This document shows, in pieces, positions 1 through 64,000 of a stretch of 64,000 nucleotides of DNA. The DNA is taken from assembly GCA_964016885.1 (NCBI GenBank), contig OZ024742.1:322214001-322278000 (forward strand). Reading direction: 5' to 3'. A model generated the notes under the pieces. That model saw nothing but the letters and a program-made list of their open reading frames with translations, was not told where the DNA came from and ran no database searches. The stretch comes from Eledone cirrhosa. Lineage: Eukaryota. Numbering within the stretch: the stretch's first letter is position 1; each line of letters begins with the position of its first letter. The translations under genes were made by a program, and so were the position numbers.

Positions 1-545
<545 letters not shown>

Positions 546-614
546 TATGAAGAGAGAAGAAACACTTAGATATAATTAGTAATAAAATGTATCATACCTA
601 AACTGCTTCTAGAT

Positions 615-704
615 TCCTCGACTACGTAGTTTCGTGGCATAAACAAAAACAATACATCATAGAGATATAGAGCCTTTGCGAGGTCTGCCGACTTATCAAG
701 AGGA
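615..704 (-). ncRNA. Type I hammerhead ribozyme, U3-A8 core variant, long stem II
   Basis: Minus strand: UCCUC UUGAUAA GUCGGCA...UGCCAC GAAA CUACGUAG UC^GAGGA. Stem I UCCUC/GAGGA; palindromic stem III. Confidence 0.8.
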
Positions 705-1207
705 TACCTCGTTTTACTAGCCTCAAGAACACGTCTATATGATGTGAGAAAGAATCCCAAAAGGCGGAGGGGGAGACAGTCACGTGATACAACGGTCAAG
801 AAACAGAGCTAAGCCCCTTATAACCCCGAAAAAAATACCACGGAGGCGGAGGGGTATTTATATCGAAGCCGTAGAAGAGGTGGTTAAGGAGGCGAGAAGT
901 ATGAGTAATGGCAGCTTTCCAGCAGTCACTACACTTCAAAGATTACTCGACCAGAGGGAGTTATGAACAATATATTGAGAAACACACAGATACATGCGGA
1001 CACACACATATACATGAATATATCCACATCCATCCTTGAGTTAATGGTGCCAACCTTAACCGATGTTGCTCTATGAATAACTGGGACAAACCAATCCGAA
1101 TGGATTAGACTGAACCAGTATCAGAGCTAAAAGTACATTATGAAAAGAGAAGAAACATTTAGATATAATTAGTAATAAAATGTATCATACCTAAACTGCT
1201 CCTAGAT

Positions 1208-1297
1208 TCCTCGACTACGTAGTTTCGTGGCATAAATAAAAACAATACATCATAGAGATATAGAGCCTTTGCGAGGTCTGCCGACTTATCAAGAGGA
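1208..1297 (-). ncRNA. Type I hammerhead ribozyme (second tandem copy)
   Basis: Same motif as 615-704. Confidence 0.8.
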
Positions 1298-1425
1298 TAC
1301 CTCGTTTTACTAGCCTCAAGAACACGTCTATATGATGTGAGAAAGAATCCCAAAAGGCGGAGGGGGAGACATTCACGTGATATAACGGTCAAGAAACAGA
1401 GCTAAGCCCCTTATAACCCCTATAT

Positions 1426-1459
<34 letters not shown>

Positions 1460-1469
1460 ACATATACAT

Positions 1470-2986
1470 CCGACCACCCTTCCCCAACTAACATACTAAC
1501 ATCCCTCCCTTCTTCTCCTCCCATCCTTATCACACGCACACACCCACCGGTACATATATACACGCGCTCACACTAAACACACACCCTACTACTACCACTA
1601 ACCCTCACCCCCACACATCCACCCCACCACCCCGCAACTAACATCACTAACACCCCCTTACACCACCCACGAACACACACACCCACTTACACACCCACTC
1701 TACACGCAACTAACATAACTAACACCCTCCAACCCTATGCACACGAACACACACACCCTCTTACACCACCCACTCTACACACCCTACCACCACTGACCCC
1801 CACTCACACCCGCATTCAACCCTTTCTCCACCTCCAGTATACTAACACCCACTAACACCCCCTTCACCACACACACACTCATCCAAACACGCACACACAC
1901 ACCAGTACACTACACTCCCTCCATCGGCCCCCACACCCTTCTCTCCCCGCTCCACCCTTTCTCAAACACACACACATCCCACTTACACCTCTACTAATAT
2001 ACACACACCCTCCTTACTCCAACTTTCACACCTACCCATCCTCTCCTCTGTCCACCGCACCTCCGCACACACTGACACACCGACTTTCTTCACTTACCAT
2101 TCTACCCTACTGCTGCTATGCCTCTCTAACCACCTCCCCGCATACACAGACACACAACCCTCCTCCTGCCTTGACCCTCTGACCACTTCCTGTTGCGCGC
2201 GCACCCCACATCTCCCCTCTTCCGACCAATCTCTTCACGGATTACACATATGTGAACCTTGATCTCGAGAATCTACCGCATCCCAAGGATTTTACTCAGC
2301 ATTCCACCACATCCTTTTACGGAATTACCTTTACGACTCACTCCCGGACATACACCCAAAAAGAATGTTTTCCCCACACGCCACCAACATCCACAACACG
2401 CATAAACACCACACACACACGTGCGTACCACCACATATTTACACATTCAGCCTCCGGAATCATCACCCCCCCCCCCCCTCCCTCTATCCACACACGCACA
2501 CACACTCCGACCTACACCCCACCTCACACACACACCTTCCTGAACATGCAACCCCGTTCTTCCCCAACCCTTGCTTTCACATACACACACACACACACAC
2601 ACACACGTACACCTACACACACACACCACCTTCAGCCCTCCTCGCTCGGACACCCCGTCTCCCTCTCCCCACTCCACCCGCCACCACCCCTACACGCCCC
2701 ACACCCTTCCACCACCTGTTTTACTCCCTGTGTATTTTTAATTTTATTTTGATCATGCCTTTATTTTTAATTTCATTTGCACCGTTTCCTCTCACCCCCT
2801 TTTTTCTATATGTCTCTCCACCACTCCCCTACAGACCCTTGGAACTCTCTTCCCACACACTTTTCACCTGAAGAAGGGCTTATGCCCGAAACGTCGTTCC
2901 CTACCACCACCCCACTCTCAAGAACGTGAAACTAATAAACCTTTGTTCGTACTGCCTCTCTGTTTTGTTCCCGTTCAATTTTTTAC

Positions 2987-2990
<4 letters not shown>
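1470..2990 (+). mobile_element. Probable PLE 3' UTR/pLTR remnant (C/A-rich) ending HHR-AATAAA-(TA)n
   Basis: HHR at 2862, AATAAA at ~2934; the terminal ~90 bp recurs at 51870-51958 with the same TA junction. Confidence 0.6.
2862..2931 (+). ncRNA. Minimal hammerhead motif
   Basis: UUUCAC CUGAAGA A GGGC UUAU GCCC GAAA CG UC^ ...GUGAAA; the stem I 3' strand is displaced by a ~30-nt insert. Confidence 0.65.
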
Positions 2991-3017
<27 letters not shown>

Positions 3018-3587
3018 GGGCCATTGAACGGTTGGGTCCATTGAACGGTAGGGCCCAACCGTTCAATGGACGAAGAAAATCTTGTGATCTCTGTGTTACG
3101 GAGGCATATTACATAACTCTATCACGACCTCTACCGATTAACGATAGAACGGAGGTAACCATTAGCTGTCAACATCGAAGGGCTAATTCCTTCGCCAATA
3201 GAGTTTTTGACTCAACTTAGTCATGTAGCCCCATTTCTACTTGTAGCTAATAAGTTAAATTGCTATGAACAACTCGATAATTATAAGTTACCTCCCCTAC
3301 ATTGTCTCTCAATTAAAAAATTTAAAAACTAGCACTTAACTATAAATACTCACAATCGCTAATCTCTCGAGAAGTTACTTCCCCTGAAACCACCCTCTAA
3401 TTAGTAAGGTAAATATGCCCTTTGGCAGCCATCTTGTTACCCATAGGCAGATCTCACACAATGCAGCCTCGACAGATGAATACTGCTTGATTATGGCTGA
3501 CAGCTGATACAACCAAGATACCATAGTAAAAACCAATATATGGAACATTATATTATGTAACATTATCCCATTATTTTAATTTATATA

Positions 3588-3775
3588 GGCGGTGGATTGG
3601 CAGTATCGGTAGAGGGTCGGACGCCATGCTTTCCAGCATAGTTACGTCCCTTTACGATCTGAGTTCAAATCCCACCGAGGTTGACTTTGCCTTTCATCCT
3701 TACGGGGTCGATAAAATAAAGTACCAGTAATGCACTGGGTAATTGCTGGCCTTGTGCCAAAAGTAGAAACAATTA
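3588..3775 (+). mobile_element. tRNA-derived SINE (family A, Meta/MESC-like core)
   Basis: A box TGGCAGTATCGG, B box GAGTTCAAATCC, core GACTTTGCCTTTCATCCTTACGGGGTCGATAAAATAAAGTACCAG; many copies in the window. Confidence 0.85.
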
Positions 3776-3796
3776 TTTTAATTTATATTCCTTTGA

Positions 3797-3916
3797 GTTC
3801 CGATGAGCCACTCTGTTTTTTAAATATGTTAATTATTTTCAACTGAACCAGATCAATTATGATATATAGTCATCTGATCCAGATATATTATATGGAGTAG
3901 CGAAACAATTGTAAAC
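3797..3916 (+). ncRNA. Hammerhead-like motif, U4C variant, in a PLE-type terminus running to (TA)n at 4229
   Basis: GUU CCGAUGA GCCACUCUG...UGGAGUAGC GAAA CAAUUG UA^AAC. Confidence 0.55.
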
Positions 3917-4226
3917 GGACATTATTATTATTAATATTATTATTATTATTATTTTCTACATTCCTTACATCAAACTAAAATATGTTGACAATCTTTTAAT
4001 AATGTCTCCCTTGTGAAGTTTGTGGTCTTGTTTTGCTTAACTAATGAATATTTCCAGCTCTGCGCACCTAACTTCTGCATGAACCCAGCCACCTAGCTGC
4101 TTTCTACTGTATATTGCACATTGAGCACATGCCTTTACGCTTTGGCTTCTAACTAACTCACCAATCTCTCCTCTCATATCTCCTCTACTATCTCCATCTC
4201 TCTCTTTAAGATTGGTTACTCTTGAA

Positions 4227-4360
<134 letters not shown>

Positions 4361-4400
4361 ACATAAACATATATATATATATACATATACATATATATAC

Positions 4401-4481
<81 letters not shown>

Positions 4482-4483
<2 letters not shown>

Positions 4484-7405
4484 AGGATTAAAATACTGGA
4501 GCGTGTTGGAGTTAAACACCCTCTTCGTATTATAGAAATGACAGTAAAAGGTATAGCTCAATGTAATTAAACAGAGCCGAAGAATTATGAAAATAAAACA
4601 AAGAAGCCTTCAATACATCAAAAGTCTTTATTAGCCAACAATGTTTCGTCCTATTAAGGACTCATCAGGGCAATCAAAACCACAAGAAGCACTATCGGCC
4701 AATACAAGCCGAAAACTCCGAAGAATATGGAGTGTGCATACATTAAAGTATTGGAAGATTATGGGTAAAAATATATAATAAAAATCACTAAGGAGGTGGA
4801 TAACATTTTGAACCATATTACAAATATAGTCCAAAGCAAAAAAAACTAGAGCTAAACAAAGGTGGTTATATAGAGTGGGAATTATAGTACTATATGTAAT
4901 ACAATGTAATATAATATAATATACTTGTAACAATATTAAAATTAAAATTAAAATTAAAAGGCTCAATATACATATGTATATATGTACGCACACGTACGCA
5001 CATATACATATACATCAATACACATTTCCATCATTAACAGCACAAATTAAACCTTATTAAGAGTTTAAATATAAATAAGCATAATAGGAATAAAAATAAA
5101 AATAATACGTATATCTAATATACAGTATAACATGAAGTAATGAAATGATTAAAAGTAACACATATAATATATAATAAACTATATAATTATATAATATATA
5201 GTATAATATAATAGATAATCTCCGGTTAATTTACACAAACAATATAGATGTCACAATAATACTATAATAATAATATAATAATATATAATATATAATGGCA
5301 TGTAAGTTAACAAATCAATTCATATAGAGTTACAGAGTAGGTGAGAAAAATATAAATTGTACAATACCCAAAATTATGATGGTACAAAAATATAAACATC
5401 TTAAATGATATATAAAATTTAACATATCATAATGGTACATAAAATCATCGGTAAGTAATAAGGATCAATAGTACATTTACAAAGAGTTGAATAACAACTT
5501 CAATATAAAATAATGAACATAATATAATATATAATTACTTATAATTACAAGGTTGGTAAACAGACACATATGTGAATGAGTGAATAAGGGCCAGACAGAA
5601 AATACTATGCACAGTAGTATTAATAAATAAATAAATAAAATCAACCGGAAATTAAAAAACAAAAACAAAAGTATTTACTTAGGTCTCACATGCAGTTAAG
5701 TAAAAACTTAGGAAACAACCCAGATAAATGACTAGAAAACCCTATTTGATAAATTAATATTGAAAATATTTAAAATACCTAATAAGGCAATACAATATTA
5801 GCTATGGTTTAAGTAATCAAAATTCCTAAACATTAATATTTCACTATAAATATATATAGAAAGGAATGAAATATTCTACTATCATTTACATAACGATATC
5901 TAAAAAACTGACTTAAGCAGAATTATGGTAGGCTAATAGGGACAGAAAAAAAGAAATGTATGTAGGATACAAAGGAGCATAAAATCATAATCAATATACT
6001 GTATTATATAATAGAAAGGAGCATAAAAAAGGGGAGATTAAATATAATCATAATATATTTGAAGGGGTTAGCAATAAGTTTATATGTGCATGGGAGGAGG
6101 AGGAGGGAGTTATCCAAAGAAGAATCCAAATAAAATAAAATAAAATGAAATAAAATAATATAAAATATATAATCAGATATATACTCATAAGGTGTTAATA
6201 GTGAAAATTTAATGTGTAAGAAGATAGATATGGTATAGTAGCCAAAAGATTATGAGAGCTAGAATAAAAAGTTGTCAAAAACCAATGATAATAATGATGA
6301 TAATAATGGTGGTAAACAAAAAGAACCTAAACTAAAAAAATAAGTAATGGAATATATCAGCTAATGGATACAATTTACACTACTAGAACCTTTAGGTTTA
6401 TAATAAAAGTAAGAGAAATAGCGTGGGGGCAAGAAGAGAATATCTCAGACTTTCTATTAAGTAAGGATTCACTAGAGAAAATTATAGAGTGTGTCTCGAG
6501 GATACAGAGATTACAAAATTTAGTATGTGTAGAAAGGTTATTAGAGCGTGCTACTAAACGCCAATTAAGGGGAATTAGTTATAACTACACAAGCATAAAC
6601 GATTTTCTTAGAGAGGCAGTTACCGTTTAAAGGGCAGTTAGCACTCACTCTACAGTTACACTTCCGGGTGCTATTGATTGGCTGAAGTAGTGATGCATTA
6701 CACGTAGGATTACTATTAGATAAGGTCTGCTCTGGTGGTAAGGCATTTGCAGATCTGTTCAGACTAGTAGTATGTAGAGAGGAGTATCCATCCCTAATTT
6801 TCCTATTGTTAGTGCTAGCTAAATGAGAACTAATATTAGGGGTGGTAGAGAATGAAAGTTTAATAACATTTTTATTAAAGATACTATGGTATTTATGAGA
6901 AGGGGGGACATTTTTCTCTAAGATAGAAAAGAAAGACCTAGGGATATTAGTTAATACTTCCTGATTATATGGCGGGTTAAAATAAGTATTTAGTCTCCTT
7001 CTATTTTTATCCTTTCCGACTCTACGATTATGTAATATCCCATTATTAAGACTAGGGTTATTACAAGGATTAGTTAAAACCGCATTATTAGAATCAGCCG
7101 AAATTCCATTAAGTCTCTTTCTGATTCCACCTCTAGTAGATCTGCTGCTGTCGGGAATCCTATCAAAAGGATTAGGGCCAATAATAGGATCAGTAGAAAC
7201 AATATTATTAGAATTAGATCTAGCAAAAGCATCACCGATAAGTGAGCGCTCAGAGGGTTCAACTTGATTCCTAGAGGTATTATATTCCCTATTACGAGTC
7301 CGGTGGGTTAACTTATGGATGGGTTCAGATACACCTATGTAATTTCCACGATTATTATACTTCCTACTCCCATTCGTGGCCATGTTATAGGATATTATGT
7401 TATTA
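4482..7405 (-). pseudogene. 5'-truncated decayed PLE: linker, CxC-CPL-CL Zn motif, internally deleted GIY-YIG, long AT-rich 3' UTR with HHR
   Basis: ORF 6565-7536 has YFNPPYN..TNI..HKYHSIFN..IKLSFSTTPNI and CNC..CPLNGNCL..IVY. After a frameshift it reads WRLVARS..FCNLCILE..LLNRKSEIFSSCPH, homologous to the C-terminus of the 773-aa ORF. Confidence 0.85.
4634..4671 (-). ncRNA. Minimal type I hammerhead ribozyme
   Basis: GCC CUGAUGA GUCCU UAAU AGGAC GAAA CAUUG UU^GGC, followed directly by UAAUAAA. Confidence 0.85.
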
Positions 7406-7526
7406 TTATTATATATATATATATATATATACATATATATACATATACATATATATACATATACATATATATACATATATATATATATAGAAAGATTTGA
7501 ATGGATACAGTTTAGTTGAAAGGAAT

Positions 7527-7643
7527 TTATTGACACGTGTTTCTATAACAGTTACATAACCTAAAACAGCTATCTACAAACTTTTAGTTATGCAGACATT
7601 CAATATTTCAATGTTATTATTTACTGTCATTTCATCAGAATAA
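7527..7643 (-). ncRNA. Hammerhead ribozyme in 3' pLTR (extended branched stem II)
   Basis: UUAUU CUGAUGA A AUGACAGU...ACUGUUAU A GAAA CACGUG UC^AAUAA. Confidence 0.85.
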
Positions 7644-8187
7644 TATTACTGAGGACCTGTTTAGTTTTTATAGAGAATATTAGGAGGGAGGGGTGAAGTT
7701 GTTAGAAGAATAGTTGAAGGAGTGGTTTTTCGATAGCAGTGAGAATTCTTGGTGGCAGTGAGTAATTAGATTCCCATCTGTTGTTTTGACATTTTTTATA
7801 GAATATATTATTGGTTATTTTTCTAAATCTATAGAAGGATTAGAGATAGTAAAGATATGCGTGGTTGGTTTTGTGTTTGCACTTAATTAACATTCAGACT
7901 TAAATTTTTCTTTCAAGTGTACGTATCCTTTCACCCACGCATTCACACACAAATATATTTGCACACTTCTACAAAATACATATACTCACAATTCACATAT
8001 TCATACTTACATATATATACACATGCATGTATTCATGTACATACATACGCGCTCATGTGTATACGTTTTCATACTCAACTTATCTTTATATACACACGTA
8101 TAGACACACACATATATACATACATACTCTAGTCCATGTGTACACACATACACATACTTACACATCCATATACTCATATATACATAC

Positions 8188-8219
<32 letters not shown>

Positions 8220-8538
8220 ATATATACATACACATACATATACACACATATACATATATATATATATAAGCACTTTAATACATGAATACACTTACATCTA
8301 ACTATACACATCAAACATATATATATATTTACTTATTTATATACATTTTCACATATATATACATACTTATGGACGTTTTTAGACACATTCATTATCGCAT
8401 ATTTGTACCTATTCTCATCAGCATATCTTTTCATTATTAGTATGGTAATTTAAGGTTATTAATATATGTTGAGAAGAGATTGTTTTTATATTTTTCTAAC
8501 TAGATTAAGGTTTATATAGTTGGGGGATGTCCCTCTTT

Positions 8539-10860
8539 TTATGTAATATTCGGCTTGTAGTGGGAAAAAAGGGTTTTAGTTCTGTGACGGCAGAATAATG
8601 TTCGTTCAATTCTGTTATTCAGCAGTTTCTTCTTGTGTGTGATTATGTAATAAATCTCAAGATTACACAATTTGCAGAAATTTTGGCTCCTGGAAAAGCT
8701 TTGGGTTTTAGCTAATTTTTCCCATTTTAGGGTAAACTTTTGGTCGCTATCCCTGAGCGTCCAAGCTTTTTCTGCTAAAGTTGTTACATTTCTTTGGCTC
8801 TGGTGTTTTATTGAGTAAGAATGCCTATACAATCGAGATTTAAACAATGTTGCCGTTGATCCCACGTAATACCACTCGTTGCCTCCGGATTTAATGGTAC
8901 ACTTATAAATAATATTTTTTTCCAGGCAGTTATTGCCGAGGGGGCAGTTGTCAGGATAGGTGCAGTTACAGTTGTGTACGTTGGGTTTTCTCTGGAGTAG
9001 TATTGCGGACGAACTTAGGTGTGGTTTATTTATGTTCTGTAGTGTATTGTCTACTGTTTTTTTTGTGTTCTTTGTACTTAAGTTCTTAGTGTTTTCGTTT
9101 AACCTTCTAGTATTGATCTTTTTTATGTGTTGTTCAAGGTTTAACGCTGTAGAGTATGACAGTCTTATAGTGGTAGGGTTTAGGATTTTGTGGTATTTGT
9201 GTGATGTGGGAAAATGTCTTTTAATTATTTTAAAGAAGAGTACTGGTAAATTTGTACTAATGGAGCTATTGTATTCGGGGTTATACCATAAGTACTCTTT
9301 GCATCGCTTTCTATTAGTTTTGTTTGTTGGTTTACTGGTGTGCATACTATGGTAGTAAGTGTGGTTTGGTGTTGTGTTATTATATCTACCTATGTGGGAT
9401 TTATTTTGGGTGTTTTGATTGTTCCCATCTATGTACTCTATTTTGTTGAGGTAGCCTGCTTTACTAAGGGCGTTATCGTAGTACTCGGCGTGTTCCTTAA
9501 ATACTTGTATGTTAGAAGATAGACCCGAGATTCTAAGGGAAATATTTTTAGGGATAGATTTAATTATAGAGATGGGGTGGTTAGACCCAACATTTACGTA
9601 TTTGAGATTTTCGTTCAATTTATGAAACGGTTTAATCAAACCAGAGTTTAAATTGAGTGTGACATCCAGGAAGTTAACTACTTTAAGGTTGTATTCATAT
9701 GTTATAGTTAGTCCTATTTCGAGTAGTAGTTTTCTTATATCTTTGCGTAGTTTTTCTAGTTTTTGGTTATTAAGGTTTTTAGCTAGGAGGAGAACATCGT
9801 CGCGGTATATTCCGCCGTGGAGATTGCTGAATTTTTCCTGGAGTCTAAAGGCGATAAATAACCCCACAATATCAGTTATTTCCGCCGAATCGTTAGAGCC
9901 CATTGTTATGTCAAAGTTAGAGGGTCTATCTTTACGTACCCAATAACTGTTCTCAAATTTGACTATAGTTTTCCTAGCTTCTAATATAATCTTAATTTCA
10001 TCGTTTGTAAGGTCAGAGTTATCCTTAGCAAACTTAATGGCTCTATTCAAAGTTTCAGGTGATATCGATGAGTAATATTCATCGATATCAAACTGGATAA
10101 ACTTAGATTTATTCTTATTGCTAATGCTATTAAACCATCTTATTGCTTCTTGGGTCTTCCCCCAGAGTTTAATGTTAACCTTAGCCTTAATTTGGGGGAT
10201 GATTCTATCTAAGATATATTTGCTTATTTTACCTATATCTGATTTAGAGGGGCAGATTAATCTAATTTTAGGGTCATTATCAAAGTTTACCTTGTGGTCC
10301 TTAAGATTGAAGGTGGGTACCGCCGGTAAGAGTGGTCCTGTCCTATCTTCGATTCCGAGATTTTTCACTATTTCGCATGCCTCATCATTGATGTGCTTAA
10401 GGGTTACTTCACTCGTTTTTCTATATTTTTTATGTAATTCTTTTCGAATGAAGTTGTTGTATGTAGTGCAATCCATAGTGTACAGGTTTGATGTTTTGTC
10501 CGCTTTTACTACAATTCCTTTGGTGTTTTTAAGGTCGTCCAGTAGTTTTTTTATATCTTTCTGTAATTTGCTGTTGGTGTTGCGTCCTTTGAATTTAATT
10601 TTAAGGATTAAGTTCATAAGGTCCTGCTCAAATGCATCTAATAGTGGGTTGGTGGGTGGGTTTTTACAAGTCCTAAAACCGAATTTGTTGTTTACACCAC
10701 TTTCTAATGTTGAGTTCATACGGCTTCTATCATAGTGGAGCGTTTTCCACCTGACACGTCGAATGAATTCATTAGTTTTTTGAATCATGCTCAATAAATA
10801 TTCCTTTCTACCTTGGGTTGGTATGTTTTTGAGTGACATATCCAGGTAGTGTTTTTCCAT
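8539..10860 (-). CDS. PLE reverse transcriptase + C-terminal GIY-YIG endonuclease (773 aa, intact)
   Basis: KADK, K-x-HK..RLI, FDIDEYYSSI, MGS, YRDD, FLDV, CNC-CPL-CL, IIY..YVGST..R..H, C-x2-C-x2-E, LLN..CRH. Confidence 0.95.
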   Translation of the reverse strand: MEKHYLDMSLKNIPTQGRKEYLLSMIQKTNEFIRRVRWKTLHYDRSRMNSTLESGVNNKFGFRTCKNPPTNPLLDAFEQDLMNLILKIKFKGRNTNSKLQKDIKKLLDDLKNTKGIVVKADKTSNLYTMDCTTYNNFIRKELHKKYRKTSEVTLKHINDEACEIVKNLGIEDRTGPLLPAVPTFNLKDHKVNFDNDPKIRLICPSKSDIGKISKYILDRIIPQIKAKVNIKLWGKTQEAIRWFNSISNKNKSKFIQFDIDEYYSSISPETLNRAIKFAKDNSDLTNDEIKIILEARKTIVKFENSYWVRKDRPSNFDITMGSNDSAEITDIVGLFIAFRLQEKFSNLHGGIYRDDVLLLAKNLNNQKLEKLRKDIRKLLLEIGLTITYEYNLKVVNFLDVTLNLNSGLIKPFHKLNENLKYVNVGSNHPISIIKSIPKNISLRISGLSSNIQVFKEHAEYYDNALSKAGYLNKIEYIDGNNQNTQNKSHIGRYNNTTPNHTYYHSMHTSKPTNKTNRKRCKEYLWYNPEYNSSISTNLPVLFFKIIKRHFPTSHKYHKILNPTTIRLSYSTALNLEQHIKKINTRRLNENTKNLSTKNTKKTVDNTLQNINKPHLSSSAILLQRKPNVHNCNCTYPDNCPLGNNCLEKNIIYKCTIKSGGNEWYYVGSTATLFKSRLYRHSYSIKHQSQRNVTTLAEKAWTLRDSDQKFTLKWEKLAKTQSFSRSQNFCKLCNLEIYYIITHKKKLLNNRIERTLFCRHRTKTLFSHYKPNIT

Positions 10861-11064
10861 TGTTGTGGTTGCGTTTGCTGTGTGGGTTGCTCGACTTTAC
10901 AGGAGGTAAATATACAGTATTTTCCGTTGTGTTGTAATATAAATATTACACACAGTAGATTATCAGCTCACGTAGAGTTTGCTCGACGGTTCCAGTTATA
11001 GTTCCAAAAGTAATCCGGAGAAAAATAGAAAGATTTGAATGGATACAGTTTAGTTGAAAGGAAT

Positions 11065-11181
11065 TTATTGACACGTGTTTCTATAACAGTTACATAACCT
11101 AAAACAGCTATCTACAAACTTTTAGTTATGCAGACATTCAATATTTCAATGTTATTATTTACTGTCATTTCATCAGAATAA
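11065..11181 (-). ncRNA. Hammerhead ribozyme in 5' pLTR
   Basis: Identical to 7527-7643; spacing 3538 nt. Confidence 0.85.
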
Positions 11182-11191
11182 TATTACTGAG

Positions 11192-12952
11192 GACCACAAG
11201 GTAAACTTTGATAATGACCCTAAAATTAGATTAATCTGCCCCTCTAAATCAGATATAGGTAAAATAAGCAAATATATCTTAGATAGAATCATCCCCCAAA
11301 TTAAGGCTAAGGTTAACATTAAACTCTGGGGGAAGACCCAAGAAGCAATAAGATGGTTTAATAGCATTAGCAATAAGAATAAATCTAAGTTTATCCAGTT
11401 TGATATCGATGAATATTACTCATCGATATCACCTGAAACTTTGAATAGAGCCATTAAGTTTGCTAAGGATAACTCTGACCTTACAAACGATGAAATTAAG
11501 ATTATATTAGAAGCTAGGAAAACTATAGTCAAATTTGAGAACAGTTATTGGGTACGTAAAGATAGACCCTCTAACTTTGACATAACAATGGGCTCTAACG
11601 ATTCGGCGGAAATAACTGATATTGTGGGGTTATTTATCGCCTTTAGACTCCAGGAAAAATTCAGCAATCTCCACGGCGGAATATACCGCGACGATGTTCT
11701 CCTCCTAGCTAAAAACCTTAATAACCAAAAACTAGAAAAACTACGCAAAGATATAAGAAAACTACTACTCGAAATAGGACTAACTATAACATATGAATAC
11801 AACCTTAAAGTAGTTAACTTCCTGGATGTCACACTCAATTTAAACTCTGGTTTGATTAAACCGTTTCATAAATTGAACGAAAATCTCAAATACGTAAATG
11901 TTGGGTCTAACCACCCCATCTCTATAATTAAATCTATCCCTAAAAATATTTCCCTTAGAATCTCGGGTCTATCTTCTAACATACAAGTATTTAAGGAACA
12001 CGCCGAGTACTACGATAACTCCCTTAGTAAAGCAGGCTACCTCAACAAAATAGAGTACATAGATGGGAACAATCAAAACACCCAAAATAAATCCCACATA
12101 GGTAGATATAATAACACAACACCAAACCACACTTACTACCATAGTATGCACACCAGTAAACCAACAAACAAAACTAATAGAAAGCGATGCAAAGAGTACT
12201 TATGGTATAACCCCGAATACAATAGCTCCATTAGTACAAATTTACCAGTACTCTTCTTTAAAATAATTAAAAGACATTTTCCCACATCACACAAATACCA
12301 CAAAATCCTAAACCCTACCACTATAAGACTGTCATACTCTACAGCGTTAAATCTTGAACAACACATAAAAAAGATCAATACTAGAAGGTTAAACGAAAAC
12401 ACTAAGAACTTAAGTACAAAGAACACAAAAAAAACAGTAGACAATACACTACAGAACATAAATAAACCACACCTAAGTTCGTCCGCAATACTACTCCAGA
12501 GAAAACCCAACGTACACAACTGTAACTGCACCTATCCTGACAACTGCCCCCTCGGCAATAACTGCCTGAAAAAAAATATTATTTATAAGTGTACCATTAA
12601 ATCCGGAGGCAACGAGTGGTATTACGTGGGATCAACGGCAACATCGTTTAAATCTCGATTGTATAGGCATTCTTACTCAATAAAACACCAGAGCCAAAGA
12701 AATGTAACAACTTTAGCAGAAAAAGCTTGGACGCTCAGGGATAGCGACCAAAAGTTTACCCTAAAATGGGAAAAATTAGCTAAAACCCAAAGCTTTTCCA
12801 GGAGCCAAAATTTCTGCAAATTGTGTAATCTTGAGATTTATTACATAATCACACACAAGAAGAAACTGCTGAATAACAGAATTGAACGAACATTATTCTG
12901 CCGTCACAGAACTAAAACCCTTTTTTCCCACTACAAGCCGAATATTACATAA
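11192..12952 (+). pseudogene. Truncated RT-GIY-YIG ORF lacking the N-terminal ~187 aa
   Basis: Only 3 aa differences visible versus the full ORF over the listed 503 aa (A>S, E>K, L>S). Confidence 0.9.
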
Positions 12953-13271
12953 AAAGAGGGACATCCCCCAACTATATAAACCTTAATCTAGTTAGAAAAA
13001 TATAAAAACAATCTCTTCTCAACATATATTAATAACCTTAAATTACCATACTAATAATGAAAAGATATGCTGATGAGAATAGGTACAAATATGCGATAAT
13101 GAATGTGTCTAAAAACGTCCATAAGTATGTATATATATGTGAAAATGTATATAAATAAGTAAATATATATATATGTTTGATGTGTATAGTTAGATGTAAG
13201 TGTATTCATGTATTAAAGTGCTTATATATATATATATATGTATATGTGTGTATATGTATGTGTATGTATAT

Positions 13272-13303
<32 letters not shown>

Positions 13304-13847
13304 GTATGTATATATGAGTATATGGATGTGTAAGTATGTGTATGTGTGTACACATGGACTAGAGTATGTATGTATATATGTGTGTGTCTATACGTGTGTA
13401 TATAAAGATAAGTTGAGTATGAAAACGTATACACATGAGCGCGTATGTATGTACATGAATACATGCATGTGTATATATATGTAAGTATGAATATGTGAAT
13501 TGTGAGTATATGTATTTTGTAGAAGTGTGCAAATATATTTGTGTGTGAATGCGTGGGTGAAAGGATACGTACACTTGAAAGAAAAATTTAAGTCTGAATG
13601 TTAATTAAGTGCAAACACAAAACCAACCACGCATATCTTTACTATCTCTAATCCTTCTATAGATTTAGAAAAATAACCAATAATATATTCTATAAAAAAT
13701 GTCAAAACAACAGATGGGAATCTAATTACTCACTGCCACCAAGAATTCTCACTGCTATCGAAAAACCACTCCTTCAACTATTCTTCTAACAACTTCACCC
13801 CTCCCTGCTAATATTCTTTATAAAAACTAAACAGGTCCTCAGTAATA

Positions 13848-13964
13848 TTATTCTGATGAAATGACAGTAAATAATAACATTGAAATATTGAATGTCTGCA
13901 TAACTAAAAGTTTGTAGATAGCTGTTTTAGGTTATGTAACTGTTATAGAAACACGTGTCAATAA
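13848..13964 (+). ncRNA. Hammerhead ribozyme in pLTR of inverted copy
   Basis: Same motif as 7527-7643, on the plus strand. Confidence 0.85.
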
Positions 13965-14111
13965 ATTCCTTTCAACTAAACTGTATCCATTCAAATCTTT
14001 CTATTTTTCTCCGGATTACTTTTGGAACTATAACTGGAACCGTCGAGCAAACTCTACGTGAGCTGATAATCTACTATGTGTAATATTTATATTACAACAC
14101 AACGGAAAATA

Positions 14112-14152
<41 letters not shown>

Positions 14153-14166
14153 TATACATATACATG

Positions 14167-14297
<131 letters not shown>

Positions 14298-14304
14298 GTA
14301 TACG

Positions 14305-14336
<32 letters not shown>

Positions 14337-14416
14337 ATTATTTATATATATATATATATATATGTAAGTATGTATGTATACGTTCATACATATATGTATA
14401 CAGACGTACAGTAGCA

Positions 14417-14468
<52 letters not shown>

Positions 14469-14619
14469 CAGGTACACATATATATATATGTACGTATCAG
14501 TTTAGCGGACGTTTATTATAACGCCCGCTTTGTCCGTTTGTAAACAAGCGGACAGCCTGATTTATGCCGTACGGTGTTAAGGCAACCACGTCACCTTTTT
14601 GTTCAACACTGATACAGGA

Positions 14620-14662
14620 ACGATGTACTAGTTTCAAGCTTCTTAGCTATCATCAGCACCGT
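14620..14662 (-). ncRNA. Minimal hammerhead ribozyme
   Basis: ACGGUG CUGAUGA U AGCU AAGA AGCU U GAAA CUAG UA^CAUCGU. Confidence 0.85.
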
Positions 14663-14700
14663 ATACCCTTCTGCCAATTTCGTTTCATTATATTACAACT

Positions 14701-14782
<82 letters not shown>

Positions 14783-14784
14783 AA

Positions 14785-14995
14785 CGTTGTCAGTTCAATT
14801 CTCGGACCGGGTGATGTGTTGTTTCCTTGAGCAAGACACTTTATTTCACGTTGCTCCAGTTTACTCAGCTGTAGAAATGAGTACCTGCCCGCCCAGCCAA
14901 TGGGATGGCGTTATTTTATGGCTAAAACAGCACGAAGTGCTGTGACCAGCAGCGCCGATTGGCGCCCGACAGACTAGTCGGTCAAGCTGATCAAG
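14785..14995 (+). mobile_element. tRNA-derived SINE (family B, CORE/V-like domain), partial
   Basis: B box GTTCAATTC, then TCCTTGAGCAAGACACTTTATTTCACGTTGCTCCAG; related copies at 27583-27700 (-) and 44900-45140 (+). Confidence 0.7.
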
Positions 14996-14999
14996 GTGA

Positions 15000-15965
15000 T
15001 ATATCAAAGGTAAATATTAAAGCAAGATTCTATAATCATTCTTCTTCATTTAAATATCCACTTAAACCAGCACCGCTCTCTCAGAGCTTATTTGGTCCTT
15101 AAAAGACAAAAACATTAATTACGAAATTTCTTGGCGTAAAATCTACAACGCAACTCCATACTCCAATGCTTCCATATCTAGTGTTTGTAATTTATGTCTA
15201 GTTGAAAAATTTACCATTAACTCGAATTTCAACTCTATAATAAATAGAAGAAGAGATTTATTTGGTCTTTGCATCATAAATCCTTCCAGACCTTTCACAA
15301 AGTATATAGCTAATGTCTTATAACTTTTTCCACGAATAACGGTTAATTTTTTACACATATTTTTTTATATATATATTCTTTTTACATATATATATTTTTT
15401 TATATATTCTTTTACACATATTTCGTTATATTCTACAATGTATTAATTTAGTTTTCTCAGCATATTTTAAGCCTTTGACCTTTTTTCAATAGCCTTAAAT
15501 TTTCGCTCAAACCTTCGTAGATTTTGTAAACAAACTATGACGTCATGTGTTTTTTCAACGTTTATAAATCATTCTAGCAATTTCCTTTATTTACTTGTTG
15601 ATATTAAATAATAATTAAATAGTATACCCCACATATATGGACTTTTAATTAAAAAAAATTAATTTTGACATAGATAGACTATTTTTATTTTTTTATTTTA
15701 TTTTAATTTATTTTATATAAAAATCTTTTTTTATACTTATTTTAATTTAATTTTATTTTATTTTATTAATACATTTTTACACTTCTTAATCCAAGTTTTA
15801 GCATTTAAACCCAATATAAAATAATATACCCAGTTTCTATATTTTAGACCTCTAATATTTGAATACCATCTATAATATTCGCATATACACCTCATCAATT
15901 TACTTTTTAACCGTTATCTACAGCTGTTTTCATTTTGACAGCGTTCCTGATCAAAAGTCTCTCTC

Positions 15966-16024
<59 letters not shown>

Positions 16025-16597
16025 TTCTTTCTTTCTCTCTCTCTCTTTCTTTCTCTCTCTTCCTTCTTTCTCTCTCTTCCTTCTTTTTTCCTCTCCTCAC
16101 TTTCTTTTTCCTTTTTCTCCTTCTTCTTTTCTTTTTTTCTATTTTGCTATCTTTTTCTTACTATTATATTTTCTGTCATATGTAGGTTTTGCACTTTCCT
16201 GTAAACAAGTGTTTTTAGGCCTCATATCATGTTACCTTATTTTATCTGATGAGAACACAATTTTTGTCCCAGCATGATCTTGTTTTCGAAATGCGCATAA
16301 TAAAATATATGGAACTTCTTTAACCAACTTTTAATTTCTTCTTTAATATATACTCCAGTTGTACCAACTGTTGAGTGCTACTTATCTGATATATGCATAG
16401 TTTTATTGTTCTACAATATTACTCACCTTCTACATATATATATATTTTATTTCATTGTTTTAACTCATATCATGACTCTGTTTTCCTTTTAATGTTTTAT
16501 TGTTTTCTGAGATTTATCTTAACCTACAACATTTTCAACATATGGATTACATTGAGTTCTTCATACAGAATTGACCCCACAACTTACAGTGGATACC

Positions 16598-16600
<3 letters not shown>
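15000..16600 (+). pseudogene. Decayed PLE 3' portion: GIY-YIG C-terminus (15000-15290), AT-rich UTR, HHR, (TA)n junction
   Basis: Translates with frameshifts to KARFYNHSSSFK..STALSELIWSLKDKNINYEISW..CNLCLVEK..IINRRRDLF. Confidence 0.8.
16238..16307 (+). ncRNA. Hammerhead ribozyme (stem III UGCGCA family)
   Basis: UAUUUUAU CUGAUGA GAACACAA...UUGUUUUC GAAA UGCGCA UA^AUAAAAUA. Confidence 0.85.
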
Positions 16601-16657
<57 letters not shown>

Positions 16658-17585
16658 AACCAGTAAGACCCCGACAGCTGAGCTCAAGCCGTTTCGACGG
16701 CTAATTCTGGACTAAATGAAAATTTATCCTGGTATTTAAATAGCCGATCTTCTCAAGGGGTAATTCCATATATGGTCAAAGTGATTGTCAAAAATCAGTA
16801 GTAATTCTGAGGTTGCAAATTAGTAGGGGAGATGGTGGCTAAACCTGCCAGTAGGAGAAAGAGGGGAGGGGGTGGAGTAGACCCAATCAAGCGTTGGTAG
16901 TGCCAGCTACAGCTGGGCATGAGGTCAAAGAAGATACAGGGGAGGAGGAGGGGGAGGAAGTCGGAACGGTAGGTAGAACAATGGGGGGTAGAAATAGGAA
17001 AGAAAAAATACTGAGAGTGAAGAAAAGCAAATAAGTGTAAAGAAAAAAGTAAAGTAAATTAAATTCTACGACCTAGGTGTCAGGCTATTGTTAGGCGAGA
17101 ATAAAATAAAGAAAGAAAGAAAGAAGTAAATAAATAAATAAATAAATAAATAAGGAAATAAGTAAAAGAACTAGGTGGGACGGAATAGGCAAGGACCCTT
17201 TTAAGAGGTATAAGTACGTAAATGATACGGTGACGGGTCAACAAAAGAGGCCAAAATACTAAAGAGACTACCACGAAATAAACAATAAAGGTTTCCATCC
17301 CGGGCCAGCAACGGCCCAGTGCAGCAAAGTGAACTTGTACGAGATAGTAATTCTGAGTCCCAAACCGATATTGAGGCAACTGCCAGAAACCAAGACAGCT
17401 TTTGGTGAAACTGTTTCGCGACCTCAGCGAAGAGAATCACCAACTCCTTCGTTAATCAGTGGGTGCTATTTTTAGTAGTATACGTTTATGAGATACGCTA
17501 GGTTCTGATGCCATGTGCGTTATTTTATATACACACACTATTCAGTCTTCTGAGATACTTAGAAGTGAAGACTTTACTAATTTTA

Positions 17586-17663
17586 CACCCACTGATGAGT
17601 GAAGGAGTTAGTGATTCTCTTCGCTGAGGTTGCGAAACAGTTTCACCAAAAGCTCTCTGGGTG
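17586..17663 (+). ncRNA. Hammerhead with conventional (non-palindromic) stem III; degenerate inverted copy at 17388-17465
   Basis: CACCCA CUGAUGA GUGA...UUGC GAAA CAGUUU cacca AAAGCUC UC^UGGGUG. The inverted copy restores the stem III C-G pair but has core CUGAUUA. Confidence 0.7.
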
Positions 17664-17862
17664 TCTGGCAGTTGCCCCAATATCGGTTTGTATTTATTTT
17701 CTTGATTTATTCTTTTAAATTGAGTCTGGCAAACACTATTGTTCATAGTTGGTATTTTTTCACCCTAGCGAATCTGGTCCCCTACGAGTTGAACACATAT
17801 ATGTATATATCTGTGTTTATCTCTCTTTTATTTTCAATTATATATATATATATATATATATA

Positions 17863-18369
17863 TTGATTAGTTAAGCAAAACAAGACCACAAATTTCACAA
17901 GGAAGACATTATTAAAAGATTGTCAACATATTTTAGTTTGGTGTAAGGAATGTAGAGAATAATAATAATAATATTAATAATAATAATTGTTTCTACTTTT
18001 GGCACAAGGCCAGCAATTATCCCAGTGTATTACTGGTACTTTATAATGTCCGTTTACAATTATTATTATTATTAATATTATTATTATTATTCTCTTCATT
18101 CCTTACATCAAACTAAAATATGTTGACAATCTTTTAATAATGTCTTCCTTGTGAAATTTGTGGTCTTGTTTTGCTTAACTAATCAATATTTCCAGCTCTG
18201 TGCACCTAACCTCTGCATGAACCCAGCCATCTAGCTGCCTTCCACTGCATATTGCACATTGAGCACATGCCTTTACGCTTTGGCTTCTAACTAATTCACC
18301 AATCTCTCCTCTCCTATCTCCTCTCCTACCTCCATCTATCTCTTTAAGATTGGTTACTCTTGAACTGTG
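17863..18369. mobile_element. Inverted two-arm PLE-terminus insertion (same family as 3780-4229) with a SINE A fragment inside
   Basis: 17863-17985 is the reverse complement of 18061-18187; the right arm extends ~180 nt further. Confidence 0.8.
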
Positions 18370-18532
18370 TATATATATATGGGAAGGAGTGTGTGTATAT
18401 GGGAATATATATATATATATTATTTGTTTGTTAAAATAATATTTGTTTGCTAAAATAATTAAATTAAATTAATTCACCAGTTAAACACGCATAGGTATAA
18501 AAAGGCTGTTACCAAAGGGCCAGAAGATTGAC

Positions 18533-18984
18533 AAGTCGACCCTCAATATTGCTAATAGCTCTAGGAAAGCCATGAACGACAACACAACTTTTTAACTTTG
18601 ATTTTGAAAGTAGGTTTATAATTATTAATTTTAAGTATTCTTTTGTAGCTATCTCGGCGGCCTAGTTGGAGGAATTATAGACGCTAGTGATCCTGGTCGG
18701 AAGTTCGATTCTGGTCGGGAGTAGGGTTCCCGGTAAACCTTTTCAGTTTTTTCTATTGGTTGTAAAATAAAAACTGAAGAAGATTACATGTACCTCTTGA
18801 CCGGGATTGAACCCAATACCATGATCTCCACCGTCTCTAGTACCTACCGCTTGTCCACTGAGACAGCTACGCAAATCTTATGGAAATTCATACTTATAAA
18901 CCTACTTTCAAAATTTTCAAAACAAAATGATGTCGTGCCGTTCATAACTTTCTTAATGGTATTGCTCCTACTTAAGGTCGACTT
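18533..18984. mobile_element. Foldback/MITE-like element with long diverged inverted arms, each holding an inward-facing tRNA-like cassette
   Basis: Termini AAGTCGACC / GGTCGACTT; shared TTTTGAAAGTAGGTTTATAA; A and B boxes in both arms. Confidence 0.65.
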
Positions 18985-19234
18985 CTAACTCATTTGGGTG
19001 TTCCATAAACTACATCCTCGTTTTGTTTCTCATCTATCTGGACTATATTTTAAGCTGTAATCCATGTTTCATTTCTGTTGCACCTCATCCCCCCCCCCTC
19101 TCTCTCTTTCTCTCTGTGATATTTAAATCTACTATGATTTGGACTTACTTTATTCATATATATATGTTTTTGCTGTCAGATTCAAACTTACAATGATTGG
19201 CAATATATATATATTTCAATTGCTTAAAAACCTA

Positions 19235-19892
19235 AAGTTAACATTACTCTTGGAACCTCAGAAGGGTCTGCACATAGCCACTTGTCATTTCTTCTGGTAG
19301 TTTTCTGGTCCTGGTCAAAGTTTTTCTCATCTGAGAAAAACCAAATGACATCATCTGCTGTTGGATTTTTAAGTTTGTTCAAAAGTCTTTGGGATCTGAT
19401 TAAACTGTTTTCTTTTGTTTTTTTCTGACATGAATTGACCTCTCCTCACCACGTAAGATTTGTATGTGATGTCTTCATGCACAACATTTCTGATTGTTTT
19501 TTTTCTGATACACAAAAATCTTTTGCAATTGACCTCATTGATTTTCCTGGATTGTCATCAATGTTTTGCTTAACTTCCTGAATAAATTCAGGTGCCCTGT
19601 TAGAATCAAAGTGTTTGGAAAGATTTTACGTTTTGATACAGGTAATACGCTTCCATCTTTCTCTAACTCACACCAAATCTTGTGGACAAAAGATCTTGCA
19701 ACTTTCAGAAAACGAGAAATTTCTATACACCCATGCTTAGCCTTCAAAGCCACAATTACAACATGCCTTTTCATTTCATTAGTAAGCATAATTATTTTCA
19801 TTGTTATTTTTTGAAATAGAAGTTCAATAAAAATTAGTCAAATAAAATAATGACTAAAAATGCATGTCACCTCAAATACAGTCCGCACCCTG
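19235..19892 (-). pseudogene. Tc1/mariner-superfamily (maT-like) transposase 5' relic with left TIR
   Basis: TA|CAGGGTGCGGAC terminus; HTH MKRHVVIVALK..EISRFLKVARSFVHK; WFFSDEKNFDQDQK..NDKW. Confidence 0.8.
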
Positions 19893-19934
19893 TATATAAG
19901 CGTATATATATATATATTTTTGTAAGTGCATCTT

Positions 19935-20005
<71 letters not shown>

Positions 20006-20136
20006 GTGAGGTTTTTTTTACAAAATGAAAAATAACCGAGGTGTCCTACACGAGTGAAAGTATAAAGAAAAAGAGATGAAATCGAAAATGCAACTGGAGT
20101 CTTATTTTTTTTTTAAATATATATATTTATTTGGTT

Positions 20137-20174
20137 CCTTTACCGGTTTCGCAGTTCTTCTGCTTTTCAAAAGG
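20137..20174 (-). ncRNA. Minimal hammerhead, U3-A8 variant
   Basis: CCUU UUGAAAA GCAG AAGAA CUGC GAAA CCGG UA^AAGG; further copies at 24171-24208 (-) and 24274-24308 (+). Confidence 0.75.
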
Positions 20175-20822
20175 TGAGTTGAGATGGAGGGTCTGTGGTT
20201 TTTCTCACATCTGGTTGGTCTCTGAATGTTACTTGTTTTATATGGAAAAAGTGGCTCGAAATGCCAGGTTTTTCGAGAAGTAATTTGATTGGTTTGTCAA
20301 TAATTATAATAAATTTCGCGCCAGTTCGCGTTACAATAGTTCTTCAAATAAGGGGGGGGGGGTTGTCACAGGTTGTTTTTTTCATATATGAGTGTTTGAA
20401 TTTCTTTTTACTTGAAAAAAGGGGCTCACGAAGGCTTTTTTTTGGTTGGTTATAAATGAAATTATGGCTGTCACGTGAACAAGTTTTCATTAAATTTTCG
20501 TGCCCTTATTTGGAAATCCATTCTGTAGCCTTTATATATTCCATGTATAAATGGAATAGAATGAAACAAAATTTCATTTCATTTCTCACTCTTAGTACGG
20601 CACGTTCCTGTGTCAGTGTTGAACAAAAAGGTGACGTGGTTGCCTAAACACTGAACGGCGTAATTCGGGCTGTTTGTTTGTTTACAAACAAACAAACCGA
20701 GCATTATAATAAATTTTCGGTAAACCGATACATGCATATATATATGTGTGCATGTATGTATATATATACATACTACTGTACGTCTGTATACATATATGTA
20801 TGTACGTATACATACATACATA

Positions 20823-20957
<135 letters not shown>

Positions 20958-21003
20958 CACATAAGAAACGGAGAATCAGTATTGCGACGAATAAAATTTA
21001 TTT

Positions 21004-21098
21004 GACATATTACAATCGTTTCTCTGGCAACCAGCTCGAGGCACGATCGATGTAATGATCGAACCTGACTCTGAAATCGCAAGGTCCTCAGATATGTC
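21004..21098 (-). ncRNA. Hammerhead with multibranched stem II
   Basis: GACAUAU CUGAGGA ... GAAA CGAUUG UA^AUAUGUC AAAUAAA. Confidence 0.75.
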
Positions 21099-21142
21099 TC
21101 GATTCTACGAAGCACATTTGTAAACTCTGCTTCGTAAATCGA

Positions 21143-21237
21143 GACATATCTGAGGACCTTTCGATTTCAGAGTCAGGTTCGATCATTACGTCGATCGTGC
21201 CTCGAGCTGGTTGCCAGAGAAACGATTGTAATATGTC
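21143..21237 (+). ncRNA. Hammerhead with multibranched stem II (inverted twin)
   Basis: Same as 21004-21098; 7-bp stem I. Confidence 0.75.
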
Positions 21238-21411
21238 AAATAAATCTTATTCGTCGCAACACTGATTCTCCGTTTCTTATGTGATATCATACTCTGCTCT
21301 GTAAGAGCATCGAGTGCTCAAACGGCCTACCGCATACGGACGCTTTAAGCATCCCACACAAATTATATATATATATAAGTGTATTTATATATACATATAT
21401 ATATATAAGTG

Positions 21412-21467
<56 letters not shown>

Positions 21468-21473
21468 TGTATT

Positions 21474-21505
<32 letters not shown>

Positions 21506-21539
21506 TATATATATATATATATATATATATAAGTGTATT

Positions 21540-21571
<32 letters not shown>

Positions 21572-21660
21572 TATATATATATATTTATATATATATATAT
21601 TTATATATATATATATATATACATTTATATATATATTTATATATATATATATTTATATAT

Positions 21661-22219
21661 GTATTTGGGAGCAAAGATTGGGAATACGGAAGATGATGTG
21701 GTTGAGAGGAAGAGCAAGGCCTGGGCGGCGTGTCACAGCTTGAGATCGGTGTGGAAGTCGGACCTTCGTAGAGATCTGAAAATCCGCCTCTTCATTGCTG
21801 TAGTGGAGTCTGTGCTGCTGTATGGGTCTGAGACTTGGACACTGACCAAGAGACTCACTCAGATGGTGGATGGGTGCTACACGAGAATGCTGAGGATGGC
21901 TCTGAACATTAATCAGTATACACTGAGGATGAAAAACTCAGAGCTGTATGGGAGCCTCCCAAAAGTAAGCTCAAAAGTGACACAGAGGAGACTGAGGTTA
22001 GCTGGACATGCTCACCGACATCCAGAGTTGACGTTGCACTCAGTGCTCCTTTGGGAGCTCCTACATGGACACACTAGAAGAGGAAGGCCAAGGTTAACTT
22101 ATGTTGATGCCCTAAGGACAGACACTGGTATGTTGGAACGCAGGACATGGCGGCGATAATGAGGGACAGAGACCGCTGGAGAGAACTCGTTCATGGATCT
22201 CGGGAATTTTACCCGCCTT

Positions 22220-22221
<2 letters not shown>
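21661..22221 (+). pseudogene. RTE-clade LINE 3' fragment
   Basis: YLG..KAWAA..VWKS..KIRLF..VESVLLYGSETW..RMLR..RLRLAGH..RGRPRLTYVD. Confidence 0.85.
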
Positions 22222-22274
<53 letters not shown>

Positions 22275-22297
<23 letters not shown>

Positions 22298-24078
22298 CTT
22301 AAGGAACATATGTTCAAATTTAATGGAAAAACATATGCCCAAGAGGAGGGACCAGCCATTGGTGTTAGCATTTCAGGTGACATAGCTAACCTATTCATGG
22401 TATGGTGGGACAATAGACTCAAACTTAAACTTAAAGAACAATTAGAAGACAGCAACCTCTTAACCCTGATAATGTACTCCCGCTACGTTGATGATATAAA
22501 CATCGTAGTAAAAACACCCCCACAAGAGAACAGTCAGGAATTAGAGAAAAACACCATGGAAAGCATCCAGCAAATAGCTAACTCCATCCACCAGAGTATT
22601 AGAGTTACTATAGACTACCCAAGCAAACACCCCAACCATCGGTTATCTGTACTAGACACAGAGCTCTGGTTAGATACCATTAATAACAAAAAACAAATTC
22701 CCCATTCCCATTATCCCAAACCATGACTTCCAAATATCTGATCCACCGAAACTCAGCTGTTTCGGACCATACCAAAATCAACATACTGATTGCGGATTTG
22801 GTACGGGTGATGAGAAACGTGTCCCGCATGTGCAACCCCAAAGAACTAGAGAGACACATACAACACTTCATCCACCGTATGCAGTTTTCTGGTTACAATC
22901 AGAGAGATAAAATCAGAGTATATAGAGGAGCCAGAACCAAATGGGAAAAAATGGTAAATAATGATACAAATAGGACCTTCCCCTTGTATAGGAGCAAATT
23001 TTGGAATAGAATAGAAAGAACTAGGAATAAGGTTAATAGAATAAACTCATGGTATGATAGCAATAAATACCAGAGTGTAATGTTCATCGATACAACCCCT
23101 AGAGGTGAATTAGCTTACCAATTTTCAAGGGCCCTAGATAAACATAAACTCAATATTAAGATAGTAGAAAGACCAGGTACCTCCATAAAAACACTTATTT
23201 GCAATACATACCCTTTTCAAAGACCTCCCTGTATAGATAAGAAATGTATAATCTGTAAACTAAGCCCCCATATTAACTGTAAAACTAGAAATGTAGTATA
23301 TAGGATAAGATGTACTGAAGGACAATGTAGAGATAAGAATAGAGTGTACATAGGTGAGACAGCTCGTAGTATAGGAGAACGGATAAATGAACACTGGCGA
23401 GAACTTCAAGATAGTAAAGAATCATCTGTAATCCACCAACATGCTAAAATAGAACATAAGGGTAAATTAGAGAACATAGAAATAAAAATAGAATCTACAC
23501 ACAGAAAAGACGCAATGTTTAGACAAATCACAGAGGCAATAAACATAAATGAATTACAACCAAAATTAAATAGAAAACATGAGTGGAACAGCAACATCAC
23601 AACTTACAATTAAGGACAAAATGAACACACACACACACATAGAACAAACAACCAACCAGTAACATGTAAATAAACAAATAAATAAACGAATATAAACACA
23701 CACAGACACCCGGATGTAACACATGCGCAAACTAAGCACACAACACACACACAAAAACAAGATGGCGTAGGACAGAACAAAGGAGAGGCACAAAAACAAA
23801 GAAAAGAATCCCCAGTCACTGAAGAGGTCACAGAATGTGTGACGAAAGAACTTTGACAATATATGAACAATCGTCTAGTTGTGGAACCAACCAACCAACC
23901 AACCGGAAATTTATAAATTCCTAAATTTATAAATTTAATTTATAATAAATAGAAGTGGAAGCAACTGGTGTGTGTGTTTCTTATTGGCAACATGACCCTC
24001 CCAAAGCATAACAATATCGGTTTCAACACACGTTTTCAGATAAAGAATCTTGCTAAACAAATTCAGAAACGAAATAAA
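22275..24078 (+). pseudogene. 5'-truncated PLE of a second clade (Neptune-like): RT C-half + GIY-YIG with one frameshift (~22723), pLTR with HHR
   Basis: FKFNGKTYAQEEGPAIG, RYVDD, VLDTEL, KPMTS..SA..K, C-x4-C-x2-C..C, VVY..YIGET.R...R..EH, ITEA, LNRKHEW. Confidence 0.9.
23815..23857 (+). ncRNA. Minimal hammerhead in PLE pLTR
   Basis: GUCA CUGAAGA G GUCACA GAAUG UGUGAC GAAA GAAC UU^UGAC; identical copy at 29558-29600 (-). Confidence 0.7.
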
Positions 24079-24098
24079 TATATATATATATATATATA

Positions 24099-24623
<525 letters not shown>

Positions 24624-24931
24624 TGTGTGAGTGTGTATATATGTAAACAAACAAACAGCCTGAGCATTATAATAAATGTTCGGGCTGTTTGTTTGTTTAC
24701 GTATATACATACTACTGTACCTCTGTATACATATATGTATGTACGTATACATTTAAGTAAGTGCCGTACTAAGAGTGAGAAATGAAATTTCGTTTCATTC
24801 TATTCCATTTATCGTTTTCGGTGTGCCCGGCCGACTGAACTCACTCGATATGCAAATTAGGCTGCTCAGCCGTTAATATGCATAAGGAAAGTATATACTT
24901 TCAGACGTTCAACCATCTGGCAGGAAGGTAT

Positions 24932-24974
24932 ACAATGCTGACGATAGCTAATAAGCTTGAAACTAGTATATCGT
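24932..24974 (+). ncRNA. Minimal hammerhead (same family as 14620)
   Basis: ACAAUG CUGACGA U AGCU AAUA AGCU U GAAA CUAG UA^UAUCGU. Confidence 0.8.
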
Positions 24975-25750
24975 TCCTGTGTCAGTGTTGAACAAAAAGG
25001 TGACGTGGTTGCCTAAACAATGTACGGCGTAACTTGGGCTGTTTGTTTGTTTACAAACAAACAAACCGAGCATTATAATAAATGTTCGGTAAACCGATAC
25101 GGGCATATATATATGTGTGCATGTATGTATATATATACATATAACTGTACGTCTGTATACATATATGTATGTACGTATACATACATACATACTTATATAT
25201 ATATATATATATATATATATTGGTAAATGGAAAAGTAAATGCTGACAAATTGTTCACAGTGAAAGATAGTTTAATTAGGAATAAGTGAGAATTAGTAATA
25301 GTATTGGTTAGTATTCAGTTTTGGTTTTAAGTTTTACCGGTTGCGAATTTCTAATGCTTTTCAAAAATAATTTTGAGATAGAGCGTCCGTGATGTTTGCT
25401 CTGATCTGATTAGTTTTGGCAATTCTACCTGTTTTTATGTTAAAAAAGTGGCTCCAGCGGTATTAAAATAAGTTTTGCGCCAATTCGTGTTGCAAAAATT
25501 CTTGTGGTCAAAACAATTTTGATTGGTCGGTAGAGGTCATGTGAATGTTAAAAATTGATTTTGCGCCGCCAAATGTAGGTTTGTGTCGGCTGATTGAGAA
25601 GTCACTGAGATATAAGTCTTTCAAAACAAATATGTGTGTGTATGTGTGTAGTAGTAGTAGTAGTAGTAAAGAGGTTCGTTGTTGTGATAATGGTCAGCAG
25701 GGATGTGTGTGCGAACCGCAACCTGTTGACAGTTCAAATGCCTATTAAGA

Positions 25751-25865
<115 letters not shown>

Positions 25866-25916
25866 TGTGTAGCAGAGTAATTCGTGGTAGAGGGATGGTC
25901 AGTAGGAATGTCTGTA

Positions 25917-25957
<41 letters not shown>

Positions 25958-25963
<6 letters not shown>

Positions 25964-26587
25964 AACATGTCTATAGAATCACCAGATAAAATATATACCA
26001 TTTCCTCTCCCAATTAGCATAATTAACCATATAAAAAATCGATTAGACCAAGCTATAAGAATAAAGGCTTCTATGAAGAAATCTCCGAAAAATAACCGAA
26101 AGCAGCCCTTCGCGCCGGCTGCGACACGATTCTTAGCCATTTTTTAATGTATTCTTGGCGCGATCACTTTTGAAAATTTATTGTCTAAATTTGAGCTAAC
26201 TTCCTGAAGAGTCCGGTGCTCTAGACGCCCGATGCTATCGGATATCTTAAAATGCGGACGAAACCATGGTAGAGGTAACTAAATATGTTCACTTTTCTCC
26301 TAGTTTATTTTACACCTAACTCTGTTTAGTTGACTATATCTGGGCGATTTGTACACGCTGTCGAAATACTCGATAAATGGTGCGTCGCAGCCGGCGCGAA
26401 GGGCTGCTTTCGGTTATTTGTCGGCGATTTCTTCATAGAAGCCTTTATTGGTCTAATCGATTTTTTATATGGTTAATTATGCTAGTTGGGAGAGGAAATG
26501 GTATATATTTTATCATGTTTTATGATATATAGCTCTGATTATTTAATTTATTAACTCTTCATTGAGCCACAAAGTGACCCGTTGCAA

Positions 26588-26590
<3 letters not shown>
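25958..26590. mobile_element. Inverted two-arm PLE-terminus insertion
   Basis: 25958-26126 is inverted to 26384-26525; the HHR lies in the spacer on the plus arm. Confidence 0.8.
26199..26276 (+). ncRNA. Hammerhead ribozyme, stem III CCAUGG
   Basis: ACUUC CUGAAGA GUCCG...CGGAC GAAA CCAUGG UA^GAGGU. Confidence 0.85.
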
Positions 26591-26633
<43 letters not shown>

Positions 26634-26635
26634 GC

Positions 26636-26696
<61 letters not shown>

Positions 26697-26994
26697 CTTC
26701 ATATATATATATAATATATAGAATGAAACGAAATTTCATTTCTCACTCTTAGTACGGCACTTACTTAAATGTAAGTATGTATCTATACGTACATACATAT
26801 ATGTATACAGACGTACAGTACCATCTATATATATACATACAGGTACACATATATATATGCACGTATCAGTTTACCGAACATTTATTATAATGCCCGAGCA
26901 TGCATATCTTGTTGCTGCGTAATATATCTAGTTGTTAAGTATATCTAGTTATATACTATATACTATATTGTTGTTGTTTAGTAATCTAGTTATA

Positions 26995-27181
26995 TAATTG
27001 TTTCTACTTTAGGCACAAGGCCAGCAATTATCCCAGTTCATTACTGGTACTTTATTTTATCGACCCCGTAAGGATGAAAGGTAAAGTCAACCTCGGCGGG
27101 ATTTGAACTCAGATCGTAAAGGGACGTAACTATGCTGGAAAGCATGGCGTCCGACCCTCTACCGATACTGCCAATCCACCC
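26995..27181 (-). mobile_element. SINE family A
   Basis: Reverse complement of 3588-3775. Confidence 0.85.
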
Positions 27182-27231
27182 GATCGTTAGGAATATATAC
27201 TTAAGTGTATGTATATATATATATATATACT

Positions 27232-27468
<237 letters not shown>

Positions 27469-27582
27469 CACTTAAGTATATATTCCTAACGATCGACCTT
27501 CGTCAAATCGGACCGAGGAAACAGTGTTTCCATTGGTCTTTCCAATTGCTAATACTATCTATCGGTCGCAACTCCAGGTAGA

Positions 27583-27700
27583 AGGAGCAACGTGAAATAA
27601 AGTGTCTTGCTCAAGGACATAACGCACCGCTCCAGGAATCGAACTCACAACCTCACGATTGCGAATCCACTTCTCTAACCACTCAGCCACACGCCTTCAC
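27583..27700 (-). mobile_element. SINE family B
   Basis: A box GTGGCTGAGTGG, B box GAGTTCGATTCC on the minus strand. Confidence 0.75.
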
Positions 27701-27703
27701 TAA

Positions 27704-27809
<106 letters not shown>

Positions 27810-28027
27810 ACTAGATTACTAAACAACAACAATATAGTATATAGTATATAACTAGATATACTTAACAACTAGATATATTACGTAGCAACAAGAATCCTTT
27901 GTTATAATTTACAACAGGATATTTTCAATGGATTTTAATGTTCTTTTTTTCCTTTTGTTTCATTACTACATTTGTTTTAGTTTTGTTTTTATTCCTTTTA
28001 TAGTTGTGGTTATTTTTTTATTATTCG

Positions 28028-28058
<31 letters not shown>

Positions 28059-28288
28059 ACATGCATGAAGTAGGTGCGTGTGTTGTGTGTATCTGTGAGT
28101 ATGTAGGAATGTATATATGTATATATTTATATATATATATTTATATATACGTGTGTGTGTGTATATATATATATACACAAACACACACACCTATATATAT
28201 ATATATACACATACATATATATATACACAAACACACACATACATATATATAATCATATATATATATTTATATACATGTCTGTGTATAT

Positions 28289-28359
<71 letters not shown>

Positions 28360-28362
<3 letters not shown>

Positions 28363-28437
28363 GGTGTCCCAAAAAATGTATGCACACTTCAACTGCATTC
28401 TAATGAAAATGTGTATACATTTTTGGGGGACACCCTG
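28360..28437. mobile_element. 78-bp Tc1/mariner-type MITE
   Basis: TIRs CAGGGTGTCCCAAAAAATGTAT / ATACATTTTTGGGGGACACCCTG, within TA-rich DNA. Confidence 0.75.
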
Positions 28438-28513
28438 TATATGCATGTGTATGTGTGAATGTGTGCGTCTGTGAGTGTGTGTGTGTGCGTATATTGTGTG
28501 TATGTGTGTATGA

Positions 28514-28549
<36 letters not shown>

Positions 28550-28896
28550 GCATACATATATATATATCTATATATATATTTATATGCGTGTGTGTATGTA
28601 TATGCGTGCGTATGATCACGTAACTGAGTGGCAAAGAAGTCGGAAGTACAATGATGTTAAGAAACGTTTAACCTCACCGACTTATGTAGAGTCTCTCAGT
28701 ACTTTGGCATAGATTTCGCCGTGGAAATCGGCGGCCAACAACCAATACGTGTTTGTGTCTATTTGTGTGTGTGTGTGAGCTGGTAAAAAAGTATACATAT
28801 ATATATATATATATATAAATGTGTGTGTGTGTGTGTATGTGTGTATGTATATATATATATATATATATATATAGATATATATATATATATATATAT

Positions 28897-28973
<77 letters not shown>

Positions 28974-29016
28974 TATAGATATATATATATATATATATAT
29001 ATAGATATATATATAT

Positions 29017-29172
<156 letters not shown>

Positions 29173-29344
29173 CATGAATCAAAGTTCTGTTCAAACTATT
29201 TATTAGCTTACAATTGTTTCGTCCAAACCGAGGTGTGATGTCTTCGGAGCAATTTTTCAATGATTGTTTACATACATGACCTCCTTTCCAACACAAGAGA
29301 CATCCAGATACATATGTATATATTGATGCACTACTATATATATA

Positions 29345-30492
29345 TATTTCGTTTCTGAATTTGTTTAGCAAGATTCTTTATCTGAAAACATGTGTTGAAA
29401 CCGATATTGTTATACTTTGGGAGGGTCATGTTGCCAATAAGAAACACACGCACCAGTTGCTTCCACTTCAATTTATTATAATAAATTTATAAATTTAGGA
29501 ATTTATAAATTTCCGGTTAGTTGGTTGGTTCCACAACCAGATGGTTGTTTATATAATGTCAAAGTTCTTTCGTCACACATTCTGTGACCTCTTCAGTGAC
29601 TGGGGATTCTTTTCTTTGTTTTTTGTGCCTCTCCTTTGTTCTGTCCTACGCCATCTTGTTTTTGTGTGTGTGTTGTGTGCTTAGTTTGCGCATGTGTTAC
29701 ATCCGGGTGTCTGTGTGTGTTTATCGTTTATTTATTTGTTTATTTACATGTTACTGGTTGGTTGTTTGTTCTATGTGTGTGTGTTCATTTTGTCCTTAAT
29801 TGTAAGTTGTGATGTTGCTGTTCCACTCATGTTTTCTATTTAATTTTGGTTGTAATTCATTTATGTTTATTGCCTCTGTGATTTGACTGAACATTGCGTC
29901 TTTTCTGTGTGTAGATTCTATTTTTATTTCTATGTTCTCTAATTTACCCTTATGTTCTATTTTAGCATATTGGTAGAGTACAGATGATTCTTTACTATCT
30001 TGAAGGTCTCGCCAGTGTTCATTTATCCGTTCCCCTATACTACGAGCTGTCTCACCTATGTACACTATATTTTTATCTCTACATTGTCCTTCAGTACATC
30101 TTATGCTATATACTACATTTCTAGTTTTACAGTTAATATGGGGGCTTAATTTACAGATTATACATTTGTTATCTATACAGGGAGGTCTTTGAAAAGGGTA
30201 TGTCTTGCTAATAAGTGTTTTTACGGAGGTACCTGGTCTTTCTACTATCTTAATATTGAGTTTATGTTTATCTAGGGCCCTTCTAAATTTGTAAGCTAAT
30301 TCACCTCTAGGGGTTGTATCGATGAGCATTACACTCTGGTATTTATTGCTATCATACCATGAGTTTATTCTATTAGCCTTATTCCTAGTTCTTTCTATTC
30401 TATTCCAAAATTTGCTCCTATACAAGGGGCAGGTCCCATTTATGTCATTATTTACCATTTTTTTCCCATTTGGTTCTGGCTCCTCTATACAC
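29345..30492 (-). pseudogene. 5'-truncated copy of the Neptune-like PLE (GIY-YIG + pLTR/HHR)
   Basis: ORF 29796-30497 is highly similar to 22723-23613; same 3' TA junction. Confidence 0.9.
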
Positions 30493-30830
30493 ACCACCTA
30501 TCGCCGTCGGGACCCCTGGCGTCCTCAGACCCCGTACTGCCGAGCTCCTCTGTAAAATCTGAAAGTCAACAACCTGTCTGAGGAAAGAGGCCCGCGAGGT
30601 GGGGTAGTTGTAGCTGGTGTCGTTAGCCATTGTCCGCGGAAATGTCTTTGCAATTTTGTCCGTGGGGTGCAACCAAAAACACTGCCCCGCCCTAGGCATA
30701 GAGATCATTATCCTCACCCCTTCCCCTCCCTTTCTTCTAAGGTCTATTAATCCCTGCTTTTCTCCTCCTTTTCTTCTCATTTATTGGCTTTTATAGTCCT
30801 TTCCTCTACTTTCCTATACAGCCAGATCTG

Positions 30831-30957
30831 CAAGAAGAAGAAGAAGAAGAAGAAGAAGAAGAAGAAGAAGAAGAAGAAGAAGAAGAAGAAGAAGAAGAAG
30901 AAGAAGAAGAAGAAGAAGAAGAAGAAGAAGAAGAAGAAGAAGAAGAAGAAGAAGAAG
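30831..30957. repeat. (AAG)n microsatellite
   Basis: Pure trinucleotide run. Confidence 0.95.
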
Positions 30958-32067
30958 AGTGAATGTCGGTTAAGGAAGGATATGACTAACATGTCATTTA
31001 AATTTCTCAAAAAATATTGCTTTTGCTTTGAATCACATAGAATGGTGGTCGAGCTGGAAATAATAAAAGCTAGAAATAGAAACCATTCAGTCGTCGAAAG
31101 ACCCTTATCTCCTGATGGAGTCTTAAAGGTGATGTCATGACATATGCTGTCGTGGACATTTAAATCTGGCGGAACCCAACCTTTTTCGGCTCTGAACACA
31201 GCTGATTTCTTCCAAAGAGAAACAGAAAGAGGGGGGAGGAAGAAGACGAAAGAAAGTAAGAAAGAGCTATTAGAGGAGAAATCGACCCCAGTACTAGACT
31301 GGTATTCTATTTATTAACTCAAATAGGATAGAAAGCAATATTGACCTTTGATGAATTTAAATTTAGAGAGCCAGAAAGAATACCGTAAAACATTATATCT
31401 GACATTCAAACTATTCTACGAATCTACCGCTTTAAGAATTGCATAGTTACTAAAAATAAATTTTAGTAACCTCTTGGGAAAATTACACGTTATCATAGAT
31501 AAAAAGTATGGAATAGATAGTGTTAAATGGTGGTTCAAGATGCAATCAAAACTTTTTTAAAAAGGTTAAGTTGAAATTGTGTAATCTATACTTCTTGGTG
31601 TCGTTCCTAATCTCGGAATAAAAAAACAGAGATTAGAGAGTTGAAGAATAAGAAATAACTAAATTAGGATTGAGTTGAATCTAGGATGACAGTTTCTCAT
31701 CTAAATTTATGAGACTTTATTTGAGGAGGTTTTGAGGACAGTTTTCTCCCTCTCAGTTTCGGAGGCCCATATAAGTGTACTGCTCAAATGTACAATCTTC
31801 TTTTCGGTTCAACGATAGATGTTACTGAGATAATGTGAAGTGTGCTGTTTTATGTTCTGTGTAGTTTATTGTGGTTTGTTGTGGAGAAATTAGGAGATCA
31901 GGTAAGATTAACAGTATAGCTAATGTATTATTACTTCTACATCGTTGTTGTTGTTGTTGCTGTCTGTTGGTTACATCAAACCTGTCACCAAGGGAGAGAA
32001 CTGGGTGGCACCACCCCCGCTACATTTCAATGATTCACAGGCAGATTTAGAAAATAAGAGTTTATGG

Positions 32068-32262
32068 TGGTGCGGGAGTTTTGGCAGTATCGGTAGAGAG
32101 TCGGACGCCCTGCTTTGAAGCATAGAGTTACCTCCTTTTATGATCTGAGTTCAAATCCCGCCGAGGTTAACTTTGCCTTTCATCCTTACGGGGTCGATAA
32201 AATAAAGTACCAGTAATGTACAAGGGTAATTGCTGGCCTGGGGACAAAAGTAGAAACAATTA
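32068..32262 (+). mobile_element. SINE family A
   Basis: A box, B box and core as at 3588. Confidence 0.85.
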
Positions 32263-32299
32263 TTGTTATTGTTGCTGTTGTTGCTATTGTTGTTGGTGT

Positions 32300-32690
32300 T
32301 GTTGATGGTGTTGTTGTTGGTGGTGTCGGTGTCGCTGTTATTGTTGATGGTGTTGTTTTTATTGTTGTTGTTGCTGTTACTAGTGGCAATGCTGTTGGTG
32401 GTGTTGTTGTTGGTGGTGTCGGTGTCGCTGTTATTGTTGATGGTGTTGTTTTTATTGTTGTTGTTGCTGTTACTAGTGGCAATGCTGTTGGTGGTGTTGT
32501 TGTTGGTGGTGTCGGTGTCGCTGTTATTGTTGATGGTGTTGTTTTTATTGTTGTTGTTGCTGTTACTAGTGGCAATGCTGTTGATGGTGTTGTTGTTGGT
32601 GGTGTCGGTGTCGCTGTTATTGTTGATGGTGTTGTTTTTATTGTTGTTGTTGCTGTTACTAGTGGCAATGCTGTTGATGGTGTTGTTGTT
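32300..32690. repeat. 93-bp minisatellite (~4 units) built from GTT/GGT triplets
   Basis: GGTGTCGGTGTCGCTG recurs every 93 nt. Confidence 0.85.
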
Positions 32691-33097
32691 GTTCTTGCAA
32701 TTGTTGTTGAAGGCGATGTTGTTATTATCATTGATGCTGTTGTTGATGTCATGACTGTTGTTGATGTTGTTGCTGCTGCTGCTATTGTTGTTGTTGGGGT
32801 TGTCATGTGTCGGCTGTCACCAAAAATATGAGACAAGAGCCACCTGGTGATAGCAATATGTACCATGTCACACTATTTTCTAAGTAATTCACTGACTGAG
32901 ATACATCCCCATTATAAATGGCCGACTGTCATAAGTTACATATGAGCTGCTTTAAAACCTCTCGTCCCTGTCTCTATCTCCACAATTCATGTCATTATAT
33001 CTTCTTCTTCCTGCAAATATTGGCCATGTTCCTCTCATACTACAATTCCCATCTCTCTGTTTCTCACCTTCACTCATACACTCTCTCTCTCTTTCTC

Positions 33098-33189
<92 letters not shown>

Positions 33190-33244
33190 ATATATATATG
33201 ACATGGACAGACAGTGGAAAAACACGGACATATATATATATATA

Positions 33245-33305
<61 letters not shown>

Positions 33306-33678
33306 CATTAACGAAGCTTTAGTTTGCGGCCAAGCTAACGAATGCAAATTCGGTATGTAGCTTTAGCACTCGAATGGGAATAGTACCCCAGAGTAATAAC
33401 AATACGTTTAGACAGCTTAGCAAATCAAATATAGCGATCGGCAGTCCAGCCGCATTACCACAGCAACGAAAATACAGGACTCAGGAAAAGATATATACAT
33501 TAAAAAAAAAGTCTAAAGTCTGTCTTAAGCCAGAAGGCTCATTTGGCCGGTGCTTATCCCGGTTTCATGGCGTGAAGCGACTGAGAGTACAAGTACATAT
33601 AATCGCACTCATTGTGACCTCTAGCAAACAGCTCATGATAAAATTGATGTGTCCGTGTTTTTCCACTGCCTGTCCATG

Positions 33679-33740
<62 letters not shown>

Positions 33741-33888
33741 CTATGTATGTATGTGTGTGTCTGTGTGTATGTACATCCATGCATACATTCATACATACAT
33801 GCATACATACATACATACATACATATATACATACATACATATATACATACATACATACATATATACATACATACATACATATATACAT

Positions 33889-33951
33889 GATGGCTGCCCC
33901 CTCGTTATCGAGTATGGCCATTGCACAATTAAAAAAAAAAAAAATAAATAA

Positions 33952-34037
<86 letters not shown>

Positions 34038-34116
34038 GCAATAATAATAATAACGACAACAACAATAATAATATACATATTCATATATATATACACACAC
34101 ACGCACGCACATAAGC

Positions 34117-34154
<38 letters not shown>

Positions 34155-37100
34155 GATAGCAACTAACAGTGCTGCGATCGAATGTGGCTTTTTAGCCCAG
34201 CCAATGATCCAAAATGTCTTGCACAGAGTCGGCAACCAAAACATTTACTGGGAATAGTCGGCTGTGGTTGGAGTTCGTGTACTTTTGCATGTCGCTTGAG
34301 TCCTCCTGCTGATTTACATTCTCTACCACATGTTTGGCAAGCATGATGAGTAGCATCTCCAACAGCAGCCTGGTAGTCAACCACTGGTCTTACTTTATGA
34401 CTGCGAAGATGACTTTCGAGTCCAGCTTTGCTTAGGCAGAGTCTCGCACAGACGCTGCATGCCAGAAACATAGGAGGACCCTCGCCGTCTGGAAGTGCAA
34501 CAGCAATACCCTTCCTCACGTCCCGCTTTACTTTCTCGTGTGCGATTCGAGATGCCTCAAAGGCAACTTTTCCCTCATATACAGTCTTTCTCCATTTATT
34601 ACGATCAGCAGCAATATTTTCCCATGTATCAGCAGAGATGTTAGCGTCTTTCAGAGAGGCCTTCAAGGAATCCTTATACCTCTTTTTTGGTTTATGTGGC
34701 GGTCGTTTTCCTTTAACCAACTCTCCATAGAAGAGTTGTTTTGGTATTCTAGAATCCTTCATCCTGGCAAGGTGACCACTCCAACGGAGTCGCTGCTTAA
34801 GCACAAGAGCTTCTATACTGTCACACATAGAGCTTTCCAAAATCTCGACATCACTGATGTGGTCCCTCCAGCGAACGCCATGTATCCGTCTGAGACACAT
34901 CTGATGGAAACGCTCCAATTGCTCAAGGTGGCGTCGATATGTGACCCAGGTCTCGCAGGCATAAAGAAGACAAGAGAGTACACATGCCCTGTACACCTTT
35001 ACCTTTGTCCTCCTGCATATGTCTCGCCGACCCCAGAGTCGCCTTTCTAGCTTTCCGAAAGCATCACTTGCTTTCCTAATCCTAAGTGAGATTTCACCGT
35101 CAAGGTTGCCGTATCGATTGACAGTGCTTCCCAGGTAGACAAACTGATCAACCACTCCAAGTCGCTTGCCATACACATAGATGTTTGGTTCAGTGTACTG
35201 CCTACCAGGTGCAGGTTGGTACATGACGACGGTTTTCTTGAGACTGACAGTCAAACCCAGGGCAGTGCAAGCGTCAGAAAATACATTCAAAATGTGCTGC
35301 ATATCACTCTCTGTGTGCGCTACAAGATCGCAATCATCTGCATACAAGAGGTCTCTTATGACTGATGCAAATACTTTTGTCTTCGCAGCAAAGCGCCTGA
35401 TGTTAAATATGCTGCCTGAGGTTCGATATCGGATGTAAACACCATGCTCGCAATTCCTGAATGCAACACAGAAAACCATTGCAAAGTATATGGCAAACAG
35501 GGTCGGTGCTGGAATATCCCCCTGTTTCACTCCATTTTTTACTGACATAGGCTCCGACATGTTACCTCCGACATTAACCCAAGCCTTCATGTCGTCATGG
35601 AAAGACCTAACTAAAGCAAGGAACTTATCAGGGCAACCAAGTTTCTGGAGAACCTTCCATAATGCATCTCTGTTGACAGTATCGAAAGCCTTTGTCAGAT
35701 CGACAAAAACCTGATACAGATCCAAGCCCTGTTCAATGCACTTCTCCTGGAGCTGTCTAGCTGAGAAGATCATATCAGTAGTGCCGCGTCCAACACGAAA
35801 ACCAGATTGACTTTCAGGAAGGACACAATCTGCAATGTGTGTCAGCAGACGGTCCAGAAGCACCCTACATAAAACTTTCCCCACGACAGAAAGCAATGAT
35901 ATACCTCTGTAGTTCCCACAATCATTCCTGTTACCCTTTCCCTTGTACAAGACCACCATTACTGCATCTCTCCAGTCCTCAGGCACGGATTCATTAGCCC
36001 ATATCCTTCCAAACAGAGAGTGAAGATGTTGCAGGAGTCTCTCACCACCATATTGTAGGAGCTCAGCATGTATGCCATCCATACCTGGAGATCTTCCACT
36101 GTTCAGCTTCGAAATAGCCACTGCAACCTCCACAAGTGTCGGAGGCTCTGCGAGAGCTACTTTCACAGGACTTTCCGGAATGAGATTGAGGAAATCTTCA
36201 CTGACGACAGACGGCTGATTCAAAAGATCATCAAAGTGCTCCCGCCACCTTCGTAGAATTCCCTGTGAGTCACGAAGAAGTTCTTTGCCATACCTGCTGC
36301 GAATCGGTGTCACCAGAGAAGAAGACGGTCCATAAACCTCACGCAAGAGACTGTACAACAGCTTTGTGTTATTGCAATCAGACGCAGTTTGTATCTCACC
36401 AGCCTTCTCACTCCACCACTGATCCTTCATCTGAGAAAGACTCCGCCTAACACGTGATTTTACATCCCTGAGCTCCTCATGCAACGTATTCCTCTCCTGT
36501 GGTCTTGCCGTCAAGTAGCGTGACAGAGCGCGCCTCTTATCAGCCAACAAGTCATCTATATGCACATCTTTCTCATTAAACCAGTCCTGATGTTTTCTCT
36601 GCACCAATCCCAGAACACGTCTGCCTACATCATAAACCGACTTTTTAAGGGTCGGCCAATCCTCACCAAGATCTGCAGCCTGCATCTCTTCTTCCAATGT
36701 CCTCTTCACATTTTTATCCTTAAGACGAGCAGCATTCAATCTTTTGGGCAGGGTAACACCAGGAGCCCGGATTTTACGTTTGGTGATTAGATTCACTTTT
36801 GCGCGTACCAGGCGGTGGTCCGTCCAGCACTCAGCTCCACGAAGAACACGAACACACCGCACATCCTGTCTGTCACGCATCCTGACTAGGACGTAGTCCA
36901 AAAGATGCCATTCCTTAGATGCAGGATGCATCCATGTGGTCTTGAATTTGTTCTTTTGTTGGAACATGGTGTTGGTAACACACAGATCCAGCTCCTCACA
37001 CATCTGCAGCAAGAGCATACCATTGCTGTTACACTTTCCCACCCCATGCCTTCCGATTACATTCCATGTGTTAAAATCCCTACCCACTCTAGCATTAAAG

Positions 37101-37716
37101 TCACCAAGCACGATGACTTTGTCTGCCTGAGGGATATTTCTTAAAACACCTTTCAAGGCATGGTAAAAGGACAGTTTTTCTTCATCGACAGAATTCATAG
37201 TTGGAGCATACACACTCACCAGGGTAGCATATCTTCCCTTGTCCAGCGGAACTCTCATGGACATAAGACGCTCACTAATCCCCACTGGGAATTCTTCCAA
37301 TTTATTCACCAGTACAGTCTTAACAGCAAATCCTACCCCAGCCTCTCTTCTGGTTCCTTCATCTCTTCCTTTCCAGAAGAATGTATATTCTCCACAAAAT
37401 TCCGTAAGATGACCATCTCCAGCTAACCTCGTCTCAGACAAAGCCACGATGTCAAGATCGTAACGTCGAAGCTCCTTCGCAACAAGAGCGGTCCTTCGTT
37501 CAGGACGCTCCAAAGAATCCCCGTCAAGCAGCGTCCGTACGTTCCAGCAGCCAAGACTAAATGCCCTGTTTGGCTCTATTACAATGGCACGATGACGGGC
37601 GGGCCCAGGTTGTGATAACTTGGGGCCCCTGCCCTTATTGCCAATGATCTCTTTTGTTCCAGAACCCAAATTGGCATTTATCTCGTTTACATTGTTCTGG
37701 AACATCATTGAATTGG
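33889..37716 (-). mobile_element. RTE-clade LINE, ORF intact, 3' end GGCCATACTCGATAACGAGGGGCAGCCAT + (TGTA)n
   Basis: Single APE-RT ORF; stem-loop CTCG-ATAA-CGAG before the tetranucleotide tail; (TACA)n on both flanks. Confidence 0.9.
34163..37708 (-). CDS. APE endonuclease + reverse transcriptase + three C2H2 zinc fingers (~1181 aa from first non-repeat Met)
   Basis: WNVRTL, LSETR, YAPT, GDFNA, LDY, TDH; QSGFR, FVDLTKAFD, GVKQG, YADD, YLGS; three C-x2-C-x12-H-x3/4-H motifs. Confidence 0.95.
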   Translation of the reverse strand: MMFQNNVNEINANLGSGTKEIIGNKGRGPKLSQPGPARHRAIVIEPNRAFSLGCWNVRTLLDGDSLERPERRTALVAKELRRYDLDIVALSETRLAGDGHLTEFCGEYTFFWKGRDEGTRREAGVGFAVKTVLVNKLEEFPVGISERLMSMRVPLDKGRYATLVSVYAPTMNSVDEEKLSFYHALKGVLRNIPQADKVIVLGDFNARVGRDFNTWNVIGRHGVGKCNSNGMLLLQMCEELDLCVTNTMFQQKNKFKTTWMHPASKEWHLLDYVLVRMRDRQDVRCVRVLRGAECWTDHRLVRAKVNLITKRKIRAPGVTLPKRLNAARLKDKNVKRTLEEEMQAADLGEDWPTLKKSVYDVGRRVLGLVQRKHQDWFNEKDVHIDDLLADKRRALSRYLTARPQERNTLHEELRDVKSRVRRSLSQMKDQWWSEKAGEIQTASDCNNTKLLYSLLREVYGPSSSLVTPIRSRYGKELLRDSQGILRRWREHFDDLLNQPSVVSEDFLNLIPESPVKVALAEPPTLVEVAVAISKLNSGRSPGMDGIHAELLQYGGERLLQHLHSLFGRIWANESVPEDWRDAVMVVLYKGKGNRNDCGNYRGISLLSVVGKVLCRVLLDRLLTHIADCVLPESQSGFRVGRGTTDMIFSARQLQEKCIEQGLDLYQVFVDLTKAFDTVNRDALWKVLQKLGCPDKFLALVRSFHDDMKAWVNVGGNMSEPMSVKNGVKQGDIPAPTLFAIYFAMVFCVAFRNCEHGVYIRYRTSGSIFNIRRFAAKTKVFASVIRDLLYADDCDLVAHTESDMQHILNVFSDACTALGLTVSLKKTVVMYQPAPGRQYTEPNIYVYGKRLGVVDQFVYLGSTVNRYGNLDGEISLRIRKASDAFGKLERRLWGRRDICRRTKVKVYRACVLSCLLYACETWVTYRRHLEQLERFHQMCLRRIHGVRWRDHISDVEILESSMCDSIEALVLKQRLRWSGHLARMKDSRIPKQLFYGELVKGKRPPHKPKKRYKDSLKASLKDANISADTWENIAADRNKWRKTVYEGKVAFEASRIAHEKVKRDVRKGIAVALPDGEGPPMFLACSVCARLCLSKAGLESHLRSHKVRPVVDYQAAVGDATHHACQTCGRECKSAGGLKRHAKVHELQPQPTIPSKCFGCRLCARHFGSLAGLKSHIRSQHC

Positions 37717-37751
<35 letters not shown>

Positions 37752-37881
37752 CATACATACATACATATATACATACATACATACATATATACATAAAAAA
37801 ATACATACATACATACATATATACATACATACATATATACATACATACATACATATATACATACATACATACATATATACA

Positions 37882-37915
<34 letters not shown>

Positions 37916-38320
37916 CATACATACATACATACACACATGCATAAGTACATACATACATACATACATACATACATACATACATACATACATACATACATAC
38001 ATACATACACACATGCATAAGTACATACATACATACATACATACATACATACATACATACATACATACATACATACATACATACATACATACATACACAC
38101 ATGCATAAGTACATACATACACACATATCTTTCCGTTTCAGTCGGTATTCTTTCAAGCTATCCTTCTTCCCAATTTCCTATTCAGTTTAGTTTCTTTCTC
38201 TTTTATTCTTTAACTCTTTCCGTTTCCTTCTTTTTTTGTTTCTTTCGTTTTTCCTTTCTATTTTGTTTTCTTTTGAATGTCTATAAAAATCAATGAACAA
38301 TGAAATATATTTACATATAG

Positions 38321-38383
<63 letters not shown>

Positions 38384-38439
38384 CGTTTGTTTGTGTATAT
38401 ATATAGGTTGGGGGGGGGGGGCGTGTATACATACATACT

Positions 38440-38480
<41 letters not shown>

Positions 38481-38999
38481 ACATCATATACACATGTGTT
38501 AGTGCGCGAGTACACACACAAATATGTTTGTCAGGAGTGTGAACGGTGGCATGGCTGAGAGGTTAAGAAGTTCGCTTCACAACCATGGCAACACGGGATC
38601 GATCCTTCGCGTAGCTTTTTCAATAAATGTCTTTGGCCATAGCTTCAAACTGACCCGAACCTTGTGAGTGAAACCGGGTAGATGGAAGGTTGTCCAGTGG
38701 ACTGTGCCTGTAATTCAAAAGGCCTGGTGTTATACATAGTATCACGGGAGCTGTCGAGAGGTTCTGAAGTTCACAAGGGAGAAGACAACCCCAGCAAAAG
38801 CATAATAATTTTCTTAGTCCGCTCCCTTGCAGCTATGATTGCCTCGGAAACGTAACCTTTTACTCAACTTTGTTGTCTGATGAAATCACGCTATTGGTTA
38901 AATAACCAAGTGACCAAGATCGTTATTGAAATCTATATGACGGCCTTAAAGGATTCTTTAACATATACAACTTCGCATTTTTCCCAATTCTATATATAT

Positions 39000-39196
39000 A
39001 TATTACAAAGGAAATGTGGTAAGGAACCAGATGGAACATAACGCACCAAAGTACTCAATACTTAGAGTAGTAGAGTGGGAAATAGGAAAAAGTATGACCC
39101 CCACGCCAGAGCTCAAGCCGTTTCGACGGCTATTTCTGGACGTCCAGATATAGCCGTAGAAACGGCTAGAGCTCTGCCGCCGGAGTCATACTTTTT

Positions 39197-39200
<4 letters not shown>
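39000..39200. mobile_element. Two-arm inverted terminus insertion, family F (also 16655-16713, 40774-40913, 49222-49349, 51962-52135)
   Basis: Shared GAGCTCAAGCCGTTTCGACGG and GGTAAGGAACC..GCACCAAAGTACTCAATACTTAG blocks, each flanked by (TA)n. Confidence 0.8.
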
Positions 39201-39246
<46 letters not shown>

Positions 39247-39248
<2 letters not shown>

Positions 39249-39445
39249 AGTAGTTCCACAACATTTAGTTCACCATACCGAGAACAAATGTTTCAACTTA
39301 TTCGGATCCTCAGCTCGAGCTGAGGATCCGAATAAGTTGAAACATGTGTTCTCGGTATGGTGAACTAATGTGGAACTACTTCTACCAAACTCGTCCCACG
39401 GACTGGGTGCTCTACTACTACAGATATAACCCTCCAGTGTTCTAC

Positions 39446-39449
<4 letters not shown>
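39247..39449. mobile_element. Foldback with back-to-back hammerheads (39279-39317 minus, 39316-39354 plus)
   Basis: Palindrome centred on AGCTCGAGCT; CGAG CUGAGGA ..GAAA CAUGUG UU^CUCG (weak stem II); relative at 55026-55193. Confidence 0.75.
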
Positions 39450-39485
<36 letters not shown>

Positions 39486-39581
39486 TGACCGAAACGTAAA
39501 GACACTTTTCTTGCTATATCAAGCGTTAAACTAGTTCTTCATTGCACTGTGATGTTTGCTTTGTTGTTTCCGTTTACTTAT

Positions 39582-39635
<54 letters not shown>

Positions 39636-39749
39636 TAAATATATATAACTGTGGGTGAGGGGGTGTTATGTAGTCCATACATGTCAGCATTTCCTCAAGA
39701 CAAGTCAGTTGAAGGCTGAAGAGCATCGTCCTCATCATTACCACCACTA

Positions 39750-40099
39750 CCATTGCCATCACAACCACCACCACCACCACCACCACCACCACTACCACCA
39801 CCACCACCACCACCACCACCACCACCACCACCACTACCACCACCACCATCTCCATCGTCTCCATCGTCATTACAAACTTCACCATCACCATCAGAACCAC
39901 TATTAACCCCAGTATCATCACCATCACCATCACCATCACCACCACCACCACTACCACTACCACTACCACTACCATAATACTGTCCAAACCACGCTACCAT
40001 CAACCTGACAACTCTTGTGCTATTTCTAACACTTTCTTCCACATCAAGTGTCTAAGTGAATTTTGGTTAAAAATACGGTCAGACAAGAACTATAACTAT

Positions 40100-40132
<33 letters not shown>

Positions 40133-40460
40133 AACCACAGCGTCAACCACAACAACAACCACAACAACAACAACCACAACAACCACAACAACCACAACAA
40201 CCACCACCACAACAACAACAACAACAACCACAGGGTCAACCACAACAACAACCACAACAACAACCACAACAACAACAACCACAACAATAACCACAACAAC
40301 CACAACAACAACCACAACAACAACAACCACAACAATAACCACAACAACCACAACAACAACCACAACGTCAACTACAACAACAACAACAACAACAATAACA
40401 TCATCACTATCAACAAGGAATACAAAAACATGTCCAACTACAACAACAACAACAACAACT
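39750..40460. repeat. (ACC)n and (AAC)n degenerate trinucleotide repeats
   Basis: Direct inspection. Confidence 0.9.
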
Positions 40461-40640
40461 GTAATAATGACGACAAAAACAACATTAAACAGACCGTCTT
40501 TAACATCGATAACAACAACTACAATAACAAAAACAAAATCTTCGTCTGGTCATCAGAGAAACACTTACTGTATGATGGACATGTCTATTGTGTAGATTGA
40601 GTGAACAAGACGAAGGGACAGTTGTATCAATGCATATACT

Positions 40641-40711
<71 letters not shown>

Positions 40712-40911
40712 TACATATATATATATATATATAAAAATGTGTGTGTGTGTATGTATATATATATATATATATATAGGAAAATGTTTGACCCCGGCGGCAG
40801 AGCTCAAGCCGTTTCGACGGGTATTTCTGGACTATTACCCACTCTACTACCCTAAGTATTGAGTACTCTGGTGCGTTATGGTCCGCTTGGTTCCTTACCA
40901 CACTTCCTTCG

Positions 40912-40966
<55 letters not shown>

Positions 40967-40970
<4 letters not shown>

Positions 40971-41236
40971 ATTAAAAAATGGTTAAAAAATGATTAAAAC
41001 TTCACTGCCCACAAGTGTTTTTTAAGCTTCATATCACGTCTCCCTATTTTATCTGATGAGAACGCAAATATCATCCCATGATGATATTTGTTTTTTAAAT
41101 GCGCATAATAAAATACTTGGAACTCTTTTAACCATCTTTTGATCTTATATTATTTATACTCCAGTCCTATAAACTGTTGAGTGCTTCTTATCCGATATTT
41201 GCATTGCTTTATTGTGCTACAATAAAACTCACCTCC

Positions 41237-41240
<4 letters not shown>
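40967..41240 (+). mobile_element. PLE terminus, UGCGCA-HHR family; HHR 41045-41115 with G12 lost; short inverted arm on the left
   Basis: Homologous to 16205-16400 and 43088-43355. Confidence 0.75.
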
Positions 41241-41308
<68 letters not shown>

Positions 41309-41374
41309 TACATATATATATATGCATATATATATATGCATATATATATATACATATATATATATACATATATA

Positions 41375-41431
<57 letters not shown>

Positions 41432-41450
41432 CTATACATACATATATATA

Positions 41451-41533
<83 letters not shown>

Positions 41534-41601
41534 GCATATGTGTGTGTGTGTATATATATATAATATATATATATTTGTGTATGTATGTATGTATATCCAT
41601 T

Positions 41602-41691
<90 letters not shown>

Positions 41692-41949
41692 GTGTGTATG
41701 TGTGTAAAAGGTAAACGGAAATAACAAAACAAATGGCACAGTACATAGAAGAAATATATTAGTTTAACGCTTGAAATAGCAGGAAGAGAGTCTTAACGTT
41801 TCTGACGTGTCTGTGTGTGTGTGTGCGTGTGTGCGTGTGTGCGCGTGTGTGTGTGCGAGCGTGTGTGTGTGAGAGAGAGAGAGTGTGTCTGTGTGTGTAT
41901 AAATCATAATTTTCATAATTTCACTTCCTATATATATATATATATATAT

Positions 41950-42770
41950 AAGATGGTTTGCGAGATTGTGACGTGGTGAGTTCCCCTTGGAAGATCACAG
42001 TTGCTGTGGAAGACCCTCAATCTTAGATGACGATATTTTGAAGGTAACCATTGAAGAAAACGTTGCGACCAGAGGACTTACAGTTTCCAAAAGTACTGTT
42101 CACAAACACCTAATGAACCTTGGGTATGTTTCTCGTTATGGTGTTTGGGTGACTCTCAAACTGCCAGAACAAAACTGCATGGACCGGTACACCATATGTG
42201 ATATGCTTCTGAAACGCAATGAAAATAAGTCTTTCCTGAAACAACTGATAGCTGGAGATGGAAATTGGATTGTTTACGATAATATAGTGAGAAAAAGATC
42301 CTGGGGTTTGCCTGAGGATCCTCCAAACAGCTTCCAAAGCAAAATATTCGTTCAAAGAAAGTCATACTTTGTATCTGCTGGGCTTTCAAAGGCATTATTT
42401 ATTTTCAGCTACTCCCACAAAATCAGGCCATCAATTCTGATGTGTGCTGCCATCAGTTAACACATTTGAATTAGAAGATCAAGGAATTGAGGCCTAAGCT
42501 CCCCAACAGGAAATAGGTTGTGTTCCACCAGGACAATACCCGCCTACATGTCTTTGGATACCCGCACAAAGTTGCATGAACTTGGGTGGGATGTCTTGCC
42601 CAATCACCATATTCTCCTGATATTGTACCATCTGACTATTATTTGTTTTTGTCTCTGTAGAATTCTCTAAAAGGGAAATCATTTAATAATTTAGATGGTG
42701 TTAAAACCCACTTAGATGGCTTCTTTTCCTCAAAAACAACTGAGTTTTATGCCAATGGAATATTTAACAA
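41950..42770 (+). pseudogene. mariner (DD34D-type) transposase relic
   Basis: GRPS..DDD.LK, WV.LKL, IAGDGNWIVYDN, FHQDN, YSPDIVPSDYYLF; frameshifts and stops. Confidence 0.9.
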
Positions 42771-42865
42771 TCGCAATTACTTTAATGAGAGTATGTTTAT
42801 AATTTCTCATGTTTGTATTGCGCTTTAAAAAAAAGCGTTTTGGGGGTGATATATATATATATATA

Positions 42866-43007
42866 TATCACCCCATGCCAGAATGGGAAATGGGAAATGA
42901 AATGACGAAAATTATGATTTATACACGCACACACATATACGTGTGTGTGTGTGTGTATAAATCATAATTTTCGTCATTTCACTTCCCATTTCCCATTCTG
43001 GCATGGG

Positions 43008-43012
<5 letters not shown>
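42866..43012. repeat. Near-perfect ~145-bp palindrome between (TA)n runs
   Basis: TCACCCCATGCCAGAATGGGAAATGGGAA...TTCCCATTTCCCATTCTGGCATGGGGTGA. Confidence 0.85.
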
Positions 43013-43090
<78 letters not shown>

Positions 43091-43250
43091 GAGGTGAGTT
43101 TTATTGTAGTACAATAAAGCAATGCAGATATCGGATAAGAAGCACTCTACAATTTGTAGGACTGGAGTATACATAATATATAAGATCAAAAGATGGTTAA
43201 ATGAGTTCCATGTATTGTCAAGTGTTTTTAACCTTCATATCATGTCCTCC

Positions 43251-43321
43251 TATTTTATCTGATGAAAACACAAATGTTATTGCATGATGATATTTGTTTT
43301 TGAAATGCGCATAATAAAATA
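43251..43321 (+). ncRNA. Hammerhead (UGCGCA family) in the short arm of a two-arm insertion 43088-43355
   Basis: UAUUUUAU CUGAUGA AAACACAAAU...AUUUGUUUUU GAAA UGCGCA UA^AUAAAAUA. Confidence 0.8.
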
Positions 43322-44124
43322 CATGGAACTCATTTAACCATCTTTTGATCTTATATATTATATATATATATATATGTGTGTGTGCGTAAATATGAGAATA
43401 AACGTGCTGCGGGGTTGCTAATGGGTTACATATGAATAAAGTTAGTCCTTCATCAGTGATCTTCCGACCATCATTGGTATTTCATCGCTTTAAAGACCAT
43501 ATACCTCCGGTTGGTGCGAGCAACGGCTAAAAAAAGTCGTTGGGACACGTAAATAAAGGGGACACGAGTGTAAACAAACAAAAAGGGTGAAGCAACGAAA
43601 AGTGAGGAAGAAGGAGTCAAGTCCCAAATTTCTATGAATTTAAATTCGGTGAAATCGTGAACGAGAGAGAATAAAGACCATGAGAGAGAGAGTGGGGGGG
43701 GCGAAGAGTAGTTCGCCTGCGAAACCAGAATTTCCATAATATTTATAGATAAATAGATAGATCATGCTGTCTAATATAATTGTTTATAGGACTTTCCGGA
43801 AAAACTGTAATCGTTATAATTCTCATTATAACACAATAAAATTAACACATAACGACATTCCCTTTATTATAACAAATTTATATAAACTGGTTTTGTTATA
43901 AAATTACATTATGTGGGGTTAAAGAGTTCGTTTCCTAACTAGGGCCGGCGCTACCATTAAGCCCAACTAGGCAGTCGCCTATGGTGCACACTTCAGAAAA
44001 GGGCATTACCGAACTTTAAAGGATCACAGTTATATTTTGGTAAGGTCCCGTAACTCCCGTAACACCTGATAGAGTCGTTGGGGCGTTTCTTGAGCATTTC
44101 AAGCCTGGCTGAGCCCATCCCTCT

Positions 44125-44270
44125 AGACTGGTACTTTTTTTTATCGACCTCGAAAGAATGAAAGGCAAAGTTGACCTTAGCGGGATTTGAACTCAGAGAG
44201 CAGAGAGTCGGAACGAATATCATAAAGCATTGTAATCGATATTCTAACGACTCTGCCAATTCGCCGCCTA
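44125..44270 (-). mobile_element. SINE family A (diverged); further fragments at 44590-44805
   Basis: Core and B box. Confidence 0.75.
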
Positions 44271-45426
44271 TAACAGTTTTATACAAATTTATATAATTAA
44301 CTTAAATATATAATCATTTCTTGCGATCAATAAATAAATGGCCAAAATGTTTTGCCGTGTAGCAGCGTCTTAATTTGTCACATAATTTGAGTGTGGACAG
44401 TGTAGTAGAAAATACAGGCTTAGTAATCCTCTTAGTGTGGTCTGAGCAAAAATTGTCAAAAACAAGGTTCGTTAGCTTGCCAAACAGTAAGTTGAAATTA
44501 TTTTCCACAAGCCAAGAGCGTTAAATGCCCAGACGTCAGCGCTGTTACCACGTTGTTTCGGGTTCAACACTGGTCAATTATCCTCTACTGTAGCCTCATG
44601 TTTGACTTCGGTGGGATTAGAAAGTAGAAAACAGAAAGCCACAACGAATAACAAAGCATTAAATCGGACGCTCTAACGGACTCTGTCAATTTGCCGCCTG
44701 AGTATATGATTTCTAATTTAGATACAAAGCCAGAAATTGGGAAACTTGATTATACCGACCCCATTATTTTACTGGTACTTTATTTTATCGAACTCGAAAA
44801 GATTAAAATATAACAAGTTAATATTTTGCTGATTAGTTAGTTTATAACTATTTTCTGTTAAATCTTCTACGCCGTAACTGAAAATCAGTGAAAATCAATG
44901 AAGTGGTTAGGGAGTTCGATTCCCAGCGGTGTGTTATGTCAAGACACTTTATTTCACATTATTCCAGTTCACTCAGCTGGCAAAAATGAGTTACGCCTAT
45001 TATTCGAAGAGCCAGCCATGTCACATTTTGTTTACGCTGAATCTCATTGAAGGATATTCGTGCGTGTTTTGGGAATACTCAGCCACTTGTACGTTAATTT
45101 CACAAGCAGGCTGGTCCCTTGATCGAATCAATGGGAACACTCTTCAGCAGAGACGACGGTGGCCCAACACACCCACACAATAGACTGTAACTCAACATTG
45201 TGAGTTCATGACCTCAACTATTTAGGCAGGTCACGACTGACAAGAATGATACCGATTTCGATGGAGGGGGGGATTTTCTCGAGTTTACGTGCAGCCTACC
45301 ACGTGTCACACCTGACGGTGCATACATTTACTTGTAAATGAGATGCAATAAGCAACCAGCCGTCCAAGATGACTTAATATATCCCGTAGAATGCGATAAA
45401 GAGAACCTGATAACGAGTTAAATTTG

Positions 45427-45467
<41 letters not shown>

Positions 45468-45595
45468 TGAGAGTGAGAGAGAGAGAGAGAGAGGGGGGGT
45501 GCAAAATCCTGCGTGCGGCGCACGCATATATATATACATACATACGTACGTATGTAGGTACGTACGTGCGTACGTACAAACACACACATACACAC

Positions 45596-45643
<48 letters not shown>

Positions 45644-46964
45644 TCACCCATGTCATCAACGTTTAGAAATTGCGTTCTTTGTCAGGTAGCGGTTACGTGC
45701 ACAAGAACATTCGGTCAAACAGTAACTGGACACGTACGCAATACGTATGAACAGAGTATAAGTTTATTTTTCGAAGAAAAATTTGGCAATGACTTAGAAT
45801 CCATTCTATGTCTACTTTGCCATTCGAACTTATCTAAAATGCTGCACAACGGAATCGAACCCAGAACTGGGTAATGGTGATTATGAAATAAACTTCTTAA
45901 CCCTCAGTTATGCGTTAGTATAAGGATTCACTTAGCATTATAAATTATATTTGAAATATTGTTAAATTTACACAGCCACACCTGTTAAAATGGAAATATA
46001 CAGATTAATGTTTCTTAACAAGATTATCACTTGCTAATGGGAGTTCTGGTGATGTTACTGACATGAATGTGACATAAACTAATCCAAAGATCTAATAATC
46101 GCTAGTACGACAGTACTGATGATAAATCCTCATATACTGACTTTTAAGAAGAACTTTAAAGTCAGCAAACGTTTATTCATACAATATGTGCTGTATGAAT
46201 AAACTGTTCATTTGACAAACATTGTCCTACTATACACGTAGACTTGGGTTTGGCTGATTTGGTTAGGAAGTTCATTTTGTAATGATTAATTCACGAATTC
46301 GTTCCACCCGCGAGGAATATTAGATAAATGTTTGCATTGATTTTTTTTTTAATATAGCTTTGTATTGATCCAAGCTTTGTGATTGGAATCGGATGCACGG
46401 ATAATATTTGGAAGCACCTTGGATGAACTGAACCTATTACGATACACATATCTGTGGCGAGGTTAATTCTTTGAATTACAGGTTCGGTCCATGCAATGGA
46501 CTTGCAAACAGTTTCTGTTTACTCAATTTCACTCACAAGGTTTGGGTTGACCCGAGGCTACGGTATGTGTGTAAATGACACTTGGCAAAGATGTCACTCG
46601 GCGGGATTGACACGGGATATTGTGATTGCTGCGACCAGGGATATTTTAGAGCATAATAGAAGAGGCACCGTAAACGAGGTGCCAACGGCAAGGATGGCTT
46701 CCAACCATTTCTTCGTCGAAGTTTCCAGACAGTTTCACTCACAAGGCTTAGGTAAACTTATGGCTATGGTAAAAGGAACTTGCCCCCAAAATGCCATATA
46801 GTAGGAATAAACCTGAGACCTTAGCTATTTGAGCAAGCTGCACCAGATGGCAATAAGTATAACTTCACTTGGACTTGTGATCATTACATCTCATCACTCC
46901 TCGAAGGTTATACTTTAGCAATCCAAGAGCAAAACAAGCTACTAAACAACTTCTTCTTTGCCCA

Positions 46965-47275
46965 CTTATTCCTAAGAGGGTCGTGTGAGCAGAATTCTCA
47001 AACACTCCTTCCAGCGGGTCCGGCTAGAAGCAACGGTCTCCAACTGATCCGGCTGGATCCCAAGTTCATGGATGTTATCCAACCATCCTGCTCGGGGTCT
47101 ACCCCTGGGTCTCTTTCCGGTTGGTTTTGTCCGTAAAATCTGTCAAGCGATTCTTTCCCAGAACATTCTAACCACAGAATACCTTCTCTATTTAAGGCTT
47201 TTAACATCTCGAGCTGGATTTCATCTTCCCCGGTGGCTTTGCCACATTTGAGCTTACTGAATAGCTGTTGAGCGA
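46965..47275 (-). pseudogene. Internally deleted RTE-like LINE fragment
   Basis: KLKCGKATGEDEIQLEMLKAL..GILWL joined to RPRGRPRTRWLDNI..LGI..SRTRWKECL. Confidence 0.7.
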
Positions 47276-47806
47276 AATATATAGTTTACGCTCTTTGGCT
47301 CAGAGATATTTAAACCTCAAAGATGTTTCGAAACCTTTTGTTGGTGTGTAGAAATTTTCTCATCTAGATCAATAGCGGGGTGGTTATCCAACAGTTTAAG
47401 GGGATACGACTAGAACCATCCTAGTAAAATGAGTCCTTCTTGAAATGATTCGGTCTTGTGTTGGTTAAGGACTTCGCTACCTTCATTCATGAGAGCTTGA
47501 TAAAGATATTTATTTGGATAGAGATATATATTTGGATGTGATTATTATTGTTGTTGTTGTTGTTGTGGTGGTGGTGGTGTTGGGGGTGATACTGGTGGTG
47601 GTGATGATTGTAGTAGTGGTAGTAGTGATGACTGTGGTGATGGTAGTGGTTGTGATGATGATGAAAGTGGTGGGGCAGAAGTGAAGGCGATGGTGGTTGT
47701 CTGAATGATACCAGACGACCGCTACTAAAAAGCTGTCTGGACTGAACATAAGCCTATTTCAACGCTGTTTTTCTTTCACATACACATATGCGCAGAAATA
47801 TACATA

Positions 47807-47936
<130 letters not shown>

Positions 47937-48219
47937 TGTTTCTTTTATTTGCCACCAGGGCATCAAAAGTGGGACAAGTACAATGGGGGAGTTTACAAAA
48001 CAAGGCGTCCTCAATAAGGAGGAGGCAATAACAATATATAAAAATAAAATAAAATATAACAAAAAATAAAATTTATAACAAAGTCCTCAATAGAGAGGAG
48101 GCGCCTTGGGGGGTCGCACACACCCCCGAAAAAAGTGTGCAACCCTTCTCCTCAGGAGCACAGAGAAGGGGTGCTCCCTTGGTCTTTCATCTTCCTCACC
48201 TATAGTCTGATGTAGAGTG

Positions 48220-48265
<46 letters not shown>

Positions 48266-48477
48266 TCTTTATATACATACATATATATATACAAACATAA
48301 GTGTGCGTGAATATTATATATAAGCCACACGAGCTATGATACTTGATAAATAAGAATGTATGTATAACTGTATGTACGCATTTGTTATATATTGGGTCGT
48401 TAATTATGAAATTTGTAGAAATTTGTTTTTTTTTCTACAAATTTCTACAAATTTCATACTTGACGACTCAATATATA

Positions 48478-48513
<36 letters not shown>

Positions 48514-48896
48514 TGTATGTATGTATGTATGTATGTATGCGTTCGTGTGTATGTTTTGCTGATTGTGTCTGTGCTGGTTACTTCATCCATTAACAGATTA
48601 AAAGAGGAGAAAATGGTTGGAAAACCGACCACAGGCAGCCATGTTCCGCTAGTTTGAAGACGAAGTAACTGTGGTCATCTTTAAGTGCAGACAGTCGTTC
48701 GGTTCCTTTGTCTTACTGCAAGCACCCCAACCACCATTCCACGCACAGCCTGTCCTCACCCCCACGCACACACTTCAAACTCACACTCACACACACACAC
48801 ACAGATACACTCAAACACACACACAGACATGCAAACATACACACATACTATATACACACAGTGTACACATCCCCACGCACACACACACACACTAGA

Positions 48897-49040
48897 TAAT
48901 TGTTTCTACTTTAGGCACAAGGCCAGCAATTACCCAGTGCATTACTGGTACTTTATTTTATCGACCCCGTAAGGATGAAAGGCAAAGTCAACCTCGGCGG
49001 GATTTGAACTCAGATCGTAAAGGGACGTAACTATGCTGGA
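48897..49040 (-). mobile_element. SINE family A
   Basis: Core and B box. Confidence 0.85.
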
Positions 49041-49121
49041 TGTTTGGTTTGCCTGCTTGAAAACACAGGAGTTGTGTGTAGACTAAGCCATCTTATTGTT
49101 AGATATATTTATGTGTGTCAG

Positions 49122-49164
<43 letters not shown>

Positions 49165-49174
49165 ACACACACAC

Positions 49175-49225
<51 letters not shown>

Positions 49226-49614
49226 AAAAAGAATGACCCCGACGGCAGAGCTCAAGCCGTTTCGACCTATTACCCACTCTACTACCCTAAGTATTGAGTA
49301 CTCTGGTGCGTTATGGTCCTTCTGGTTCCTTACCACAATTCCTTCGTTATATATATATATATAATACATTAACAGAGAAAACTAATAGCGATACTCCGAC
49401 CATATATATATATATACTCGTTTACTCTTTTACCTATTCCAGCCATCCGGCTGAGGCCACATATATATATATATTAATTCATTACCAACACGAACGCTAA
49501 TTATATGCAAACCACTACGCCCATTTCAGACTAATATTAAGGGCGAATGGGTATATATATATATATATACCCACCAAATACATGTTTCTTTGTAGTTGAT
49601 TGAATGATATACAA

Positions 49615-49659
49615 GTCTTCTGATGAGGGTCCAATTAGATCCGAAAATCGATTAAAGAT
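49615..49659 (+). ncRNA. Minimal hammerhead ribozyme, stem III AUCGAU
   Basis: GUCUU CUGAUGA GGGUC CAAUUA GAUCC GAAA AUCGAU UA^AAGAU. Confidence 0.9.
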
Positions 49660-50173
49660 ATTTATCGAATATCGATTAACAATTATCGATGTCGGTAAAG
49701 TTCTGGAAGACGCGAAATTAATCATCAGAGAAATTGTCTTTCGATAAGTTCCAGTAGAGTACAAAATATTTTTATATCTGTCTGATCCGAGAGTTAATTA
49801 ACTGTGGCGGCAGACACAAATAGGACTGGACGTCGTATCCGCTAGAAAGGGGTGCGAAGTACTAGGCACAGTAGCAGACCAACAAATGAAGAAATTGGAG
49901 CAGTTATATACTAATTTAAGGTATCATAACATATATATGTATGAGCAGAAAAGCTCAATGGATATTTGCCCAGAGCATCAATAATTCAAATTAAAAGATG
50001 TATGTATATATACAGAGAGAAAGAGTTATATATCGTTTGAGAAACGCATAGCATTTTGTACATATATATAAGGCAAATAGTTAAGCAAAGGCGCACACTT
50101 TAAGAAGGGAAAGTTATTATTTTCCCTGCCTTACCGTTTCATAATTCGTAAACCGAAGCAAAAATCGATATAT

Positions 50174-50183
50174 ATGTGTGTGC

Positions 50184-50269
<86 letters not shown>

Positions 50270-50294
50270 GTGTGTGTGTGCGTGCGTGTGTGCG

Positions 50295-50347
<53 letters not shown>

Positions 50348-50366
50348 GTGTGTGTGTGTGCGTGCG

Positions 50367-50425
<59 letters not shown>

Positions 50426-50478
50426 GTGTGTGTGTGTGTGCGTGCGTGTGTGCGTGTGTGTGTGTGTGTGTGTGTGCG

Positions 50479-50552
<74 letters not shown>
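50174..50552. repeat. (TG)n microsatellite
   Basis: Direct inspection. Confidence 0.95.
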
Positions 50553-50553
<1 letters not shown>

Positions 50554-50596
50554 TTAAGTCTGATCATGGCCGTGTGTGGCGTGAGATATAAAAAAT

Positions 50597-50775
50597 AATT
50601 GTTTCTACTTTTGGCACAAGGCCAGCAAATAACCAGTGTATTACTGGTACTTTTATCGACCCCGTAAGGATGAAAGGCAAAGTTAACCTCGGCGGGATTT
50701 GAACTCAGATGATAAAGTGGCGTAACTCTATGCTACAAAGGATGGCGTCCAACTCTCTACTGATACTGCCAATGG
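50597..50775 (-). mobile_element. SINE family A
   Basis: A box, B box and core. Confidence 0.85.
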
Positions 50776-51064
50776 TAGCGAAGGAGGTGAAGGTGGAAAC
50801 GGGGAAGGAATACATAATAAAAATGGGGGGTGGGGGCAGTAAGTAAAGTGAAAGGAAGAGTAAGTGTTAGTAGAAGTAAAAGAGAGAAAGAGAGAGAGAT
50901 TGTGTGTGATAGAGAGATAGAGAGAGTGTGTGTATGTGTGTGTGTGTCAGCAATAGAGTGAGTGTGTGTATAAAAGAATGTATGTGTGCGAGAGAAATTG
51001 AGATTATGTATGATAGAGAGATAGAGAGAGTGCATATGTGTGTGTGTGTAAAAGAGACTATGTA

Positions 51065-51129
<65 letters not shown>

Positions 51130-51513
51130 TGAGAAGGAGGGGAGGGGGAGAAGGAGGAGGACGACGACGGGGAGAGGAGGGCGAGGAGAAAGAAGAAGAA
51201 GAAGAAGAAGAAGAAGAAGAAGAAGAAGAAGAAGAAGAAGAAGAAGAAGAAGAGGAGCAGGAGCAGGAGGAGGAGGAGGAGGAGGAGGGGGAAGAGGAGG
51301 AAGAGGAGGAGGAAGCTAGAGAGACGTCGAAGTTTCAAGTGAGAGAGTGCAACTTGAAAACATCAGTAGACCCTTGTTTTTAACCCTCAAAGTAGTGCCG
51401 ACATTTCTGGATTGGTCCCTACCCACCTTCATTTTTCAGGCTTGAAATGTCAGTCTGTATGTATGTATTTGGGCGTGTTTGTGAATGGGGTGAGGTACAC
51501 TGCTATTGACAGC

Positions 51514-51589
<76 letters not shown>

Positions 51590-52131
51590 TTCGTACATCT
51601 AAAGATATACGGTATATTTAATAAATAAAGATTTTGAAAGCCACAGCTATGAATAGAAGAGTGACTGCAGCGCGGTCGAGCGGAGTCCAGCAGAAGCAAG
51701 GGGGATAATTGTCTATGCATTTCGAACTTAAATGGTTCTCATCATGACAATGCTTCCCTCTTCCTACTGCTGGACTTCAAGTGAGTGTAAATATATATAT
51801 ATATCTATATACATATATCTATCTACATACATATATCTATCTATCTATCTATATATATATATATATATGTATCACCACCCCACTCTCAAGAGCGTGAAAC
51901 TAATAAACCTTTGTTCGTACTGCCTCTCTGTTTTGTTCCCGTTCAAATTTTTACTATATATATAACGAAGGAAATGTGGTAAGGAACCAGGTGGACCATA
52001 ACGCACCAAAGTACTCAATACTTAGGGTAGTAGAGTGGGTAATAGGAACGAGTAGGACCCCGACGGCTGAGCTCAAATCTGGACTTAGCCGTCGAAACGG
52101 CTTGAGCTCAGCCGTCGGGGTCCTACTCGTT

Positions 52132-52156
<25 letters not shown>

Positions 52157-52177
<21 letters not shown>

Positions 52178-54555
52178 CAAAAAAGTGTTGGTAAAATCCA
52201 GTACTTCGGTATTTCTTGTAGAAGTCAGCAGTGGATTCGAACTGAAATTTCGATTTCAAAGATTCGTCGCACTATAAGTCAATTAACTCCAATTGATATT
52301 CTTCTGCCACTTGCTCCACATCTATTTCGTAAGGAGTACCAAATAACTTAAATAGAGTTCCATATTGCCGGAAGTCAGCAAAACGAGAGGAAAACTCGCT
52401 TCTCAAATCCTTAATAGAGCTCACAAAGATATTTCTCTGTTGTGATTTTGGAGACTTGGGAAATGAGAGTAGTTTCCTTTTTGAAGTTGTGATTCCCACA
52501 GTCGAAGTTTTCTCTCAAAAGCAGTAATTTGACCAAACATCTCAAATACAACATTCTTCTTTCCTTGAAGCTCAAGATTCAAAGTGTTCATGTGGGTCGT
52601 GATGTCCACTAAAAAAGCTAACTTGACAACCCCCTGTGGATCCTGAAAGTAAGAATTATCTTGGTCTTTGCTCTCTAAAAACATAGAAATCTCTTCTCTC
52701 AATGCTAAGCCATCGAACATTTGAAAAATATGTAAGGTCGCCATACTCTGCTTCAATTTGTTTTAGAAATTCTTGAAACTGGCGGTAATTTAGTCCTCTT
52801 GACAATATAAAGTTCACTGTTTTCACGACCACTGCCATGATGTCCTTAAAATTCAGTGACTTTGCACATAATGCTTCTTGATGAATAATGCAATGAAGTT
52901 TGATTAGTTTTTTTATCAATACCGATGTGGTTTTGGAGCAATGCAGCAAACCCCTTCTTTTCCCCAACCATTGCTGGTGCTCCATCTGTGATTACTCCAG
53001 AAAGCTTTGATAAATCCAGATTCATTTCGGTAATCCATTTTATTATGCTTTCCAAAATATCTGCTCCAGTGCTAGTGTCCTTCATAAGAATCAATTGTAC
53101 AAATTCTTCCACAATATCAAATGTTGGTGTTACACCCCTCACAAACACTGCAAGTTGACAAGTATCCTTCATATCTGTGGTTTCATCGATAGCAATGGAA
53201 TAATACTCCAGATTATTTAAAATTCCCTCCAAGCCACTTCTGACATTTGCTGCCAGCTCTTCAATTCGCCTTGTTACTGTTCTTGCCGATAAGCTGATCG
53301 CAGAAAATAATTCCCTTTTTTCTGGACGAACAACATCTGCTACCTTCAACAATAATTCTTTGAAGAAATCTCCATCAGTAAAAGGTTTCATCCTTTCTGC
53401 AATTAGTTTTGACACCTCGTAGCTAGCACGAGTGTTTTGGTCACTTTCTTCAACTTTTCTAGTGAAAAAGGATGATTGCTTTGTTACATTATTTTTCAGC
53501 CGTGCAACTTCATTTACTCGTGCTTTTCCAGTTTAATATTTGAAACTTTCTTCACGGCAATGGTTTCTTGACAAATTAAGCAAACACATTTTCCGAAGCG
53601 CTCAATGAAAAAATAGTTAAGTGTCCAGTCATCGTTAAAAGTTCGGCACTCCAAATCCACTTTTCTTTTCTTAGCTTCCATGGGCTTGTTTTTGTTCAAA
53701 CAAAAAAGATTTATGGAAAGGAAAAAGAACAAAAAGTATAATAATGAGAATGAAGAAATAAGAAACAATGAAAACAAATGTAAATGCAAATACAGTAATG
53801 CGATAAAATATGATAATTGTGAATAAATTATATAAAACCAGGTTTCTAACGACGTTGTTAGATCAGGGTTGCCATTTGTTTTTTTAAACCACTTTTGGCC
53901 TAATTCTAATAATAATAATTCACACAATTTATCACAAATAATTAAATAAACGTTATTATCGAATAAAGATACCTACTGTATAGTTGTTATACCACCAGAC
54001 AACAAACTCAAATGAAAATATTCTGGGGAGGAGGGAACGAAGTAATTTTTCCAAGGACAGCTTTACCTTGTACCGGGGAGCACAGGTAAGGTCAGGCAAA
54101 CGAAGACGACAATAATTCACGAGTGATTTTATTGAATGACAATATGGGTATAAAAGCGAGTCATGCGAACCGTAAGGTAGTATACCTTCCAGTCGCTGAC
54201 GAAAATGCATACTTCCAGCCAACATTTGTGTTTGTTGACTGGAACAAAACCACATACATGAAATCACAGGAAATAATAATACAGGTGATATAATGCTTGG
54301 CGGAAAGCCCAGAAAAAGATGGATAAGAGGAAATAATAATAAATGGAAAATATAATAAGGTTACAAAGGTATCTGTAAATATATACGACATGAGCAACGA
54401 TTTGTGATGGGCATCAGGTCGGCACAACCTTGAAGTGAACTACTGTATCTGTATTCGATACTAATTAGAAAATTAGTGTCCAGTGTAAGATGGCGGGCCG
54501 GAAAAAAATCACTCGAGGGCCGGATGTGGCCCGCGGGCCGGGGGTTTCCGACCCG
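52157..54555 (-). pseudogene. hAT (Charlie/SPIN, GTF2IRD2-like) transposon, frameshifted, 3'-truncated at (TA)n
   Basis: Left terminus GGGTCGGAAACCCCGGCCCGCGGGCCACATCCGGCCC; KKRKVD.ECR.F..W..CLIC, SIAIDETTD, TDGAPAMVG, HCIIHQEALCA, VRWLS. Confidence 0.9.
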
Positions 54556-55189
54556 TTTTAGAGCCTTGGGACATATGAGCTTGTTATGGATAATTTAATG
54601 TTGTCAGCAGGAATAATCTTAATTCTTATTGGTCAGTTTGTAGATGCTTGTAGGATTGGTATTTTACCTCAAAGAGGTCGGTGGTGTTGTAAAGTTCAAA
54701 CCGTCAGGCATATGACTGATTTTCACAAAAAGCATTCCTGGTCAGATATATATTCAATTGAGGTTTATAGTATGACATTCGATACTACAGGGCATTCTTA
54801 AATTGAGGAATTTATGTGGGGTGGTAATACTGAAAATTATGGTTAGAGTCAAATGCTTAGAAAGTTTACATATAAAAAGACTTATGTTGGTTGATTTATA
54901 CATACACTCACACCCACCCCTACAGACACACACACACACACACACACACATCTACACACACAAATCCATACAGATGCGTATATATATGTATGTACACACA
55001 AGTGCGTATATATATACGAGAGAGAGGTAGAACACTGGAAGGTAATATCCGTAGTGGAAAACCACTCAGTCCATGGGACGAGTTAGGTAGAAGTGGTAAC
55101 ACAACAGTTAGTTCACCATACCAAGAACAAATGTTTCACCTTAGCGGATCTTAGAAGATCCACTTAGAAGATCCACTTAGAAGTTACCA

Positions 55190-55271
<82 letters not shown>

Positions 55272-55367
55272 AATGGTCGATCGTCTATCAGCCCGACTGT
55301 CTGTCTGCACAACTTTATCGCCTATATCACCTCTCTGCACGACTGTCTGTCTGAACAACTTTATCGC

Positions 55368-56710
55368 CTATAGCAGTAAAGCCCGGCGTTGCTCGGGGCT
55401 GCTCAGTGGCTGTGTTAAAGTTACAATGTTAAGTTCCTTTCACATTCATCTGTAGAATAAACGTAGCCCATGTGTCAAGTTTTGTGAAAATCGGTTGCGA
55501 ACTCCAGAAGTTATGACGTTTTGTTGCATTGCACTGCAGTGCTTCAGTCGACTCCAAGGAAGTGGTTAATGGGGGTTATCTGCCGGGAGGCCCTATAATC
55601 AATATCTGGAAAAATGAAAGTGCCCATAACCATCCGGAGTACATAAGTAACCTATGTCTTAAGTTTGGTAAAAATACTGTAGAAATGCATAAAGTTTACA
55701 CACGCGCGCGCGCGCGTGTGTGTGTGTATGTATTTGTGTGTGCGTATGTGTATGTATGTGTATGTCCGTCGGCGTATACGTATGTACTGGCCTAAATCTT
55801 CACTATTTACTTTTACTATTTTAAGGCAAAGTTAAAATCCCGTCGAGGTTAACTTTGCCTTTCATCCTTACGGGGTTGATAAAATAAAGTACCAGTAATG
55901 TGCTGGATAATTGCTGGCCTTGTGCCAAAAGTAGAAACAACTATTTTAATAACCTCTGTCATTTTCGTTTACAATTTTATTTACATCATTCTTAAACTCC
56001 GGGGCTGGAAATCATTCGGTTATTTTAAATAGAATATTAGTCTAACGACTCCATTTATACCATAAACTTGGTCTCGTCTTTGCATAAAATTGTTCTTCTC
56101 GGTCCACATAACGACGTATTATCCTCGCTTTTTTCCGTTCATTACCACGGAACGTCTTCACGAACCAAAATATCGTCTTCCTGTTTTCCTTCGGTTGCAA
56201 CGTTTCTCGAAATATTTACTTCTGCGTTCACAGATTGAATTGTTTAGTTTAAGAAGATCCCGTTAAGGGTGCAAGCAGAGATTCTTTGCTTAAACTTTCT
56301 TTCTTTCTCAACCCCTCTCCCTTTTTTGTCATACCCTCTCTCTCTCTCACTCATACGACCTATCTCACTCTCCCTCTCTCTACATCTCCCTTTCTCTCTT
56401 TAGATGTATATGTGTATGTGTGTGATATATATAGAGAGAGAGCGTTGCAATATGTATGTAGTTTCATAGATTTTTTAGGGTAGTAGTGAGAAGAATTAAG
56501 CGTGTAAGAGAGAGGGTTACAGCATGTATTTAGTTTTATCGATTTTATTTTCATAGAAGCAGGACATTTATGGCAAAGTTTATTACGCGTTGACCATCCT
56601 TGGTAAATTTGGAGCACATTGAAAAAAAAATCATCAAAATCGGTAGAGAAATGTGGAAATGCATAAAAATCATACACACACACAGACAGACATCTTCCGT
56701 TTTATATATA
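55368..56710 (-). mobile_element. Possible non-autonomous Helitron-like element(s) with SINE A insertion (55822-55945)
   Basis: Minus-strand end CCCGAGCAACGCCGGG-N9-CTAT (hairpin plus CTRR-like end); other end TATATAAAACGGAAGATGTCTGTCTGTGTG. Confidence 0.4.
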
Positions 56711-57628
56711 TACGCAAAAAAAGAGCAGATAACATTTTGTGTCTCCCAAATCGCCCCGATTCGTCTTTCTCCGGCCTGGTTTATCCTTATACAATACTTC
56801 CCGATACCAAATATCACAATATTAACTTACTCAGTATCCCACTTCGGCTCCCACCTTTTTGATGTACTTCGTCTTTCATCGGTCTGCTCTGTCCGTATAC
56901 TTCCCATCATTTCCCGTCATTTCCCGACAGACACCAAATATCACAAACATTGACTTAACCCTGTATGGTAGTATTAAACATTTGGAAAGACGGCGCTTCT
57001 CGTACTTCTGTACCCAGTATCTCTTCGGCCCGAATCGTCTTTCTCCGGCCTGGTCCGTCTGTATACAATACCTTTCGATATTTCCTGACACAAACTAGCA
57101 CAAACACTTACTTAATCCATTACACATTTGCAAAGACGGCGCCATCATTCACAGTCGACTAAACAGAGTTTACGATTGAATGATCCGACGACAGGAAATC
57201 GAAGGATATTGGCGATAATTGTAATAAGTGAAAATGAGCAAATGAGCCGCTTCCTGGCTTGATAGAGGTTAATAAAAGAACATAATGAAAAGATATAGAA
57301 ATATTTGTGTTTGATAGAAGCAAAGGAAAGAAATATAGGAAAAAATATTTATTGCGTTAGGGAAGTGTTGTTTTGTAATGTTTTCTTCGCCTTTATGTTC
57401 ATGGTATGTTGTAGTTATTTTTTCCTTTTTTTTTCTGTATTATGTATTTAGTATCTGGCCGTGTATGTGTGTACATACAATAACAATGAAAATTCCTGTT
57501 TTTAGCCGACTCCTCTAAACTCACGTCGTTTCTCAACTGTCCTGTTTGTGTCTATCTTGTCCGATATTCCACTCATTTCATTACATTTGGCCTATCACAT
57601 TCCAACGCGACACAGTATTCCCTCATAT

Positions 57629-57689
<61 letters not shown>

Positions 57690-57895
57690 CACTCACTTGA
57701 AGTCCAGCAGTAGGAAGAGGGAAGCATTGTCATGATGTGAACCATTTAAGTTCGAAGATTTCTGGTTTATATATATGTGTGTGTGTATGTGTGGGTCTGT
57801 ATGTGAGGGTAAAAAGTAAATGGAAACAACAAAGCAACCAACACGGTACAATGAAGAAATATATTAGTTTAACGCTTGATATAGTAGGAAAAGAG

Positions 57896-57931
57896 TCTTT
57901 ACGTTTCAGACACTAGTCCTTCAACAGAAGA
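57896..57931 (-). ncRNA. Degenerate minimal hammerhead (A6U)
   Basis: UCUU CUGUUGA A GGAC UAGU GUCU GAAA CG UA^AAGA; 3' halves also at ~39490 (+) and ~41790 (-). Confidence 0.55.
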
Positions 57932-58159
57932 TAGAATGGGAAATAAAAGACGAAATAGAAAAATGGAGGGTGAGAAGAAGAAAGGACAGGAAAAATTAAG
58001 AAAAAGCACGTGTGTGTTCAGTTAGCTATTCCGGGTATACGTGTGCATGTAGATACATAGAATTGTCTATACATACATGTACATACATACATACATACAT
58101 ACATACATACATACATACATACATACATACATACATACATACATACATACATACATACA

Positions 58160-58767
58160 TGGTGGCTGCCAACTCGTTTTCGAGTATGGCCAATACTTTA
58201 TATCCATGTAGGAGAACCCCTACCGATGAGCTGAACGAGTGTGACATTTTAGTCCAGCTAGCGACTTGAAAACTCTGGTACAAACACTACACTTGTGACA
58301 ATTATTGACACATAGTGCTGGGCCCATGGTACCATGTGACGACAAGTGCAGAGAGATCTCCAGATATAAAGCAATGCCTGTGCCGTGGAGCTTTTATAGT
58401 GATCAAAGGCACTGCACAAAGCCAGTCCCACTCTCTTAACCAAGATGATATTTACCAAAAAGAAGAACAAGTCAACATCATTGGATACCATCAGGGTTGC
58501 AGGTGTTATATCAGAGTTTTCCTTCTCCTAGAATTCTGCCTTGACAGAGGCTAAGGGGTCATCTCTCCCTGTGATTTTGGATGGGCATTGACTCTTAAGA
58601 GCTGCTTGCCCTTTGACAGGTTTTGTTTTTATTCCTGCAGGATGTCCAAAGTCACCCTCTTCACCAATAAACCTTGGTGAGGTTGCCAGTTTAGTCGCCA
58701 ACGACCCGACCATGGGACAGGTTGTACTGGGATACATGTTACCAGTAGCACCAACTGGTGACCTGAC
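58160..58767 (-). mobile_element. Non-autonomous RTE-derived element sharing its 3' terminus with the RTE at 33889
   Basis: 3' end GGCCATACTCGAAAACGAGTTGGCAGCCACCA(TGTA)n; internal CTAGGAGAAGGAAAACTCTGA RTE-5'UTR-like block; (TACA)n on both flanks. Confidence 0.7.
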
Positions 58768-58804
58768 ATACATACATACATACATACATACATACATACA
58801 TACA

Positions 58805-58835
<31 letters not shown>

Positions 58836-58837
58836 CA

Positions 58838-60678
58838 TAGGAGGACAGAAATACGAACCTAACCCATAACTTCTTTGTGGACGATCTGAAACTCTATGCC
58901 AAGAACATGGATGGGGTGAAGAAAAATCTTGACCTGGTTACAACGTTCTCAAAGGATATAGGAATGGAGTTTGGCCAAGATAAATGCTCATACATGACTG
59001 TAAAGCGGGGAAAAACAACAACCCAATCTAGAAAAATTGTCATCAATGCTCTAACTGTTTCACCGATATCTGATGAGGACTGCTACAGATACCTGGGGAT
59101 AGATGAGAACATATCCTATAATGGTATCTGTAATAAAGAACGCGTAACCAGGGAATACTACACCCGATTAAGAAAGATCTGGTCATCGGAACTCTCTGCG
59201 CAAAACAAAACAGTGGCTCACAATGTGTTTGCTGTGCCTGTCCTAACACCAACGTTTGAAATACTCAATTGGACGATAGACGAAATCCGAGCAGTTGATG
59301 TTGGAACTCGAAAAATACTGAACAACACCGGAAACTTCCACATCAACAGTGACATAGACCGCCTTTACTTGAAACGTAAGCAGGGAGACAGAGGCCTAAC
59401 ATCATCAGTCCAGACAACATTTGAATGTCGCATCATATCTCTCCGACAACATCTACAAACCTCGAAGCGTAGGAGCCCGTTTCTCGAGCAAGTCTATCTG
59501 CATGAAACAGATAAGATCATGAGAGTTGGGAAGGAACTCCTTGAGAGATATTCCCTGTGTGATAATCAAAAACTCACACCCAGGGATGTCGCTTAGCAGT
59601 ACCGCAGTGAATCCATGGATGAAAAACTGCATGCCTATCAGCAAAAAATCATGCATGGATATGTTGCCAGGAAGCTCCAGAGTGAGAGTAATATAGATAA
59701 GGAAAGTAGTCTATCTTGGACCAACAACCGCTATATTGGCTCCCACTTTGAAGGATACGCTTTTGCAATCCAAGAACAGGAGATTAGCACGAAATACCTG
59801 ATTCACAAAAGAGATAGGGATGCAGGCAAAACACCTAGATGTGATAACAAGTGTAGACTCTGCAGAACTAACATCGAGGATATCACCCATGTCATCAGCA
59901 GCTGTCCAAAGATGTCATCGCGGTACTATTTACCTATGAGGCATGATGTAGTGGCCAAAACACTGTACAATGCAGTTCGTAAAAAAGATAGCCCCAATAA
60001 TAAACACATTAAAAGCTACAACAATGTGGAAGACATCTATGTACATAATATGAAAGAGTACTGGTGGAATGTTCCAGTAAAAACCCCAATAAAATGCAGG
60101 CATAACAGACCAGATATTATGATATGGGACAGGGAGAAGAAAACATGCACAGTAGTGGAAATTAGCTGCCCAGCAGATGCCAATATAATATCAAAGATTA
60201 GTGAAAAGGAGAATATTTATGCAGAACTGATGAGAAATCTGCAGATACTCCACCCTGATTACACCTTCAGATTTATGCCTGTGGTTATTGGGGCACTGGG
60301 ATATGTTAGTAACTGCCTCAATATACAAATCTTGAGAAGCTAGGCTTTACAGGAACAGAAAGAACACAACTAGTTAGGAAACTACAAGTACAATCCATTA
60401 ATGGAACAGTAAAAATATGTAAAACATTCCAAAAATGTTGCTTCTAATAACTGCATATACACATGTACAGATACAAAGCATATACACATGCACACATACA
60501 ACTCAAAACATACACATCCACACATACAATAACATCCATATCTACATATGCATGCATATATACATATCTACCTAGTTGATGTTGTGTAAATTCCAATGAG
60601 AGAGTCTTGTGTCTATGTTAGAAACCGACTCTCTCTCTCTATTGGTAAAACTTTGTGAAATTATAAAACCAGAAGAAC
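58838..60678 (+). pseudogene. 5'-truncated R4/Dong-like non-LTR retrotransposon (RT C-half, CCHC, restriction-like endonuclease)
   Basis: FVDDLKLY, GMEFG.DKC, YRYLG, RK.G.RGL, CRLC..HVISSC, RHD, RPD..VEISCP..K..Y; one in-frame TAG at 59594 and a C-terminal frameshift; (CATA)n at both ends. Confidence 0.9.
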
Positions 60679-60730
<52 letters not shown>

Positions 60731-61273
60731 ATATTGTTTTTTCGAAAATCGAGACGAAGCGTATGAGAGTATTTGAAATTCATAGAAATAATTAGAAATA
60801 TCAATGCTAGGATAGCTGTTAAAACAGACAAAAGCCATCACTGACAGAAATCAGTGGCCAGTGGTCGGCGAAGAGAAAGGCATAGCTGCGAGGTGGGTGA
60901 TAGGCCAATGAGAATAAAAAGATTAAGAGGGGAGAAGAAATTTGACCATGGACGATATCCTACACACATATTTCTGCCTCATCAGCTCTCAAACCGATGG
61001 GGTTTTTTACATCTTAACGGATGGAAATCAACTCTGCAACTCCTTACTTTGACTCTGCAAGCTGGCAATTTGACTGTATCGTTCATTCTGTCCCCAGAAC
61101 TTGAGAATAATCAGATGTCGCTTTCCTTGTTAAAATCGTAGACCCAGAGACGTCTAAAAACGATTTCAATAAAAACTTATCTATGAGGTCACACAGGGTC
61201 AAGTTTTTTTTGTGGTCGATTGATAGAGCGAATGAAACTCTATTGAAGAGAGTATCAAATTACTGCTATGCGC

Positions 61274-61337
<64 letters not shown>

Positions 61338-61495
61338 TCTAAAAAAATGGAAAAGTATTGTACGTCAATACTCATCCTTTTCCATTTTTAGGGGGTTTTA
61401 AACCCCACTACCAGGCTAAAATTTATTTAGTCAAAAATACAGCGAAAGCTTCTATTTCTACTAAATTTCAAACTTCGCTCACTGTTTCAAAACAA

Positions 61496-61551
<56 letters not shown>

Positions 61552-62484
61552 AGTGGGGAGAGATAGATAGATATAAAGTCCGCGTGCAATTTAAAATACT
61601 ACAACTATTTTAAATTGCACAGGAACTTTGTGGACTCCTTCTATATAGCAAATTGCACACGGAAAAGAACGAAACACATGGGACAACCGAACAAAAAGCA
61701 TTTAACCTCGTCATCAACGTATATATATTACATATGCATGTTACCCCCTCTGGGAAATGCAATTTCCTGCATAAATGTCCTATTGCATAATATATATAAG
61801 CTTTTTCATGTTCATATATTTCTAATGAAATACTCTGTATTTCAATGAATTAATGAAGAATTGGGGGGGTTTCATCATTAACATGATAAAAAGGTTCTTA
61901 CATCAAATGTTATTAGGCTTTTATTTAATGTATGTATGGACTCGTAATACCCGATAGAGTCGTAGGTACGTCGTAGTGCCATACAGTCTGTCTTGTGTAT
62001 ATGTAACCTGGCAGAGTTCGTCACGGAGGATTTTTTCCCGGGAGAGGGAGAGATAGAGAGAGGGAGGGGGGAGGGAAGAGTGATAGAGCGGAAATGAGAA
62101 GGAGGTATAGAAGAAGAATCGACCCCAGTACTAGATTGATACTTTTTATCGACCTTGAATGGATAAAAGGCATTTTTTAATTTAATATGCATCTTTTAAA
62201 ATGTGTGGTTTACTTTCATAAAACCGGAGACGGTTTTCGCTTTTTTTATTTTTTTGTTTGTTTGTTTTTTTCTATAAATCTTTTTCCCTGTGATAGGGAC
62301 TGTTCCCATGGAGTGTTGAAAGGTCAGTCAGGTCAATGCAAATATAGACCCATTTAGAGTGCTTTGGGGTTTTGTATTCGAGAGGGGGTAACATGCATAT
62401 GTAATATATATACTATATACGGTAGAGCGACTTCAAGGTCAAAGCAAATGGGCGCCAGGTGTGTGTGTGTGTGTTTGTGTTTGA

Positions 62485-62519
<35 letters not shown>

Positions 62520-63290
62520 AGTGTGTGTGTATGTGTGTGTTGTGTTTGTGCGTGTGTGTAAATTAACGTCTGTGGTATTGTTTGCATATAGAACGCATGA
62601 ATGCGTGCATGCCCTTATGCATGGGAATGTGTGTGTGTGTGTTTAAAAAAACAAGAGCTCATATGTGAAAACAAAAATGAATGCGCACATACATATATTC
62701 ACATACATATACATACGGCACATAAACACACATACAGATTCATAGTAACACACACATACACATACACAACTCATGCGTACTGCTTTGTAGTATGTCGAGG
62801 TCGACGGTAACGTACCCAGCAATGGGTACGTACATGGATGTAAAGTCCCATGCGGCACCCATAGACAGATATTGCATACGTACTGTCGAGTTATGACCGT
62901 ATCCCTGCTCAAAGTGATCTGATTAGAGTAAATCTGAGACAGCTCAGGGGGATGCTGATGGTTAATAAAGGGCTAGTCTTGTCAAACCTTTGCTTCATAT
63001 TCTCAATTAGACAATGGAATTTTGCAGTGTTTCAGGGTCTGTTGAAGAGTGTCCTTGAATCTCTTTTTCTGCTCGTCTTGTACTCTTGTCCCACAGGTAA
63101 ACTCAACGTTTCCCAAAATTCTCCAAACGTAGAACCCTTTTTGGCTCAGAAAATTTTGGGGGAAACTCAAAGTCTAATACTGTTATATGGTCCCAATATA
63201 ATTATACGCCTCTACATTTTTTCACTGAACCGTAGACCCTCTTTTGCGGAAGCCAGTCTGGAAGCCACTGGCGTAGAGGATAGATTTGAG

Positions 63291-64000
63291 CAGTCTGGTC
63301 TCATCCGCCTTGTCCTCACATGTCCTACTCAACACAGTCTGGTCTCATCCACCTTGTCCTCACATGTCCTACTCAACACAGTCTAGTCTCCTCCACCTTG
63401 TCCTCACATGTCCTACACAACACAGTCTAGTCTCCTCCATCTTGTCCTCACATGTCCTACTCAACACAGTATAGTCTCCTGCATCTTATCCTCACATGTC
63501 CTACTCAACACGGTCTAGTTTCCTCCATTGTGTCCTCACATATCCTACTCAACAGAATCTAGTCTCCTCCATCTTGTCCTCACATGTCCTACTCAACACA
63601 GTCTAGTCTCATTCATCTTGTCCTCACATGTCCTACTCAACAGTCTAGTCTCATCCATCTTGTCCTCACATGTCCTACTCAACACAATCTGCCCTCATCC
63701 ATCTTGTCCTCACATGTCCTACTCAACACAGTCTAGTCTCATCCATCTTGTCCTCACATGTCCTACTCAACACAATCTGCCCTCATCCATCTTGTCCTCA
63801 CATGTCCTACTCAACACAGTCTAGTCTCCTCCATCTTGTCCTCACATGTCCTACTCAACACAGTCTAGTCTCATCCATCTTGTCCTCAAATGTCCTACTC
63901 ATCACAATCTCGTCTCCTCCACCTTGTCCTCACATGTTCTACTCAACACAATCTAGTCTCCTCCATTTTGTCCTCACATTTCCTACTCAACACAGTCTAG
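63291..64000. repeat. 44-bp tandem minisatellite (>=16 units, continues past window end)
   Basis: Unit CAGTCTAGTCTCCTCCATCTTGTCCTCACATGTCCTACTCAACA. Confidence 0.95.

Follow-up and report, generated by a model that had tools for sequence, protein, structure and literature searches.

Penelope-like elements (PLEs) of the Hydra clade, which includes Hydra-1_Obim of Octopus bimaculoides and Penelope-13_HM, target (TA)n as a property of the clade (Craig et al. 2021, PMC8557442), and its describers name as open questions how PLEs insert in tandem or inverted form and how they find microsatellites. In the literature examined, no Hydra-clade protein has been tested. The protein of Poseidon of Anolis carolinensis (PAc; Frangieh et al. 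2024, PMC11167929), an element of another clade, nicks both strands and extends them. It begins on the RNA at two sites that flank the tail; both fall within the ORF, neither shares homology with the cut DNA, and insertion does not require cleavage. The Penelopes of Drosophila virilis and Adineta vaga (PMC3681739, PMC3846280), which have a Penelope/Poseidon-type endonuclease with a CCHH finger, combine direct and inverted pLTRs with a one-sided tail, as does the locus described here; small RNA has been shown in these systems, and inverted Penelope copies can yield siRNA, with Drosophila as the precedent.

The insertion lies in a 64,000-nt stretch of Eledone cirrhosa DNA (the window). Since inverted truncated copies, one-sided tails, (TA)n targets, dimer-type hammerheads and siRNA derived from inverted copies have all been published already, we regard the element as a new family of the Hydra clade in a textbook arrangement, and the locus itself as an ordinary example of a known layout: the head-to-head form, which the original prediction had highlighted, is the typical PLE arrangement and is also that of Penelope-13_HM, a Hydra-clade Repbase family. 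Less ordinary are a stem II of 88 nt, a tail of 115 nt (compared with the 30–40 nt reported for the clade, PMC8557442), termini that recur in front of (TA)n, and an overlap of 2–5 nt with the TA target.

Anatomy of the insertion

Flanked on both sides by (TA)n, a minus-strand element is fused at the hexamer AGGACC (11190–11195) to a 2930-nt inverted, 5'-truncated copy, just as had been predicted. The inverted arms (7487–10301 and 11190–14004; 2815 nt), separated by 888 nt, differ by 6 substitutions, the handful that had been claimed, and by two 2-nt indels in an internal microsatellite; a second inverted pair (10910–11195 and 13834–14119) differs by 1 substitution. We did find the hexamer in the antisense pLTR (7652) as well as in the sense ORF (10296–10301), and an overlap of at least 6 nt arose in 0.24% of 200,000 random sense/antisense joins of the element.

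The degenerate left target tract (7410–7489), which lies between the young element and an older Hydra-type copy, is overlapped by 3 nt by the 3' pLTR of the full copy (7487–7657, minus strand), which ends at the first of two recurrent termini and comprises only the first 171 of 286 nt. It is followed on the same strand by an 881-nt 3' UTR (7658–8538) with a TA/CA microsatellite at about 8144–8268, a single open ORF of 773 aa (8539–10860), and, 49 nt from the ATG, the upstream pLTR (10910–11195), which includes the 115-nt tail region (10910–11024). Thus, of the full pLTR-ORF-pLTR structure originally proposed, the open ORF and a complete upstream pLTR stand, and the left pLTR is partial. On the plus strand, the inverted ORF copy (11190–12952) is truncated at codon 187 with its frame open, its first methionine, at 11588, lying past the first catalytic aspartate; the 3' UTR (12953–13833) leads to a 3' pLTR (13834–14119) that retains the 115-nt tail (14005–14119), ends at the second recurrent terminus and overlaps the right target tract (14115–14489) by 5 nt. 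Although the element does end at different TA positions, the predicted ends at 7488 and 14116 are blurred by the TA overlap to 7487–7490 and 14114–14119, and a target-site duplication is unreadable within (TA)n.

An inverted duplication after insertion was ruled out, because the plus arm reaches 115 nt past the left arm. On its right side, the tract neighbors another PLE fragment. Elsewhere in the window, at 39246–39448, we noted a miniature of the same head-to-head layout.

Clade assignment and age of the family

The ORF (10860–8539) encodes a reverse transcriptase (RT) followed by a C-terminal GIY-YIG endonuclease, the order found in the Hydra clade. The catalytic residues had been called intact, and we confirmed this for the RT (D258; YRDD, 352–355) and the endonuclease (IIY, 650–652; YVG, 665–667; R676; H680; E735; N748): YRDD, IIY/YVG and the four single endonuclease residues each match 111–120 of 120 homologs at their conserved column. 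Further Hydra-clade traits are RWK near the N-terminus (residues 37–39), DKT in place of DKG (121–123), the CxCx5C linker (C631-C633-C639), CxxC (C729-C732) and CxH (C757-H759) around the conserved E and N, and the absence of a CCHH finger, a single cysteine lying between IIY and YVG. There is no insertion in fingers (IFD), the distance from D258 to M320 being 62 residues as against 63 in Hydra-1_Obim (counted by eye). Judged by every listed sequence motif, therefore, the element is a Hydra-clade PLE. Naiad/Chlamys PLEs (N-terminal endonuclease, DKA, CxC, IFD) were rejected on the C-terminal position of the endonuclease and the DKT motif, and Penelope/Poseidon, Neptune and Nematis PLEs (CCHH finger, DKG) on the finger and DKG. 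The unit of 3538 nt exceeds the length of generally less than 3 kb in the clade (PMC8557442), which is a tendency rather than a criterion. Hydra-1_Obim represents a different family, the N-terminus and the hammerhead differing by eye.

In a quick tree of 52 rows of unnamed homologs, the query grouped with P0001, P0002 and an Argonauta hians protein (SH-aLRT 99), and GIY-YIG and RVT_1 are annotated on some members of its Atlas neighbors. Pfam searches returned no family for three proteins of the window and only 6 unrelated weak families for 18 alignment members, and a sequence search of solved structures gave a single chance match (E 0.37). Two residues, P529E and L337A, depart from columns that are nearly invariant among the 120 homologs; as no run lists a difference at either site, we consider them family traits and reject ORF decay.

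Four sequencing runs, whose organism codes may denote other species, were compared, leaving out ten runs with small shares (0.05–0.27) and three same-study runs at 0.00; no RNA run was among the 23 runs listed. The ordinary, un-inverted ORF joint was seen in all four, and long contigs of runs X1, X2 and X6 are 98.7–99.6% identical to the element. This indicates, at the level of these sequences, that the family is young, as the original prediction held, and that the inversion is specific to this insertion.

Hammerhead motifs with a long stem II

Three identical type I hammerhead motifs were detected, two on the minus strand (7643–7527 and 11181–11065, with predicted cleavage after the C at 7532 and 11070) and one on the plus strand (13848–13964, after the C at 13959). 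Each contains the core, a 5-bp stem I, GUC and a stem III formed by the palindrome ACACGUGU; the palindromic stem III and the 3538-nt spacing of the minus-strand motifs agree with what had been proposed. The originally predicted number of three motifs holds, and their size is non-canonical: 88 nt, closed by an A-A mismatch, separate the core halves, compared with 10–25 nt in 32 relatives and about 9–23 nt in the published Hydra rows (PMC8557442).

No such motif occurred in 30 dinucleotide shuffles of the region, and the stem II hairpin folds better than its shuffles (z −4.5, 2/1000), whereas the complete 286-nt pLTR shows no such advantage over its own (z −0.30). Compensatory changes in stem II were not demonstrable from the run variants. 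Rfam misses all of these motifs; across the window it gave nothing at gathering threshold, and with E up to 10 only miRNA matches driven by microsatellites. Five short motifs of the window's hammerheads had no match in the Craig supplement, where line breaks could mask one, and a search of mainly open-access literature found no retrotransposon hammerheads with an extended stem II. The long-armed hammerhead suggests that descriptor searches undercount PLE ribozymes.

In folding calculations, the dimer (−54.3 kcal/mol) is favored over two free RNAs (−48.4 kcal/mol), while the active fold of the monomer is 4.6 kcal/mol worse than the free one; according to this model, cleavage would require either dimerization of the hammerhead through its palindromic stem III or the help of a protein.

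Origin of the head-to-head form

The outer ends of the arms correspond to pLTR positions 171 and 286, so that the arms begin 45 and 160 nt downstream of the predicted cleavage site and then run through it. Both termini recur in other samples: 10910 followed by (TA)n in X1 contigs and 11025 followed by (TA)n in X2 contigs, and a piece in X6 begins exactly at 10910. This accords with the (TA)n targeting originally suggested. At the 3' end of relatives, all five informative tracts, drawn from 77 loci of which 19 have 25 TA tracts, overlap TA by 2, 5, 5, 4 and 2 nt (sum 18, compared with 4.5 expected; P about 1e-4); one locus dropped by the filter, L022, is without ungapped TA overlap. Together, the two ends of the present insertion suggest that both cut strands likely paired with TA letters of the element RNA to initiate copying.

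We therefore lean towards a recent Hydra-clade insertion in (TA)n whose head-to-head form arose in one event, both nicked strands serving as primers, a reading to which the recurrent termini, the TA overlaps and the joining of the arms at 6-nt microhomology lend support. The endonuclease would nick (TA)n on both strands, and the resulting 3'-TA ends may each pair, over 3–5 nt, with a UA run located downstream of the hammerhead, so that cDNA synthesis would start at either of two preferred sites separated by 115 nt. Of the two cDNAs, one would reach 3709 nt, more than one 3538-nt unit, and the other 2930 nt, and their 3' ends would anneal at AGGACC/GGTCCT, followed by fill-in. Both cDNAs cross the cleavage site, so the template would be an uncleaved multimer or a religated circle and cannot have been a linear unit-length RNA of the kind whose excision was originally envisaged. 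PAc (PMC11167929) resembles the element as reconstructed here in its start sites downstream of the hammerhead, in the nicking and extension of both strands and in using uncleaved RNA as template; it primes without homology, which speaks against TA pairing, whereas the putative start sites here are placed upstream of the ATG and share 3–5 nt with the target. Our search of mainly open-access literature found no papers on PLE priming guided by base pairing at microsatellites.

L1 twin priming likewise uses two primers from one target site and cDNAs joined by microhomology to give an inverted product. Its inverted part, however, is the 5' neighbor of the direct part, whereas both arms of the present insertion start from the 3' end of the element. 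With its open young ORF, a defined target and two exactly placed putative start sites, the family makes the pairing rule testable. Only tentatively would we generalize that Hydra elements aimed at (TA)n use short TA pairing at two fixed positions of the RNA to prime both nicked strands, thereby building layout and tail, and that their host lineage evolved a class of working hammerheads with a 35–88-nt stem II that escape standard descriptors; PLEs described as 'half-core' or 'ribozyme-less' may then in some cases carry full ribozymes. On balance we doubt this generalization.

The arms are not identical, which weighs against priming from both strands. Six of the derived changes lie on the plus arm and one on the minus arm, and none of the seven, once polarized, is an A-to-G or T-to-C change, so that A-to-I editing of the template was rejected. 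The 6:1 split also fits two events, or a single cDNA (7487 to 11195) that annealed its AGGACC end to its own GGTCCT 888 nt upstream and copied itself, a second pass being expected to collect most changes. The geometry permits such folding back, a version of the self-priming that palindromic head-to-head junctions led others to propose for rotifer Penelopes (PMC3846280); a perfect 29-bp palindrome forms the centre of the small insertion at 39246–39448. Nevertheless, the junction of the large insertion is not palindromic, the split is not significant (P = 0.125), the tail (14005–14119) would call for one more template switch, out of the 3' pLTR and into the upstream pLTR, before the target is joined, and two start sites with both-strand extension have been seen in vitro for another PLE (PMC11167929). 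We consider this origin unlikely, if a serious contender.

Rather improbable are two independent insertions in opposite orientation, fused later by microhomology-mediated deletion. The tract is a hot spot, as its neighbors on both sides attest, the arms differ at 7 sites, and such deletions are common in Penelope copies; however, the junction has no TA remnant, the layout is typical across PLE clades, and the arms share variants not seen in the compared runs (10998/14031, 11878, 12748, 12951, 7659/13832). Compared with these, priming from both nicked strands in one event remains our preferred reading.

That the locus is the family's active master copy and a source of silencing dsRNA, as originally proposed, also appears distinctly improbable. 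The open ORF with all catalytic residues, the upstream pLTR, the activity of which partial tandems are capable and the siRNAs from inverted Drosophila copies are in its favor, but S672L is private to the full copy, the long X1 and X2 contigs lacking it, and in 120 homologs the eight commonest states of this column do not include leucine. Nothing points to this copy having seeded others, X1 holds a near-identical copy with the complete ORF span in one 2622-nt contig, and, because the arms face outward, the element's own sense transcript would not be a hairpin, which would need outside read-through. An assembly or library artefact (a fold-back read or a collapsed repeat) is very improbable: although assembly of long, nearly perfect inverted repeats is difficult and none of the contigs listed for the compared runs bridges the junction, 7 sites and two indels distinguish the arms, their flanks are unrelated, the plus arm holds 115 nt missing from the left arm, and each terminus coincides with a genuine one in other samples.

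Anatomy and clade of the young element

Comparison of the window with itself showed that the head-to-head element of the original prediction is real and was well described. Two inverted arms (7487–10301 and 11190–14004; 2815 nt each, 888 nt in between) show 6 substitutions and two indels of 2 nt relative to each other, a second inverted pair (10910–11195 and 13834–14119) differs at a single site, and 7487–7657 is an exact direct copy of 11025–11195. In minus-strand order, the left element of this Penelope-like element (PLE) consists of the terminal repeat (pLTR, 11195–10910), 49 nt, an ORF of 773 aa (10860–8539), a 3' UTR of 881 nt and a pLTR reduced to its first 171 nt; the inverted plus-strand copy begins within codon 187 and finishes with a complete pLTR of 286 nt. 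At both outer ends the element passes into (TA)n.

This arrangement is textbook for its clade. Craig et al. (PMC8557442) give as typical of PLEs "an inverted 5'-truncated copy adjacent to the upstream pLTR", with a 30–40-bp tail at one end, and list the Hydra family Penelope-13_HM with the inverted-copy layout; Arkhipova et al. 2013 (PMC3846280) described the same layout in Adineta.

A Pfam search with the 773-aa protein matched no family, and 299 of 8000 scored candidates were homologs. The best 120 of these 299 have 31–43% identity to the query (BLASTP), and in an alignment with them the protein retains D258, YRDD, C631/C633/C639/C645, the endonuclease residues Y652, Y665, G667, R676, H680, E735 and N748, and C729/C732, C757 and H759. 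The Hydra clade is diagnosed by RWK, DKT, CxCX5C, CxxC, CxH, the lack of CCHH, and (TA)n targets (PMC8557442); judged by its sequence, the young element shows these diagnostic features. A quick tree built from 52 rows of the 121-row alignment, from which published reference families are absent, places the query beside an Argonauta hians protein and two coded homologs, P0001 and P0002 (SH-aLRT 99). Judged by the Argonauta neighbour alone, the host is probably an octopod. Hydra-1_Obim is not its family, as protein start and hammerhead differ when compared by eye. The element represents a new family within a known clade, a family that the octopus repeat library behind PMC13282606 may already contain.

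No feature marks the locus as the master copy originally proposed. Because the arms point away from the junction, dsRNA would require read-through from outside; in Drosophila, inverted Penelope copies yielded matching siRNAs (PMC3681739).

Hammerheads, template and insertion

The young element has three identical predicted type I hammerhead motifs, each comprising a 5-bp stem I, CUGAUGA, an 88-nt stem II region, GAAA, a palindromic stem III and GUC. The motif occurred in 0 of 30 shuffles, and the stem II hairpin has a z of −4.5. Folded singly, the RNA pairs stems I and III with a probability of at most 0.05; predicted folding prefers the dimer over two free RNAs by 5.9 kcal/mol, a figure in which the 3.4-kb spacer carries no penalty, in agreement with the dimerisation through palindromic stem III that had been suggested. 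PLE hammerheads of the dimer type, with palindromic stem III and weak in vitro activity, have been described, as has a circle hypothesis (PMC4209133).

By sequence, the 88-nt stem II region is of unusual length. Among relatives, 32 of 56 metagenome loci (those of 77 with at least 150 nt downstream) contain a hammerhead, with core halves 10–25 nt apart in all 32; the survey allowed spacings to 150 nt and preferred short ones. Naiad cores 35–50 nt apart were termed "half cores" by Craig et al. (PMC8557442). Three further motifs in the window (16246–16299, 43259–43313 and 26204–26271, plus strand), in which stem I is complete and stem III palindromic, have stem II regions of 35, 36 and 49 nt, and long arms are therefore not unique to the young element's family in this host.

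The predicted cleavage site lies at pLTR 126, and the element ends at pLTR 171 and 286. Since both arms traverse this site, the left arm twice, a linear excised monomer, such as the unit-length RNA originally envisaged, cannot have served as template; an uncleaved multimer or a circle may have done so. For an Anolis PLE, nicking and extension of both strands, a tail bracketed by two start sites and dispensable ribozyme cleavage are described (PMC11167929).

The element ends overlap the TA tract by 3 and 5 nt. Among relatives, 19 of the 77 loci contributed 25 TA tracts, and 20 of these tracts were excluded for want of a second, continuing pLTR copy; all five informative tracts overlap by 2–5 nt (sum 18 versus 4.5 expected, P about 1e-4). 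One excluded tract, at metagenome locus L022, has no ungapped overlap, with a 14-nt anchor. At the junction, AGGACC (11190–11195) is compatible with antisense pLTR as well as sense ORF, and overlaps of at least 6 nt arise in 0.24% of random joins (n = 200,000). We lean towards a model in which synthesis would be primed from both nicks and AGGACC would be the annealing point. Fold-back with a pLTR switch is a possible but doubtful route to the same junction, two insertions followed by a deletion are improbable, and an artefact is very unlikely. The long-armed hammerhead, the 115-nt tail (14005–14119) and the TA overlap at the termini are modest additions that ease testing of an open mechanistic question.

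Relatives in other samples and age

Part of the stretch was found in 17 of the 23 runs listed, and half or more of it in 7; none of the listed runs is an RNA run. Four of these runs (X1, X2, X3 and X6; four organism codes, three studies) were compared with 10302–13100. All four have the ORF joined in the ordinary way (10302 to 11190/11192, on opposite strands), X1, X2 and X3 have the ordinary pLTR-to-UTR continuation at 11195, and the long contigs are 98.7–99.6% identical; in X1, a single 2622-nt contig spans the ORF, with 9 differing letters in 1911 nt. Among the pieces listed from the four runs, whose samples may be of other species, none bridges the head-to-head junction, a result that does not bear on the reality of the locus. 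X1 has loose (TA)n ends at 10910, and X2 has them at 11025; these positions coincide exactly with the young element's two termini.

Polarised by these runs, six of the seven arm differences, including A464S, are derived on the plus arm (P = 0.125), and only S672L is derived on the full copy. The arms diverge by 0.24%; if they were born identical and the octopus clock (JC 0.09 = 25 My; PMC13282606) applies, the insertion would be ~0.3 My old.

The family is ~99% identical under the four organism codes, which would fit close relatives or recent horizontal transfer, indistinguishable under coded labels. Summed contig depths range from single digits to thousands, and in X3 pLTR depth is far above ORF depth.

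Other features of the window

An older, 5'-truncated Hydra-type element with a broken frame (4484–7409, minus strand; 36% identity over 156 aa) has (TA)n flanks, adjoins the young element's left tract, and has a 1.9-kb 3' region and a minimal hammerhead at 4668–4637. Directly right of the young element, between TA tracts, lies a short repeated fragment (14493–14676; also 20603–20731 and 24918–25101) with a hammerhead motif at 14656–14626 (minus strand). Decayed fragments at 15072–15317 and 3047–3199 (both plus strand) resemble the C-terminal part of the Hydra endonuclease, with tblastn E values of 2e-4 and 6e-5.

At 39246–39448, between two (TA)n tracts, a miniature head-to-head palindromic insertion of a different PLE-like family has unequal arms and hammerhead cores at 39291–39313 (minus) and 39320–39342 (plus); a related single copy lies at ~55027–55150. 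More short palindromic insertions, most adjoining (TA)n, occur at 17361–17690, 24111–24367, 39082–39201, 42869–43010 and 52042–52136.

Another PLE family, with YSRYVDD RT and YIG endonuclease, is represented by two tail-to-tail copies (22163–24076, plus; 29345–30497, minus) that are 94–96% identical, ~5 kb apart and each equipped with a hammerhead (23819, 29596). An open 1324-codon frame (34163–38137, minus strand) encodes an AP-endonuclease/RT LINE, presumably RTE-like, with C-terminal C2H2 fingers. A tandem repeat of 93-bp units (32263–32796), whose open frame is rich in Thr, is possibly a mucin-like exon, and a 44-bp minisatellite (63291–64000) ends the window.
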